NCBI GenBank assembly: GCA_023480735.1
Contig: JAMCXB010000028.1
Coordinates: 280-64,279 of the forward strand
DNA length: 64,000 nt
Origin: Bacteroidota bacterium
Lineage (GTDB): Bacteria > Bacteroidota > Ignavibacteria > Kryptoniales > JAKASW01
Direction: 5' to 3'
Both the position numbers and the translations under genes were made by a program. Positions 1 to 64,000 of the stretch are shown here, piece by piece. The notes below the pieces were generated by a model, which saw nothing but the letters and a program-made list of their open reading frames with translations, made no database searches and was not told the origin of the DNA. Position 1 is the stretch's first letter; the number at the start of each line of letters is the position of its first letter.

Positions 1-2
1 CG

Positions 3-227
3 CTGGCGAAAGCCGTTGACGCACTGGAGAAAGCGTCCGATGAACAAATGGCTGTCGTGTGGAAGGTAACAAGGGGTGAACAGCTGATTTACGAGATGCT
101 GCGGAGTGTGGTCACCCGCAACACACTGAACCACATCATCCACCACCGCGGTCAGCTGACCGTTTATCTCCGCCTGCTCGACGTGCCGGTACCGAAGACG
201 TTCGGTCCCACCGCGGACGAAAGATAG
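3..227 (+). CDS. DinB-family protein, C-terminal part (5' end lies off the window)
   Basis: Frame 3 is open from the window edge to TAG at 225-227. The translation ...NHIIHHRGQLTVYLRLLDVPVPKTFGPTADER parallels the C-terminus of the DinB paralog at 5320-5820 (INHLVHHRGQLTVYLRLNNIPVPSIYGPSADD). Confidence 0.7.
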   Translation: MAKAVDALEKASDEQMAVVWKVTRGEQLIYEMLRSVVTRNTLNHIIHHRGQLTVYLRLLDVPVPKTFGPTADER

Positions 228-517
228 CCGCTAAAAGAAATCGGAAAGAAAGCAGCACACTGACACGACGGAAACACACACGATCACAATGGATCGAATT
301 GCTATTAGTGAACCTGTCCGTGAAGGTCGGTGCCCTCTTCCGTGTTATCCGTGTGCAATAATTGAGCGTTTGGTCTACCTGCGAAGCCAACGGTTGAGCT
401 TTCTCCTGTCGCAGTAACCTGCCTCCCTGCCGGGAACCACTCCCCTTTCCCTCTCTGTTGAATGTGTGAATCCACGCCGGCAGTCCGGCATCAAATCCGC
501 GCAGAGAGGAGATAAAA

Positions 518-1453
518 ATGTCGAAGATCCCGTCTACGGGAACTGAATATAGAAAAATAAAGAGAGTATTTAAGAGCAGAGCAACACTTGAAGGGGCCGG
601 AGTGCATCTGAAACGCGCGTTCGGCTTCCACGAAGCAAAAATGTTCGACCCGTTCCTTTTACTGGATGACTTTAGGTCGAACAATCCCGAGCAGTACCTG
701 AAGGGCTTTCCATGGCATCCGCACCGCGGCATCGAGACGATAACATACGTCCTTAAAGGCGATGTCGAGCACGGCGACAGCATGGAAAACAAAGGAGTGA
801 TAAACGCCGGCGACGTGCAATGGATGACGGCCGGAAGCGGCATCATTCACCAGGAAATGCCGAAGGGCGACAACAACGGCCGAATGTACGGTTTCCAGCT
901 CTGGGCAAATTTGCCGAAGACACACAAGATGATGGACCCGCGTTACCAGGAAGTGAAGAGCGGTCAGCTCCCGGTCGTAACGAGGGAAAACGGCACTAAG
1001 ATAAAAGTGGTCGCGGGCGAAGTGGAAGGTGTCAAAGGACCCGTTACCGACATCGTGATTACGCCGCAATACCTCGACGTCACGATCCCGGCTAACGCGA
1101 GCTTCGACCTCCCGACGACCAAAGGTCGCAAGATTATCGCGTACGTTATCGACGGAAAAGGATACTTCACGCGCGAGAAGGATCTATTCTCTTATGAGAT
1201 CGAAGGCTCGGACGGATCGAAGTCCGACAGCAGCCAGATCATCGGCAATGAAAACCTGGTTTTGTTTGATGACGGAGAAGCGGTCGAAGTAACCACCTCT
1301 GCGGAGCCCGTCAGATTCCTACTGTTTTCCGGTAGGCCCATCGGCGAGCCAATCGCGTGGTACGGTCCCATAGTCATGAACCATGAAGGTGAGCTGCGGA
1401 CGGCCTTCGAAGAACTTGAGAATGGCACTTTCGTGAAGAAACACGTCCTGTAA
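518..1453 (+). CDS. pirin family protein
   Basis: 311-aa ORF. The cupin metal-site region WHPHRGIETITYVLKGDVEHGDS and QWMTAGSGIIHQEMP are typical of pirin. An AGAGGAG SD precedes the ATG. Confidence 0.93.
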   Translation: MSKIPSTGTEYRKIKRVFKSRATLEGAGVHLKRAFGFHEAKMFDPFLLLDDFRSNNPEQYLKGFPWHPHRGIETITYVLKGDVEHGDSMENKGVINAGDVQWMTAGSGIIHQEMPKGDNNGRMYGFQLWANLPKTHKMMDPRYQEVKSGQLPVVTRENGTKIKVVAGEVEGVKGPVTDIVITPQYLDVTIPANASFDLPTTKGRKIIAYVIDGKGYFTREKDLFSYEIEGSDGSKSDSSQIIGNENLVLFDDGEAVEVTTSAEPVRFLLFSGRPIGEPIAWYGPIVMNHEGELRTAFEELENGTFVKKHVL

Positions 1454-1623
1454 GAATCGTGAAACAAGACGCAGAAGGCAAAAAGGGAGACACGAGTACG
1501 CAGCTCAAGACGATGGTTGAGGAAGACTGAATTCCGGAAGCTGATTGCCGGGAACACCACGTACTGCCGTGCGTTGACTTTAGCGCCACCTGCGATTAGA
1601 TTTTTCGAGAGGACTGTACAGTC

Positions 1624-2373
1624 GTGTCTCCCGATATTCACATAGGATGCTGCGGGTGGAGTTATCTGAACGAACGAGATTTTACCGGCGAACTAACCGG
1701 GAAATATTCGTCGAAGCTCCAGGCCTATGCGAACCTTTTCGACACCGTTGAGATCAACTCCACTTTCTACCGCCTGCCGCGCTTGTCAACCGCCGAGAAA
1801 TGGCGAAGGGAAGCCGATGAAATAAATCCCGACTTCGAATTCACAGTCAAGGCGTTTAAAGGGATAACACACCTCCACCGGTTCCAGAAGAACGAGTCGC
1901 TCAACTCATTCGAGATTATTAAAGATGTTTGTTCTGCCCTGCGTGCAAGATGCGTGCTCTTTCAATCACCGGCAAGCTTCAAACCTTCTCAGGAAAACAT
2001 CGGAAACATGCGGGCGTTCTTCGACAGGATAGATAGGGCGGGCTTAGATATTGTCTGGGAACCGAGAGGGACATGGTACGACGAGCCGGGCGCGATAGAG
2101 AGCGTCTGTGCGGAGAATGAGCTGGTACATTGTGTGGACCCCTTCAGGAACGACTCCCTGACTTTCGGAAGAAACATGATAGCGTATTTCAGGCTCCATG
2201 GGTTCGGAAAGCCCACCATGTACCGATACGATTTCTCAGACGAAGAGCTTGCTCGACTCCGTCTGAAGATCGACTCTCTCAAGCCCGAGCCCCGAACGGT
2301 CTACGTTTTCTTTAACAACGAAGCGTGTTACAGGAATGGGAAAGTGTTCCGGACGACAATCGGGCAATCCTGA
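1624..2373 (+). CDS. DUF72 (YecE-like) family protein
   Basis: 249-aa ORF with a GTG start. IGCCGWSY...STFYRLP...FNNEA matches the DUF72 pattern. It ends in TGA at 2371-2373. Confidence 0.88.
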   Translation: MSPDIHIGCCGWSYLNERDFTGELTGKYSSKLQAYANLFDTVEINSTFYRLPRLSTAEKWRREADEINPDFEFTVKAFKGITHLHRFQKNESLNSFEIIKDVCSALRARCVLFQSPASFKPSQENIGNMRAFFDRIDRAGLDIVWEPRGTWYDEPGAIESVCAENELVHCVDPFRNDSLTFGRNMIAYFRLHGFGKPTMYRYDFSDEELARLRLKIDSLKPEPRTVYVFFNNEACYRNGKVFRTTIGQS

Positions 2374-2770
2374 CTGGCAAGGCGGTGAGACGATCGTACA
2401 ATGCGGCAAGTGTGAAGATATGCGTTTCGGGAAGACTCCAAATACCAACGGCTTGACCCGCAGCCTGTCCGGCAGCCTTGCGGTTTGCTCAGTTGGAATT
2501 CGTCATTTGTTTGGAGCTTTAGCGTCTGGATTTGGAGTTTTCCTCATGGCGTCGAGCTCTGAGACGAAAGCGATGAAGCGATTAGGTGCGGAGCTGCAAC
2601 AGGAAATTCTGTCGGGTTTTTCCAACTCGCGTTTTCAGCTCCAAGCCCGGGCCGTATCTTGACAGAATCGCCCTTGTATTCTTCGCTCCCACTCGATCAG
2701 TCCATCACAACACGGGGAAGAGAACGGCTCTGGAGCGAACCGTCCCTTCCCCCGCATGACAAGCTGATGT

Positions 2771-3571
2771 TTACTTACTCGAAAGCGTAACTGTACCGAC
2801 GTTTGTCGATTTGCCGTCCGTCACGCTGACATTTGTAATCGTGGTATCGTTGTACGTCGTGTCAGATGGAGTTAACTCCAGGCTATAACTTCCGGACGAA
2901 AGATAACCCACTACGAAATGTCCCGATGTGTCGGCAACGGTCGAAACGGTATCCGAAGAGTTAAAAGCCATAACGCTCGGACGGGCGCTTGCCGGGACAA
3001 CGGTTCCTTCGATTGCGCCGTTGGATGGGGTCGTGATTACCCGTATGACAGGCTTTAAAATAAACTGTGAATTGACGATGCCTCCCGCCGCAATGATGGA
3101 CTGATTGGCATTGAAGTCAAGTGTCATGACATAAGTGATGTTCGATTGAATAGTGGCGTCCACATTTAATTTCAAGCCGCTTTGCATCCCGCTGGGAATC
3201 GACAATGGGTAGCTGGCTCCCGCAATGACCACGTTCGATCCGCTTCCGACGAAGAGCCTGATCTGGGAATACTGTCCCGTCGGTACCGAGGCTTTCCCTA
3301 TCACTGCGTTGGCGCCATTTACCAACTCCAACAGGTTGTAGGTCCCCGGCGTGCTGCTAAGGGTGACCCACCCGGAGGTTGTATCGGATGATGCGATGTG
3401 CGCCTGAACGCTGTCGATAACGATATTGACCGCGTCGAAATTGCCGGGACTATCTACCATATTTATCTGAAGCGTCCCGCTTCCACTCGACGAGGTCGGG
3501 GAAGACTTGCTGCATCCGGTTACGAGCACGGCGAGAAATGCAAGCGCTATGATTACGAGAATTTTTCTCAT
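2771..3571 (-). CDS. DUF4382 domain lipoprotein
   Basis: Lipoprotein signal MRKILVIIALAFLAVLVTGCSK. INMVDSPGNFDAVNIVIDSVQAH...GTYNLLELVNG...IRLFVG matches the DUF4382 pattern. The C-terminal part is beta-rich and carboxypeptidase-regulatory-like. Confidence 0.8.
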   Translation of the reverse strand: MRKILVIIALAFLAVLVTGCSKSSPTSSSGSGTLQINMVDSPGNFDAVNIVIDSVQAHIASSDTTSGWVTLSSTPGTYNLLELVNGANAVIGKASVPTGQYSQIRLFVGSGSNVVIAGASYPLSIPSGMQSGLKLNVDATIQSNITYVMTLDFNANQSIIAAGGIVNSQFILKPVIRVITTPSNGAIEGTVVPASARPSVMAFNSSDTVSTVADTSGHFVVGYLSSGSYSLELTPSDTTYNDTTITNVSVTDGKSTNVGTVTLSSK

Positions 3572-3835
3572 TATGGTATCTCTCCTTTTATCGTTACGTA
3601 CGCAAGCAATAGTGCAAACAGCATACCCAATGAAAGACGGCCAGGAAGCGCTATTTCTGGCTTGTCACCACGGTATGAGTGAATTTGTGTGCACAGTCTG
3701 CGCATTTCCTGCGGGACTTACCGCGCATAAATTGCGCCGCAAAATGCAGTCGCCTGCGTCTTGAATTTGGTCGGACGTGTGAGTAAAATTTCAACTGCCT
3801 GTTGTCCATCACCATAACCCGAGCGAGAGGTAGAC

Positions 3836-4258
3836 ATGGAAATCAGCGTAATAGACGCCAGTAATTACTTCAAAGGGTTGCTACTCCTCATCAGAAAGGA
3901 TCACAAAGTTACCGGCGCCGAGAACGCTCTAATGGCGCGCATTGGAAAGCGGCTGGGGTTCGAAAAGGAATTCTGCGAGTCGGCGGTTCAGGAAATCCTG
4001 AAGAACAGATACATCGAAGATTCCCCACCCGAATTCTCGTCGAGAGAACTCGCCATGATGTTCGTCAGAGACGGATTAGCCCTTGCCTTCGCGGACAGTG
4101 TCATGGATTACAAAGAAGAGAAATGGCTGCGGTCCGTAGTCGATAAGAATTCACTCAGCCGACATTGGTTTGTCGAAGAACTTGTGAAAACCTCTAACCG
4201 GAAGAATGACATTGGCCATCTCGAAGTGGATGAGCTCTCCGTGTTTCATTCACCCTGA
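3836..4258 (+). CDS. hypothetical protein (possibly TerB-like fold)
   Basis: 140-aa ORF with a GAGAGG SD upstream. The coding-like composition is clean, and resemblance to TerB/DjlA N-terminal helical domains is only weak. Confidence 0.5.
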   Translation: MEISVIDASNYFKGLLLLIRKDHKVTGAENALMARIGKRLGFEKEFCESAVQEILKNRYIEDSPPEFSSRELAMMFVRDGLALAFADSVMDYKEEKWLRSVVDKNSLSRHWFVEELVKTSNRKNDIGHLEVDELSVFHSP

Positions 4259-4437
4259 AGAAGAGCATGCACATATATGCTCCTGCCGCCCGGGGAAAAT
4301 GCCTGAAGGAATTTCTATACCGAATGGACGCACCGCCTGCTCAGGCTGACGCTTCATTTTAAGGCATTCAAATAAGATCCGCGCGAGTTAAATTAAATAC
4401 GGTTCCAAGATAGAATGCACCATCGTCAAAAAGCCGA

Positions 4438-5028
4438 GTGATATCAATGAAAAGAATTTGCGTTTACTGCGCTTCGAGCAGCAAAATCGATAAATCATAT
4501 TTCGATGCGGCAGAGAGACTTGCAGTACAACTGGTCTCACACAATGTTACGGTCGTCTACGGCGGGGGCGCCGCAGGACTCATGGGGCGGATCGCGGACA
4601 CAGTCATAAAACACGGCGGCCACATCGTCGGCGTGATCCCGAAATTCATGACCGAAGTCGAATGGCAGCACGATGGCGTCCAAGAGATACACATAGTTGC
4701 CGACATGCACGAACGGAAAAAGAAGCTACTGGAAGGTACAGACGCCCTCATAGCCCTTCCCGGCGGAAGCGGAACGTTCGAAGAGCTCCTCGAAGCTATT
4801 TCGCTAAAGCGGCTCGGACTCTACACGAAGCCGATCGTGATCATGAACATCAACAACTACTACGCTCCCCTTATCGAGATGCTCGAGAAGAGCATTCGGG
4901 AGAATTTCATGTCGGAAGCCCACAGGAATATGTGGACGGTAGTTTCCGACCCGGACGAGATACTGAACGCCATCGAGAACTCGCCGGATTGGTCTGCCGA
5001 CGCAATATCATTTGCGGCTGTAAAGTAA
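4438..5028 (+). CDS. LOG family protein (TIGR00730, cytokinin riboside 5'-monophosphate phosphoribohydrolase-like)
   Basis: VYCASS...VYGGGAAGLMG...PGGSGTFEELLE motifs. The start may be the ATG at 4447. Confidence 0.9.
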   Translation: MISMKRICVYCASSSKIDKSYFDAAERLAVQLVSHNVTVVYGGGAAGLMGRIADTVIKHGGHIVGVIPKFMTEVEWQHDGVQEIHIVADMHERKKKLLEGTDALIALPGGSGTFEELLEAISLKRLGLYTKPIVIMNINNYYAPLIEMLEKSIRENFMSEAHRNMWTVVSDPDEILNAIENSPDWSADAISFAAVK

Positions 5029-5061
5029 GAGCGGCCGGAGCCACTTGCAGGAGTAGCACGT

Positions 5062-5290
5062 ATGGATGGGAACACCACAAATAATACCGGAATCACTCAC
5101 ATTTCCGACACTGCGCTCTGGGTAGCCGTCTACCGCGCAATGGAAACGAAACGCAAGGACGCACTCTTCCACGACCCGTATGCGGAAATACTCGCCGGGG
5201 ACCGCGGGAAACGGATCATTGAGAATATGAAGGACGGCAAAACAAGTGCGTGGTCAATGATCGTCCGAACAGTCGTAATTGAAGCGACGA
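5062..5290 (+). pseudogene. SAM-dependent methyltransferase (LCM / O-methyltransferase family), N-terminal ~75 codons only
   Basis: ISDTALWVAVYRAMETKRKDALFHDPYAEILAG...VRTVVIE matches the N-terminus of ~270-aa methyltransferases. Homology stops near 5285, and the remaining ORF (to 5457) is antisense to the DinB gene. Confidence 0.6.
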
Positions 5291-5319
5291 ATCCGTACAG
5301 AATCGCCGTTACGGTGCTG

Positions 5320-5820
5320 TCAGAAGCTTTTGTCGTCCGCAGATGGACCGTAGATCGATGGAACCGGAATGTTGTTGAGCCGCAGGTAGACGGTCAATTG
5401 TCCCCGGTGATGAACGAGATGGTTGATAGACGAGCCGATATTGTCCGACTTCGGTGAGCTGAAGAGGACTTCGCCTTTGTTCTTTAGAGAGAATGGTTCC
5501 GACAACGCCTCATCGGTAACATTCTGCAAGGCAATTCTCGTCCCTTTGAGATTCTCTTCGAAATGTTTGACCAGGTCTGCGGTAGTCTTCGGCTCAAAAT
5601 GTTTGAAGGTTGCAAAGTCGATTTCGGATATTTCAACGATGTCTGTTATCCATTGGGGAATTTCCGCTACGACAAGCGCAAGGTAGCCCATGCTCATCGA
5701 CTTTTCATGCGGCTTCCAGGTGAACAGGGACTCGGGGACTCTCTCCAAGCACTTCCGCGATGCCGGCGTCTCCTCTTCCAGTTCTTTCAAAAAGAATTTT
5801 CCCAACGTAATACCGTCCAT
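5320..5820 (-). CDS. DinB family protein
   Basis: Start chosen at the ATG at 5820 (MDGITLGKF...) preceded by a GAGGAGGAG SD. C-terminal HHRGQLTVYLRL motif. Confidence 0.85.
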   Translation of the reverse strand: MDGITLGKFFLKELEEETPASRKCLERVPESLFTWKPHEKSMSMGYLALVVAEIPQWITDIVEISEIDFATFKHFEPKTTADLVKHFEENLKGTRIALQNVTDEALSEPFSLKNKGEVLFSSPKSDNIGSSINHLVHHRGQLTVYLRLNNIPVPSIYGPSADDKSF

Positions 5821-5974
5821 AACGATCTCCTCCTCTAAATTACATCTCGGATAAAGATAGCCCGCGTCCATATTATTTGGTATAGAGAACTTAAGTGAAT
5901 TTCTTAAGGGGAGGACTGAAACGGACAATCAAGGCGAGAGAGAGCTTATTGAAACTATCGTTTCCCTTGACAAG

Positions 5975-6376
5975 GTGCTTCACGCTTCGCTTGAATTCGG
6001 CGGACTGACGATCCTCGCGTCCGACATAATTAGCAGGCCTGTCGGCGAAAGCAGCACCGGGAGCGGAGACGCGGCGTTGTCTCTTGACGTTTCAGATGAC
6101 AATGAGGGAAAGAGGATTTTTGATCAACTCGCCGCGGGTGGAAAAATCAACGTTAACTTCCAGAAGCAGTTCTGGGGCGCGTGGCACGGCAACCTCGTGG
6201 ACAAGTTTCGAAAGGCTCTCTCCAATAGTGGAACAGTCAGGCGGAGCGTTATGGATGCGCCAGATGACGCTTGGACCGGCGAAGGAATTTTGTCTGCATC
6301 TGAAGAGCCCGGTAACATTACCCACCACTTTCATTTCGCTTACAATATCACTGCGGGAGATCTGGTCCGGGAGTGA
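5975..6376 (+). pseudogene. VOC/PhnB-like (glyoxalase fold) gene fragment
   Basis: VLHASLEFGGLTILASD...FQKQFWGAWHGNLVDKF matches the central and C-terminal core of PhnB-type proteins. The usual ~45 N-terminal residues are absent, and the sequence after LVDKF (about 6208) no longer resembles the family. Confidence 0.5.
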
Positions 6377-6500
6377 ATGAGTACTCGTGAAATATGAGCA
6401 CCGAACGATGAAAGCTGCCTTACCCGGCTCGAGACTCGGGTTGGTGCTGAGACCTGGCTACCCGTCCAGACTCTGTCGGGACGGTGACTCCTTCTGCCGG

Positions 6501-7571
6501 TTAGCCTGTTCCTATCGTATGAAGACGGTCATAGTAATTAATCAGCCAGTCATTTGACCATCCAAACAGAGTCGTGTCAAGCATGATCTTCTTTACGTCC
6601 TTCCGGGTAATCTTAACTTCCGAAAGAATAACATCTATGTTGTTGCGGCTGGCGGCAAGTGTCCTCACGCCAAACAGCAGCGGCCACATGCAGGCGAGTC
6701 GTAATCCGTGAAGCCACTTAGGAAGATTAGTAATATAGTTCAATCCATATTGCAGATGAGTCTCTGCTTTGTCTGCCAATCGATCGACCACCTTGAGTAT
6801 CTGTGCCGCGTTGCCCGGTGATAGGAGGTTGTCGCGCGTCAACCCGAGCGGTTCATAAAACGTACGGGGCACATAGACCCACCCCCGCTCGTAGTCCTTG
6901 CGCAATCCGCGGATGATGTTCACCGTCTGCAGTGCCAGGCCGAAATGCCTTGCCAGAGGAAACAGCCGCTCCTTCCGTTCCATGATGGTGGGAGAGTACA
7001 ATGCGAAAAGGTCCGTCAAAAGATAACCTACTCGGCCCGCGACCTGGTGCATGTAGTCATCCATATCCTCTTCGGTGCGTACATCGCCGTTCTCCTGCCA
7101 GCGCGCCATACCAAGAGAGGTTTCGTTGACATTTTTCGTTATGATTTTCTGAATCGGCTGCGGAAGCCTTCTAAGTCTCTCCAGGATCTCTCCTGCGTGT
7201 CTGGCGACGTAGACCTCGGGATCGGTTTCGTCTAAGTGCTGTATCTTGCCAGTAAGGCTGTCGACAGGCATACTGTCGAGCAGCACTCGGGACCACATTC
7301 GGAGAAGGTCAGCTTTATGCGATGCCGTTAGCAGCGTGTTGTCCTCCAGGCAATCCGACACACGGTATAACAGATATGCCGTGGTAACCACGTCGCGCAG
7401 GGCCTTCGGGAGCCGCTCGATCGAAACCGCGAAAGTCCGGCTCACCGCCCTTAGCATTTCGCTCGGACGCATTCCTGCGGGTTGCGAAGGGACTTGAGAC
7501 TTCTCGCGTGACAACACCTCTGGCCCTCTTCTTTGAAGATCGACTGTCGGCTCATCAAGTTGTCCTTGCAT
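6501..7571 (-). CDS. squalene/phytoene synthase family protein (squalene-synthase-like)
   Basis: SRTFAVSIERLP...AYLLYRVSDCLED and MDDYMHQVAGRVG Asp-rich regions. The true start may be an internal Met (MRPSEML). Confidence 0.85.
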   Translation of the reverse strand: MQGQLDEPTVDLQRRGPEVLSREKSQVPSQPAGMRPSEMLRAVSRTFAVSIERLPKALRDVVTTAYLLYRVSDCLEDNTLLTASHKADLLRMWSRVLLDSMPVDSLTGKIQHLDETDPEVYVARHAGEILERLRRLPQPIQKIITKNVNETSLGMARWQENGDVRTEEDMDDYMHQVAGRVGYLLTDLFALYSPTIMERKERLFPLARHFGLALQTVNIIRGLRKDYERGWVYVPRTFYEPLGLTRDNLLSPGNAAQILKVVDRLADKAETHLQYGLNYITNLPKWLHGLRLACMWPLLFGVRTLAASRNNIDVILSEVKITRKDVKKIMLDTTLFGWSNDWLINYYDRLHTIGTG

Positions 7572-7669
7572 ACGAATTCCGTCTTTAATTCTGGGCTAAT
7601 ATAACACTCGGCAAATTGGGATGCCTAACTGGTTTCTCAACTGGGTACCTAACCGTGAATGAATGGAGA

Positions 7670-7699
7670 GCCGGCTGTCGATAGCCGGCCTTTATTTTT
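7670..7699 (+). terminator. orphan rho-independent terminator-like hairpin
   Basis: GCCGGCT-gtcgat-AGCCGGC followed by CTTTATTTTT. No plus-strand gene lies upstream. Confidence 0.5.
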
Positions 7700-7783
7700 C
7701 AAAGAGATACTCAGCTGCGGTTGTTCCTATTCTTATAGTCTCCCTTACAGAAATTGCCGGCTCATGCGAATGTCTCCTGTTTC

Positions 7784-7815
7784 AAAAAAATCCGGCGCCG
7801 GATAGCAGTTCCGGA
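7784..7815 (-). terminator. terminator of the 7859-8194 gene
   Basis: On the minus strand: CCGGAactgctaTCCGG / ATCCGGCGCCGGAT followed by TTTTTTT, 44 nt after the stop. Confidence 0.55.
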
Positions 7816-7858
7816 TGCATGGTCCGGCGCGGCCTTTCCGTGAGGTGTCTCTTCCAGG

Positions 7859-8194
7859 TCACGGAAGGCTGCTTCCCGGAAAACCACGGCAGGGGTGCAA
7901 TTCGAATGTGAAGAGTCCCGCCTTTACGCCGGGATCGTCATCCAGAATCTTCAGGGTCTCCTCCACACTCGCATCGAAGATTCCGACGCCGGCCAAATCC
8001 GTGCCGTCGTTGACCGGGCAGACCACCGGAAGCAGCCCGTCGGCATTCATGGCCATGTTCCTGCGCCCATGCTCCCAGATTATTTTGTCCGCTCCTTGTT
8101 CACTCGTTCTTGACGTCTTCTTCAGAATGACAATCGTATAGTTCCTTGCCTGCGAAAGGCGCTGACGCATGAAGTCGTCTGTAATTGTAGTCAC
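7859..8194 (-). CDS. hypothetical protein (YciI-like fold suspected)
   Basis: GTG at 8194 preceded by an AGGAGG SD 7 nt upstream. ...GLLPVVCPVNDGTDLAGVGIFDASVEETLKILDDDPGVKAGLF resembles the YciI-type pattern. Confidence 0.5.
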   Translation of the reverse strand: MTTITDDFMRQRLSQARNYTIVILKKTSRTSEQGADKIIWEHGRRNMAMNADGLLPVVCPVNDGTDLAGVGIFDASVEETLKILDDDPGVKAGLFTFELHPCRGFPGSSLP

Positions 8195-8631
8195 GGGAGA
8201 TTCCTCCTGAGGTTGGCCGCGTATAATCGGAAAGCTTGAACCTTCATACACGGTAAAACGCGGCGGCATCACCGGACGTTCCGGGAGCAGACAGGCGGCT
8301 GACTCACGGTGACGTCCGGCATTTTAAATCCGATTGCACTTTGAGATACAACAAAATAAATTCCATGCAAGGCAGATCTGGTGTAGATACCATCTGCACG
8401 TCGGATTCTTGCCAATAGAAGATCCGATGGTTGTAGCTACTCATGATAGTCCGACCATCTAACTGGCAAGCTTCCCGTTCTTTCGTTACAGCAGCACAAT
8501 ATGGCGGCCAGGGCAGCACCGGTCCTTAAATGTTTCACGTTCGAACAAGTATGATTAAATGCGGCTTCAATGCGGAAATTCATTGGAACAAAAGAATTAC
8601 CGAGTTCAACATCAAAGGAGATGCTACTAAC

Positions 8632-9888
8632 ATGGAACACAATACGTTCAAGGTCTACAACTACAGATGGTTCATTCTCGTCTTCTTCATGCTGGTCGCG
8701 GCTTTCAACCAGCTGATATGGATCACGTTCGCCCCGGTGACTGACGCAGCTGCCGCTTATTACCACGTTTCCCAGCTCGATATTGGGCTTTTGTCGATGA
8801 GTTTCATGATCGCGTTCCTGGTCTTCTCGATACCCGCATCATGGGTAATAGACACATACGGTTTTCGCGTTGCGGTGGCGATCGGTGCGGGGCTGACGGG
8901 CATTTTTGGGTTGATGCGCGGGCTGGTCGCGTCCAACTTCACGCTCGTCATGATCGCCCAGATCGGTACAGCTGTGGGGCAGCCTTTCATACTGAATGCG
9001 CTCACGAAAGTTGCCGCGCGCTGGTTTCCAATCGAGGAGCGCGCAACGGCTTCCGGCCTCGGCTCGCTGGCAATGTACCTCGGCATCCTTGTCGGGCTGG
9101 CGTTAACTCCGGACCTTACGATGAATGCCGGGTTCTCGAATATGCTGCTGTATTACGGCATCGGGGCGCTCGTGGTGGGGATCATATTCATTCTGTTTGC
9201 CCGGGAGCATCCGGCGACCCCTCCCGGTCCGCCCGAGCTGGAAGAACGTGCACTGATGTTCGACGGAATGAAACAGGTCTTGCGCAACAGCAACTTCCTG
9301 TTGCTTATGCTGATATTTTTTATCGGACTCGGAGTATTCAACAGCGTCACCACGTGGATCGAGGATATCATCAGCCCGCGCGGTTTCACTGCCACGCAGG
9401 CTGGAACGGCAGGCGGCCTCATGATAGTCGGCGGCATCGTCGGCGCACTGATACTCCCCACGATGTCGGACAAATACCGGAAAAGGGTTCCGTTTATCCT
9501 AATAGGGCTCGCCGGGACAATACCGGGTCTGATAGGAATTACTTTCGCGCACACAGGCGCATTGTTGTATACATCGTGTTTCGCCCTCGGCTTCTTCCTC
9601 CTGAGCTGCGGACCCATCGGGTTCCAGTACGGTGCGGAGATCGCGAGGCCGACTCCTGAGGGGACTTCGAACGGCTTGTTGCTGCTTATGGGACAGATAT
9701 CCGGCATAGCATTCATTTTCGGGATGGATATGTTCAGGACGGCCAGCGGTTCTATGACGCCGTCGCTCATCGTAATGGTTGCACTCGTGTTCGTGAGCCT
9801 GTTTGTAGCAATGAGGCTTCGCGAGTCGGACCTGGTTGCGAGTGCGGGCAAGCAGAGGCAACAGGCTTCGGAGGTATCAGAGGCGTGA
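8632..9888 (+). CDS. MFS transporter
   Basis: ATG at 8632 with an AAGGAG SD. About 12 predicted TM segments and a 418-aa length typical of MFS transporters. Confidence 0.9.
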   Translation: MEHNTFKVYNYRWFILVFFMLVAAFNQLIWITFAPVTDAAAAYYHVSQLDIGLLSMSFMIAFLVFSIPASWVIDTYGFRVAVAIGAGLTGIFGLMRGLVASNFTLVMIAQIGTAVGQPFILNALTKVAARWFPIEERATASGLGSLAMYLGILVGLALTPDLTMNAGFSNMLLYYGIGALVVGIIFILFAREHPATPPGPPELEERALMFDGMKQVLRNSNFLLLMLIFFIGLGVFNSVTTWIEDIISPRGFTATQAGTAGGLMIVGGIVGALILPTMSDKYRKRVPFILIGLAGTIPGLIGITFAHTGALLYTSCFALGFFLLSCGPIGFQYGAEIARPTPEGTSNGLLLLMGQISGIAFIFGMDMFRTASGSMTPSLIVMVALVFVSLFVAMRLRESDLVASAGKQRQQASEVSEA

Positions 9889-9947
9889 AACCAGCGGACC
9901 GGGCGTGGATACTATTTCACCACCATAAGCTTCTCCATCTTAAAAAC

Positions 9948-9979
9948 AGAAAGGCGACGTGTCACCACATCGCCTTTCT
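9948..9979. terminator. bidirectional terminator between the convergent MFS gene and gyrA
   Basis: AGAAAGGCGA-cgtgtcaccaca-TCGCCTTTCT (10-bp stem), flanked by an A-run upstream and T-rich sequence downstream. Confidence 0.65.
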
Positions 9980-10054
9980 TTAATCCACTTTTCTTTCTAT
10001 CTGCTGATATCTCTATTACCTATGAGCCAGGACCTATCGGCTAAGAGCTACGAA

Positions 10055-12544
10055 CTACTCCTCTTCTTCAAACAGGTCTGGCTGGTTATCGTTGGAACCG
10101 TTCCCGTTGGACTCTCCGTCTTCTTCCGCGAGAACACGTGCGACAGCAGCGATCATGTCGCTGCCTTGCAGGCGTATTAGCCGCACTCCCTGCGTGTTCC
10201 TGCCGGCAAGACGAATGTCCTTGACGTGCTGTCGAATCAGGAAGCCTTTCGTGGTGACGATCATGATGTCGTCGTTGTCGATGACTTCCTTGATAGAAAG
10301 GAGCTTTCCGTTTTTGTCGCCGGTCTTGACGGTAATCAGTCCCTTGCCTCCGCGACGACGCAGAGAATACTCACCGACTTCGCTTCTCTTTCCGAAGCCT
10401 TTATCGGTCACGATGAGAATGCTCGCGCCGGGCCTGCTGACGGTGATCATGCCGATTACCTCGTCGCCTTTCGACAGATTCATTCCCTTCACGCCGCGTG
10501 CGCCCCGTCCCATCGGGCGAACGTCCTTCTCGCTGAACCTCAGCGCGAGGCCGTTCTTGCTCCCGATAATTATGTCCTGCTTTCCGTTTGTCAGCCAGGC
10601 GTCGATCAGTCGATCTCCCTTGTCGAGCCCAATGGCAATGATTCCGACTTTCCTCGGGTTCGCGAATTCGCTCAGGGCAACTTTCTTGACGTGACCGCGC
10701 TTCGTTACCATCGTCACATAGAAGTCTTCGCTGAAATCCTTCACGGGCAGGAATGCTGTTATGTCTTCGTCGGGCATCTTCCCTATCAGGTTCACGATAG
10801 ATCTTCCACGGGAGACTCTTCCGCCTTCAGGGACCTCATGTACTTTCAGCCAGTAGGCACGTCCCTTGTCGGAGAAGAACAGGATATATTGGTGCGTCGA
10901 CGCGATGAACATGTGTTCTACAAAATCGTCCTCGCGGGTCGATTGCGCCGTGATCCCCTTTCCGCCGCGGATCTGGCGCCTGTAACCGCTTACCGGATAA
11001 CGCTTTATGAAGCCGTTGTGCGTGATCGTTATGACCACATCCTCTTCGGCGATCATGTCCTCTATGCTGAACTCGGATGCCTTCTCCACGATCTCCGTCC
11101 GGCGCTCGTCGCCATAGTTTTTCTTCAGCTCAAGGAGTTCTTCGCGGATAATGTCCATCCTCATGGTCTTGCTGGCGAGTATCGCGCGCAGCTTCTCTAT
11201 GAGTTTTATTGTCTCCCGGTACTCATCCTCAATCTTCTTTCTTTCCAGGCCGGTGAGTCTCTGCAGTGTCAGGGCAAGAATAGCCCTCGCCTGTATCTCG
11301 CTCAACTTGAACCGCTTCATCAATGCAAGCCTTGCCGATTCAGGATCCCTCGATTTCTTGATGATCTGTACCACCTCGTCGATGTTGTCGAGCGCAATTT
11401 TGTAGCCCTCGAGTATATGAGCCCGCTTCTCTGCCGCATCGAGATCGAACTTCGTCCTCCTGACAACTACTTCGTGACGGTGCTCGATGAAGTGCTCCAT
11501 CACCTCTTTGAGGTTGAGAACTTTCGGAACCCCCTCCACGAGGGCAAGCATAATCACGCCGAAAGTCGTCTGCATCTGGGTGTGCTTGTACAAGTTGTTC
11601 AGCACAACCTGCGGCTCCGAGTCTCTCTTCAACTCGATGACGACACGGATACCGTCGCGGTCCGACTCGTCCCTAATGTCGGATATGTCTTCTATCTTCT
11701 TCTCTCTCACCAGGTCTGCGATCTTCTCGATCAGATTTGCCTTATTAACCTGGTAAGGTACTTCGGTAACTATTATGTTTACCCTTCCGTTCTTAAGCGT
11801 CTCGATGTTCACCTTCGCGCGGAGAATAATCCGTCCGCGGCCGGTCAGATAAGCCTCCTTCACGCCTTCGTAGCCGAAAATGATTCCGCCTGTAGGGAAA
11901 TCCGGAGCCTTTATAATCCTTATCAGCTTCTCAATCGGCATGTCAGGATTCTTTATCAGGTTCGCTATCGCATCTACCGTATCGCTGAGATTGTGGGGAG
12001 GTATGTTCGTCGCCATACCGACCGCGATTCCGCTGGAGCCGTTCACTAGCAGGTTGGGAACGAGAGCCGGGAGAACGAGTGGTTCCTTAAGGGATTCGTC
12101 GAAGTTCGAAGTAAAGTCCACCGTGTTCTTCTCCAGATCGCGGAGCATTTCCCCCGCGATTCTGGAAAGTCTCGCCTCCGTATAACGCATAGCGGCAGCC
12201 GAATCTCCGTCAATCGAGCCGAAATTTCCCTGGCCGTCCACAAGGGGGTAGCGCAACGACCAGTCCTGGGCCATCCTGACAAGCGTATCATAAACCGCCG
12301 AGTCGCCATGAGGGTGATATTTTCCAAGCACTTCTCCGACGATCCTTGCGCTCTTTTTGTAAGGCTTGTTGTAATCGAGCCCGAGGTCCATCATTCCAAA
12401 AAGAACCCGCCTATGTACAGGCTTGAGGCCGTCGCGAACATCAGGGAGTGCGCGCGCCACGATGACGGACATCGCGTAATCTATATACGAGCCTTTTATC
12501 TCGTCTTCTATGTCGACCGGTACTAATTTTTCATTCAATGACAT
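10055..12544 (-). CDS. gyrA: DNA gyrase subunit A
   Basis: 829 aa. Contains KPVHRRVL, the catalytic-Tyr region [13 protein letters not shown], and C-terminal beta-pinwheel repeats. Confidence 0.98.
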
Positions 12545-12596
12545 GATGACCTATTCCAATTTTCCATTGTTTCATTATTTCGACAGGTTGTCTCCA

Positions 12597-14651
12597 TTAC
12601 ACATCCAGGTTCCTGACGTACTTTGCGTTCTTCTCGATGAAGTTCTTTCTAGGCTCGACATCTTCTCCCATGAGGATCGAAAATGTCCTGTCCGCATCAG
12701 CGGCACTCTCGATGCTGACCTGGAGAAGCGTACGCTTGGTAGGATCCATGGTCGTCTCCCAGAGCTGCTCTGGATTCATCTCACCGAGCCCCTTAAATCT
12801 TGAGACTAGAACTTCCGCATCGGTGCCTTTCTTGTATTCCTTAATCAAATCGTCCCGTTCCTCTTCGCTGTATGCGTACTGTTCCGTCTTTCCTCTTTTT
12901 ACTTTGTACAGTGGAGGTTGAGCGATGTACACTTTTCCCAGCTCGACAAGCTCCTTCATGTATCTGAAGAAAAAAGTCAGTAGCAGCGTTCTAATATGGC
13001 TTCCGTCCACGTCGGCATCCGCCATGAGTATAATTTTTCCATACCGCGCCTTTTCCGCGCTGAATTCGTCGCCGTCGCCGATCCCCGCTCCGATTGCCTG
13101 TACAATGGAGCGGATTTCGTCGTTCTCGAGAATTTTATTCATCCTCGCCTTCTCGACGTTCAGGATTTTCCCTTTCAGTGGAAGTATCGCCTGGAATTGC
13201 CTGTCTCTTCCCTGCTTCGCCGAACCACCCGCAGAGTCTCCCTCTACGATGAAGATCTCGCAGTGCTCCGGATCATTGATAGAACAGTCGGCCAGCTTGC
13301 CGGGAAGGTTCGATGACTCGAGCGCGTTCTTCCTTCTGACAATCTCCCTTGCCTTACGCGCTGCTTCACGCGCCTCCGCTGAGTTAACAGCTCGCTCGAT
13401 AATCCTTTTCGCTATGCCGGGGTTCTCTTCGAGGTACTGTCCCAACCTGTCGTTCACTATCGTCTGCACTATGCTTTCGACTTCACTGTTTCCCAGCTTC
13501 GTTTTCGTCTGGCCTTCGAACTGCGGCTCCGGAACTTTCGTGCTTATGACGACTGTCAGTCCCTCTCGGAAGTCATCTCCAGTAAGGTTAATCTTGTCTG
13601 ACTTCACCAGGTTGTTCTTGTCTGCATAAGACTTCAGGGTTCTTGTAAGGGCGCTTCTGAAGCCGCTGACGTGAGTACCACCTTCGACTGTGTTGATGTC
13701 GTTGACGTACGAGAAGAGGTTCTCCCGGTAGTCGTCGCAATACTCGAACGCGACTTCAACCGCTACACCGTCCCGGTCGCCGGTGACAAAGATAGGATCC
13801 TTCGCGAGCGTCTTTCTGGTGCCGTCGATGTAGCGGACGAATTCGACAATCCCACCCTTGTAGTGAAATACTTCCTCGTTCCCGTCGCGCTTGTCCTTGA
13901 GCTTTATTATAATTTCAGGATTCAGAAATGCAAGCTCCCGCATTCTCTCCGCAAGCGTCTCAAATTTGTACGTCCTGTTCTTGAATATTTCCTTGTCGGG
14001 CATGAAGGTGATTGTTGTTCCGGTCTTCGTGTCCTTTCCGGTAACTTTCACGGGCTCCGCCGGCTCCCCGCGTTTGTACTTCTGGTAGAATATTTTTCCC
14101 TCGCGGTAAACGTTCACTTCCAGAACCTCGGACAGTGCGTTCACAACAGACACGCCGACCCCGTGCAACCCGCCTGAGACTTTGTATGTTGACTTGTCGA
14201 ACTTTCCGCCCGCATGAAGCATCGTCATGACTACTTCGAGCGCGGATTTCTTCTCCTCCGGATGCATATCGGTCGGGATGCCGCGGCCGTCGTCTTCCAC
14301 CGTTACACTCCCGTCCTTGTTTATCGTGACAAGAATGTTCTTACAGTAGCCCGCCAGTGCTTCGTCGATGGAATTGTCCACGACCTCATAAACAAGGTGA
14401 TGCAGCCCGCGCTGGCCAACGTCCCCGATATACATTGCCGGACGTTTTCGCACAGCCTCAAGTCCTTTAAGAATAGTTATACTCTCGGCTGTGTATCCTT
14501 TACCGTTGTCCGTTTTTGGTTTCGATTTTTGTTCTACGACTTCGGCCGAGAATTTCTTAGTATCTTTCTCGTCGGCTCCGTTCTTCTTAGCCTTACCGTT
14601 CTTCTGCAATTTCCGCGGCCCTGACTTAGTCGCCACGTCCTTCTTTGCCAT
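12597..14651 (-). CDS. gyrB: DNA gyrase subunit B (with a ~55-aa Lys-rich N-terminal extension)
   Basis: LEAVRKRPAMYIG, GGLHGVG, EGDSAGGSAKQGRD, PLKGKILNVE. The N-terminus is MAKKDVATKSGPRKLQKNGKAKKNG... Confidence 0.98.
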   Translation of the reverse strand: MAKKDVATKSGPRKLQKNGKAKKNGADEKDTKKFSAEVVEQKSKPKTDNGKGYTAESITILKGLEAVRKRPAMYIGDVGQRGLHHLVYEVVDNSIDEALAGYCKNILVTINKDGSVTVEDDGRGIPTDMHPEEKKSALEVVMTMLHAGGKFDKSTYKVSGGLHGVGVSVVNALSEVLEVNVYREGKIFYQKYKRGEPAEPVKVTGKDTKTGTTITFMPDKEIFKNRTYKFETLAERMRELAFLNPEIIIKLKDKRDGNEEVFHYKGGIVEFVRYIDGTRKTLAKDPIFVTGDRDGVAVEVAFEYCDDYRENLFSYVNDINTVEGGTHVSGFRSALTRTLKSYADKNNLVKSDKINLTGDDFREGLTVVISTKVPEPQFEGQTKTKLGNSEVESIVQTIVNDRLGQYLEENPGIAKRIIERAVNSAEAREAARKAREIVRRKNALESSNLPGKLADCSINDPEHCEIFIVEGDSAGGSAKQGRDRQFQAILPLKGKILNVEKARMNKILENDEIRSIVQAIGAGIGDGDEFSAEKARYGKIILMADADVDGSHIRTLLLTFFFRYMKELVELGKVYIAQPPLYKVKRGKTEQYAYSEEERDDLIKEYKKGTDAEVLVSRFKGLGEMNPEQLWETTMDPTKRTLLQVSIESAADADRTFSILMGEDVEPRKNFIEKNAKYVRNLDV

Positions 14652-14663
14652 TAACTACCTCTC

Positions 14664-14981
14664 TTAGATGAAAAATATATCTTCTACTCCCGAATCGGGA
14701 TATTTCTCCCTTATCTTCTGCATGATTGCGGGCTTCATAAAAACAAGCTCGTTGCGCCAGGTGCTGTTTGCCGTCCTGACGTAAAGAGTCCCGTTTTCAA
14801 GCCTTGATATCTCCGTCTTTTTTGCGATCGCTTCGCCTACGATGCTTTCCCAGTCTCCGACCACCTGGTATGCCCGGAGTTTTCCGGAAACACCTTTTTG
14901 CTGTGTAAACTCCTTTATCAATTCACCGAGCCTCTTGGCCCCTTGCGAGCCAGCGGCGCCGTCTCCACTAAACCCTGGCAT
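14664..14981 (-). CDS. DUF721 (DciA-like) protein
   Basis: 105 aa, overlaps the recF stop by 14 nt, and sits at the typical position downstream of recF. ...VGDWESIVGEAIAKKTEISRLENGTLYVRTANSTWRNEL matches the DUF721 pattern. Confidence 0.8.
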   Translation of the reverse strand: MPGFSGDGAAGSQGAKRLGELIKEFTQQKGVSGKLRAYQVVGDWESIVGEAIAKKTEISRLENGTLYVRTANSTWRNELVFMKPAIMQKIREKYPDSGVEDIFFI

Positions 14982-16092
14982 TTTCGTAGACCACGCTTCC
15001 CTCTTTTACAAAATGGAATTTCGTGTTGCTCATGTCCAGAAACTTATCATCGAAGCTAAGCATGTCTGTCGACGTGATGAACGTCTGGCCAAGGCCCGAG
15101 ATCACACCGATCGTTCTTGTTGCCCGTTTATAGTCAAGCTCTGTCATCACGTCGTCCAGAAGCATTACCGGTGTTTCACCAAGCATCTTCCTGATATAGT
15201 GGAACTCGGCTATTTTTAGTGCAACCAGGAACGTCTTGTGCTGTCCCTGTGACGCAAACTCTTTCAGAGACCTGTCGTTCAAGATGAAACCTATGTCGTC
15301 ACGGTGCGGGCCGACCAGTGTCGCTCCTCTCGCGCGCTCCACCTTAAAGACTTTTTCGAGCTCTCTATGAAATGTCTCCCCGATCGCATCGCTCGCCTTG
15401 AATGACGGTTCATAGTACAACCCGGGCACTTCCCCGGATTCAACGAGCGTAGCATAGGCCGACTTGAATGTTTCCTGAAAATCCAGGACAAACTCGTCCC
15501 GCTTTGTTATAATCTTCGCGCCGTGAGCGACAAGCGCGTCGGTCCATGCATCGAGCATTTCTTTATCAAGAATGTTGCTGATCTTTCCGTCGAGTAATAT
15601 CTTGTTTCTCTGTTTTAGAGCGCGCCTGTATTCAACCAGTTCTTCCAGGTATGACCTAGAAATCTGTGACAGTACCATGTCGGCGAACTTCCTCCGCTCG
15701 GCCGGCGAACCTGTTGTAAGAGTGAAGTCTCCGGGCGAGAGCATCACTATCGGAAACATTCCAATAACCTCCGAACTCCTCCTTATTTCATTCCTGTTGA
15801 GGAAGTACTTCTTCCCTGTGCCGCTTCCGTAGACAACCCGTGCGTGGTTCATAACGCTTCTGTCGCCTTCCATCGCTGCGTCTATCGCGAACAAATCCGA
15901 ACCGAATTTCGGCACCGTCAGGTCGGCCTGCTGCAGGAAACTCTTGGTCAGACAAACGTACGATAATGCCTCCAGTATGCTCGTCTTCCCCTGCGCGTTG
16001 CCGCCGATTATCAGATTTACTCCCGGCGTGAATTCGAGCGAGGATTCGGAATGATTCCTGAAATTTTCCAACCGGATCTTCTTAAAGTGCAT
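14968..16092 (-). CDS. recF: DNA replication/repair protein RecF
   Basis: Walker A GGNAQGKTSILEA and the C-terminal LLDDVMTELD signature. Confidence 0.95.
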   Translation of the reverse strand: MHFKKIRLENFRNHSESSLEFTPGVNLIIGGNAQGKTSILEALSYVCLTKSFLQQADLTVPKFGSDLFAIDAAMEGDRSVMNHARVVYGSGTGKKYFLNRNEIRRSSEVIGMFPIVMLSPGDFTLTTGSPAERRKFADMVLSQISRSYLEELVEYRRALKQRNKILLDGKISNILDKEMLDAWTDALVAHGAKIITKRDEFVLDFQETFKSAYATLVESGEVPGLYYEPSFKASDAIGETFHRELEKVFKVERARGATLVGPHRDDIGFILNDRSLKEFASQGQHKTFLVALKIAEFHYIRKMLGETPVMLLDDVMTELDYKRATRTIGVISGLGQTFITSTDMLSFDDKFLDMSNTKFHFVKEGSVVYENARV

Positions 16093-16095
16093 TCT

Positions 16096-17226
16096 TTAGT
16101 TCAACCTAAGGGGCATCACCAGTATCAGAATTTCCTGTCCGTTTTGTTTGGCGTCTTCCGCGACCGGCTTTATCGTCACTGCCCGCGTGGGCGATGATAA
16201 TGCAAACCTCACCTTCCCGGCATCCATACTGCTCATCGCATCTGTTATGTATGTCGAGTTGAAGCCTATACTCATCGCCTCGCCGCCGTTCCACTGTACC
16301 AAGAGTTTTTCCTCTCCCATCTGTCCTCTGTCCGCGTCTTCGGCTGAAATAATCAATTGGTCTTTGTCTATCGTGAATTTCACAAGATGATTTACAGAGT
16401 CAGATAGTATCGATACGCGACGGACTTTTTCGAGAAGTTCCTCTCTTCCTACTGTCATCAACTTGTTGTTGTCGATATCGCCGGGAATAACGGCTTCGTA
16501 ATCAGGATGAGGTTCTTTAATCAGCCTGGTTATCAGTTCGGTGTCATTGTTCTTCAGTCTTATGTGATCCTCTGCTATCGTCAGATCGATATTCGAAACC
16601 TTGAAACTCTTGGACGCAAGGGACAAAGCCTTTTCTTGAATATTCGCTTCGCTCTTCAGGGGCTTCTCCACCAACGCTTTGTCGGCTATACGAACCAGCC
16701 TGTGTCCGTCTGTAGAATATATTCTTGCGCCCTTCCCGGAAAATTGAAAGAGCACACCGTTCATCGAGCGTCTGTGCTCATCTTTTGAAACCGCAAATAA
16801 TGTTCTCTCTATGACCGTGTGAAGCGACTCTGCGCTGATTGTTGAGCTTTCTGCATTCTCTCCAAGCGTCGGAAGTGTCGGATATTCATCGGCCGGAGTA
16901 CATGCAAACTTGTAGGATCCCGATTTTGTCTTCAATGTCAGCTTAAGACTCTCATCTACCGTAATCTCAATTTCTGCATCGTCCAAATTCCTGACAATTT
17001 CAAAAAACTCTTTCGCATTTACCGTGACTCTTCCCTCTTGCTCGTCACTGATATCAACCTGTGTCGACATGGAGATTTCAAGATCCGTGGCGGAAATAGT
17101 CAGCTTCTTCTTGCCCACTTCAAGCAGCAGATTCTCGATCGCCGGAATTGTTGTCCTGACAGGAACAACGCCGATGATCCGGCTAATCACGTCTCTGAGT
17201 TCCCTGCTGTTCACTTTAAATTTCAT
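16096..17226 (-). CDS. dnaN: DNA polymerase III beta subunit (sliding clamp)
   Basis: 376 aa, MKFKVNSRELRDVISRIIGVVP..., three-domain length, located between dnaA and recF. Confidence 0.97.
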   Translation of the reverse strand: MKFKVNSRELRDVISRIIGVVPVRTTIPAIENLLLEVGKKKLTISATDLEISMSTQVDISDEQEGRVTVNAKEFFEIVRNLDDAEIEITVDESLKLTLKTKSGSYKFACTPADEYPTLPTLGENAESSTISAESLHTVIERTLFAVSKDEHRRSMNGVLFQFSGKGARIYSTDGHRLVRIADKALVEKPLKSEANIQEKALSLASKSFKVSNIDLTIAEDHIRLKNNDTELITRLIKEPHPDYEAVIPGDIDNNKLMTVGREELLEKVRRVSILSDSVNHLVKFTIDKDQLIISAEDADRGQMGEEKLLVQWNGGEAMSIGFNSTYITDAMSSMDAGKVRFALSSPTRAVTIKPVAEDAKQNGQEILILVMPLRLN

Positions 17227-17621
17227 TTTCCGCCTCCATTGTTTGCAGAATACTTCAAGTTAGAGTCCTGTTAATTTTAATTAAATTTAGCCTTTTTCAG
17301 CCTGATATTCAATTTAGTATTGCTTGGGATACGCTGTGGAAAACTCTCTATTAATATTAATATCTATATTATATGATATAAAGAAGAGTAATAATAAGGG
17401 CTGTGGATATGTTAGCAACTTGCTTGACTCCTTTTAACTTTTTGTAATTGTGACACATAGAAAACTGGAGTCCCGGAAAATTACTCACAACAGCCGACTG
17501 AAAACTTGTTAGTAAACGACGACTTCTCAACAAGCCCCCAAAACAGAGGTGGACTTTGTTGAACACTTCTGTGTATTCCACCTAAACTCCACGTCTTTCA
17601 ACACCGCTACAAACAAGTTGT
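17227..17621. promoter_or_regulatory. oriC part 2 (dnaN-dnaA spacer): AT-rich unwinding candidate plus DnaA boxes
   Basis: TGTGGAAAA at 17335-17343 and TGTGGATAT at 17402-17410 flank a nearly pure AT stretch at about 17347-17397 (ttaatattaatatctatattatatgatataaag...). Confidence 0.6.
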
Positions 17622-19022
17622 TCACATTCCTATCATTTCAATTTTTTTCTTGGTCGATTCATATTTTTCCCTGAATCTGTTATCGTTCGACAGTAGTTCT
17701 GCTATCACCTGGCATGCATATATCACCGTCGAGTGATCCCTACCTCCGAAGTGGCTGCCTATTGTTTTTAACGGCAGCTGGGTCAGATCCTTGGTGAGAT
17801 ACATAGCCGTCTGCCTAGCGATCACAATCTCCTGCTTCCTTGTTTTCCCGCGAAGCTGCTCCTGTGTCACGTCAAAAACATCGGCAATCACTTTCTGTAT
17901 ATCTTCTACAGTCACCGCTGTTTTCCTGCTGACAGCCAGGCTGCGCACGACCTCTTTTGCCAGATCTACCGATACTTCCCTGTTGTTGAGGCTGGCTTTT
18001 GCCAAGATACTGATAAGGCTTCCCTCGAGTTCACGAATGTTTGATGTTACGTTGGCCGCTACATATTCGATAACATCATCGGGCATCGCGATGCCGTCAT
18101 CTTCGCTCTTTTTTCGGAGGATTGCTATTCGTGTCTCCAGGTCCGGCGGCTGAACGTCAACGGTCAGGCCCCACGTGAACCTGCTGACCAACCTGTCATC
18201 AACGCCCTTCAATTCTTTCGGAGGCCGGTCTGACGATAAAATGATTTGCTTACCTGATTGATGCAATGCGTTGAACGTGTGGAAAAAATTATCTTGTGTC
18301 TTCTCCTTTCCTCCGAAAAACTGTATGTCATCCACAATTAGGATATCCATGCTCCGGTAGAAATTCGAGAACTCACTCGCTCTGTCCTTTTGAATTGCCT
18401 CGACAAAATCGACGGTGAATCGCTCACTTGACACGTACAGTACCCGCTCGGACCTCCCCATCTGGCGCGCATAATTTCCTATCGCCTGAATGAGGTGCGT
18501 CTTTCCAAGACCCACACCACCATAGATGACGAGCGGATTGAATGAAGTACCGGCAGGATTGTTTGCCACGGCGTAGGCAGCAGCACGGGCGAACTGGTTG
18601 CTGTCGCCCTTAATGAAATTTTCGAAAGTGTACCTTGGGTTCAGGTTGCCTTCAAAGGAGGGCTTGCTAACGGGTCTTTGAGACGCGACGCTCTCCGCTT
18701 GAGAACCAATCCTGCCCGGTCGTGGCGGCCGGTAAAACATTTGTTCGGATTCTATAACATCGTCCTCCGAGATCACGTAGTCCACACGGACGTTCTCGCC
18801 CACCACTTTCCTTATCGACTCTGCCACAATCGATGAGTAGTGTTCCTCCAGCCAGTCATGAAAAAACTGGCTCGGTACCCGGAGTACCAGATTATCGTTT
18901 TCCAGACTCACCGGTACAACAGGTTCAAACCAAGTCTTGTAGGTTAGATTGTTTACCCGCTCGTGAATGACTTTCATGCATTGCTGCCAAGCCCCACTGG
19001 CATCTGTAACTGCTTCCATCAT
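17622..19022 (-). CDS. dnaA: chromosomal replication initiator DnaA
   Basis: Walker A GGVGLGKTHL, DDIQF, and C-terminal DNA-binding region HSTV... Confidence 0.98.
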   Translation of the reverse strand: MMEAVTDASGAWQQCMKVIHERVNNLTYKTWFEPVVPVSLENDNLVLRVPSQFFHDWLEEHYSSIVAESIRKVVGENVRVDYVISEDDVIESEQMFYRPPRPGRIGSQAESVASQRPVSKPSFEGNLNPRYTFENFIKGDSNQFARAAAYAVANNPAGTSFNPLVIYGGVGLGKTHLIQAIGNYARQMGRSERVLYVSSERFTVDFVEAIQKDRASEFSNFYRSMDILIVDDIQFFGGKEKTQDNFFHTFNALHQSGKQIILSSDRPPKELKGVDDRLVSRFTWGLTVDVQPPDLETRIAILRKKSEDDGIAMPDDVIEYVAANVTSNIRELEGSLISILAKASLNNREVSVDLAKEVVRSLAVSRKTAVTVEDIQKVIADVFDVTQEQLRGKTRKQEIVIARQTAMYLTKDLTQLPLKTIGSHFGGRDHSTVIYACQVIAELLSNDNRFREKYESTKKKIEMIGM

Positions 19023-19732
19023 TGGCTTCCCGTCCTACTGTTGAAACATTCTCCACATTATTAACATGGTTATCAACAAGCTCGCTTCTTGTGTAACCAA
19101 CGCAATATCAAATGGTTAATGGGATAATTAGCACAAAGTTAACATTAGTGTTGAAAACTTAGGGGAAACGATAAACTAGTCACAATTTGAAAAGAAGCGA
19201 AAATTTTGCTGTTTTCCACAAGTTATCCACACCAAACTCTCCCAACACCTTGCTTCGAATAATAATACAGCGGTTGTGGAAAAACAAGATGGCTCGCTCT
19301 TGTTTTGTTGGTGTAACTCGTTATTATACAGGGTGTTATGTGGAAACCCGCGCGGTGTGTGGAAAACTTTCACGGACACCAATTAGCTCCCGTTCTTTGA
19401 AGAATCAAGTGCGATTTACATGGAAATTGTGGAAAAGTACGGGGGATTTGTGGAAAACCGCCCGGATGCTGTTGACTATGGCAGGAGAAGGATGTTGATA
19501 GAAAAGGCGACGCAATTAACAAATGTGAGAGTACCCCCCCACTTATGGTTTCTCGCCAAGCCGCGAGCTCGCAAAGCGAACCGCTCGTCAACATTTCTTT
19601 TCGTTCTTGGCGCCTTTGCGAGAGAAATAACCCTTTCAGTGAGGCATTACATGTGAGATAAGGAAAACCTTGAATTTTGTCGGGCTTGGAGCTAACTTAC
19701 CGGGCAAAATTTAAATCTAGCAGGAGTATCAG
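19023..19732. promoter_or_regulatory. oriC part 1 (dnaA-rpmH spacer): DnaA-box array
   Basis: Perfect TTATCCACA at 19223-19231. TTTTCCACA at 19212-19220 and TTCTCCACA at 19049-19057. In the opposite orientation, TGTGGAAAA/C at 19275-19283, 19339-19347, 19358-19366, 19428-19436 and 19449-19457. Confidence 0.8.
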
Positions 19733-19879
19733 ATGAAGAGGACGTTTCAACCTCATAATGTAAGCAGAAAAAGGACGCATGGCTTTCGTTCAAAGATGCA
19801 GACGAAGAACGGAAGGAAGGTTTTAGCCCGCAGGCGGGCCAAGGGTCGCTGGCGTCTCACAGTAAGCGACGAGAAGTAG
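19733..19879 (+). CDS. rpmH: 50S ribosomal protein L34
   Basis: My own translation (below the ORF-track cutoff): [48 protein letters not shown]. An AGGAG SD lies upstream. Confidence 0.95.
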
Positions 19880-19893
19880 AGATTGAACGGCGC

Positions 19894-20298
19894 TTGTCCC
19901 ACAGTGAGGAAACCGGACATCACACGCTTCCGAAAACCTGCATCATCAAATCCTCAAGAGAAATCAGCAGCATCTTCAAGTCGGGAAAGCGCATCAACGG
20001 AAACAACATTTCGGTTGTCTATTTGCTGCGCCCCGACACAGAGACGGCCAGAATTGCATTTACGGTATCCAGGAGAGTAAAGCGCGCAGTCGATCGCAAC
20101 CGCCTGAAGCGACTGATGAGAGAAGCCTTTCGACTCAACAATGAGAGGTTGAACGATACCGTCCGAGAGAAGAGGACCGGTGTTGACATCATACTCAGCT
20201 ACGGTCACGACCTTGCCAAAAAATCCTTGTCATTGAAAGACGTTGAAAAAGATTTCAAGCATTTTGTATCTAGAATCAGTAACGACATTGCCGGCTGA
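19894..20298 (+). CDS. rnpA: ribonuclease P protein component
   Basis: Follows rpmH. ...[33 protein letters not shown]... and [12 protein letters not shown] are typical RnpA patterns. The TTG start is uncertain. Confidence 0.9.
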
Positions 20299-20500
20299 CG
20301 CCGCAGTGTTGCTGATCGGGTTATATAAGAAGTTCGTCTCGCCGCTCTTTCCGCCCTCGTGTAGGTTCTACCCAAGCTGTTCCACCTATTCGATCGAGGC
20401 ATTTCGCAAGCATGGTTTCTTCAAGGGACTTTTTATGAGCGTCTGGAGAATTCTCCGCTGCAATCCATTCAACAAAGGCGGATTCGATCCGGTGAAATAA
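20288..20500 (+). CDS. yidD: membrane protein insertion efficiency factor YidD
   Basis: [36 protein letters not shown]. The ORF is open from 20243. I chose the TTG at 20288, which overlaps the rnpA stop; the start is uncertain. Confidence 0.85.
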
Positions 20501-20510
20501 AGGGAGATAA

Positions 20511-22337
20511 ATGGGGAAGACTGAAACAATAGGGATTATTATCATAACGCTCGTGCTCTTCGTGTGGATGTTCCTCAACACCCCTAAGCAACCGCCGCGT
20601 CCGAAGCAGCAGACAAGCACCGAACAGGCTGTCGGGACAAGCGGTCAGGGAAAGAACGGAGGCGCGCGTCCAGAACTACCGCCAATTCCCGGAGAGAGAG
20701 AAACCGCTGTTTCGTCGAGCGACACATCCGGACTGAGTCTTTACGGAAGAACATTCGCACCTTTTACACACGGGAACGTCAAGACCATTACAATCGAGAC
20801 GAGTCTCTACAAAGCCGTCCTGACCTCCGAAGGTGGGATGATCAAAGACTGGACGCTTACGAAGTATAAGACATGGAGCGGAGCGCCGGTTGAACTGGTC
20901 AACTACAATCATAAGGGCGACTACAGTTTGCTGTTCCAAACCATGGACGGCAAGCTTGTCGACACAAAAGGCCTCTATTTCAATGCGTCCTTTCCAGACG
21001 GTGAAGTCGTAAAGCTGTCAAAGAACCAGACGTTTAAGGTTAGGTTCGCACTTGACGTAAACGATTCGTCGCGGATAATCCGGGAGTTCACTTTCACGGG
21101 CGGGGTTTACAATTTCGGTTCGCAGGTTACGCTCAAAGATATGGGTCCGTATATAGCGAACTATCAATACCAGGTGACGTGGGAACATGGTCTGAATTAT
21201 TCCGAAGAGAACAGCGTCGACGAATCCAGTTTTTCAACGGCCTATGCCGACAACGGCGGCGATATCGTTTCTCTAGAGGCCTCCAAACTCAATCAACCGG
21301 TCAAACAGGAACTCAGCGGCAATACATCATGGATATCTCAAACCACCAAGTATTTCACTGTTGCGATAGTTTCAAAAGGGAAGCCTGCCGACGGGGCGTA
21401 CCTGCATGGCATTGAGCGAAGCCTGCCGAATAACGGGTTGGAGCGGCAATACTACACAGCACTGCAGATGAGGTTCATGGGGCAGCCGGCCCAGACAGAC
21501 TCATTCATGATTTATGCGGGTCCGCTGGACTACAACCTCTTGAAGTCCTACAACGTCGGGCTAGAAGGGACCGTCGGGCTCGGCTGGCATTGGGTCATAC
21601 GTCCCATTGCCGAATATGTGATGCTCCCCGCTTTTGAATTCCTGCATTCGTTCATCCCGAATTACGGAATCGTTATTATCATCTTCGCGATCGCCCTGAA
21701 GATTCTCCTGAATCCGTTGACTGTATCGAGCATGAAGTCCATGCGGAAGATGCAGGCGCTTCAGCCGATGATGGAGGAAATAAAGGAGAAGTATAAAGAA
21801 GACCCGCAGAAGATGAACCAGGCGGTCATGGGATTGTACAAGGAGTACAAGGTCAACCCGATGGGCGGGTGCTTGCCGATGGTGCTGCAGTTGCCCATCC
21901 TTTATGCGCTATGGGCAATCTTCAGGAGCAACATCGCGCTGCGGCAGTCCGACTTCATCTGGTGGATCAAGGATCTTTCCATTCCGGATACGATTTTCCG
22001 GCTGCCGATCACTCTGCCGGTCGTAGGCATGAATCAGATAAGCGGTCTCGCGCTGCTCATGGCGATTACGCAGTTCATCCAGATGAAGATGACCACGAAA
22101 GATCCGAGGCAGCAGTTCATGATTTACTTCATGCCCGTCATGATGTGGTTGATATTCAATAATCTGCCATCCGGGTTGAATCTGTACTACTTCGTCTTCA
22201 GCTTCCTGTCGATTGGGCAGCAGTATCTCCTGAACAAGAAGCCCATGGAGGAAGTCCTGACCAAGCCGGCCCCGCCTAAGAAAAGAGAGAGGCCGCCGCG
22301 ACCGCAGGTAGGCAACAGAGCGATGAGAAGGATGTAA
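20511..22337 (+). CDS. yidC: membrane protein insertase YidC
   Basis: 608 aa with a large periplasmic domain, then the conserved C-terminal core ...MRKMQALQPMMEEIKEKYKEDPQKMNQAVMGLYKEYKVNPMGGCLPMVLQLPI... Confidence 0.95.
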   Translation: MGKTETIGIIIITLVLFVWMFLNTPKQPPRPKQQTSTEQAVGTSGQGKNGGARPELPPIPGERETAVSSSDTSGLSLYGRTFAPFTHGNVKTITIETSLYKAVLTSEGGMIKDWTLTKYKTWSGAPVELVNYNHKGDYSLLFQTMDGKLVDTKGLYFNASFPDGEVVKLSKNQTFKVRFALDVNDSSRIIREFTFTGGVYNFGSQVTLKDMGPYIANYQYQVTWEHGLNYSEENSVDESSFSTAYADNGGDIVSLEASKLNQPVKQELSGNTSWISQTTKYFTVAIVSKGKPADGAYLHGIERSLPNNGLERQYYTALQMRFMGQPAQTDSFMIYAGPLDYNLLKSYNVGLEGTVGLGWHWVIRPIAEYVMLPAFEFLHSFIPNYGIVIIIFAIALKILLNPLTVSSMKSMRKMQALQPMMEEIKEKYKEDPQKMNQAVMGLYKEYKVNPMGGCLPMVLQLPILYALWAIFRSNIALRQSDFIWWIKDLSIPDTIFRLPITLPVVGMNQISGLALLMAITQFIQMKMTTKDPRQQFMIYFMPVMMWLIFNNLPSGLNLYYFVFSFLSIGQQYLLNKKPMEEVLTKPAPPKKRERPPRPQVGNRAMRRM

Positions 22338-22446
22338 TTAAAAGGGAAGACCCGGTCGAAAGCCAGAGAGGTTATAGCGAAGTAAGTAGGTGTCCGGGGT
22401 CGGACCTATTCCGCTTTGACTTTCGACCGGCGAGTTACAGTTTGAT

Positions 22447-24129
22447 CTAAAACTGGTCCGTGACGCACCCCTCCGAAGCAGGGGACACATTCCTGATATA
22501 CTTGTAAAGCATTCCGCTGGTAACCCTGTAGGGCGGCTCCTTCCATTTTTTCAGGCGATCCTCAATCACTTTATCGGGAACATCGAGGGTGATGCTGTTC
22601 TTCTCGGCGTCAATTGTTATCCTGTCGCCCTCCTGAACTACTGCGAGAACTCCGCCCGCCTGCGCTTCTGGGGTTATGTGTCCGACCACAAACCCGTGTG
22701 TGCCTCCTGAAAACCTGCCGTCGGTAATCAATGCGACGCTTTTTCCAAGCCCGGCTCCCATAATGGCAGAAGTGATGGTCAGCATCTCGCGCATTCCTGG
22801 TCCGCCTTTGGGGCCTTCGTACCTGATGACAACCACGTCGCCGGGGAGAATTTTTTTCTGCTCAAGAGCCTTGAGCGTCTCTTCTTCAGAATCGAAAACC
22901 TTGGCGGGTCCCGCGAATCTCAATCCCTCCTTTCCGGTTATCTTCGCCACGGAGCCTTCCTTTGCGAGATTCCCGTACAGGATTTGCAGGTGCCCGGTTT
23001 TCTTAATCGGATCGGACAGCGGGTGTACGATCTTCTGACCGGCGGCCAGATCGGCAACTTTTTCGATGTTCTCGCCGAGAGTTCTGCCTGTCACCGTCAT
23101 GCAGTTCCCGTCAAGCAGTCCTTCTTTGAGAAGCATCTTCTGAACTGCTGGCACTCCGCCGATATTGTTGACATCTTCCATAACGAACTTGCCACTCGGT
23201 TTCAGCTCCGCAATGTATGGAACGCTGTTGCTGACGTTCTGGAAATCGTCTATCGTCAGCTTGACGCCCACGGATTTCGCAATTGCGATTAGGTGGAGCA
23301 CCGCATTTGTCGAGCCGCCTAGTGCCGTTACCATAGTTATAGCGTTCAGAAAGGAAGTTCTGGTCATGATGTCGCGCGGCTTCAGGTCCCTTTCGAGCAA
23401 ACCGAGGACGGCTTTTCCGGCCGCAAGACACTCCTTCTTCTTGGCGTCGCTGTCGGCAGGAAGGGAAGAGCTGTATGGAAGCGACATGCCGAGGGTTTCG
23501 ATGGCCGTCGCCATTGTGTTGGCCGTGTACATCCCGCCGCAAGCACCTGGCCCGGGGCATGCGTGCTTGACGACTTCATTCATCTCGGATTCTTTTATGT
23601 TCCCCGCTATAAACTCGCCGTAAGATTCGAAAACCGAGATGATATCGAGCTTCCTTCCGCTCCAGTGACCGGCACGTATTGTCCCGCCATAAATCATCAG
23701 GCTCGGGCGGTTCAATCTCCCCATTGCCATGACGGAGCCCGGCATATTCTTGTCGCAGCCAGGAAGCGATATGTTCGCATCGTACCACTGCGCCCGCATC
23801 ACGGCCTCAATCGAGTCCGCGATTATCTCTCTCGATGGAAGGGAAGACTTCATTCCTTCAGTCCCCATGGACATGCCGTCGCTTACCCCGATAGTGTGGA
23901 ATATCAGTCCGACCATTCCGGCCTCCTGCACGCCTTGCTTTACGACTTTTGCGAGATCGTTCAGGTGCATGTTGCAGGTGTTGCCTTCCCAGCCCATGCT
24001 GGCGATGCCGATTTGCGGCTTGTTCATATCGTCGTCTTTGAGTCCGACGCCGTACAGCATCGCTCTCGAAGCGGCCTGAGAAGTCTTTTGGGTCAGTTGT
24101 GAACTATATTTGTTCAAACCGTTCTTCAT
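22447..24129 (-). CDS. ilvD: dihydroxy-acid dehydratase
   Basis: [37 protein letters not shown]. Confidence 0.97.
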
Positions 24130-24262
24130 TTTTTGTTCTCCTGGGTGAGTCGTTATTTTTTAAAATATAAACAAAAAGGAACTGAAACCTAAAGTGTTGC
24201 AATGGAAAAGGTAGGAACAGTTATGATATGCCGTTGCGGCGTCTCGCGCCAGGAGCCGCCCA

Positions 24263-24616
24263 CTACCTTTCTCCGCGGTCCATGTGGAACTTATGGAGGA
24301 ATCTATGAAGCACGGGGGCAAAGAGAACGCCCACGGCCACCAGGAATACTATTCCGGAGAACAGTGCGTATGCAGACGCGAACAATTTGCCCGCATTTGT
24401 GCGAAGTTCATTCACCGGACCCATCCCGCCAAGTATCATCGAAGCGTTGACAGTTGCGTCTATCCAGGACATCCCCTCCAAGACGTGATAGCCCAGTATG
24501 CCGATGGCGAGCGAGAAGAAGATTATGCCAAACGCAAGGAACCCGTGTCGTGCAACACGCCGGACGTACTTGTATCTCGGCAGCAGCGGTTCTTTCTTAT
24601 GTTCAAACATGAACAC
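24263..24616 (-). CDS. small integral membrane protein, function unknown
   Basis: 117 aa with two or three hydrophobic segments around a GGMGPVNEL loop (pore-loop-like, but no TVGYG motif). Confidence 0.5.
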   Translation of the reverse strand: MFMFEHKKEPLLPRYKYVRRVARHGFLAFGIIFFSLAIGILGYHVLEGMSWIDATVNASMILGGMGPVNELRTNAGKLFASAYALFSGIVFLVAVGVLFAPVLHRFLHKFHMDRGER

Positions 24617-24737
24617 CCCGTCTTTTTCGACTGAATATAGTTAATCTCCGTGAACCCGCAAACCTGCGGATTCCCCTTATGTATCTTGAGTAAGCGAGAT
24701 TTCTTTCTTACTATTATAGAACTTCAATAATCACTAA

Positions 24738-26468
24738 ATGTTGGCTAATATGAAAAGACTCCTTTCTCTTGTCTTCGTTTTCTGCCTCGCCGCCGGCACT
24801 TCTCTTGCCCAAATGCTCCCACAGCAACAGCAGCAGGGGGCATCCCAACAACAGCAGCAGCCTTCCACTTCGATACAGATGCCTCAGATCGGCAGCAGCA
24901 TGTTCACTTCCAGCTCCGAATTCTTTCGCAACCTTCAAAGCCAGGGAATGCTTATTCAACCCCCTCCGTATGACAGATCCGTCGACACAAACAGTTACGT
25001 CCTCGGTCCAGGGGATATCGTGAACATAGGTGTATGGGGGCCCACTCCGATTTCGTACAACATAAGCGTTACGCCGGAAGGCTCGATAATTATACCGACA
25101 TTTGGCGTCGTGAGAATCGGAGGCATGACGTTAGCGGAAGCAAAGGCATACGTGAGACAGGATTTGAGCAAGCAATTCAAGAGCGGGGCCATCACCCTTA
25201 CGCTGATTTACCCGCGCTCTTTCTATGTGATAGTATCGGGAAGAGTAAGAAACCCCGGAAGATATACAGTCACCTCATTCGACCGCGTCGACCGTGCGTT
25301 TGAGCTCGCAAATCTACCCAGAAGCGCCAATGACACGACCACTGTCTTCCCGAATTTTTCGCTCCGCAGGATTGAGCTGGTACACAGGGACGGGAGCGTT
25401 CAGAACGTAGACCTCCTCAAGTTCTACATGACCGGAAATCTGTCGGACGATCCGTATCTCAGAGCGGGTGATGCGATAGTCGTACCGGGAGAGAACCTGG
25501 CGGCGGGCAGCATAAGTATTTCCGGGGCGGTGAAGATGCCCGGGAATTTCGAGTATGTTCCTGGCGACAGGTTGAAGGACCTTCTCGAGTTGTCCGGAGG
25601 ATTGACCGGGCTTGCGGACTCGGCGCACGCGAGAATATTGAGCTGGAACGGGAGTAAGTATGATGAACAAACTGTCAACATGGAAGACACGACCGTTCTG
25701 GATCAACCCCTGGCCGTAAATTCGCGCGTCGTCGTGCCGACCGATTGGTCCAAGATAAACGATTATTATGTATGTGTCGGAGGTCAGGTCAAGTCCCCGG
25801 GAATCTATCCGATCTCCGTGGATTCGACGAAACTCAGCACGATAATAAACCTGGCCGGAGGCTTCACACAGTGGGCTTCACTGCCGAAGGCCGTCATATA
25901 CAGAAAGACAGCCCAAGCGTATTCCCGCCAGGCTATAATGCTCGACACTCTGTCATATATTTTCAGGGCGACCGGAGTTTCCCAGGAACAGCTTCAGAAT
26001 TTCTCACAGGAGCTGCTCATGCGGCCGTCGACGGAAGTCGTCTCTACAAATTTCGTGAAGCTTTTTGCCGATAAGGATGAAAAATACGACTGTACTCTCC
26101 GGAGCGGAGACAGCATATACGTACCACGAAACACCTATTCGGTGTATGTCTATGGCCAGGTGAAATATCCGGGTTATATTCAGTATCATAACGGCTGGGG
26201 TTACAAGGACTACATTGAAGCGGCCGGAGGTCCGGCAGAAGACGCAAAGACGGGAGACACGAAAGTAATAAAGGGTGTGACGTACCAGTGGTACAGCGCA
26301 GGAGATACAAGGATCGAACCCGGCGATTTTGTCTATGTTCCAAAGCCTACGATCAAACCGCAACTGTATTCATGGAATCTATTCAAGGATGTCATTACGA
26401 CTATAGGTGCGGTGGCGTCGATAGCTACGACGATTGTCCTGGTCATAAGAACGTCGCAAGGGAAGTAA
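24738..26468 (+). CDS. polysaccharide export protein (Wza-like, multiple SLBB domains)
   Basis: Signal peptide (alternative start MKRLLSL at 24750), a Gln-rich linker, YVLGPGDIVNIGVWG (Poly_export motif), and repeated ...GAVKMPGNFEY / GGQVKSPGIYP / YGQVKYPGYIQY SLBB-like units. Confidence 0.85.
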   Translation: MLANMKRLLSLVFVFCLAAGTSLAQMLPQQQQQGASQQQQQPSTSIQMPQIGSSMFTSSSEFFRNLQSQGMLIQPPPYDRSVDTNSYVLGPGDIVNIGVWGPTPISYNISVTPEGSIIIPTFGVVRIGGMTLAEAKAYVRQDLSKQFKSGAITLTLIYPRSFYVIVSGRVRNPGRYTVTSFDRVDRAFELANLPRSANDTTTVFPNFSLRRIELVHRDGSVQNVDLLKFYMTGNLSDDPYLRAGDAIVVPGENLAAGSISISGAVKMPGNFEYVPGDRLKDLLELSGGLTGLADSAHARILSWNGSKYDEQTVNMEDTTVLDQPLAVNSRVVVPTDWSKINDYYVCVGGQVKSPGIYPISVDSTKLSTIINLAGGFTQWASLPKAVIYRKTAQAYSRQAIMLDTLSYIFRATGVSQEQLQNFSQELLMRPSTEVVSTNFVKLFADKDEKYDCTLRSGDSIYVPRNTYSVYVYGQVKYPGYIQYHNGWGYKDYIEAAGGPAEDAKTGDTKVIKGVTYQWYSAGDTRIEPGDFVYVPKPTIKPQLYSWNLFKDVITTIGAVASIATTIVLVIRTSQGK

Positions 26469-26710
26469 GTAATTAAATCGAGCCGTGATGCAACAGCGAT
26501 TTGTGCATGGTGGTCTCCACAACTTGAAGATCGTGGAGACCAATTGGATGAAGATTCGAGTTGACTTTCTAAAATCGGTAGGTTAGTTTTTTGTGTCGAT
26601 AGCATCGTCGCTCGTGCTTCGAGAGTAATTCCGCGGGAAAGTGGGAATAATGCGAAATTTCTCGAAATTTGAGGCGATTTGAAGTGGGAAATCAAAAAAG
26701 GAGGGACGAA

Positions 26711-26938
26711 ATGGGCAAGGAAATGGCGGAAGCGATTAAGGTTCCGGCAAGCGACCGGACCTACTTCTTTGATGTCAAAGAAGCCAAGAACGGAAAGAAG
26801 TATCTTGTTCTTTCGGAGAGCAAGAAGAACAAAGAAGGGAAGTTTGACCGGCAGAGCATTATGATCTTTCAGGACCACTTTCAGGAAGTATACGAAGCGA
26901 TGAAGAAAGTCGCTCCCAACTTTGGGGTACAGAGCTAA
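26711..26938 (+). CDS. DUF3276 (bacterial PUR-alpha-like nucleic-acid-binding) protein
   Basis: ATG at 26711 with a GGAGG SD. ...DRTYFFDVKEAKNGKKYLVLSESKK... is the DUF3276 core as I recall it. Confidence 0.65.
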   Translation: MGKEMAEAIKVPASDRTYFFDVKEAKNGKKYLVLSESKKNKEGKFDRQSIMIFQDHFQEVYEAMKKVAPNFGVQS

Positions 26939-27054
26939 GAAGGACTAGACGCGAGTCGAAGAACGGAAAGTCCATGGGACTCTTCGGATTGAAATAGAAG
27001 AGCCCCGCTATTATTTTCAACTAAAATTGAGACGAAAGAGAGGAAGGGAATAAA

Positions 27055-27468
27055 ATGGCTCGCAGTGTGAATAAAGTCATCCTGATTGGCAACCTTGGGA
27101 AGGATCCGGAGTTGCGTTATGCTCCAAGCGGATCTGCAGTCGCAAGTTTCAGCCTTGCAACAAACGAACAATGGAAGGACCAGGAGGGAAATCCGCAGGA
27201 ACGGACAACATGGCACAACTTGGTCGTGTGGGGGAAGCTGGCCGAGATCGCCGCGGAATACCTGAAGAAGGGACGAAAGATATATGTTGAAGGGAGGCTG
27301 CAGTACAGGGACTATGAAGACAAAAGCGGAAACAAGAGATACGTGACCGAGATCGTGGTCAACGACCTCGTCATGCTCGGCTCGCGTCAGGATGGCGGTG
27401 AAAGAGAAGAGTCGATGCCGGGTGCACCTCCGGCTGTTTCAGAGGAAAAGGACGATCTCCCGTTTTAG
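27055..27468 (+). CDS. ssb: single-stranded DNA-binding protein
   Basis: [22 protein letters not shown]...[14 protein letters not shown]... with the acidic tip DDLPF. Confidence 0.97.
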
Positions 27469-27492
27469 TCGGGAAAAAGGTTATGAAAGAAG

Positions 27493-27526
27493 AAAGCGGC
27501 ACTCCAACGGTGCCGTTTTCTTCTTT
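27493..27526. terminator. bidirectional terminator between ssb and the protease gene
   Basis: AAAGCGGCAC-tccaacg-GTGCCGTTTT stem-loop followed by a T-rich run. Confidence 0.6.
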
Positions 27527-27832
27527 GGAGGACACTAGCTTTAGTGAGAATAGGCGCGCTACTTCATCAGGACGAGCTTCTTCGTCGAAGTAAAGTCGTT
27601 TCCATCGCTCACCACGGCCGACAGTCGATAGAAATAGACTCCGCTCGGTAGGCCGGCACCGCTGAATGCCACAGAGTGAGAACCCGCGGTCTGGTTTGCA
27701 CTAACCAATGTCGCTACGTCGCGACCGAGAACATCGTATATTTTCAGGGTCACATGGCTCACGCCCGGCAGGTCGTAGCTTATTACCGTTGTGGGATTAA
27801 ACGGGTTTGGGTAGTTTTGATACAGGCTGAAA

Positions 27833-28610
27833 CCAGCCGGGGTCGGTTTAACGTCTTCCGCAGTCGGGAAACTGACATACGCGCGGATGAGATAGATAGC
27901 CACAGTCGAATCTGTGTCGGTAACGTAATACCAGCCCGCCGGATTGGGGGACGCCTCGGAAGAGGTAAGATATGTGTAGCTGTGGTATGGATTTTGTCCG
28001 GGATATTCCGTGACCATGACACCCGGATCTGGATTACCGATCACGAATGCTACCGCAAACGGCTGATCCGTGCTAATTCCCATCGATGACAGTTCGACGC
28101 TTGCCCAGTTCTGGTAGGGGACAGGATAGGGAAACGGGGATGAAGCATAGATACTCGCTATGATGGGCGCCACCAGAGGCTTTCCCAGCGGGGTTGGACT
28201 CACGTTCCCTGTAAAGCGGTACACGCCGCCGCTGATGGACCCTCCGTTTCTAAGGGCGACCCGAACGGAATCGAGAACGCCTCCGGGATACGCCCCGAAG
28301 GTTACACAAAGTGTATCCGATACCGACCAGGGGAAATAGCCATCAGGTTCCGCTGTGTCCCATTTCAGTTCCTCTACGGTTGCAGGACCGCTTCCGCTTG
28401 CCTTGTAGCCGACGACCACATCGTTGTTCGGGTCTTCATTGATTACGATAAAAGCGATTTTGGTATACGTCGTTCCGTAATCGGGCACGGAGAACGGTAC
28501 GCCGAAGGGAACATCAGCCAACGTAGAACTGCTCCCGAATTCGACTGCCTTAACCGAAAGATTTGGGTCGGAACCGGGGTTTGTAAACGTAACAGAGAGG
28601 TTGCTTCCAC
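27833..28610. repeat. tandem duplication, unit A (778 bp)
   Basis: Read base by base against 28611-29388 and found identical. The offset is exactly 778. Confidence 0.95.
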
Positions 28611-29388
28611 CCAGCCGGGGTCGGTTTAACGTCTTCCGCAGTCGGGAAACTGACATACGCGCGGATGAGATAGATAGCCACAGTCGAATCTGTGTCGGTA
28701 ACGTAATACCAGCCCGCCGGATTGGGGGACGCCTCGGAAGAGGTAAGATATGTGTAGCTGTGGTATGGATTTTGTCCGGGATATTCCGTGACCATGACAC
28801 CCGGATCTGGATTACCGATCACGAATGCTACCGCAAACGGCTGATCCGTGCTAATTCCCATCGATGACAGTTCGACGCTTGCCCAGTTCTGGTAGGGGAC
28901 AGGATAGGGAAACGGGGATGAAGCATAGATACTCGCTATGATGGGCGCCACCAGAGGCTTTCCCAGCGGGGTTGGACTCACGTTCCCTGTAAAGCGGTAC
29001 ACGCCGCCGCTGATGGACCCTCCGTTTCTAAGGGCGACCCGAACGGAATCGAGAACGCCTCCGGGATACGCCCCGAAGGTTACACAAAGTGTATCCGATA
29101 CCGACCAGGGGAAATAGCCATCAGGTTCCGCTGTGTCCCATTTCAGTTCCTCTACGGTTGCAGGACCGCTTCCGCTTGCCTTGTAGCCGACGACCACATC
29201 GTTGTTCGGGTCTTCATTGATTACGATAAAAGCGATTTTGGTATACGTCGTTCCGTAATCGGGCACGGAGAACGGTACGCCGAAGGGAACATCAGCCAAC
29301 GTAGAACTGCTCCCGAATTCGACTGCCTTAACCGAAAGATTTGGGTCGGAACCGGGGTTTGTAAACGTAACAGAGAGGTTGCTTCCAC
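28611..29388. repeat. tandem duplication, unit B (778 bp)
   Basis: Identical to 27833-28610. The identity extends 2 nt further (CC at 29389-29390 = 28611-28612), giving junction microhomology. Confidence 0.95.
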
Positions 29389-30585
29389 CCTTGAAAATCA
29401 AATATTCCGCCGCGACGTTTTGTACCGTGTCGGTACCGGAAACGTTCGGATTGTAAAAGTCCTCTCCGTTTGACGGAGGGAGATCCGGGTATGCATATCC
29501 GTAAAGGCGATTCGTCGTAGTGTCGTTCAATTCGTTTGCAATGAGCCAGTCTGTAAAGAGGCCGTTGAAGTTCAACGACGAACCGTCTTCCTGGAGGGCG
29601 CCGTTCAGAATAGCCTGAGGTGTGTTCTGCTCACTCTGAACGATGTATTTGAAAATTCCTATGCCTAACCTATCCCAGATGTATAGGAAGAATCTCTGCG
29701 CTCTTGCGTAGTCGTTGAGAACCAGCGTGTTGTCGTTTTTCCGCCAGGTAAAGAGATAAATGTTCGTCTCGTTTGCATATAACGACAAATCGTCAGTCGG
29801 ATATCCGCAGTAGACCTCCGCCAGCTTGGAGCAGCCCTCGTTTATGAAAGTCGGTTCCTGCACCGTCTGATGGTAGTTATAATTTATCATATGCTGGAAC
29901 TCGTGCGCGGTTGTAGACATCGCCTGTTCAATTCCACCGGCCGTTGTCAGATCTGTAGGGTCCGCATCGACATAATAGATTTCAGCCCTGTTGCTGTACG
30001 GCTGATTCGTCTCGTTCGTGGGATCGAAAAACCCGGCAATGTATCCGCCCGTTCCCTTGTACCCGTCCTGTATGTTGCAGATCAGGATTATGATTCTAGG
30101 ATCGTTGTCGACATCTGGAGGGTTTCCGAACGCGTTGACGTCCATCTCGTAAATCCCCTCGTTGGGATTAGCCGGTGTTCTGTTGTCGAAATCGTTTTCG
30201 ATCGAATCGACCGCTGCCTGCGTCACGCGCGTCCCCCAGAGAGAGTCTTCGACAAAGATATAGCAGTGCGAGCCGACGCTCCGGCAGGTTGATGGGTCTA
30301 AATAATATTTAGTGGTTGCGTAGTCATAGACATACCAACTGTGTGTGGTCCCTACGGTAAAGCCCCATGAACTGACCTTATCGAGCCGCATTCTTTCGGT
30401 CAACCCGGGATGTGAGGCAACATACTCCGCCGCCTGCCGGTACTGCCTCTCGAGAAGCGGGGTGCCGTCAATGGGGTAGCTCCTGGTTGTTGGAGTCTCT
30501 TGCACGGGCGTCCTTTGAATTGACTGTGCAAAAGGCTGGCCATAAGCGAGAGCTATGAAGGCGAAAATCAGTGTGAGTTTCATTT

Positions 30586-30921
30586 CTACCTCCGCAATGT
30601 TTCAGAATTACCGTGAATGAGCTTCACGCCGACGACGTAAATTTCTATGCCAAATCTTGTTTCCCGGATCCTGTTGTACGTGAGCACCGCGATTTTTCCT
30701 TGATGCGAGAGGAGGATTTGTTCGATTTCTTTCTTGCAGTTTATTAAGTAGACTCTGTCCTTTGTGACTCTGACCGCGAGCCTGGCAAACGGCTCGTTCC
30801 CGACAACCATAATCTCTCCCGTTGCCTTTCGTGGGTGATCGAAGACTGTCTGCGAGGAGACACAACCTGCAAGTAGTAGTGCCTGTAAGAAGAGAGCCGC
30901 TTTTAAGGTCTTGGTTTTCAT
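30586..30921 (-). CDS. small lipoprotein, function unknown
   Basis: Start chosen at the ATG at 30921 (MKTKTLKAALFLQALLLAGC lipobox). It lies immediately upstream of the protease gene, with only 2 nt between them. The longer 242-aa ORF has no support. Confidence 0.6.
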   Translation of the reverse strand: MKTKTLKAALFLQALLLAGCVSSQTVFDHPRKATGEIMVVGNEPFARLAVRVTKDRVYLINCKKEIEQILLSHQGKIAVLTYNRIRETRFGIEIYVVGVKLIHGNSETLRR

Positions 30922-31120
30922 GTCAAATTTGGCGCACGAACGAGAACAACGCTGAAATTTGGAGGAGTTGTTCGACTCCTTCAAGTCATACGTCAAATGA
31001 TGAAAACATCGGAAACAGGTCTTTACGCATGGCTTATCTTCAAACGGCTGCGATGTTTCTGGTTGTCTTCCTCCGTAGACTTTGGTTTCCAAGTTGCCTA
31101 AATTTTTTCGGAGGTAAATA

Positions 31121-31528
31121 ATGGGTTTTTTGAAGATCAGCCACATCGCCATTGCAGTAGAGAACCTGGAAGTTGCAAAGAAAGCGTTTGAGGCTCTAAC
31201 GGGCAACAAAGTGGAAGTCGTCGAAGATGTTCCCGACCAAAGGGTTTGCGTCGGCATGCTCCCGGTCGGCGAGTCGCGGCTCGAGCTGGCGGGCCCCACG
31301 GATCCGTCGTCCACTATCGCTAAATTTATCGAGAAGCGCGGTGAAGGAGTTCACCACATTTGTTTTGAGGTAGAGGACATCAAAGCCGAACTTACCCGCC
31401 TGAAGAGTGCAGGATTTCAGCTCATTGACGAGCAGCCCCGCTTGGGGGCGGATGGCCACCTAATCGCGTTTATACATCCCAGGACAACGGGCGGCGTGCT
31501 TGTCGAGTTGAGCGAGAAAATGAAATGA
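31121..31528 (+). CDS. mce: methylmalonyl-CoA epimerase (VOC family)
   Basis: ISHIAIAVENLEVAKKAF...GEGVHHICFEVEDI...HPRTTGGVLVELSE. Confidence 0.88.
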   Translation: MGFLKISHIAIAVENLEVAKKAFEALTGNKVEVVEDVPDQRVCVGMLPVGESRLELAGPTDPSSTIAKFIEKRGEGVHHICFEVEDIKAELTRLKSAGFQLIDEQPRLGADGHLIAFIHPRTTGGVLVELSEKMK

Positions 31529-31606
31529 AGAAAAGTCGAAATGGGTTGGCGAAATGCAAGCGGAACCTCCGTCTCGCGCATTCGAATCGTGAGCCCTTTT
31601 TGACCT

Positions 31607-33514
31607 TTGAGTTTTGAGTTAACATTGCCAAACCTTTACGAAGATATAGAGATACAAGAGGTCGGCTTCGAGCTGAGAGAAAAACTGAACAACCTGCCTC
31701 GTCTGCCAGGGGTCTATCAGTTCAAGAACGAGGAAGGAAAGATAATCTACGTCGGCAAGGCGAAAATCCTCCGTAATCGTGTGCGTTCTTATTTTCAGAA
31801 GGGACATGACCAAGATCCCAAGACTAAGGTAATGATTTCAAAGGTTGCCGATCTCGAGGTGATAGTCACGGACACTGAAATGGAGGCGCTCATCCTCGAG
31901 AACACCCTCATAAAGAAATTCAAGCCGAGGTACAACATCGATCTGCGCGACGACAAAAGCTACCCGTATATCGTCGTAACAAACGAACCATATCCGAGAG
32001 TATACGTGACTCGGAAAATCAGGCAGGACGGCTCAAGGTATTACGGGCCATACACCGACGTGAAGACCATGAGGTTCGCCCTCAAATCTGTTCGGGACAT
32101 CTTTCAGATCAGGAGCTGTCGGCTACCGCTGACGACCGAGACCATAGCGAGAAAGAAGTGGAAGATTTGTCTCGACTATCACATAGGAAAATGCGGAGGG
32201 CCGTGCGAGGGGCTCGTGACTCAGGAAGAGTACAAGGAGATGATCTCGCAAGTAGAGAGACTCCTTAAGGGCAAGACTCACGAGTTGATTGCCCAGCTGG
32301 CCGAGCGGATGCGTGAATTTTCAGACCGGCTCGAATTTGAGAAAGCTGGCGACGCTAAGAAGAAGATCGATGCGATCAAGGTCTACACCGAGAAGCAGAA
32401 GATGGTTTCGTTGGAACTCATCGAACGTGATATCATCGCCGTAGTGAGCGAGGGCGACGACGGCTGCGGGGTAATATTCAAAGTCCGCGACGGCAAGCTG
32501 ATCGGCAAGCAGCATTATTATCTATCGAATGTTTCTGAACGGTCGGAATCCGAAATGATAGAGACCCTTATCGAGCGATACTATATCAAATCCGACTACG
32601 TCCCGGCGGAGATTTATCTCTCTGCAGGACCAATAGACGAGGAGTTTGTCGGGAATCTATTAAACTCGAAGAGAGGCGGAGAGGTAAAAATCGTGGTTCC
32701 GGTTGAAGGCGAAGACCTGAAGCTGGTCAAAATGTGCCGCGCTAACGCGAAGTACATGCTTGACGAGCTGAAAATACAGAAGGAGAAGAGCAAGGAGACC
32801 GTCCCCCACACCCTTCAGGCGCTCCAGAGAGACTTGCATCTTCCCGCGCCGCCGAGGAGGATCGAATGCTTCGACAATTCAAACATACAGGGGAGCGACC
32901 CGGTAGCTTCGATGGTGGTTTTTGTGGACGGGAAGCCGCGGAAGAGTGACTACAGGAAGTTCAAGATAAGGACTGTGGTAGGACCGGACGATTTCGCCAG
33001 CATGGAAGAGGTAATCGAGCGGAGATACACGAGAGTAATGCGGGAGGGAAGACAGCTCCCGGATCTCGTCGTGGTTGACGGCGGCAAAGGACAGCTCTCA
33101 TCTGCGGTCGAAGTCCTTAGGACGATCGGGCTGCCAAACCAACCGATAATCGGGCTCGCGAAGCGGCTCGAGGAAGTGTTCGTTCCCGATGATCCGGAGT
33201 CCATCCTGCTTCCGAGGACGTCATCTGCTCTGAAGCTGCTCCAGCAAGTGCGCGACGAGGCACACAGGTTTGCAATAACGTTTCACCGGTCGCTGCGAGA
33301 AAAGAGGGTGATCTCGACGGAACTCACTGAAATCGATGGAGTCGGCCAAACGAGGGCGACGAAATTGCTGCAGCAGTTCGGATCGGCAAAAGGGGTACAG
33401 CAGGCCTCGCTGGAGGAACTCGCTCGAATCGTGGGCATGAAGGCGGCACAGAATATCAAGGTGCATTTCGGAAGCCAGGCCGCCGAAAACGGAGCGACCT
33501 TAGAGTCAACCTAA
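31607..33514 (+). CDS. uvrC: excinuclease ABC subunit C
   Basis: GIY-YIG region LPGVYQFKNEEGKIIYVGKAKILRNRV, a UVR domain, and the C-terminal (HhH)2 region. The TTG start is uncertain. Confidence 0.97.
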   Translation: MSFELTLPNLYEDIEIQEVGFELREKLNNLPRLPGVYQFKNEEGKIIYVGKAKILRNRVRSYFQKGHDQDPKTKVMISKVADLEVIVTDTEMEALILENTLIKKFKPRYNIDLRDDKSYPYIVVTNEPYPRVYVTRKIRQDGSRYYGPYTDVKTMRFALKSVRDIFQIRSCRLPLTTETIARKKWKICLDYHIGKCGGPCEGLVTQEEYKEMISQVERLLKGKTHELIAQLAERMREFSDRLEFEKAGDAKKKIDAIKVYTEKQKMVSLELIERDIIAVVSEGDDGCGVIFKVRDGKLIGKQHYYLSNVSERSESEMIETLIERYYIKSDYVPAEIYLSAGPIDEEFVGNLLNSKRGGEVKIVVPVEGEDLKLVKMCRANAKYMLDELKIQKEKSKETVPHTLQALQRDLHLPAPPRRIECFDNSNIQGSDPVASMVVFVDGKPRKSDYRKFKIRTVVGPDDFASMEEVIERRYTRVMREGRQLPDLVVVDGGKGQLSSAVEVLRTIGLPNQPIIGLAKRLEEVFVPDDPESILLPRTSSALKLLQQVRDEAHRFAITFHRSLREKRVISTELTEIDGVGQTRATKLLQQFGSAKGVQQASLEELARIVGMKAAQNIKVHFGSQAAENGATLEST

Positions 33515-33721
33515 TAGGGGGGCATCTCTGGAGACAGGAGAGCGGCGTCATTTGATGCCGTTCGGAAGGTCGATTTGTAAGGCTTGTGCATAGGGTAGGC
33601 AAACCCGGTCCCGGATGCTTTGTTTGCAACATTTCACTTCTATATATTTATGACCGAAGAATTCTCTTGCCCTTCTGAAAAGAAATCAAATGTTTAATGA
33701 AATTAGTCCGATAAGTTATGT

Positions 33722-34978
33722 ATGTCAGAAGATTTGACAGGCAATAAGTATATAATCACATCAGCTCTCATGGGGTTCGGGCATTTGAGAGCCGCTCATA
33801 ACGTTTCCAGTGTGAGTGGCGCCCCCGTAGTGAGAGTGGACAGGAAACCCTTCGTGAATGTGGTGGACGAGTTTGTGTGGAACGGCGCGCAGCGTATCCA
33901 TACTTACGCATCGAGGGACGCGGAGAGCAAGAACAGGCTTCTTTATGATTGGTTCGAGGGCTTGATGACGATCCAGGAAGACCACAAGCCTCCGTCTTTA
34001 GCCGGATCCAGATTTGTTCACTTTCTTAAGGATCTCGGTGTGGGAGGGCGGTTCTTCAATTCGTTGAATCGGGACTATCCCGCGCTGCTGCACACTTTTT
34101 ACCTGCAAGCGATGATTTCGGTATACCGGCGTTACCCGGGAAGAAATTACCTGCTGCTGTGTGATACAGATTTTCATCGTGTGTGGGTGCCCATCAGCCC
34201 GAATGAAGGGAATATTGTTTACATGGTTCCGGTTCCGAAATCGGCCGACAGGTTGATATCTTACGGCGTGCCTCCGGACCGGATTCACATTACTGGCTTC
34301 CCGTTGCCATCTGTGAACACAGGGCCGAGAGACCTCGGTACTCTCATTTCTGATTTTGAGATCAGAAAAAGAAGACTCAAGCGTGATTCCACCGTCCCTC
34401 TTACCATAATGTTCCCGTTCAGCGGGGCCGGCGCGTACTCAAACGTGCTGGCAGAGCTTGTGAAAACCCTGCTCGACCATCTCAGGGACGGAAACCTCAG
34501 GCTGATCGTCTCTTGCGGCGACAATGAACATGCGCTTAGGAACGCAGAAAATCTATTCGTGAACTACGGACTCGATGAATGCGAGTTCGCGGAAATTATT
34601 TTTGAAAAGAATCTCTTCGACTCGTTTGACAAGTTCAACTTCGCGTTGAAGTCGGTGGATATGATTATCACAAAGCCGAGCGAGATGGTTTTCTACGCTG
34701 CTCTCGGGATTCCGATGGTATTTCTTCCGCCGATTGGGGATCATGAGGCGAGAAACCGGGAATACTTGATTGATAACAAGTGTGCCGTCGACATGGCGAC
34801 AATCCGCGACTTCCCGGGCTGGCTCAACGAAAGCCGGAAAACCGGTCAATTGCTCGAACTTGCCGAGATGGGTTTTCAGAATCTTCCAAAGACCGGAAGC
34901 TTCGAGATTGACCAACTCGTGAGAGGAGCAGGAGTTGGCGAAGGTAAGCCAGGCATACCAGAGCCACTGAAGATGTAG
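33722..34978 (+). CDS. GT-B fold glycosyltransferase-like protein (MGDG-synthase/MurG-like), function unknown
   Basis: N-terminal ITSALMGFGHLRAA (G-x-G-H loop) and C-terminal DMIITKPSEMVFYAALGIPMVFLPPIGDHEARN resemble GT28-type donor-binding motifs. The assignment is tentative. Confidence 0.5.
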   Translation: MSEDLTGNKYIITSALMGFGHLRAAHNVSSVSGAPVVRVDRKPFVNVVDEFVWNGAQRIHTYASRDAESKNRLLYDWFEGLMTIQEDHKPPSLAGSRFVHFLKDLGVGGRFFNSLNRDYPALLHTFYLQAMISVYRRYPGRNYLLLCDTDFHRVWVPISPNEGNIVYMVPVPKSADRLISYGVPPDRIHITGFPLPSVNTGPRDLGTLISDFEIRKRRLKRDSTVPLTIMFPFSGAGAYSNVLAELVKTLLDHLRDGNLRLIVSCGDNEHALRNAENLFVNYGLDECEFAEIIFEKNLFDSFDKFNFALKSVDMIITKPSEMVFYAALGIPMVFLPPIGDHEARNREYLIDNKCAVDMATIRDFPGWLNESRKTGQLLELAEMGFQNLPKTGSFEIDQLVRGAGVGEGKPGIPEPLKM

Positions 34979-35027
34979 CGAAGAATTGTTCTATCCAGGT
35001 CCTTCTCAGGTCAAAGGACGCGGAAAG

Positions 35028-36179
35028 TCAGTTGCTGGAAGGAAGCAGGAGTGTGTTGCGAGTGATCTTTACAGGGTTCCCCCGCCAATTCGTTTTCCTG
35101 TTAACAAGCGGAACAGGCCAGGTGAATGCAATGACCAAGTCTTTGATTGGGGCCGCCATGCATTGCGCAATTCCCATCCCGGTACCGAGAGTCGCATTCA
35201 TGAGCGTATCTCCGGTAATTTTCGCTCCCCATAAGAACGTGGTTACGAGAGACGCTTCAAACGAGAACCCCGAGACCGCGGCGAAAACTAGAGACCACAA
35301 CGGAAAGTTCACCAGGAGTTCGGCGAAGTAGGCCGGCTTATTGAGATTCCATCTCAACTGCGCCCAGCGGGTGTGTCGATTCAGAAAACGTTTGAAAGTC
35401 CACGAATGATTCGTGGTGCCGACTAACTGCGGAGAAACAACCACCTTGTACCCGTGTTTCTTGTACATTCTTCCCATCAGGTAATCTTCCGCGAGATAGT
35501 TCCGGAGCTCCCATAGGCCACCCAGCCTGTCGAACTGCGATTTCCTGAAGAAGATAGATTTACCGACCACGATTTCCCTGTCTGCCAGATCGAGGAGACT
35601 GACATTTCCGATTATGAATGAATTGAGATGAAGATTTTCGAATAACGCACCGATTGTCTTTCCACCGATCCCTTTGATGAGATTCGTCACCAGCCCGACC
35701 CGCTTGTCCTGAAAATATTTTATGTTATCTCTCAGGTAATTTGCGGGGACAACAACGTTGCTGTCACTGATTACCATGTAGTCGTACTCAGCAAGCGGCA
35801 TCATCCCGTACAGATTATTGACCTTCGGGTTGTAGCCGAGCGTGCGGTCACTTACGGTATATTTGATCTTCTTCTCGGGAAAATTCAGTTTCAATTTCTT
35901 GATAAGCGGTATAGCCGGGTCATCCGCGGACTGGACCCCGATTACAATTTCATATTCCGGATAATCCTGGTTTACGAAGGAAAGGAGGTTCTCATAGAGA
36001 TTTCCGTCAATTCCACTTACAGGCTTCAGGACGGAAATAGAGGGCAAGAGACCTTCAGAATGCCGGTCCTCGCAGTGAATCCTCTTCTTAGCCGAAGAAA
36101 GCTTGAATCTTGCAGCAAGGAGGATTATCAGATAATAGGTCAAGCCGAAACCGATTATTAGAGCCAGAAGCTCCTTCAT
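35028..36179 (-). CDS. GT2/GT21 glycosyltransferase (ceramide-glucosyltransferase-like)
   Basis: ISVLKPVSGIDGNLYENL...DYMVISDSNV...GKSIFFRK...LAEDYLMG...NRHTRWAQLRW, i.e. the D1/D2/D3 motifs and the (Q/R)xxRW motif. Confidence 0.85.
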   Translation of the reverse strand: MKELLALIIGFGLTYYLIILLAARFKLSSAKKRIHCEDRHSEGLLPSISVLKPVSGIDGNLYENLLSFVNQDYPEYEIVIGVQSADDPAIPLIKKLKLNFPEKKIKYTVSDRTLGYNPKVNNLYGMMPLAEYDYMVISDSNVVVPANYLRDNIKYFQDKRVGLVTNLIKGIGGKTIGALFENLHLNSFIIGNVSLLDLADREIVVGKSIFFRKSQFDRLGGLWELRNYLAEDYLMGRMYKKHGYKVVVSPQLVGTTNHSWTFKRFLNRHTRWAQLRWNLNKPAYFAELLVNFPLWSLVFAAVSGFSFEASLVTTFLWGAKITGDTLMNATLGTGMGIAQCMAAPIKDLVIAFTWPVPLVNRKTNWRGNPVKITRNTLLLPSSN

Positions 36180-36887
36180 TATCTTCCTTTCCTTTCATAT
36201 TCAATAACAAAAAATAATGTTAATTGGTTATGAAGATTGCATGAAATTATGCCTACTTTTTGAACCGGGTTAATCAAACGCTAATACGTGTGGGTTGTCC
36301 ATTAGACGGAAGTTGATTAGTCAAATAGCCCTGGGGACTAGAGGCTGCTTCGCAGGAACGCGACACTCACGGAGACTATCTGTAAACTTCTGAACCAATG
36401 GGGCAACATTGATCCGATAGTATCGCCTGTACATGTCCTGCTCAATCAGGATGAAGAACGAGAGACTTCCCTTCCCGCAAGTCGAAGTAAGGCAAGGGGT
36501 TAAGGCGGGTTGCCGAGGCTGCGAATAAACGGCCCACCCTCCGGTCCGGCCAAAACAACACTCATCGTGAGTGAGCCAGCCCGACAGATTTGATTTTTCA
36601 CTGAGGCTCAATTAGATTCACCCTAGATTTAAAGTCTGGTCGTGCATGCTTCAGGAAGGGCAAGAACACCGTTTGAGTCCGAGAAGCTCCAACAAGACCC
36701 CCTCGTGGTGACGAACGAACCTCCCATCAAAAAGCGACTTCAGCACTAAGCTCTTCATTTGACGCAAAGCCGGTTCAAATAGATCGATCACCGTTGCCAT
36801 GTGCATCTGCAAAGGGCGCAGTGAACGTCTGATAATGTCCGGCGAAAATGTTGTTTACTACAAACATTATTTGGTCGTCAAAAATAC

Positions 36888-38171
36888 TTGGAGAACCTAA
36901 GACTATTGCAGGCTGAAAATCAGCGTTTGAAACGAGCGGTCGACGAACTGTCCGTTCTAAACGAACTAGCCGGTGCGATTGGTGCGCTTAAGACTTCCGA
37001 AGAGGTCATTCGAAAAATCATAAGCCGCTCCCTTAGGGCAGTCGATGCCGAGCAGGGGATGATTACTCTGGTCGAGGAGCAACCGGACCTTCCCATGAAG
37101 ACCCTTGTAAGGGCGAGCATCAGCTCTTCAGAGCACGATCCATTTCACTTCGATCAGGCCCTTCTAGGGTGGATGGTACTTAATAAGAAGCCGCTTACCG
37201 TAAACTCCCCAGCAACTGACGAACGGTTTCATGGTTTGCACTGGGATGATTCCGTCAGGTCGGTCCTTTGTGTACCGATGTTGGTACGCAATCTGTTGAA
37301 AGGGGTCCTCGCCGTGTATAACAAGAAGGACGGGGCGGGGTTTACCGAGGAGGACCAACGTCTTCTCGCCATCATTGCCTCGCAATCAGCGCAGGTGGTG
37401 GAGAACGCGAGGCTATATGAAGAAGAGCAGGCACTGATTCAAATGCATCACGAGTTGAAACTAGCTTCTCAAATCCAGATGGATCTGTTGCCGAAGGAGG
37501 CACCGAAGTTTCCGGGATACGATATTGCCGGAGCGACCTTCCCCGCGGGGACCGTTGGCGGCGATTACTTCGACTTCATTCCGCTCAGCGAACATAGACT
37601 GGCGCTTTGTCTCGGAGACATCTCAGGCAAGGGACTCCCGGCCGCGCTGCTGATGTCAAATCTGCAGGCTTCACTTCAGGGCCTGACAATCTCCGGTAGC
37701 TCGGTCAGAGATTGTGTCGCCAGTCTGAACCGACATCTTTACAGAAGAACGGGGCCCGAGAAATTTGCGACACTCTTTTACGCGACCGTTGACACGAGGA
37801 GTCACGAATTGACATACTGCAACGCCGGTCATGAGCCTCCGTTTCTACTCACCGAAGAACAAGAGCCAACGCGCCTCCGAGAAGGTGGCACCGTTATTGG
37901 CGTCGACAACGGGTTTGAATACGAGCAGTCTTCGGTACCATTGAAGCCGGGAGATGTGCTTGTTGTGTATTCAGACGGAGTAACCGAGGCGATGGATTTG
38001 GAAAAGAAGCAATTCGGGGAAGAAAAACTGCGGGATCTCATCATGGAGAATGCCGCGATGCCTGCCGGGAGGATAATCGAGGAGATCCTCCGCGCCGTGA
38101 GGGCACACACTGCGGAAGCACCGCAGCACGATGACATTACCGCGCTCGTTGTGAAAAGGGAAATCATGTAA
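36888..38171 (+). CDS. GAF domain-containing PP2C (SpoIIE/RsbU-type) phosphatase
   Basis: N-terminal coiled coil, a GAF-like region, then GGDYFDF, GDISGKGLPAALLMS and VVYSDGVTEA. Confidence 0.9.
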   Translation: MENLRLLQAENQRLKRAVDELSVLNELAGAIGALKTSEEVIRKIISRSLRAVDAEQGMITLVEEQPDLPMKTLVRASISSSEHDPFHFDQALLGWMVLNKKPLTVNSPATDERFHGLHWDDSVRSVLCVPMLVRNLLKGVLAVYNKKDGAGFTEEDQRLLAIIASQSAQVVENARLYEEEQALIQMHHELKLASQIQMDLLPKEAPKFPGYDIAGATFPAGTVGGDYFDFIPLSEHRLALCLGDISGKGLPAALLMSNLQASLQGLTISGSSVRDCVASLNRHLYRRTGPEKFATLFYATVDTRSHELTYCNAGHEPPFLLTEEQEPTRLREGGTVIGVDNGFEYEQSSVPLKPGDVLVVYSDGVTEAMDLEKKQFGEEKLRDLIMENAAMPAGRIIEEILRAVRAHTAEAPQHDDITALVVKREIM

Positions 38172-38251
38172 CCGGAGAAAAGAAGGCTGAGGTGAAGACC
38201 CCCCCATTGACACCCGTCATCTGCACTGCCGTGCGATATGCGAATAAAGCC

Positions 38252-40683
38252 ATGATTGGCGAGGTCATATCTCATTATAGGATTCTCGATAAGCTCGGCG
38301 AAGGCGGGATGGGCGTAGTATACAGGGCTGAGGATCTTAGACTTAAACGCGATGTCGCCCTCAAGTTCCTTCCCCCGGAGCTGACAAGTGATCCAGAGGC
38401 GAGGAACCGGTTCATCGAGGAGGCACAGACGGCTTCGGCGCTTGATCATCCGAATATCGGCGTTATTCACGAGATAGATGAGACAAATGACGGGCGTTCG
38501 TTCATCTGTATGGCTCTCTATGACGGAGAGACGCTGAAGCAGAGAATTGAGCGCGGCCCGCTCGGCGTTCAGGAGGCAGTGCGAATCGGTCTCCAGGTAG
38601 CCGACGGACTAAGTCGTGCACACGAAGCCGGAATCATTCATAGAGACATCAAACCGGCAAATCTGATAATTACCCGCGATGGGTTGGTGAAAATCGTCGA
38701 TTTCGGCCTTGCAAAGTTGACCGGGAACGTCGTCCAGACAACAGCCAGATCCAGGCCTGGAACGGCCGCGTACATGTCGCCGGAACAAATACAAAACGGT
38801 GTCGTTGATGCCCGGAGCGATCTCTTCTCCCTGGGAGTCGTGCTGTATGAGATGGTGACCGGGACGAGGCCGTTTGCGGCCGGGCATGAAGCGGCGCTCT
38901 TCTACTCCATCGTCTATGACAACCCCACATCATCCTCGCGCTCTCCGCCCCGGGATTCCGGAAGCCCTGGACGATATAATCATGCGGCTGCTTCAAAAGA
39001 ACCCGGACAAGAGATATGGCACAGCAGCTGAAGTCAAGGATGCGCTCTCTCAGATGGCTCTTCCCGCGAAAGAGCCCGAGTCCTTCACTCGCGCCTTCCA
39101 TATTATCATGGAGCATAGGTATATCGCAGGCCCTCTCTTGTTTACCGTCCTGGTGCTGGGAACCATCCTCTATACGCGTCTTTCGGTCAGATCGTTTAAA
39201 GTGGAACCGGCCTCTTATGTAATAGTTGCCGACTTCGAGAATTCCACAAAGAACGACGTGTTCGACCACTCTCTTACGGAGGCAATGAAAGTATCGCTCC
39301 GGCAATCCCCGCATTTCAACATCCTACCTTTTTCCAGGATCGCCGAGACTCTGAAGCGGATGAAAGCGCCCGTTAATACCCCCTTTACCGAAAAGATCGC
39401 GGTCGCTGCTGCACGGCGTGACGGCATCGGGGTGGTCGTTGCGGGAGGGATTCATCCGGTCGGGGCCAGCTTCGTTCTGTCATGCAAAATTATCGACGCG
39501 AATGCAGGCGAAACCGTGCAAATGTTCCGTCGGGGAGTCACGAGGATAGAGGACGTTCTGCCCGCAATGGGCAAACTCTGTGAAGAAATTAGAGAGGCTC
39601 TCGGAGAGTCGGAACATCACTTATCTGAGAACACTGCCAAGCTCGAGAGGGTTACCACCCCATCTTTGGACGCGTTGGAATTGTATTCAAGGGGAAACGT
39701 TCTTGAAGGAGAGGGGAAATATCGCGAAGCGGCGATTCTCAAATCACAGGCAGTCTTGAAAGACACGATGTTCGCAATCGCGGTGAGCGATCTTTCTTAC
39801 ATATACAGGAAGCTTGGTGAAGACAGCCTCGCCCTGTATTATCACAGCCGGGTGCTTCCGCTTATAGATCGTGTCACCGACAGAGAGAAGTTCTACATCC
39901 TGGCGGTTTACTACGGTCCCAGTTTCGAGTTGGATTACCAGAAAGCTTTTGAGAATGTACAGCAGCTGGTGGTGCGATATCCGAACAGCTCGGAAGGCTA
40001 TGCTACACTCGGTCACCTGGCGATGTTTGTCGGTAATTACAGCGCCGCTTTGGAAGCGGACAGCAAGGCTCTTTCGATTGATTCGGTCTACAAGGGTACG
40101 GTTTTCAATAATATGGGATATGCTCTCGCTCTTTCGGGAAATGCCGATGAGGCAATCGAGTATTTCAGGCGGAGTAAGACTATTCGGCAGCAATACCACA
40201 CATCTTGAACGTGTGAAAAGCACCGATCCTTATTTCGTCAGGCGACGCTCGGCTTATCTCCATCTTGTTAAGGGGGAGATACTCCTGGCGAAGCATCTGA
40301 ACACCCTGGCTTCGAAGGAATTCGGGCTCATCGAGAGACTTCACAGCGCCGACCCGTTCTATCTGCTTGCCCAGAAGGGCATTGCCCTAAGCGAGCTTGA
40401 GAATCGGGACACGACAGGGACCCGAAGAATGATCGGCATTCTCGGACAACGTGGAGAGGTCGTCTTTGGTCTAATTCGCACTTTGAGGAACAGCGGCCCC
40501 TGGATAAGGGAATTGTGGCCCGATATTGATCTAGAGTTGGCCAAGATCTATTTGCGGAATAACGACATGACTATGGCTGCCCGTCATCTCGATAATTGCC
40601 TTAGATATTGGCGGTATGCCGACACGGGATTCATTTACCGAAAAGAGGCCTTAAGACTAAAGAACAAAATAAAACACATGTAA
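38252..40683 (+). pseudogene. Ser/Thr protein kinase with TM, periplasmic and TPR regions, interrupted by two +1 frameshifts
   Basis: GEGGMGVVYRA, HRDIKPANL, DFGLAK and MSPEQ lie in frame A (to about 38926). Frame B runs from 38928 to the stop at 40206-40208. Frame C runs from about 40204 to 40683. Each frame continues the expected homology. Confidence 0.85.
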
Positions 40684-40726
40684 TGATCACATCCTAACAA
40701 ACTAAAAGGGAAGGAGCATCATCGAC

Positions 40727-41062
40727 ATGAAAAGGCAATCATTGCTGGTTTTGTTTTTTATCGCCAGTTGTTCTATGCTTATCAATTCGTGTTCCCAGAA
40801 GCAGCCCATGCAGAGTCTGCGTTGGCCGCCGGACACGATTACGGCAGTCCACGTCGGGGGAGATACTTATGTGATTTCGTCCGGTACTTTCCTGACTAAG
40901 ACGAAGATGAGGGTCGTGTTTACCTGGCCTAAGTTTAGTGATACGACCGCGACCCGCAGCCTTGTCGCCATGAGAGTCCCGGTCCCGTGGCCTCCGGATA
41001 CCACCTTTTATCCTATTCGGATCAAACTCGTAGGGTTAACGAAACCGGACTCATTGAAATAA
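40727..41062 (+). CDS. small lipoprotein, function unknown
   Basis: MKRQSLLVLFFIASC lipobox, 111 aa, GGAG SD upstream. Confidence 0.55.
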   Translation: MKRQSLLVLFFIASCSMLINSCSQKQPMQSLRWPPDTITAVHVGGDTYVISSGTFLTKTKMRVVFTWPKFSDTTATRSLVAMRVPVPWPPDTTFYPIRIKLVGLTKPDSLK

Positions 41063-41265
41063 GTTAAAGTCAGGACAGGCTCGACGGCAAATCTAACAGG
41101 GAACAAACCGGCATTGAGGCGGCTGGTTGTTCCCCGTAGTGTTTTTCTTGGGGGCATCATACGATCTCTTTTGTGTTTGTTGAATGGTGAATTATCTTGT
41201 GATTGAAACGAGGACGGATGTTTTGCTCGAAGAGTAGTCGGGATCACGCCAGTTGTGCGCTTACG

Positions 41266-41448
41266 CGAGAAGAAGTACGAATTGCAAGTGAGCCGATATT
41301 CCTCGCGGGTGGAATCAATCCCGAGAACGTAAGAAATGCCATTGAGTCTGTTCGTCCGTATGGAATCGACGTCTGCGCGGGGGTCAGAAGCGATGGGAAT
41401 CTTGATAGAAGGAAACCAGCTGAACTTTTCGAGAATATCAGAGGTTAG
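41266..41448 (+). pseudogene. phosphoribosylanthranilate isomerase (TrpF) C-terminal remnant
   Basis: ...PIFLAGGINPENVRNAIESVRPYGIDVCAGVRSDGNLDRRKPAELFENI matches the last ~55 residues of TrpF. No upstream part is present and no other trp genes are nearby. Confidence 0.6.
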
Positions 41449-41471
41449 GTCATAGGTGGAAGGAGAAAGAG

Positions 41472-41996
41472 ATGGAAGACTACAGTTACCCCATAGGACG
41501 ATTCAAGCCGGAACAGGAACTGACCGAGGCCAGGCGCATTGCTTTGATAGACGATATTACGAAGGCGCCCGCAGCCCTTCGAGACGCGATACACGGCTTA
41601 ACGAAGCAGCAACTGGAGACCCCCTATCGACCTGGTGGGTGGACCCTGCGCCAGGTGGTACACCACCTGCCGGACAGCCACATGAATGCCTATATTCGGT
41701 TCAGGCTGGCGCTTACCGAAGATGAACCGACGATCAAACCGTACGAACAGGCTGAATGGGCGAAGCTTCCCGATGCGACTTCAGCCGATGTGGAAATTTC
41801 TCTCAAACTATTGGAAAACCTGCATCACCGTTGGGTCTTCCTGCTTCAAAGTATGAAGCCGGAAGAGTTCCAGCGAACATTTCGTCATCCGGAGAGCGGC
41901 GTTCAGAAGCTCGAGACGACGCTTCAAATGTATGCCTGGCACGGCAGGCACCATGTTGCACACATCACGTCGCTCAGGAAAAGGAATGGGTGGTAG
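41472..41996 (+). CDS. DinB/YfiT family metal-dependent hydrolase
   Basis: YPIGRFKP...GGWTLRQVVHHLPDSHMNAYIRF...MYAWHGRHHVAHI. GGAGAAAGAG SD upstream. Confidence 0.9.
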   Translation: MEDYSYPIGRFKPEQELTEARRIALIDDITKAPAALRDAIHGLTKQQLETPYRPGGWTLRQVVHHLPDSHMNAYIRFRLALTEDEPTIKPYEQAEWAKLPDATSADVEISLKLLENLHHRWVFLLQSMKPEEFQRTFRHPESGVQKLETTLQMYAWHGRHHVAHITSLRKRNGW

Positions 41997-42088
41997 AATT
42001 GGAGACTGTAGACAGGAGACCGGAGGCGGGAAAACGAAAGGATCAATCTTCGATATCCGGCCTCCGGCTTCCGGTCTCCAACTTCCGA

Positions 42089-42412
42089 TTAGTCTTTCTT
42101 TAGTTTCCTCCAGAGCGTCGTCACATCGATTCCTAAGATGCGTGCGGCCCTCGCTTTATTACCCCCTGTCTGTCCCAGCACCTGTTCTATATAAGCGCAC
42201 TTCACATCCTCAAGTGTCGGATTCCCTTTTACCACAGGTTCAAAGGACTTCTTCCCCGCGTTCACAATTGAAGTCGGAAGATGCTCCGGGAGAATTCGCC
42301 CATCCGGACTCAATATTGCAGCCCTCTCAATCACGTTCTCCAATTCCCTGACATTTCCCGGCCAGTTGTATTCCTGGAGATAGTCGATGCTGCCGGCGCT
42401 GGAGGAATTGAT
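42089..42412 (-). pseudogene. sigma-54-dependent Fis-family regulator, C-terminal ~105 codons only
   Basis: ...YLQEYNWPGNVRELENVIERAAIL...GGNKARAARILGIDVTTLWRKLKK is the end of the AAA+ domain plus the Fis HTH. The receiver and Walker regions are absent. Confidence 0.75.
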
Positions 42413-43235
42413 CTCGGAATCCCCACTGCATATCCCGCTTGCCATTAAACTGATAAAGACTCTCGAGAGGGCGATCCCGGTTCCGGATATACTTCTCCTT
42501 TTCGAGACGGCGTTCTTTGTCGATCTTCCCATACAGGAACGGACTTATGCCTTGGATAACGAGTCTATGAAGATATTTGACGGAGCCCTAGATAGCATTA
42601 GAAGGTTCGGCTACCACGGCCTTTATCACCAGGCGGCTTATCGTAGAATCGGCCGGCAGCACAAAAATGCCGGCAGAGTCATTTCAATTTGTCTCGAACC
42701 TGTTCCGGAAGTTGTGGGCATATATGACGGCAAGCCCGTCTACGTCTCAGGCGGTTCCACTCCGATGGAAGGAATTCCCGGCAACACGACGTGCGGAGAG
42801 ATAGACCTGGGAATTTTGCTGCTTATCGAAGAGAAGAAAAATCTGGGACCGGAAATGATAAACGAGATGCTGACAAGGAACAGCGGCCTGACCGCCGTTG
42901 CCGGACAACAGGTCACGATTGAAGACATATTTGTAGATGAGGAAAAGTACAAGCCGGCGAGGAATCTCTTCGAATACAGAGTCCTTCTGAGTTGCGGAGC
43001 TGCCATAGCCCTGATGGGCGGCTATGATGCCATAGTATTTTCCGGGAAGTACGACCGTGCGGCCGAAAAACCATCAAAAGGGTTGACCGCCAGATTGGCA
43101 GGAGCGTCGTGGCACAAAGCCCGTCAAGGCTCCAGAACCGCAATTGCCGAAGGCGAATCAAAGCCCGTGCTCTATCTGCGTGACTCTTTGGACAAGATAA
43201 TTGCCGAAGATTATTGCGTCCTTGCGGACGGATAA
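42387..43235 (+). pseudogene. acetate/propionate kinase-like gene, 5'-truncated and divergent
   Basis: Aligns by eye to AckA from about residue 105 onward: SPLHIPLAI (PLHNP), LLFETAFFVDLP (VFDTAFHQTMP), RRFGYHGLYH (RRYGFHGTSH), TPMEGIPGNTTCGEIDL (TPLEGLxMGTRxGDIDP). The N-terminal ~100 aa are missing and several catalytic positions are substituted. Confidence 0.65.
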
Positions 43236-43559
43236 CGTAGCAAGAGTCTCGCTCAAAGATTCCGGTTCCGTCCAGAATCCGTTCAGCTTATAACCGTACA
43301 GATTTACAGCTTCTTGAAAGTCTCCGGTTGCATCCGGCCAGCGAGCGGTCCAATGTCGCTTTTAAACCTCGCGGGTGGTGCAGAGCCGCCCGGCTTCTGT
43401 GGATTCTTTATTTTGTTAATCGTCGAGATGTAGCCTGTGGGTGCAGATGAGTCAAGGAATTAAATAGCCTCGGGTTGGCGCGACATATCCGTTGAGTTTG
43501 AGGGTCTTGATGTTCGTGTTCGCTCCAGGTTGCTGACGATGGATTGGCGCCGGCGAGAG

Positions 43560-43859
43560 CTATACGATGCGTTCGAGTGGCACCTGGAACAGTCTGATGT
43601 GATCGTCCGGCCTCGGAATTTCCTCGTTGGCCTCGGTGATCTCCTGGACGAGCAAATCGAGCGTGGCTTCCTCCTCGAACGCGATCATGTAGACGGCGTT
43701 CGTGCCGGGGAAACTGCGAGTGTCGAGATGGGGGTCAGTACCGTGACCCTTCCCCTTCACATGTTCCCAGCGGGTATAGTAATCGATCTTGGCCTCGTCG
43801 AGCAGCTTCATCACCCGCGGCGAAACCACCTCATTGCAGACCAGAAAAGCGACTTTCAT
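43560..43859 (-). CDS. PG0541-family transporter-associated protein (P-II-like fold)
   Basis: ATG at 43859 with an AAGGAG SD. 99 aa, MKVAFLVCNE...VKGKGHGTDPHL...FPGTNAVYMIAFEE. It is the last gene of the RND operon, where this family typically sits. Confidence 0.7.
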   Translation of the reverse strand: MKVAFLVCNEVVSPRVMKLLDEAKIDYYTRWEHVKGKGHGTDPHLDTRSFPGTNAVYMIAFEEEATLDLLVQEITEANEEIPRPDDHIRLFQVPLERIV

Positions 43860-43916
43860 ACGTTCTCCTTGCCCTAGGAAAAGAAAGAACACAGAAGACA
43901 CTGAACAAACGGATCA

Positions 43917-44306
43917 TCACGGCTCATGTCTTTTCTTCCTGTCGTTCGTGAATATCTTTCTCTTGAACTCAGGCTTCTTTCCAAAATTCAGCAAGAGTCC
44001 AACTTCAATATCGGTGGCCCTAAGATAATTGATCAATTGTGCTTCATGCTCCTCCCGCAGACGCTCTCCCGCTTTCAATTCGACAATTACGGCGATGTTA
44101 ACTAACAAGTCTGCATAGTAATCTCCAACCTCAACGCCCTTGTAGAAAACTTTGGTGTTCTTCTCTTGCTCAACATGGCACCCCACGTTTGTCAGTTCAA
44201 TTGCCATTGCGTTTCTATAGACTTTCTCAAGGAATCCTGATCCAAGCGTGTTATAGACCTTGTAGAACGCTTCGATGATCTTATTTGTTATTTCTTCGTG
44301 TAGCAT
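43917..44306 (-). CDS. GxxExxY protein (PD-(D/E)XK nuclease-fold family)
   Basis: ...GSGFLEKVYRNAMAIEL...ADLLVNIAVIVELKA...QLINYLRATDIEVGLLLNFG. Its ATG directly abuts the RND stop (TAA-ATG). Confidence 0.9.
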   Translation of the reverse strand: MLHEEITNKIIEAFYKVYNTLGSGFLEKVYRNAMAIELTNVGCHVEQEKNTKVFYKGVEVGDYYADLLVNIAVIVELKAGERLREEHEAQLINYLRATDIEVGLLLNFGKKPEFKRKIFTNDRKKRHEP

Positions 44307-47300
44307 TTATAAACGTCCGTGGAGATTCGTACTTTCCGTGTAATCAGTGTTCTGTTTTCTCCTCAGCACTTTCCCGAGGTCATCCAAAATTGAGTATACG
44401 ACCGGCACTACGAACAGTGTCAGCAGTGTCGATGTTATCAGTCCGCCTATCACCGCCTGTCCCATCGGCGCGCGGAACTCGCTTCCCTCGCTGACTGCGA
44501 ACGCGACTGGCACCATTCCGAATATCATCGCAAATGTAGTCATCAGTATGGGCCGCAACCTGGTTGCGCCGGCATTGATCAAAGCCTCCGTTCTTTCCTG
44601 TCCGCGGTCGCGGAGAACATTCGCATAGTCAACCAGCAGGATTCCGTTCTTGGTCACCAAACCCATCAGCATGATTATTCCGATCATCGACATCATTGAT
44701 ACGGCGCTGCCGAACACCAGCAGTCCGAGAACGGCGCCGATCAGCGACATAGGTAGCGCAAGCATGATCGCAAACGGGTAGGTGAAACTCTCAAACTGCG
44801 CCGCAAGGACGATATACACGAATATAACGGCCAGGGCGAGCGACAGGAGTATGTTCATGAAGGATTCCGATTGCATCTGTCCCTCCCCGACGACACCGAC
44901 ATTGTAACCCGGAGGGAGGACGAGCCGGTCTGTTCTGCGCTGCACATCTCCCAAAACCTCCCCGAGCAGCCGCCCGGAGAGATTCGCGTCGACTCTAATC
45001 TCGCGCTGACGGTCGAACCGGTTGATCTGAGAAGGGCCGGAACTCTGGCGTATGTCCGCGACATAACTCACCGGCACGAGAAGGTTTTCTCCGTTGCCCA
45101 TTGCCTTGTTGCTCTTGACCATCAGGTTGTTCACGTTCTCAAGCGTAGTCCTGTCTTGTTTCCTCAGCCTGACGCGGACGTCGTACTGCTCGTCGCCTTC
45201 CTGGTACTTTGTAGCCACGTAGCCGTCGACGAGCGCACGTGCAGTCGTGGCGATCTGCGCGACATTGACTCCGAGATCGGAAGCCTTGTCCCGGTCGATG
45301 CGGATCCTCACCTCCGGCTTCGAAGTCTCCAGGCTGTTCTCGATGTCGACGGTACCCTGAGTCGTACGCACGATGTTCTCGACACGATCGGCTATTGACT
45401 TCAGCGTCGTCATGTTATCTCCACGGACGCTCATCACCACCGGCTTCTGGTTTCCGCCGGGGCCACCCTGGGTAGCGTAGGAAATATTTGCCCCCGGGGT
45501 GTTCTTCAATTCTGCCCGGAGATAGTTCATGATTTGCCAGACGCTCCGCTTTCGTTTATCCTTCTTCACCAGCTTAACGAGAATATTCCCCGTCGTAACC
45601 GGGTCGTTCCCCGCACCTATTGTCAACAGCGTTGTAGTGACTTCGGGTTGTTTTCGGAGAACGGATTCGACATCGGCGCCTATAAGAGCCGTCTGTTCCA
45701 GCGAGCTTCCGGGAGCCGCGGTTATCCCTATGTTGAACTCGCTTTCATCCGTGTCCGGGAAGAAGGAAGTTCCGAGCAGCCCCATCAGAAAGAAACTTGA
45801 AACGAAAACGGCAAGCGACCCGAAGACGACGGTCTTTCGGTGATGCAGCGACCAGGAGATCGCCTTCCTGTATTTCTGGCTCAGGATTTGGAAGAAATGA
45901 TTGAAATAATACAGCCCTCGTCGGAGGACCGACCCCCTGTTTGCTAATTCCTCATCTGCGGCGCTGAGCCACCGTGAGGAAAGCATCGGGGTAAGCGTGA
46001 ATGCGACAAACAGCGATACCAGCACCGCAGCCGACACCGTTATACCGAACTGGTAGAAGAATCGTCCTACAAGACCCGGAGTGAAGGCAATCGGCACGAA
46101 GACCGCCACGATAGTGAACGTGGTTGCCATTACTGCAAGCCCGATCTCCGCGGTTGCCGCCTTTGCAGCTTCCATCGGCGTCTCGCCCTGCTGCATGTGC
46201 CGGAATATATTCTCTATCACTACGATCGCGTCGTCTATCAGCAAGCCGACGGCCAGCGACAGCGCCAGGAGCGAAACCATGTTCAGCGTGAAGTTGAGGG
46301 CATACATTATTATGAAGCTTGCAATGATGGATGTGGGAAGTGCGATCGCGCTGATTATCGTCGACCGCAAGTTAGCGAGGAACAGAAAAACGACTATAAC
46401 AGCGAGCAGCCCTCCGTAAGAGATATCGAACAGAACGTCGTTCACCTCTTCGACTATGAACGTGCTGTTGTCCTGGGCGACTGTAATCTTCAGGTCGGGC
46501 GGAATCTCCTTTTCCAGCGCGTTGAGCTCCTTCTGGATTGCCTGTGCGACACGAACCGTGTTGCTCCCCGATTGCTTCAATATGCTCAGGCCCACCGCGC
46601 TTTTTCCGTTGACGCGCGTGAGACTCGTCTGCTCCTTTACGCCGTCGACCACCTGCGCGACGTCGGAAAGGTAAACGGGTTTGCCTTCCGCTGTTGCCAC
46701 TATCACCCTATTGAAGTCATTCACGTTTGTATATTTCCCCATCGTGCGGAGAAGCATCTGGCGCGGGCCCTGAGTAAGGTTTCCGGCCGGGACTTCGACG
46801 TTTGAAGAAGCCACCGCCTGGATGACATCGTTGATTGACAGACCGTATGCCGCAAGCCTTCCCGCATCTACCGCAATTTGTATCTCCCTTTCCGCGCCGC
46901 CGACGAGATCGACGCGTCCCACGCCGGGAACATTTTCCAGACGTTTCCTGATGACATTCTTGGTAAATGTGGTTATCTCCTTATCCGAGCGGGGCCCGGA
47001 GACTGTAAGCGTGAACATCGGCATGCTTGCGGGGTCGATTCTCTGGATGACCGGCTCCTCGAGATCGGTGGGAAGGTCGGCCCGGACCGCCGCGATCTTT
47101 TCACGTACTTTCTGTGCTGCCTGCTGCCCGTCGATCTCCAGCTTGAACTGGATTATGACGAACGAGACACCCTCTCTTGAAATTGAAGTGATGTGCTCGA
47201 TGCCGCCGATTGTGTTTACGGCATCCTCGATTTTCTTAGTAACGTCCGTCTCCATCTGTTCGGGACCTGCACCGGGGAGGACACTAGTCACCGTGACGTA

Positions 47301-47429
47301 CGGAAAATCTATGTCGGGGAACTGGTCGATGTTAAGTTTTATGAAAGAAAACAACCCGAGCACGATGAGCGCGAGGATCATCATCGTGGCAAAGACGGGT
47401 CGTTCGATGGATGTATCGGCAAGTTTCAT
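44307..47429 (-). CDS. efflux RND transporter permease subunit
   Basis: 1040 aa. N-terminus MKLADTSIERPVFATMMILALIV, 12-TM AcrB-like architecture. Confidence 0.97.
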   Translation of the reverse strand: MKLADTSIERPVFATMMILALIVLGLFSFIKLNIDQFPDIDFPYVTVTSVLPGAGPEQMETDVTKKIEDAVNTIGGIEHITSISREGVSFVIIQFKLEIDGQQAAQKVREKIAAVRADLPTDLEEPVIQRIDPASMPMFTLTVSGPRSDKEITTFTKNVIRKRLENVPGVGRVDLVGGAEREIQIAVDAGRLAAYGLSINDVIQAVASSNVEVPAGNLTQGPRQMLLRTMGKYTNVNDFNRVIVATAEGKPVYLSDVAQVVDGVKEQTSLTRVNGKSAVGLSILKQSGSNTVRVAQAIQKELNALEKEIPPDLKITVAQDNSTFIVEEVNDVLFDISYGGLLAVIVVFLFLANLRSTIISAIALPTSIIASFIIMYALNFTLNMVSLLALSLAVGLLIDDAIVVIENIFRHMQQGETPMEAAKAATAEIGLAVMATTFTIVAVFVPIAFTPGLVGRFFYQFGITVSAAVLVSLFVAFTLTPMLSSRWLSAADEELANRGSVLRRGLYYFNHFFQILSQKYRKAISWSLHHRKTVVFGSLAVFVSSFFLMGLLGTSFFPDTDESEFNIGITAAPGSSLEQTALIGADVESVLRKQPEVTTTLLTIGAGNDPVTTGNILVKLVKKDKRKRSVWQIMNYLRAELKNTPGANISYATQGGPGGNQKPVVMSVRGDNMTTLKSIADRVENIVRTTQGTVDIENSLETSKPEVRIRIDRDKASDLGVNVAQIATTARALVDGYVATKYQEGDEQYDVRVRLRKQDRTTLENVNNLMVKSNKAMGNGENLLVPVSYVADIRQSSGPSQINRFDRQREIRVDANLSGRLLGEVLGDVQRRTDRLVLPPGYNVGVVGEGQMQSESFMNILLSLALAVIFVYIVLAAQFESFTYPFAIMLALPMSLIGAVLGLLVFGSAVSMMSMIGIIMLMGLVTKNGILLVDYANVLRDRGQERTEALINAGATRLRPILMTTFAMIFGMVPVAFAVSEGSEFRAPMGQAVIGGLITSTLLTLFVVPVVYSILDDLGKVLRRKQNTDYTESTNLHGRL

Positions 47430-48010
47430 GTCTTGTTTCTCCCCCGCGTCGAGTAAGAAAGCTTCGGTTCTCTTACCTGGAAGCCGATCGGCCTCTTCGG
47501 TTTCTCGGGCGGTCTTAATATCTCACGAATGGCTTCGAATACGACTTTGAACTGCGCGTCGTATTTTCTCTCAAGCTCATCGAGCCTGCGCGTGAGTTTG
47601 TCATTCGAGGCGAGCATCTCCCGCATCCTGACGAAGGTCCGCATGATTGAGATATTGGCTTGGATTGCTCTCTCGCTTTTCAGAACGCTTGAAAGCATGA
47701 GAATTCCATGCTCTGTAAATGCAAACGGGCGATACTTGATATGTTCACCCCTCTTTAAGGTCACAAATTGTGACCTTAAACGGCTGGCCGCGACATGCTT
47801 CCACCATGCTCTCGCTTCTTCCATGGTGAGCCGGAACATAAAATCATCGGGGAAACGTTCACTGTTTCGTTTGACAGCCTGATTCAGGACTTTCACGGGC
47901 ACGTTGTACAACGAAGCGAGATCTCTGTCCAGCATTACTTTCTGGCCGCGAATCAACAGGATAGAACTCTCGATTCTCTCGGCAGGAATCAGTGATTTCT
48001 CATTTGCCAT
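47426..48010 (-). CDS. ORF6N domain-containing protein (KilA-N-related DNA-binding domain plus C-terminal coiled coil)
   Basis: IESSILLIRGQKVMLDRDLASLYNVPVKVLNQAVKRNSERFPDDFMFRLT...FAFTEHGILMLSSVL. It overlaps the MFP gene by 11 nt and the RND gene by 4 nt (ATGA). Confidence 0.9.
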   Translation of the reverse strand: MANEKSLIPAERIESSILLIRGQKVMLDRDLASLYNVPVKVLNQAVKRNSERFPDDFMFRLTMEEARAWWKHVAASRLRSQFVTLKRGEHIKYRPFAFTEHGILMLSSVLKSERAIQANISIMRTFVRMREMLASNDKLTRRLDELERKYDAQFKVVFEAIREILRPPEKPKRPIGFQVREPKLSYSTRGRNKT

Positions 48011-49073
48011 TCTCGTCTCCGAGTCTAGCTATGCTGACGTAGCCGCTGTCGCGGGCGCTGGTTGCACCTGTTGTGATTACAGTGTCACGCTCCTCAAGAC
48101 CGTCCAGCACCTCGAACATGGTTCCGTCGGTTAGTCCGGTCCGGACCGCGCGTTGGAATGATCGTCCGTTGCGAACGATGAATACCCGGTTGGTAACGCC
48201 GTCACTTATTATTGAAGCCGCGGGGACAACCAGTGGTTTATCATGTGACGAAACCGCCACGTTGACGCGGCAGAACATTCCCGGTCTGAACCAGTTGTCG
48301 GCTGTGTTTCTGAACAGCGCCTTCATCTTGAACGTTCGGGAGCGCACATCGGCGGACTTGGAAAGTTGGACGATCTCGCCTGTTATCTTTACGTCAGGAC
48401 GTGCCTCCGAATAGACTTGTACTTTCTGGCCCAGCGAGAGACTGCCGAGGTCTGTTTCGCTTACATCGAAGTCTACCTTCATCCTGCCGATCTTTGCGAC
48501 GGTAATCAAAACTTCTCCCGGCGCGGTCAAATCTCCTGCACTCACGTTGACTGCTGTGACTATTCCCGGGATCGGCGTTGTAAGCTCCACTGCGCTCTTT
48601 GCCGCATCGAAGTTGGCTCTCGCTACATCATAAGCCGTTTGTGCGCCATCGAGGGTCTGCTGTGAAATTGCGCCTTCCTGGTAAAGCGCCTTCATTCGTT
48701 CGTATGTCTTCTCGGCGTTGCTGAATGCGGCCTGTGCCTGATAATATTGTGATGTCGCTCCGCTCTTGTCCAATACTATCAGAACCTGTCCGGCCTTCAC
48801 TGATTCACCGACCCTGGCATTGATTGCCGTGATTCGCTCCGAAATCTTCGGGACGACATTTGCCTGTTCCTCACCTTCGAGTGTGCCGGAGTATTCCTTC
48901 GTAACCGAAAGACGCTGCCGGTGGACAACCGCAATTTCGACCGGGATGGTGGAGTACGAAAGGTTTCCCGATTGTTTTTCAGCGTTGGGGGATTTACCGC
49001 ATCCCGAAAGAAGTGCGGCACTCATGGAAATAATCAATAAACCGGTATTCAGAGAATAAAATTTCTTAGTCAA
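48000..49073 (-). CDS. efflux RND transporter periplasmic adaptor subunit
   Basis: Lipoprotein signal ...MSAALLSGC, followed by HlyD-like barrel-sandwich and hairpin regions. Confidence 0.93.
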   Translation of the reverse strand: MTKKFYSLNTGLLIISMSAALLSGCGKSPNAEKQSGNLSYSTIPVEIAVVHRQRLSVTKEYSGTLEGEEQANVVPKISERITAINARVGESVKAGQVLIVLDKSGATSQYYQAQAAFSNAEKTYERMKALYQEGAISQQTLDGAQTAYDVARANFDAAKSAVELTTPIPGIVTAVNVSAGDLTAPGEVLITVAKIGRMKVDFDVSETDLGSLSLGQKVQVYSEARPDVKITGEIVQLSKSADVRSRTFKMKALFRNTADNWFRPGMFCRVNVAVSSHDKPLVVPAASIISDGVTNRVFIVRNGRSFQRAVRTGLTDGTMFEVLDGLEERDTVITTGATSARDSGYVSIARLGDENGK

Positions 49074-49207
49074 CTTTAGCCTCCTGTGTGTCCTGAATCA
49101 TGTCGCTTCACATGTACAAAGTTCGAACAACCCGAACACGGTTGACAGCTTGATCTTCGAACCCGCGAACATCCGCTTCATACGTGCCCTCCGTCTGCCG
49201 TCTTTAT

Positions 49208-50578
49208 TCAGCGTTCTCTTCCGACGGCGTAATCCCAGTCTGCTTTGGAGACGAGGTAATCGTAAATCGCCTGCGCGTAATTCGTTTGCGCGAGAGTCAT
49301 AGCAACCTGTGCGTCGAGAAGCTCCAGTTGAGTGCCGACACCGCTCCTAAAACGAGTTTCCGCAATCGACACTGCCCTCTTTGCCTGCTCGATGTTCTTC
49401 TCCTGTCCCCCGATGCGCCTCCTGGCTTCGTTCATCTTCAGCCTCGCGGACTGGACTTGAATAGCAAGACCCTCTTCGGCTTTCAAGCGCGTGTACTGCA
49501 CCTTTCTCAATTCCACCCTGGCTTGTTCGACGCGGGCCGGCGTGCGCAAGCCGTCGAATATGTTCCATGACACCGTAACTCCGACGTTCATAATCTTTGC
49601 CCAGAGGTAATTGCCGAATTGAAACGTGTTGTCCTGTGACTGCCACTGGTATGCGCCGAATACGTAAACCGAGGGGAAGTATCCTGACTGCTCAATAGTG
49701 ATGTTCTTGTCAAGCATCGTTTCCTGGAAGGCAAGCTGCTGGAGTCCCGGATTTCTTCTCAACGCGTTGCGTGCGCCCTCGTCGAGCGCCTGCTGCGGAA
49801 TGTCCTCAAACGTAAAGTCTCCGCGTACGACGATATTGCTGTCCAGCGGTATCGAGAGGAGACTTTTCAGCCCGTTGACCGCAAGAACCAGATTGTTTTC
49901 CATCGAGATGACTGTCGGTTCGGTGTTAGCGACCTGCACTTCCGCCCGGAGCAGATCGAACTCCGCGGCCTGGCCGTGCTTGTAAAGCGCCTGAACGTTT
50001 TCATAATTCGCCTTCACCACTTCGAGCCCCTGGCGATTTGCCTCCACCAGCTTCTTCATTAACAGGACACCGTAGAAGGCCTTCTTTACCTGCAGAACCA
50101 CATTCTGCTTTGCCGACTCATATCCAGCTTCAGAAAGGTCTTTGTATGTGGTTGCGATGTCGAGCGCAACGCCGACCTGCCTGCTGTAGAGCGCCTGTGT
50201 GAGCGTCGCCCCTCCCTGGTAGGAATTGTTGGAGCCGATTGCAAAAGAGATAGTGGAACTAGTCGGGTTAAACGGGGGAGAGTTCGCCGGAAGGAAGATT
50301 ACCGGAAGCTTGATGTTCCTCATGTACTGTGCGGAGAATGAGAGTTGAGGAAAAGCTCCGGATCTTGCTTCGGCTATCTGTGCATCCGCTTTGTAGCGGT
50401 CCTGGTTGGCGATCAGAACGTCCCTGTTTTGTTCGAGAGCTATGGAGATAGCCTTGTCGAGTGTCAGGACGAGTCCTGGACGCTCCTGCGCGACAGATAC
50501 CTTTATGAGGAATACAGCCGCGATAAATTGAGCCGCGGCCATAACTAGCCCGCATTTGCCTACTTTCATGATTCGCAT
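49208..50578 (-). CDS. TolC family outer membrane efflux protein
   Basis: 456 aa with a signal peptide and the two-repeat structure typical of TolC (LTLDKAISIALEQNRD...). Confidence 0.9.
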   Translation of the reverse strand: MRIMKVGKCGLVMAAAQFIAAVFLIKVSVAQERPGLVLTLDKAISIALEQNRDVLIANQDRYKADAQIAEARSGAFPQLSFSAQYMRNIKLPVIFLPANSPPFNPTSSTISFAIGSNNSYQGGATLTQALYSRQVGVALDIATTYKDLSEAGYESAKQNVVLQVKKAFYGVLLMKKLVEANRQGLEVVKANYENVQALYKHGQAAEFDLLRAEVQVANTEPTVISMENNLVLAVNGLKSLLSIPLDSNIVVRGDFTFEDIPQQALDEGARNALRRNPGLQQLAFQETMLDKNITIEQSGYFPSVYVFGAYQWQSQDNTFQFGNYLWAKIMNVGVTVSWNIFDGLRTPARVEQARVELRKVQYTRLKAEEGLAIQVQSARLKMNEARRRIGGQEKNIEQAKRAVSIAETRFRSGVGTQLELLDAQVAMTLAQTNYAQAIYDYLVSKADWDYAVGRER

Positions 50579-50989
50579 GCCCTAACGTTTGATACAACTA
50601 TATAACGTATTGTGAAATTTGGGACTTAAGCCGCCTGACGATGACCGATTAGCTGCCCTGAAATTCAAAAACGACAGTTCGTCCTACGGAGGCACGACTT
50701 CCGTGTTACGACGACCGTCGATATCTAAGCTAAAAAGGGGGAATGTGAGATTCAAGGAAGGTCGATTTGCGGTACCGGGCTAGTTTGAATTGTGAAGCAA
50801 AGGGAAGATCCGAACACCGTGAAGGTTACTCAGGTCTCCAACACATACAACCTTTGAAACGAAAATCTTCGCAGGGTTTGTGGCGCTCCTAAATCCGAAT
50901 AACCCATTACTGGATTTGCAGTCTGCTTGCGCATCAATCTATCTCGCCTTATTTTCTTGGAACGAACTCGCACTTGGTAGGAGGACTAT

Positions 50990-51694
50990 ATGAAAACCCT
51001 GGGCCTAATCGGCGGCACCAGTTGGGTCTCCACCGTCGATTACTACAAAGTCATAAACCAGCAGGTCAACGAGCGGCTCGGCGGACTCAATTCCGCGAAG
51101 CTGCTCCTTTACTCCGTTAACCAACAGAAATTCAGACCAGCCACCGATGCGTCGGGCCTGGAGGCGTTCGCGGGGTATTTGACAGGGATCGCGAAACGGC
51201 TCGAAGCGGCCGGCGCCGAGTGTCTCATTCTCTGCGCGAACACGCCGCACATGGCGGCCGACTTGATCCAGGCAAAAATCGGAATTCCGCTCATCCACAT
51301 TGCGGATGTGACGTCGAAAGCAATACTGAAGCAAAATATAAAGAAGGTCGGCCTCCTCGGTACGAAGATGACAATGGAACAGAATTTCTATAAAGACAGG
51401 CTGGCCAAGTTCGGAATTGAGACACTCGTTCCGGAAGAGTCAGATCGCGAGTATATTCACAGGACCATAATGACGGAATTGGAAAAGGCGACACTCAGGG
51501 ACGACACCAGGAAGAGGTATCTGGAAATAATCGACGGGCTTGTAAAGCGGGGAGCGGAAGGCATCATACTCGGCTGTACGGAGATACCGCTTCTTATCAA
51601 ACAGTCGGATTGCACCGTCCCTGTCTTCGACACGACGACTCTGCACGCGATCGCAGCGGTTGAATTTGCACTCTCGGATGAAGCGGGGAAGTAG
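50990..51694 (+). CDS. aspartate/glutamate racemase family protein
   Basis: MKTLGLIGGTSWVSTVDYYKVINQ...ILCANTPHM...ILGCTEIPLL, carrying the two catalytic Cys motifs. Confidence 0.9.
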   Translation: MKTLGLIGGTSWVSTVDYYKVINQQVNERLGGLNSAKLLLYSVNQQKFRPATDASGLEAFAGYLTGIAKRLEAAGAECLILCANTPHMAADLIQAKIGIPLIHIADVTSKAILKQNIKKVGLLGTKMTMEQNFYKDRLAKFGIETLVPEESDREYIHRTIMTELEKATLRDDTRKRYLEIIDGLVKRGAEGIILGCTEIPLLIKQSDCTVPVFDTTTLHAIAAVEFALSDEAGK

Positions 51695-51795
51695 CTTCCT
51701 TAAAGACACATTTATTGCTCCTCCAGAATAGAATCAGAATCTCGGCGCTTGAATTCGGGCGTGACGACTAATATTTTTGTGCGGTCGGGGAAGCT

Positions 51796-52375
51796 ATGTG
51801 CAGCTACGATCCGAAGAAGCATCACCGGAGATCTATTCGCCTGAAAGGCTACGACTACTCCCTCCCTGGAGCATATTTCGTGACAATGTGTATTCAGGAT
51901 TGGGAATGGAGATTCGGGGTGGTAGTGGAGGGTGAGGTGCAATTATCTCCTACGGGGGAAATCGCTCATCGATGCTGAGAGGAGATTCCACGGCATTTCA
52001 AGAACGCCGCTTTAGATGAGTTTGTAATCATGCCAAATCACATGCATGGCATTATAGTTCTGCAAGCTCGAGATGAAGTAGAGACTTCAGTCGGGGTTGA
52101 ACATGTTCAACCCCGACTGAGTGATCTCAATACTGAAATTGAAATGCAAAATCGATATCAGCACGTAATTCCAGGATCAATCAGCTCAATCGTAAGATCG
52201 TACAAAGCTGCAGTCACGAAGCTTTGTCGAGAATCGGGAATAGTTGATTTCAAATGGCAACGTAACTATTACGAGCATATTGTCAGGAATTATCAGGCGC
52301 TTAGTGCCATTCGAACATATTATCCGCAACAATCCTGCAAAGTGGTCAATAGATCATGACGCACATAAACCCTAA
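51796..52375 (+). pseudogene. REP-associated tyrosine transposase (IS200-like Y1, RAYT) with an in-frame TGA and a 3' frameshift
   Basis: HHRRSIRLKGYDYSLPGAYFVT...MPNHMHGII...WQRNYYEHIVRN. The TGA at 51976-51978 replaces the conserved Trp (IAHRC*EEIP). The conserved end ...IRNNPAKWSIDHD is only readable in the +1 frame from about 52322, with its stop at 52373-52375. Confidence 0.8.
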
Positions 52376-52386
52376 ACATGCGATTG

Positions 52387-52614
52387 CTATGATTCTTGCT
52401 TCCAGTTTTCCTCAGACTTCTTCACTATTTGATCGAACTTCTCGTCGAAGTGGCCGTTGAACCACGCGTCGATGACCGAGCGCTTGAACCGCCATTCCTT
52501 CCCGAGCTTCGCCGCCGGGATCCGCTTCTCCTGTGCCCAGGTGTAGATTGTCTGCGGCTTCACCTTCAGATATGCAGCCACTTCTTCCAGTGTCATGATT
52601 TCATCTTCTGGCAT
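52387..52614 (-). CDS. helix-turn-helix (excisionase/MerR-type) DNA-binding protein
   Basis: MTLEEVAAYLKVKPQTIYTWAQEKRIPAAKLGKEWRFKRSVIDAWF. Confidence 0.8.
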   Translation of the reverse strand: MPEDEIMTLEEVAAYLKVKPQTIYTWAQEKRIPAAKLGKEWRFKRSVIDAWFNGHFDEKFDQIVKKSEENWKQES

Positions 52615-52615
52615 C

Positions 52616-53380
52616 TTACCTCACCACCTTCGTCGTGTCCTGGAATAGTCGCGGGTGCATGTTGGGACTATGACCCTGGTTCGTGTTGTCAGGTGCGGCC
52701 GACAGCTGCTGGATCGAATAGACCACGGCAGTATAAAAATTCCCTTTATACTTCTTGAACATTGCGTAAGCCGCTGTCTTTTCCGCAAGAAACGGCTGAA
52801 GGTTCCAGGCAAGCTGTATTCCGACGAAGGCGAGTATTACAACCCAGAACCTGAAAACTACAACCCCCGTCCTCGGATACACATTTTTTTCTTCACAGGA
52901 ATACTTAAGGGCGTCGAGAACCATCTTCATCCCGAAGATTCCCGACACGACGAAAATTGCTATGTGCAGGAGCTGGAGGAAGTAATAGTTGCCCCCCGTC
53001 AGGACGAAGAGCAACACGATCGGGGTGAACGAGACCATGATGGCGCCGGTGAGCACATATCCCGACAATACGATGACGGCCATATGCGTCAGCTTCATCT
53101 TCGAGCCGAGTATAAGTTGGAGAATGAAGAAGGCGGGAAAGCATATCAGCAGCGACAGGAGGAAGAGTATGGGTACTTTCACTCCCGCAGTGACTGCCTG
53201 TAACGGTCCGCTGTAGAATCCCATCACGATGCCGTAGACCAGCGTAAGGGCTGCAAAAGCAATTGTCAGTTGCCATACCCGGCGCCACGGGGTTGTATCG
53301 TGAAGGATTCTCTCGAAGAACTCGTCTTTGTTTTGCAGGCCGGGCAGCAGGTCGGTAAGACTAAACTTCTCGTTTGCCAT
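52616..53380 (-). CDS. polytopic membrane protein, function unknown
   Basis: ATG at 53380 with an AAAGGAG SD. 254 aa with about 5-6 TM segments. Its stop is 1 nt from the start of the HTH gene. Confidence 0.6.
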   Translation of the reverse strand: MANEKFSLTDLLPGLQNKDEFFERILHDTTPWRRVWQLTIAFAALTLVYGIVMGFYSGPLQAVTAGVKVPILFLLSLLICFPAFFILQLILGSKMKLTHMAVIVLSGYVLTGAIMVSFTPIVLLFVLTGGNYYFLQLLHIAIFVVSGIFGMKMVLDALKYSCEEKNVYPRTGVVVFRFWVVILAFVGIQLAWNLQPFLAEKTAAYAMFKKYKGNFYTAVVYSIQQLSAAPDNTNQGHSPNMHPRLFQDTTKVVR

Positions 53381-53701
53381 AGCACGACTCCTTTCTTCAA
53401 AACCATTCAGGAATTTCGTACTTAATTTATGTTTATAATACTGTATTGTCAAGTGTTCTATTGTTTATTATTGTTTAATGCTGTGCGGCGGCACTTTCTG
53501 CCCCCTGTAAACGATTGCGAATCAGACGGATGTGTATGTTGTCTTCCGGCATCGACGGTATCGCTTGGCGCTCCTCCGCAATGCCGATTTTCTTCCAAGT
53601 CTGTGGGCCGTCGAATAACGTCTCCTCGGTCGGGGAGTGCACCTTGAGCAGCCCATTCACAGTACATATATTTTTCTGAAGAAGAACGAAGGAGATAAGC
53701 C

Positions 53702-54241
53702 GTGAGCAATTATGATGTTGCCACTCTGGGTGGCGGATGCTTCTGGTGTACCGAGGCGGTGTACGATAATCTTAAAGGGGTGATAAGCGTTGAGTCCGGG
53801 TATTCTGGAGGCAATGTCCCAAACCCATCCTACGAACAGGTCTGCACTGGGAGCACCGGTCATGCGGAAGTCGTCCAGGTCACATTCAATCCGCAAGAAA
53901 TTTCATTCGAAGACATTCTGCGGATTTTCTTCACCGTCCACGACCCCACGACGCTCAACCGGCAGGGAAACGACGTCGGCACGCAATACCGGTCCGTGAT
54001 TTTTTACCACGACGAAAATCAGAAAAAGGCTGCAGAGGAGATAGTGAATGAGATTGCCTCCGAGAAGATATGGGATAATCCGATAGTGACTGAGCTGGCG
54101 CCTTACACGGCGTTCTACAAAGCGGAGGATTATCATCAGGAATATTTCGCGAATAATCCGAATCAGGGGTACTGCCGCGTCGTGATAGCGCCGAAGATAG
54201 CGAAGTTCAGAAAGCACTACGCCGACAGGTTGAAGATATAA
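53702..54241 (+). CDS. msrA: peptide-methionine (S)-S-oxide reductase
   Basis: [15 protein letters not shown]...[10 protein letters not shown]...DYHQEYF. GTG start with an AAGGAG SD. Confidence 0.96.
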
Positions 54242-54485
54242 GAAGGTGTCTCTCGCGGAGGGAACTCAAACGATTAGCCGGCCATCCTTCACCTGATAGG
54301 TTGTTAACCGACACTCTGTCGAGCGACGACAGAGTAAAGGTGGTGAAAGCTTATTCATCAAGTATCACTCCTTTTTCCTCCGAGATAACCGTCTCCGGGC
54401 CGATTTCTGCCGTAGGTTCTTGTTGAATCTTCTCGGTTTCTGGCTTACTTTCAGGATGTCAGAGGGAAGCAGTTCAATAAAAACA

Positions 54486-54965
54486 ATGGCGGTGAGTCCA
54501 ATGCAAATCTATCAGTCTTTGATTGATCGGTTGAGAAATCAACACGAAGCGATCGCGAATGTGGTGGAAGGTTTGGATGAAAAACGCCTTGCGGCTCATC
54601 CGGAACCGGAGAAGTGGTCAATCCACGACAACATCGCTCACCTTGCAAAATACCAGCCCGTGTTTATGGAGAGGATAAACGCGATACTCAACCTGGATGA
54701 ACCTACGTTCAACGCATACCGGGCAGAGTATGATCCCGATTTTGAAACTTGGAGAAGGTGGGATACTCCTAACCTTCTTGGCAAGCTCGACAGCGACCGG
54801 AGGGAAATTTTCGATATGATAACGGGTCTGAGCAGCGAGGACCTTGCGCGTGCAGGCATCCATAAGAAAAGAGGAAGACTGAGCGTTGTCGATTGGACGG
54901 AGCTCTTCGTCCTCCACGAGGCACACCATATGTATACGATTTTTCAGCTCGTTCACAACGCGTAA
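54486..54965 (+). CDS. DinB family protein
   Basis: Start chosen at the ATG at 54486. ...KWSIHDNIAHLAKYQPVF...LFVLHEAHHMYTIFQL carries the DinB His triad pattern. Confidence 0.8.
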   Translation: MAVSPMQIYQSLIDRLRNQHEAIANVVEGLDEKRLAAHPEPEKWSIHDNIAHLAKYQPVFMERINAILNLDEPTFNAYRAEYDPDFETWRRWDTPNLLGKLDSDRREIFDMITGLSSEDLARAGIHKKRGRLSVVDWTELFVLHEAHHMYTIFQLVHNA

Positions 54966-55269
54966 AGAAAGCGGCTCGATCCGGATGACCGCTTGTTCCA
55001 CCCGCCAGAGTCGGGCGGGGCGCCTCGCTTCTCCGTGAGGAAACGCCGATTATGAAGCGTCCTCCAGTATCCCTGTCGCTGATTCGAACGGTCCCAAACA
55101 TGTCTCGGGCAAATTGCGGGACGGACCATAAGGTGCTTTTTCCGCATCCCAATCTCTCAATCTGCAGAAGTGCCGGAAATCGAGCGGCTTTAACGATCTC
55201 ATCCAGTTCGCTGAACGCATTTCACTTTTCTTCGTCCATACAATCAAAAAGTTGCCATGGAGAAGCAGG

Positions 55270-55751
55270 ATGAACATATCGAGCAACACGGTGCTGATCA
55301 CAGGAGGCGGAACGGGAATAGGTCTCTGTATCGCAGAAGAATTCGTAAAATCAGGAAACGAAGTAATTATTTGCGGCAGAAGGGAAGAGAAGCTGAAGGA
55401 AGCCCGGACGAAGCTTCCCCGGATTCACACGAGGATAAGTGACGTTTCGAATCTGAAGGACCGTGACGATCTCTTCAATTGGGTGACCTCGAATTTCGAG
55501 GGCATCAGATGAAAGACACATCTGTAAAAGTGTTCGAAGTCATTCTGCCGACCGTGGACACTGAGCTCGACAAAGGGACGCGCGCCCAGAGGAATATGAG
55601 TTACAGGAGGATCCCACCGTCAGAGCTCGCGGTCGCAACCATGAAGGCGTTGGCGGAAGATCGGTTCGAATGTGCAGTCGGCCAGGCGCAGAACCTTGTC
55701 GAGGCTTCACGAAACAACTTTGACGAACAGTTCAACCGCATGAACCACTGA
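55270..55751 (+). pseudogene. short-chain dehydrogenase/reductase with an internal out-of-frame deletion
   Basis: The N-terminal TVLITGGGTGIGLCIAEEF...ICGRREEKL ends at 55512. The C-terminal ...KDTSVKVFEVILPTVDTEL... reads in another frame from about 55500. The central ~95 aa, including the catalytic YxxxK, are missing. Confidence 0.75.
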
Positions 55752-55904
55752 CAACTCGGCCGGGCGCATAGCGAAGTACCCCGTCCCCGTCTTACTTTTG
55801 TCCCATCTCATTACACGTTTCCCTGTTTGCCTTGGCAGGCTCTATCCCCTATAATAAGTTGTTGAAGTTTGGCGGAGGACAAGAGAATTGGTACAGGTGA
55901 TTCT

Positions 55905-56222
55905 ATGGAGACATTGAGGATTCGGAAGGCGACGAAGAAGGATGCGGGACTCCTGGCAGAGTTCCGGTATCGCATGTTCAGGGACATGGAACCGGGAAAA
56001 GACTTCTCGAGGGTGAAGGCAAGCTTTGTAAGGAAATCACGGGAGTATTACAACAAACACATAGGCTCGAAGAATCAGTACGATTGCCTTGCAGTATTGG
56101 ATGACAAGGTGGTCGGCTGCGGGTCGATCCTCTTCTGGGACAGGCCCCCTCATATCGGACATCTTGAAAACTCGATGGGATATACCACGAACAAGACTTA
56201 TCTGGAATACGAGTTACGGTGA
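55905..56222 (+). pseudogene. GNAT N-acetyltransferase, truncated before acetyl-CoA motif A
   Basis: METLRIRKATKKDAGLLAEFRYRMF...AVLDDKVVGCGSILF.... It stops at 56220-56222 without the R/Q-x-x-G-x-G/A motif. Confidence 0.55.
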
Positions 56223-56297
56223 CCCGGGAGCCACATCAGTTGGTCGGCCTATTTGATGCCTGGTTGCTGTTTACGTGAAAACTTGCGGAGTGCGTAA

Positions 56298-58520
56298 ATG
56301 AAGAGTTTATTGTCCTGCTTACTTTTGTTGACCTTTTCCATTGGTGTCTGCAATTCCATGGCGCGGAGCTGTCACCAGAACGGAGTAAGCCTGAAAGTTT
56401 CAAACAACCGTTTAAATGTCAAGTGGGGAGGCAACGTGCGGCTTTCCGGCGGCACGCCTCTGATTCAAAACATGAGAGACTCAGGCAAAGCGACCTGCAG
56501 GGCGATCAGTGATTCCGCTTTCGCTTTTCGATTCCGGAACGGAGAACGCCTCGGCGTTGTAGCGAGAAGGCTGGCCTACAAAAATGTGACGGGTCTGTTC
56601 CTGATCACGCACGGCAACAGACCGTCGATCGGAAAGGATTACATCGGCCTCTTCTTCGATAAATTTCCGGGTTACAAGCAGGGAATATCCTACTGGTTTA
56701 TGCAGGATTGGAATGCGTGGACCAAGCCGATGAAGGTGAAAAATCCGGCCGATTTCCCCGATCACGGCGTTCAGTTTTTCCTCTGGCAATACAGAGACGG
56801 GACCTACGGCGCGGCGATGCCGCTAAGCGGAGAGGGTTATGAAACCGCACTCGGAAGAAGCGGCGAGGGAATCGGAGCAAAAGCGGTGAGCGGGTACGAT
56901 AGCACGCAGGCGGCGGAAATACCGATGCTCGCAATTGGGTTTGGAAAGGATCCGTACGTGCTTATCTCTGAGCTGTACCACGACGGGCTGTCGATGATCG
57001 GAAGAGGGAAAGATCTCCGAGTGGACAAGAAGTATCCGGAGATCCTGGACTACTTCGGCTGGTGTACCTGGAACGCATCAGATCTCGGAAAGAATCTGAG
57101 CGCAAAGCTTCTATTAAGCGGAGCGAGATCATTCTACGACCATAAGTTTCCTCTTTCGTGGATCATAATTGACGACGGTTGGCTGCAGAACAACGGAAGG
57201 GGAGCCTTGACAAGTTACAGGCCGAAGCCTTCCGGATTCCCCGAGGGCTTCAAGCCGGTGATACGCGAACTGAAGAAAGACTACGGCATTAAGTATGTCG
57301 GTGTGTGGCATACAATCGACGGCTATTGGAACGGGATCGACACGAATTCCGCAATCGGGCGACGCTTCAGGAATGCCATGTTCTCATGGACTGAAACGAA
57401 TCGCATGGGAAAAGTCTCGAGATTCGATTTCATCTCTCCGTATTCCGATTCCCTTTCCATGTTTTATGACGACTGGTATCAATACCTGAGAGCGCAAGGA
57501 GTCGATTTCGTTAAGGTTGACAATCAGCTCTCCGTACCGGATATGGCGAGAGGCAATTTCCCGGTATTCGACTTTGCGGAGAGAATTCACAGTCAGCTGA
57601 ACAGAGCGGTCGACAAATACTTCGGCAACACCATGATAAACTGCATGGACATGGGTAACGACGCATATTACAACTTCGGCTCCACGGCCGTCGCCCGTAA
57701 CGAGGAAGATTATTTCCCTTATGAACCTGGCGAGAGCTACAACATGATGAGGGGAAACACCGCCGTGCATGTGCTGAACGCCGTTACGAATTCACTCTGG
57801 TTCGGACAAATGGTTTACTCGGATTACGATGAGTTTGAGAGCTACAATCCCAACGCAACCTTCCACGCCATTGCGCGCGCAATCAGCGACGGCCCGGTTT
57901 ACGTAACCGACAAACCGGGTAAACAAAATTTCAATGTCCTTTTCCCACTTGTCTACCGGGACGGCAGGATAATCCGAACAGATGTGCCAGCGAGACCAAC
58001 GCGAGATTGTCTGTTTCAGGTTCAGGACCCGAAGCCGTTCAAAGCGTTCAGCAGGTCCGGGAAAATTGGTTTGATCGCCATTTGGAATGTGGCAGACACC
58101 AATTTAGTTGCCGGCACTTTCAAGCCGTCGGACGTACATGGAATTCGCGGCAAGCGTTTCCTTGTTTACGAGTATTTTTCAAAGTCTCATATGATTGCCG
58201 GGCGGAACCAGGCTATTCCCGTAAAGCTCGGAAGGTTTGGATACAGGCTGTATTATGTCTCTCCCATCAAAAACGGTTTTGCGCCGGTGGGTCTAACCGA
58301 CAAGTATAATGCCCCTGGAACGATTGAGAGCTGCACTCGAAGCGGCAGCGTTGTGACTTTGAAGATCGGTGAATCGGGTCCGTTCACCGCGTATTCCTCA
58401 AAGCGTCCGAAGGAAGTCAAGGTGAACAATTCGAAGGTTCCATTCAAATACGTCGGCGGTATGATTTCGGTGAATATCAAGGGAAGACTGGAGCAGCCTG
58501 TAATTCGGATCGTATTCTAA
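56298..58520 (+). CDS. GH36-like glycoside hydrolase (raffinose synthase/Sip1 family, alpha-galactosidase-like), secreted
   Basis: Signal peptide MKSLLSCLLLLTFSIGVCNS. YFGWCTWNA, WIIIDDGW, GVDFVKVDNQ, SDYDEF. Confidence 0.82.
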   Translation: MKSLLSCLLLLTFSIGVCNSMARSCHQNGVSLKVSNNRLNVKWGGNVRLSGGTPLIQNMRDSGKATCRAISDSAFAFRFRNGERLGVVARRLAYKNVTGLFLITHGNRPSIGKDYIGLFFDKFPGYKQGISYWFMQDWNAWTKPMKVKNPADFPDHGVQFFLWQYRDGTYGAAMPLSGEGYETALGRSGEGIGAKAVSGYDSTQAAEIPMLAIGFGKDPYVLISELYHDGLSMIGRGKDLRVDKKYPEILDYFGWCTWNASDLGKNLSAKLLLSGARSFYDHKFPLSWIIIDDGWLQNNGRGALTSYRPKPSGFPEGFKPVIRELKKDYGIKYVGVWHTIDGYWNGIDTNSAIGRRFRNAMFSWTETNRMGKVSRFDFISPYSDSLSMFYDDWYQYLRAQGVDFVKVDNQLSVPDMARGNFPVFDFAERIHSQLNRAVDKYFGNTMINCMDMGNDAYYNFGSTAVARNEEDYFPYEPGESYNMMRGNTAVHVLNAVTNSLWFGQMVYSDYDEFESYNPNATFHAIARAISDGPVYVTDKPGKQNFNVLFPLVYRDGRIIRTDVPARPTRDCLFQVQDPKPFKAFSRSGKIGLIAIWNVADTNLVAGTFKPSDVHGIRGKRFLVYEYFSKSHMIAGRNQAIPVKLGRFGYRLYYVSPIKNGFAPVGLTDKYNAPGTIESCTRSGSVVTLKIGESGPFTAYSSKRPKEVKVNNSKVPFKYVGGMISVNIKGRLEQPVIRIVF

Positions 58521-58857
58521 ATTGTCATACAAACCGTTGAAAACACAGTAGACATCGTGGAGCGTGAGTGTCCCGACTCGACGCTGACAAAGCCGGGAAA
58601 ACCAATGCCCTATAAGATCACGAGGGAGACAAAGATCTATTGAGAGTTTCCACCTGCATGGCCTAAATATATTGCAATCGCTGTGGGTCGGCGTATTCGC
58701 ATAATGATTTTCCGTGATGCATATTATAGATGACTACCGGAGCCAGGGGCTTCGTGAGAATCGATCCTGTTCCAGGCTGACAACGCCGGGTTTGCGCTGA
58801 CGCGGCATGTTATGAGGGTCGGTCAAATGGAATTGTCCTTGAAAAGGGAGGCTGAAT

Positions 58858-59283
58858 ATGGGACAAGTTGTTGCGCGGTGCGGGTTCAGGTGCGATGCAT
58901 GCATGGCATACGTCGGAAACAACCATTCAAATGATGATCAGGTAAAAGTCGCAGCGGCGTGGTCGAAGTATTTCGGGTTGAACATAGCTCCGGAGAAGCT
59001 TCACTGCAACGGATGCTGGGGCGAACAGTGCGCCGGAAAAGATCTGCCCGATCCTTCCTGCCCTATACGCGCGTGCGTGATGGAGAGGGGAATGAATACA
59101 TGCGCCGACTGCTACGACTACCCATGCGAGAAGATGGAGTCGAAGATGAACGGAGTCGAGGAAGTCATCCGGCAATTCAAAGGCAAGATCACACACGAGG
59201 AGTTCGACACCTATATGGCGCCGTACGATGCGAGGAAGACTCTTGAAGAGATGAGAGACCGCCGGGTAGACAGAATAGATTAA
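58858..59283 (+). CDS. DUF3795 domain-containing Cys-rich protein
   Basis: CGFRCDACMAY...CNGC...CPIRAC...CADCYDYPC. GGGAGG SD upstream. Confidence 0.8.
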   Translation: MGQVVARCGFRCDACMAYVGNNHSNDDQVKVAAAWSKYFGLNIAPEKLHCNGCWGEQCAGKDLPDPSCPIRACVMERGMNTCADCYDYPCEKMESKMNGVEEVIRQFKGKITHEEFDTYMAPYDARKTLEEMRDRRVDRID

Positions 59284-59327
59284 ACCACGGTGTCATGCTT
59301 TAGAATTTCTCTGAGTCGTCAAGGGTT

Positions 59328-60378
59328 GGGTCTGCGACAAAAAAGGAATGGATTTGGGGATAGCGTTATATTCCTCCTGTAAATAGACGGGAGGAGCAAA
59401 TGAATTTAGCAGAATTAGAGAAGCGGCGAGAGGAAATCTTGTCCGAGATCGGAGGCATCGGGGACATGCGCAGCGGTAGTATCAGCGTACGTTATCAACG
59501 GTGCAGCTATAAGGGGTGTGAATGCCACAAGAAAGGACACCCCGGACACGGTCCGATCTATTCTTTTTCAACAATGCGTGATGGGAAGACTAAGATCAAT
59601 AATTACAAGTTAGGTCTGGAATTAGCGAAGGTGGAGAAGGAAGTGGAGAATTACCAGCGGTTCAGAGAGTTGACACAGAAACCGATCGCTGTGAACAACG
59701 AGATATGCGAGAAGAGGTCGGTGCCGGTGGTTAAGGATGAAATGGAGTTGGAGGAGATTAAAAAAAACTCGAGAAGCTATTCAGGAAGCGGATCAATGTG
59801 GAGGCTACCATTCGTGGAGTAGAACGTGGAGGTAGAGTGTGTGTGCTTGGAGATCCCGACGAAGGTCGGGATGGATATGGAACATTGCAGAGGAGTACTT
59901 TCCGGGAGCCACTCAAATAATAGACGAGTGTCATGCGAGAGGGCATTATTGGAATGTAGCGAAGTTGTTTTTCGGGAAGGATGAAAAGCGGCGGCAGAGG
60001 TGGGCAGAAAAGCGAAAGAGAGAACCGGACGACGGAAAGGCGGAAAAAGTCATAAGGAGCATCAATCGACTTAATCCATCAACAGCCGAACAGAAGGAGG
60101 TGTGCCAACGAGAAATCGGATATTTTGAGAACAACAAACATCGTATGCGCTATGACCAGTATCGCCGCGAGGCACTCTTTGTTGGTTCTGGTGTAATTGA
60201 AGCCGCCTGTCGTTCACTTGTCGGGCAGAGACTAAAGCAATCCGGGATGCATTGGACCGTTAGAGGTGCAAATAGCATAATTGCTCTTCGTTGCTGCATC
60301 TTGAGCCGACTCTGGGAAGACTTCTGGGAATACAGAGCCGCAGCCTGATGAAACTTTGTTACTTCTTTGTCGCACACC
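59328..60378. mobile_element. decayed ISKra4-like insertion sequence (about 1.05 kb) with imperfect terminal inverted repeats
   Basis: IRL GGGTCTGCGACAAAAAAG (59328-59345) versus the reverse complement of 60361-60378, GGGTGTGCGACAAAGAAG (16/18 match). IRR lies 13 nt after the transposase stop. Confidence 0.7.
59400..60348 (+). pseudogene. ISKra4-family-like DDE transposase, internally deleted and frameshifted
   Basis: The N-terminal Zn-ribbon-like part is ...RYQRCSYKGCECHKKGHPGHGPIYSF... (59400-59822). The C-terminal part is WIWNIAEEYFPGATQIIDECHA...GYFENNKHRMRYDQY...VGSGVIEAACRSLVGQRLKQSGMHWT (59839-60348). The central catalytic region is missing. Confidence 0.7.
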
Positions 60379-60654
60379 CATACGACCTTGCGAGGTTGCA
60401 TTTGAAAACATCGGGGACTAAATTCGCCATGGAACGGGGGAAAGATGGAATGTGTTGTATTGATTGCTACCTAAAAGTGACGGAAATTTGCACGAATGGC
60501 TGATATATAAGCCAACCGAAGGAGGAGGATCGAGCTGATATGGCTCGAAAAACGGTGAGTTTCCCCGCAAACATCGGGGAACCTAATGTTGGCGAAGTCT
60601 CCGCGTTCCTGCAAGACTTCTACCCATTCTCCGTGGGCTCTATTGGATAAGCGC

Positions 60655-61113
60655 GTGAATGACACAAGCCAATTTGTAGTGTTCACACTTGATGGGTTGG
60701 CTTATGCTTTGCGTCTCTCTGTCGTGGAGAGAATCGTGCACGTGGTTGAAGTTACGCCCTTGCCGAAGGCACCGGAAGTTGTTCTTGGCGTGATCAATGT
60801 TGGGAGGAGAATCATCCCCGTCATAGACATCCGAAAGCGTTTTCGATTGCCGGAACGGGAAGTGAACCTGAGTGACCAGCTAGTCATTGCCAATACTTCG
60901 AAGCGGAACGTCGCGCTTATCGTGGATTCAGTCACCGGTGTCATTGAACGGTCGGTTGCAGAAGTAACAGCTGCGGAACAGGTTATTCCCAATGTGAAAT
61001 ATGTCGAAGGTGTGGCAAAGCTCGAAGACGGCATGGTTCTCATCCACGACCTTGATGAGTTTCTCTCGCTCGACGAGGAAAAAGCGCTCGATGATGCAAT
61101 GGGGAAGAGCTAA
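60655..61113 (+). CDS. cheW: chemotaxis coupling protein CheW
   Basis: FVVFTLDGLAYALRLSVVERIV...LPKAPEVVLGVINVGRRIIPVIDIRKRF. The ORF is open from 60586, and the GTG at 60655 was chosen because it precedes the conserved start. The start is uncertain. Confidence 0.85.
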   Translation: MNDTSQFVVFTLDGLAYALRLSVVERIVHVVEVTPLPKAPEVVLGVINVGRRIIPVIDIRKRFRLPEREVNLSDQLVIANTSKRNVALIVDSVTGVIERSVAEVTAAEQVIPNVKYVEGVAKLEDGMVLIHDLDEFLSLDEEKALDDAMGKS

Positions 61114-61124
61114 ACAGGGAAGAA

Positions 61125-62642
61125 ATGACTGAGAATGTTTCAGATCCGTTTTTAGGCCGGCTCAGCGAATTCGTTGAATCGCAGACAGGGTTGCACTTCC
61201 CGAAAGACAGGTGGAATGACCTGGCGCGGGGTATGGGCCTGGCCGCTCGAGACTTGGACGTTGAGGACACCGAATCATCGATCGAGTCTTTAATGACTTC
61301 GCCGCTGAAGAGAAGCCAGATTGAGATTATCGCTAGCCATCTCACGGTCGGTGAAACTTATTTCTTTCGGGAGAAGAGAAGTTTTGAAGTTCTTGAGGAG
61401 CATATTCTTCCCGGTTTGATTCGCCTGCGCAAGAACAATGATCGACGAATAAGAATCTGGAGCGCCGGTTGCTGCACCGGAGAGGAGCCGTACTCGATTG
61501 CCCTTTCAGTTAGCAAACTGATCCCCGACTGGGAAGACTGGAACATCACTATCCTGGCAACAGATATTAATCCCCGGTTTCTGAAAAAGGCATCAGATGG
61601 AGTCTACGGTGAGTGGTCATTTCGGGAGGCGTCCTTGTTGATCAAAGAGGATTATTTCAACAAGACAAGAGATAATCGCTTCGAAATCCTGCCGTCGATA
61701 AAGAAGATGGTTCGTTTTTCATATCTCAACCTGGCGGAAGATGCCTATCCGTCGCTTTTGAACGACACCAATGGCATGGACATTATATTTTGCCGGAATG
61801 TTCTCATGTATTTCACGCCGGAGCGCGCGAAGAAAGTCATTCGGAATTTCTACCGGTCCCTCGTCGAAGGGGGCTGGCTCATAGTTAGTCCAAGCGAAGC
61901 GTCGCACGTTCTCTATCCCCAGTTCGCCACAGTCAATTTCCCCGGGGCGATCCTGTATAGGAAAGACATCGGCTCGCCGGGGGGTGTCCGAACCCCTGAT
62001 CTTCTCGTTCCCCCGGATATTGAAAAAAGGAATGTCCGATCCGTTTTTCAGATTGAAGTTGCGCCTGAACGACAGTCGGATGTAATCTCGACGGATGAAT
62101 CGACGGAAATTATCGCAATTGAAGCCGAAGGACATCGCCAAACGGAATCAGATCCGCAATCATATAAGGAAATCTTAGCATTGTATGAGCAGGGATCCTA
62201 TGAGCAAGCGGAACAGAAGATCATCGGTTTACTGCCGGTTCACAGCAATGACGCAAAACTAATGGCTCTCCTGGCAAGAGTTTACGCGAATCAGGGCAAA
62301 CTTGCCGAGGCGTGCAAGTGGAGTAAAAGAGCAAATGAGCTCGACAAGCTGAATCCGGCTTATCGGTATCTCCTTGCGACGATCTTGCAGGAACAAGGTC
62401 AATTGGACGCAGCGAAGGATTCATTCAGGCAGGCTCTCTATCTGGACCAGAATTTTGTTCTTGTCCACTTTGCTCTCGGAAACCTTGCTCATCGACAGGG
62501 GAAGTCTGACGAGGCAAAGAAGCATTTTCAGAATGCCGTTGCGATATTGGCTTCATATCGTCAGGATGAAATCCTGCAGGAGTCAGACGGCTTGACCGCC
62601 GGGAGACTGAGAGAAATTATACGGTCCACAACTTGGGAATAA
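61125..62642 (+). CDS. cheR: CheR-type protein-glutamate O-methyltransferase with C-terminal TPR domain
   Basis: ETYFFRE, IWSAGCCTGEEPYSIA, DIIFCRNVLMYF, then TPR repeats (ALLARVYANQGKLAEA...). Confidence 0.92.
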   Translation: MTENVSDPFLGRLSEFVESQTGLHFPKDRWNDLARGMGLAARDLDVEDTESSIESLMTSPLKRSQIEIIASHLTVGETYFFREKRSFEVLEEHILPGLIRLRKNNDRRIRIWSAGCCTGEEPYSIALSVSKLIPDWEDWNITILATDINPRFLKKASDGVYGEWSFREASLLIKEDYFNKTRDNRFEILPSIKKMVRFSYLNLAEDAYPSLLNDTNGMDIIFCRNVLMYFTPERAKKVIRNFYRSLVEGGWLIVSPSEASHVLYPQFATVNFPGAILYRKDIGSPGGVRTPDLLVPPDIEKRNVRSVFQIEVAPERQSDVISTDESTEIIAIEAEGHRQTESDPQSYKEILALYEQGSYEQAEQKIIGLLPVHSNDAKLMALLARVYANQGKLAEACKWSKRANELDKLNPAYRYLLATILQEQGQLDAAKDSFRQALYLDQNFVLVHFALGNLAHRQGKSDEAKKHFQNAVAILASYRQDEILQESDGLTAGRLREIIRSTTWE

Positions 62643-62650
62643 AGAGTCAA

Positions 62651-63310
62651 ATGAATCAGAAAGAGAGCTCTCAACATCGCAATCCAATGACTGCAATGGA
62701 TTGGAACGAGGTCCGCCGTCGTGTGGAACATGCACAAGCTTCTCTGCTAAGCGGATTGGATCCGACCCCTGCGGAAAAAAAGAGAATCCTCAAGGCAAGA
62801 GCAAAGGCCCTTGCCCGGGAGCCGAAAGTTGAGGAACAAAAATACATTGAGGTTGTCGAGTTTCTTTTGGCTTATGAAAAATATGGTATTGTATCATCCT
62901 ACGTTCGCGAGGTCTATCCGCTGAAAGAACTGACGCCGGTACCATGCACACCACGGTTTGTTCTCGGCATCGTCAACGCGCGCGGCCAAATCCTTTCTGT
63001 TATCGACATAAAGAAGTTCTTTGACATTCCCGAAAAGGGACTAACCGATCTTAACAAGGTCATTATTATTCAATCCGATAGTTTGCCCGCTGGAACCCCG
63101 AGGACGTCAGGAAGCGGGCCGATCGGCATCCTGGCGGATGTCATTCTCGGTGTCAGCCACGTCGCGTTGGGTGAACTGCAGCCGTCTCTTCCCACGCTGA
63201 CCGGGATTCGGGAAGAGTATCTCATGGGAGTTAGCAGGGACCGGGTGGCGATCTTAGATGCGGGAAAACTATTGTCAGATAGGAATATCATCGTACATGA
63301 AGAGGTATAG
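62651..63310 (+). CDS. cheW: CheW-like protein
   Basis: YIEVVEFLLAYEKYGIVSSYVREV...VPCTPRFVLGIVNARGQILSVIDIKKFF. The ATG at 62651 was chosen; the ORF is open from the TTG at 62633, which overlaps cheR. Confidence 0.85.
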   Translation: MNQKESSQHRNPMTAMDWNEVRRRVEHAQASLLSGLDPTPAEKKRILKARAKALAREPKVEEQKYIEVVEFLLAYEKYGIVSSYVREVYPLKELTPVPCTPRFVLGIVNARGQILSVIDIKKFFDIPEKGLTDLNKVIIIQSDSLPAGTPRTSGSGPIGILADVILGVSHVALGELQPSLPTLTGIREEYLMGVSRDRVAILDAGKLLSDRNIIVHEEV

Positions 63311-63369
63311 ATATAAAGCAGCCAATTAATTGAATAAGTTCGACAAATCATAAGAAGGAGGCACTTGAA

Positions 63370-64000
63370 ATGAGGTGGTCTGTCGGAACAAAGATAGGCG
63401 GAGGGTTTGGTCTGGCACTGATAATCCTGGTGGTCATTGGAGTAGTGTCGTACCGGAGCACGACTGAGCTCATCAATGCCGCTCAACTGAAAACGCATAC
63501 CTACAAGGTGCTTCAAGATCTTGAAGGGGCGCTCTCCACATTGGAGAATGCCGAGACTGGACAACGGGGCTACATCATAACTGGAGATGAGAGTTACCTG
63601 GGACCCTATAACGCTGCCATTGTCACGATTGATCCGGAAATCAAAGAGATCAGAGAGTTGACTTCGGATAACCAGAACCAACAGCAGAGGCTCGACACTC
63701 TGGTGCCGTTAATCAAGAGTAAGATTGACGAGCTCAAGCTTACGATAGAGTTGCGGAAGAAGAAGGGATTTCAGGCTGCTATGCGGGAGGTTCTGTCAGA
63801 TAAGGGAAAGCAGATGATGGATGATATCCGAAAGGTAGTTGCCCAGATGGAGAACGAGGAGAATGGTTTGCTGAAAGAGCGAGATGCTCTGGTGAGCGTG
63901 GACGCACAACGAACGATATCTACGATCCTTTATGGAATCCCATTCGCCTTCGTACTCCTGGCTCTTGTCGGCTTCTTCACAACCCGAAACATAGCAGGCC
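63370..64000 (+). CDS. CHASE3 domain sensor protein (MCP or histidine kinase), 3' end off the window
   Basis: My own translation from the ATG at 63370 (GGAGG SD): TM1, then ...THTYKVLQDLEGALSTLENAETGQRGYIITGDESYLGPY...NQQQRLDTL... (CHASE3 pattern), then TM2. The frame is open to the window edge. Confidence 0.8.
   Translation, partial: MRWSVGTKIGGGFGLALIILVVIGVVSYRSTTELINAAQLKTHTYKVLQDLEGALSTLENAETGQRGYIITGDESYLGPYNAAIVTIDPEIKEIRELTSDNQNQQQRLDTLVPLIKSKIDELKLTIELRKKKGFQAAMREVLSDKGKQMMDDIRKVVAQMENEENGLLKERDALVSVDAQRTISTILYGIPFAFVLLALVGFFTTRNIAG

What the first reader, a model, noticed from the sequence alone, without database searches (positions are those of the whole stretch)
27833..29390. Base-perfect 778-bp tandem duplication (3n+1) splits a T9SS metalloprotease gene
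Units 27833-28610 and 28611-29388 are identical at every position I compared, with a 2-nt CC microhomology at the junction. Because 778 = 3x259+1, the minus-strand reading frame that enters unit B from the catalytic half (signal peptide, HEFQH) crosses into unit A out of frame. It stops after 19 codons ([19 protein letters not shown], stop at 28550-28552). The correct frame resumes only in the downstream ORF that carries the T9SS sorting domain. Removing one unit restores a single 748-aa ORF (658 + 90 aa). Zero divergence means either a very recent event or an assembly artefact. If it is real, 778 bp of perfect direct repeat is an efficient substrate for homologous collapse. The locus could then behave as a reversible ON/OFF switch for a secreted protease, uncoupling the catalytic domain from its secretion tag.
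Basis: seen in the sequence. Interest (0 to 1): 0.75.

Follow-up and report, generated by a model that had tools for sequence, protein, structure and literature searches.

The report
Perfect tandem duplication splitting a secreted protease gene
A 778-bp stretch inside a secreted-protease gene of an uncultivated bacterium is present twice in a row without a single difference, which cuts the enzyme off from its export tag; it is either a very recent, reversible mutation or an assembly error, and a sister genome from the same submission shows a second such duplication in the same gene.

Summary
Window 27833-28610 and 28611-29388 are identical (778/778), with a 2-nt CC microhomology, and this is the only long direct repeat in the 64 kb. 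The repeat splits a minus-strand gene. ORF1 (677 aa) is NCBI MCL5267301.1 from a "Bacteroidetes bacterium" MAG. Removing one unit gives a 748-aa ORF, the length of the closest ortholog (85% identity).

The protein is an M30 (lugdulysin-like) zinc protease with an intact HEFQH motif, two beta domains and a type A T9SS sorting domain. dN/dS against the ortholog is 0.06, so the gene was under constraint until very recently.

The new finding is a second MAG that appears to belong to the same NCBI submission. It is from the 85%-identical sister species and carries a different perfect tandem duplication in the same gene (107 bp, 3n+2, no microhomology). Eighteen other contigs of that species, and about 850 kb of loci fetched from other assemblies (mostly this gene's neighbourhood), carry none.

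So the cause is specific to this gene and to this batch. It could be real, selected, revertible inactivation, or a pipeline artefact at a strain-variable gene. Reads were not available, so this stays open at roughly 50:40. A dedicated ON/OFF switch is not shown.

The parts
27833..28610 (.). Duplication unit A. This is the gene-distal copy, read in the correct frame by the downstream ORF. It encodes residues about 400-658.
   Evidence: Identical to 28611-29388 at 778/778 positions.
28611..29388 (.). Duplication unit B. This is the gene-proximal copy, read in the correct frame by ORF1.
   Evidence: In protein coordinates it covers residues 399/400-658.
29389..29390 (.). CC microhomology at the repeat edge. 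The same CC opens each unit at 27833-34 and 28611-12.
   Evidence: The period-778 identity run is 780 nt. The flanks beyond it share no similarity.
28550..30583 (-). ORF1, 677 aa. It holds the signal peptide, the M30-like catalytic domain, both beta domains and a 19-aa out-of-frame tail, and lacks the sorting domain. It is identical to NCBI MCL5267301.1 (M1469_04260).
29891..29905 (-). HEFQH zinc-binding motif (residues 227-231).
   Evidence: It aligns with AHEYQHM of lugdulysin and is invariant in 31 orthologs.
27559..28800 (-). ORF2, 413 aa from a GTG start (frame open from 28818). The first 62 aa or so are out-of-frame junk, followed by residues 400-748 in frame. It has no signal peptide.
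   Evidence: Por_Secre_tail scores 33 bits at residues 330-395. This exact product is absent from the protein collection.
27559..27831 (-). Region coding the type A T9SS C-terminal sorting domain (residues 659-748 plus the stop).
   Evidence: TIGR04183 38.6 bits and PF18962 31.9 bits. The profile hits the PDB 8glj sorting domain.
30586..30921 (-). Upstream 111-aa lipoprotein gene (lipobox LLLAGC). It ends 2 nt before the protease start codon and is conserved next to the orthologs.
   Evidence: Homologs of 94-113 aa sit in the same position in L001, L003, L085-L091, overlapping the protease start by 4 nt in L001. No Pfam match.
27497..27515 (-). Terminator-like hairpin 44 nt after the stop codon of the gene.
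   Evidence: Consensus scan only. The number of such sites is not above the shuffle expectation.

Best explanation
The duplication is most likely a real and very recent tandem duplication. It would be carried by at least a sizeable part of the sampled population of an uncultivated Kryptonia-like Bacteroidota bacterium.

An illegitimate, near homology-free (2-nt) join duplicated 778 bp inside a 748-aa gene. That gene encodes a secreted M30-type zinc protease.

Because 778 = 3n+1, translation from the native start yields a 677-aa protein. It has the signal peptide, an intact catalytic site and both beta domains, but no T9SS sorting domain. Such a protein would reach the periplasm but could not cross the outer membrane through the T9SS (inferred from what is known of T9SS cargo).

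The sorting domain is left on a downstream frame that has no signal peptide. The allele is therefore a loss of secretion.

The two copies are 778 bp of perfect homology, so RecA-type recombination or replication slippage can delete one copy precisely and restore the gene (inferred from general knowledge of tandem duplications). That makes the allele revertible.

The second, independent duplication in the sister species is read here as inactivation of this costly secreted enzyme being favoured in that habitat. Insertion-type variants may also be preferentially carried into consensus assemblies.
For: Shown:
- The structure and frame consequences.
- The collapsed ORF is 748 aa, the same as the 85%-identical syntenic ortholog P0002 with no indel.
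- dN/dS is 0.057 overall, 0.083 in the unit and 0.053 in the sorting domain. Neither half has decayed, so the disruption is recent.
- All 16 neighbouring genes but one are full length and collinear, so base-level quality is high.
- The unit edges share only 2 nt and the flanks share no similarity. A de Bruijn-graph assembler cannot create this junction by over-traversing a loop in single-copy DNA. It needs junction k-mers from reads (inference about assemblers).
- An independent 107-bp perfect duplication with different breakpoints, also frameshifting, occurs in the same gene in MAG GCA_023474965.1 (L003 7552-7765).
- The sister species shows extra strain polymorphism in this part of the gene: 6 of 14 SNPs between L003 and L001 lie in the gene. 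This fits a surface-exposed protein under varying selection.
- A MEGAHIT contig from another data set (L084) joins the gene at about residue 432 to 138 nt of foreign DNA, roughly k-1 for k=141. This may be an insertion allele.
Against: - No reads were available, so neither the junction nor 2x depth could be checked.
- The window species has no second representative in any collection. The best non-self protein is 85% identical, and the junction 22-mer is absent from the GTDB representative genomes and from JGI contigs.
- Both duplications occur only in MAGs that appear to share one NCBI submission, judged from neighbouring locus-tag prefixes (M1395, M1469) and protein accessions.
- Eighteen contigs of the sister species from at least 3 other SRA runs, ENA assemblies and a TPA assembly carry the intact gene.
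- About 850 kb of loci fetched from other assemblies contain no comparable duplication. Batch specificity is what a pipeline artefact predicts.
- Microhomologies of 2 and 0 nt are at chance level and are short for slippage-type events.
- Large tandem duplications are a small fraction of spontaneous loss-of-function mutations, so two out of two is unexpected unless there is an ascertainment bias.
Confidence: 0.5

Rival explanations
1. Assembly or post-assembly artefact. The organism has one copy and an intact 748-aa gene. A step after graph assembly joined two sequences that truly overlap by 780 bp (107 bp in the sister MAG) end to end instead of merging them. Candidate steps are contig merging across samples, gap closing, local reassembly or polishing, and chunk stitching. 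This would have happened at a gene where co-existing strains differ.
For: - Both cases come from what appears to be one NCBI submission. The same failure mode, a perfect tandem copy, recurs with chance-level microhomology of 2 and 0 nt.
- 18 other contigs of the sister species, and about 850 kb of loci fetched from other pipelines, show none.
- The sister-species duplication starts 14 nt after a cluster of three SNPs private to that MAG (7451, 7479, 7538). The region is a strain-polymorphism hot spot where assemblies break.
- Other assemblies of this gene are visibly messy: L085 has inverted chimeric ends and L084 has a foreign end.
- Zero divergence and an otherwise strongly constrained gene are what a false duplication looks like.
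Against: - There is no N run or gap next to the repeat, and no other duplication in the 64 kb or in the 17.7 kb of the sister contig.
- There is no shared k-mer at the unit edges, so ordinary de Bruijn loop over-traversal is excluded. An unusual extra pipeline step has to be assumed, and the pipeline is unknown (literature searches for the accessions found nothing).
- A generic artefact would not be expected to hit the same 2.2-kb gene in two genomes and nothing else in 82 kb.
Confidence: 0.4
2. Adaptive phase variation, a sub-case of a real duplication. The gene would be a contingency locus in which tandem duplications of varying length and position arise often and collapse precisely. Populations would then always hold secretion-ON and secretion-OFF cells, as in pneumococcal capsule genes.
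For: - Two independent frameshifting duplications with different breakpoints and lengths (778 and 107 bp) lie in the same C-terminal half of the same gene in two species. This is the pattern described for cap3A, cap8E and tts, cited in PMC4022640 refs 28 and 33.
- The gene is otherwise under strong purifying selection.
- A possible third disrupted allele exists in another data set (L084).
Against: - No ON and OFF alleles were seen together in one sample, and no reversion was seen.
- No sequence feature that would raise the duplication rate was found. There are no internal repeats of 16 nt or more and no shared motif at the four breakpoints.
- 18 other contigs of the sister species are all ON.
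- None of 80 more distant orthologous loci shows a duplication.
Confidence: 0.1
3. Functional split or domain accretion. The duplication would be a step towards a protein with an extra beta-domain set, or a two-gene arrangement in which both products are used.
For: The unit spans most of the two beta domains, and its 3' edge falls in the low-confidence linker (residues 649-656) before the sorting domain.
Against: - The length is 3n+1, so no fusion protein is made.
- The 5' edge cuts through the first beta sandwich, between strands 391-398 and 401-408.
- ORF2 has no signal peptide. No ortholog among more than 600 has this architecture, with lengths clustering at 740-760 aa.
Confidence: 0.02

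Closest known systems
Pneumococcal capsule phase variation by spontaneous tandem duplications within cap3A, cap8E and tts (Waite et al. 2001, 2003; cited in PMC4022640)
   Same: Perfect tandem duplications of variable length and position inside one ORF cause a frameshift and loss of function. Precise loss of one copy restores the gene. Several independent duplications occur in the same gene.
   Different: In the pneumococcal case both phases and reversion were shown in culture, and from my own recollection the units were short (tens to a few hundred bp). Here nothing is shown beyond two assembled alleles in two MAGs. One unit is 778 bp, and the target is a T9SS protease in an uncultivated environmental lineage.
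Unstable short-junction tandem duplications and amplifications in Salmonella and E. coli (work of Roth and of Andersson; own knowledge)
   Same: Formation does not need RecA and uses little or no junction homology. Loss is frequent and depends on recombination between the perfect copies. Such alleles are maintained only under selection.
   Different: Those are usually multi-gene duplications selected for increased dosage. This one is intragenic and destroys function.
False duplications in draft assemblies (overlapping contig ends concatenated at gaps or merges; own knowledge, e.g. Kelley and Salzberg 2010)
   Different: There is no gap or N run at the junction, only one case per contig, and both cases hit the same gene.
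Peptidase family M30 (hyicolysin, lugdulysin) and T9SS type A cargo proteins
   Same: The HExxH catalytic core aligns with lugdulysin in sequence (single sequence E=5.6e-20, family profile E=1.4e-30) and in fold (E=1.8e-17). The C-terminal type A sorting domain scores above the curated cutoffs.
   Different: The Pfam M30 model scores just below its gathering cutoff (22.8 against 25.8 bits). The staphylococcal enzymes have no beta-domain extension and no T9SS tag. The substrate is unknown.
Simple-sequence-repeat contingency loci (Haemophilus, Neisseria, Campylobacter)
   Same: A reversible frameshift switches a surface or secreted function ON and OFF.
   Different: No homopolymer or short repeat tract is involved, and the event is not site-specific or pre-programmed by the sequence.

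Membership tests
T9SS type A cargo protein | C-terminal type A sorting domain (TIGR04183 / PF18962) above the curated cutoff | tested here: met
   TIGR04183 scores 38.6 bits (cutoff 23). PF18962 scores 31.9 bits (cutoff 27) at residues 665-730 of the collapsed protein. In the actual sequence the domain lies only on ORF2.
T9SS type A cargo protein | N-terminal Sec signal peptide on the same polypeptide as the sorting domain | tested here: not met
   The signal-like N-terminus (MKLTLIFAFIALAYGQPFAQ, judged by eye with no predictor) is on ORF1. The sorting domain is on ORF2. The feature is met only in the collapsed 748-aa reconstruction.
T9SS type A cargo protein | T9SS machinery encoded in the genome | not tested
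   Only one 64-kb window is available. Orthologs in related MAGs are named T9SS type A sorting domain proteins by their sources.
Peptidase M30 (hyicolysin/lugdulysin) | Match to the family model above the curated threshold | tested here: inconclusive
   PF10460 scores 22.8-23.1 bits against a cutoff of 25.8. However, phmmer against lugdulysin 7bb8 gives E=5.6e-20 and a profile of 31 orthologs gives E=1.4e-30 over residues 71-350.
Peptidase M30 (hyicolysin/lugdulysin) | HExxH zinc site and the fold of the catalytic domain | tested here: met
   HEFQH at residues 227-231 aligns with HEYQH of lugdulysin, and NEG aligns with NEA downstream. The motif is invariant in 31 orthologs. The AF2 model (pLDDT 80.6) matches 7bb9/7bb8 by Foldseek at E=1.8e-17 with TM 0.63-0.71 on the target.
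Phase variation by intragenic tandem duplication (cap3A type) | A perfect tandem duplication inside an ORF causes a frameshift, and removing one copy restores the ORF | tested here: met
   The restored length equals that of the ortholog.
Phase variation by intragenic tandem duplication (cap3A type) | Several independent duplications of different length and position in the same gene | tested here: inconclusive
   A second duplication exists (107 bp, L003 7552-7765). It is in a sister species and in what appears to be the same submission, so an artefact is not excluded.
Phase variation by intragenic tandem duplication (cap3A type) | ON and OFF alleles co-exist in one population and interconvert | not testable with these tools
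   This needs reads, amplicons or cultures. The window species occurs in no other assembly.
Assembly artefact (false tandem duplication) | A repeat of at least k-1 nt at both unit edges that would allow loop over-traversal in a de Bruijn graph | tested here: not met
   The edges share 2 nt in the window and 0 nt in L003. The flanks show no similarity.
Assembly artefact (false tandem duplication) | Gap, N run or other scaffolding trace at the junction | tested here: not met
   There are no Ns in the window.
Assembly artefact (false tandem duplication) | Recurrence tied to one pipeline or submission and absent from other assemblies of the same organism | tested here: met
   Both duplications are in MAGs with neighbouring locus-tag prefixes and accessions. 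18 contigs of the sister species from other sources are intact. There are none in about 850 kb of other loci.
Assembly artefact (false tandem duplication) | Junction unsupported by reads and single-copy depth | not testable with these tools
   There was no access to reads. The window MAG is not in the gene-position index.

The most novel reading that the evidence does not exclude
The M30-type T9SS protease of this Kryptonia-like lineage would be a natural contingency gene. In the wild it would be switched off again and again by tandem duplications of arbitrary length that separate the catalytic body from the T9SS export tag, and switched on again by recombinational collapse. That would be a duplication-based phase variation of a secreted public-good enzyme, seen directly in environmental populations of two species.
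Probability: 0.12. Interest if true: 0.65.

Novelty: new member of a known kind. Interest (0 to 1): 0.4.

Why it matters
If the duplications are real, two related uncultivated species independently inactivated the same strongly conserved secreted protease by a revertible mutation. That would be field evidence for fluctuating or habitat-specific selection against secreting a costly enzyme. It would also be a natural example, outside pathogens, of duplication-based ON/OFF variation.

If they are artefacts, the case is a useful warning. They get annotated as truncated proteins, as happened with MCL5267301.1 and MCL5033583/4. Either outcome can be settled cheaply by read mapping.

Tried and rejected
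1. Tandem Repeats Finder found nothing because the period exceeds its 500-nt limit. An exact k-mer analysis was used instead.

2. An independent copy of the junction was sought and not found.
   - The 22-mer at the unit end is absent from the GTDB representative genomes and from JGI metagenome contigs.
   - ORF1 and a neighbouring protein are not in the gene-position index.
   - ORF2 is not in the protein collection.

3. Literature searches for the accession strings (SRR17201078, JAMCW*, GCA_023474965 and others) found no paper, so the assembler and habitat remain unknown. A search for papers on artefactual tandem duplications in MAGs gave nothing directly usable.

4. Other shortened family members were examined as possible further split alleles.
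   - P0018 lies on a long-read contig where uvrC is also fragmented, so it reflects sequencing error.
   - P0020 is cut by a contig end.
   - P0021 and P0027 carry an extra domain, not a duplication.

5. More sequence from the same submission was sought through GyrA homologs. The NCBI-only hits proved to belong to other projects (GCA_027400755.1, GCA_046706365.1), so the batch-wide duplication rate could not be measured.

6. The foreign 138 nt of L084 was tested and remains unidentified.
   - ARAGORN found no tRNA.
   - Rfam gave no convincing match.
   - The 31-mer is absent from JGI and viral contigs.

7. Cross-species chimerism as the source of L003's private SNPs was rejected, because the variants do not match the window species.

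8. A domain-duplication reading was rejected, because the unit is 3n+1 and its 5' edge cuts a beta sandwich.
Full report
**1. Observation**

The repeat is real in the sequence. Window 27833-28610 and 28611-29388 are identical at 778 of 778 positions. The run of period-778 identity is 780 nt, so the two units share a 2-nt CC at the join.

The flanks outside the repeat show no similarity to the unit ends. There are no Ns. No other direct repeat of 30-mers, or of 16-mers within 3 kb, exists in the 64 kb. Tandem Repeats Finder missed it only because its period limit is 500.

**2. Effect on the gene**

The repeat lies in a minus-strand gene.
- ORF1 (30583..28550, 677 aa) reads through unit B in frame. 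It crosses into unit A shifted by one base and stops after [19 protein letters not shown].
- The correct frame is open again from 28818, with the first start at GTG 28800 (413 aa). After the junction it re-encodes residues 400-748. So the downstream ORF holds a full second copy of the duplicated segment plus the sorting domain, not just 90 residues.
- Removing one unit gives a single 748-aa ORF.

**3. What the gene is**

- The C-terminus is a type A T9SS sorting domain. TIGR04183 scores 38.6 bits (cutoff 23) and PF18962 scores 31.9 bits (cutoff 27).
- Pfam Peptidase_M30 is just below its cutoff (22.8 against 25.8 bits). However, ORF1 alone matches lugdulysin, the Staphylococcus lugdunensis M30 zinc peptidase (PDB 7bb8), at E=5.6e-20, with HEFQH aligned to HEYQH.
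- A profile of 31 orthologs matches lugdulysin at E=1.4e-30.
- An AlphaFold2 model (mean pLDDT 80.6) finds lugdulysin as its top PDB match (E=1.8e-17).
- The model shows a catalytic domain (about 36-365), a beta sandwich (about 374-472), a second beta domain (about 478-645), a disordered linker (649-656) and the sorting domain (660-748).
- The unit (residues 400-658) starts inside the first beta sandwich and ends in the linker, so it is not a clean domain duplication.
- A 111-aa lipoprotein gene (30586-30921) sits directly upstream and is conserved in this position in the orthologous loci.

**4. Provenance and relatives**

- ORF1 is identical to NCBI MCL5267301.1, [quoted passage not shown], on a 64,414-bp contig. 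It is the only member of its 90% cluster.
- More than 600 homologs exist, mostly 740-760 aa, in Kryptoniota, Ignavibacteria and Melioribacter MAGs.
- The closest ortholog, P0002, is 85% identical, exactly 748 aa with no indel, and syntenic (uvrC, glyoxalase, lipoprotein, protease, ssb, DUF3276, wza-like, ilvD, yidC, rnpA, rpmH, dnaA).
- Of the 16 neighbouring genes compared, 15 are full length in the window, so base-level quality is high.
- dN/dS between the collapsed gene and the ortholog is 0.057 (catalytic half 0.041, unit 0.083, sorting domain 0.053). The gene was under strong constraint throughout, and neither half shows decay. The disruption is therefore either very recent or not real.

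**5. A second duplication in the same gene**

The 90% cluster of P0002 contains two adjacent NCBI proteins from another MAG, GCA_023474965.1 (contig JAMCWC010000004.1). These are MCL5033583.1 (631 aa) and MCL5033584.1 (152 aa), with locus tags M1395_*.

Their DNA (L003) carries a perfect 107-bp tandem duplication at 7552-7658 / 7659-7765. It has no microhomology and is 3n+2 in length. It lies in the same gene at residues about 594-629 and again separates the catalytic body from the sorting domain.

The locus-tag prefixes (M1395, M1469) and protein accession numbers suggest one batch submission. This is an inference.

By contrast:
- 18 other contigs of that sister species carry the intact 748-aa gene. 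They come from Logan assemblies of SRR17201078, SRR13201255 and SRR22746126, several ENA assemblies and a TPA MAG.
- No comparable perfect tandem repeat (period of at least 50) occurs in the other 92 fetched loci, 848,846 bp.

The cause is therefore specific to this gene and to this batch.

**6. Real or artefact**

*For a real event:*
- With only 2 or 0 nt shared at the unit edges, a de Bruijn-graph assembler cannot produce the junction by going twice round a loop in single-copy DNA. Junction k-mers would have to be present in reads (inference from how such assemblers work).
- There are no gaps.
- Only this gene is hit in 82 kb of batch sequence.
- The gene is a plausible target of selection, being a costly secreted enzyme with surface-exposed domains. 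It also shows elevated strain polymorphism in the sister species. Six of 14 SNPs between L003 and L001 fall in the gene, and several haplotypes occur within 600 bp.
- A MEGAHIT contig from another data set (L084) joins the gene at about residue 432 to 138 nt of unrelated DNA. That is about k-1 for k=141, as expected when a unitig runs into a multi-copy element. This may be an insertion allele.

*For an artefact:*
- Both cases belong to one apparent submission and share one failure mode.
- The microhomology is at chance level.
- The L003 duplication begins 14 nt after three SNPs private to that MAG, that is, at a place where strain mixtures break assemblies.
- Other assemblies of this gene are visibly faulty. 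L085 has inverted chimeric ends.
- Large tandem duplications are a minor class of spontaneous loss-of-function mutations (own knowledge), so two out of two is odd unless insertion-type minority alleles are preferentially carried into consensus contigs.

*Weighing.* I could not obtain reads, the assembly method, or more sequence from the batch. My estimates are:
- about 0.5 for a real duplication in at least part of the population;
- about 0.4 for an artefact;
- about 0.1 for the stronger claim of adaptive phase variation.

**7. Mechanism if real**

*Shown:* the native start yields a protein with a signal peptide, an intact zinc site and both beta domains but no sorting domain. The sorting domain lies on a frame with no signal peptide.

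*Inferred from established knowledge of T9SS:* cargo without the C-terminal domain is exported to the periplasm by Sec but not passed through the outer membrane. The allele therefore abolishes secretion rather than catalysis.

*Inferred from general knowledge of tandem duplications:* 778 bp, and to a lesser degree 107 bp, of perfect direct repeat is far above the minimal length for homologous recombination. Precise loss of one copy should therefore be frequent relative to formation. Formation is homology-independent and not site-specific. That makes this a revertible mutation, not a sequence-encoded switch.

**8. Comparison with known systems**

- The nearest described system is pneumococcal capsule phase variation through spontaneous tandem duplications inside cap3A, cap8E and tts (Waite et al. 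2001, 2003; cited in PMC4022640). The anatomy is the same: variable perfect intragenic duplications, a frameshift and precise reversion. The defining behaviour, co-existing and interconverting phases, is untested here.
- It differs from simple-sequence-repeat contingency loci, because no repeat tract is present.
- The protein is an ordinary member of a large, conserved family of M30-like T9SS cargo proteins.

**9. Verdict**

The switch idea is unproven, and reality against artefact is unresolved but cheap to test. The case is of moderate interest because of the second duplication in the sister MAG. It should be scored low if read mapping shows single-copy depth.

Noticed in passing
L003:7552-7765 (GCA_023474965.1, JAMCWC010000004.1): A perfect 107-bp tandem duplication (3n+2, no microhomology) lies in the orthologous protease gene of a sister-species MAG that appears to come from the same submission. 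It splits the gene into 631-aa and 152-aa products (MCL5033583.1 and MCL5033584.1).
   Followed up: yes
L084:1-138 (ENA ERZ27233565, k141_900953): 138 nt of unrelated DNA are joined to the sister-species protease gene at about residue 432. The length is about k-1, as for a unitig running into a multi-copy element. The reverse complement folds into a tRNA-like three-way junction with a GGTTCGATC motif (z = -3.2). It is not called by ARAGORN, has no convincing Rfam match, and is absent from JGI and viral contigs.
   Followed up: partly
L085:1-91 and 2086-2414 (ENA ERZ27233560, k141_1068503): This short MEGAHIT contig of the same locus has inverted copies of upstream sequence at both ends (one only 92% identical). 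It also has a 4.6%-divergent patch inside the protease gene. This is either chimeric assembly or recombination with a co-occurring relative.
   Followed up: partly
window 36229-36588: This is a variable island between the GT2 gene and the GAF-SpoIIE gene. The sister species carries an HD_5 gene here (L001) or a histidine kinase plus HDOD response regulator (L088). The window keeps only the last 38 codons of the HD_5 gene.
   Followed up: partly
window 52087-52120: A perfect 34-nt palindrome, TCAGTCGGGGTTGAACATGTTCAACCCCGACTGA, lies inside a 109-aa ORF (52030-52359). It is the only long inverted repeat in the window and its function is unknown.
   Followed up: no
window 10055-22337: The locus lies in the origin-proximal gene cluster. 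gyrA is at 10055-12544, dnaA at 17622-19022, and rpmH, rnpA and yidC at 19733-22337. ORFs positioned like gyrB, recF and dnaN of related loci lie between gyrA and dnaA. The duplicated gene is only about 8.5 kb from dnaA.
   Followed up: no
window 30586-30921 (-): A conserved 111-aa lipoprotein gene (lipobox LLLAGC, no Pfam match) lies immediately upstream of the protease and appears translationally coupled to it in all close orthologous loci. It could be a cognate inhibitor or chaperone, which is speculation.
   Followed up: partly
L003:7451, 7479, 7538: Three substitutions private to the duplication-bearing MAG are clustered within 101 nt just upstream of its duplication. All seven other strain sequences carry the other allele. 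This could mark a strain-variable assembly break point or error-prone repair at a real breakpoint.
   Followed up: partly
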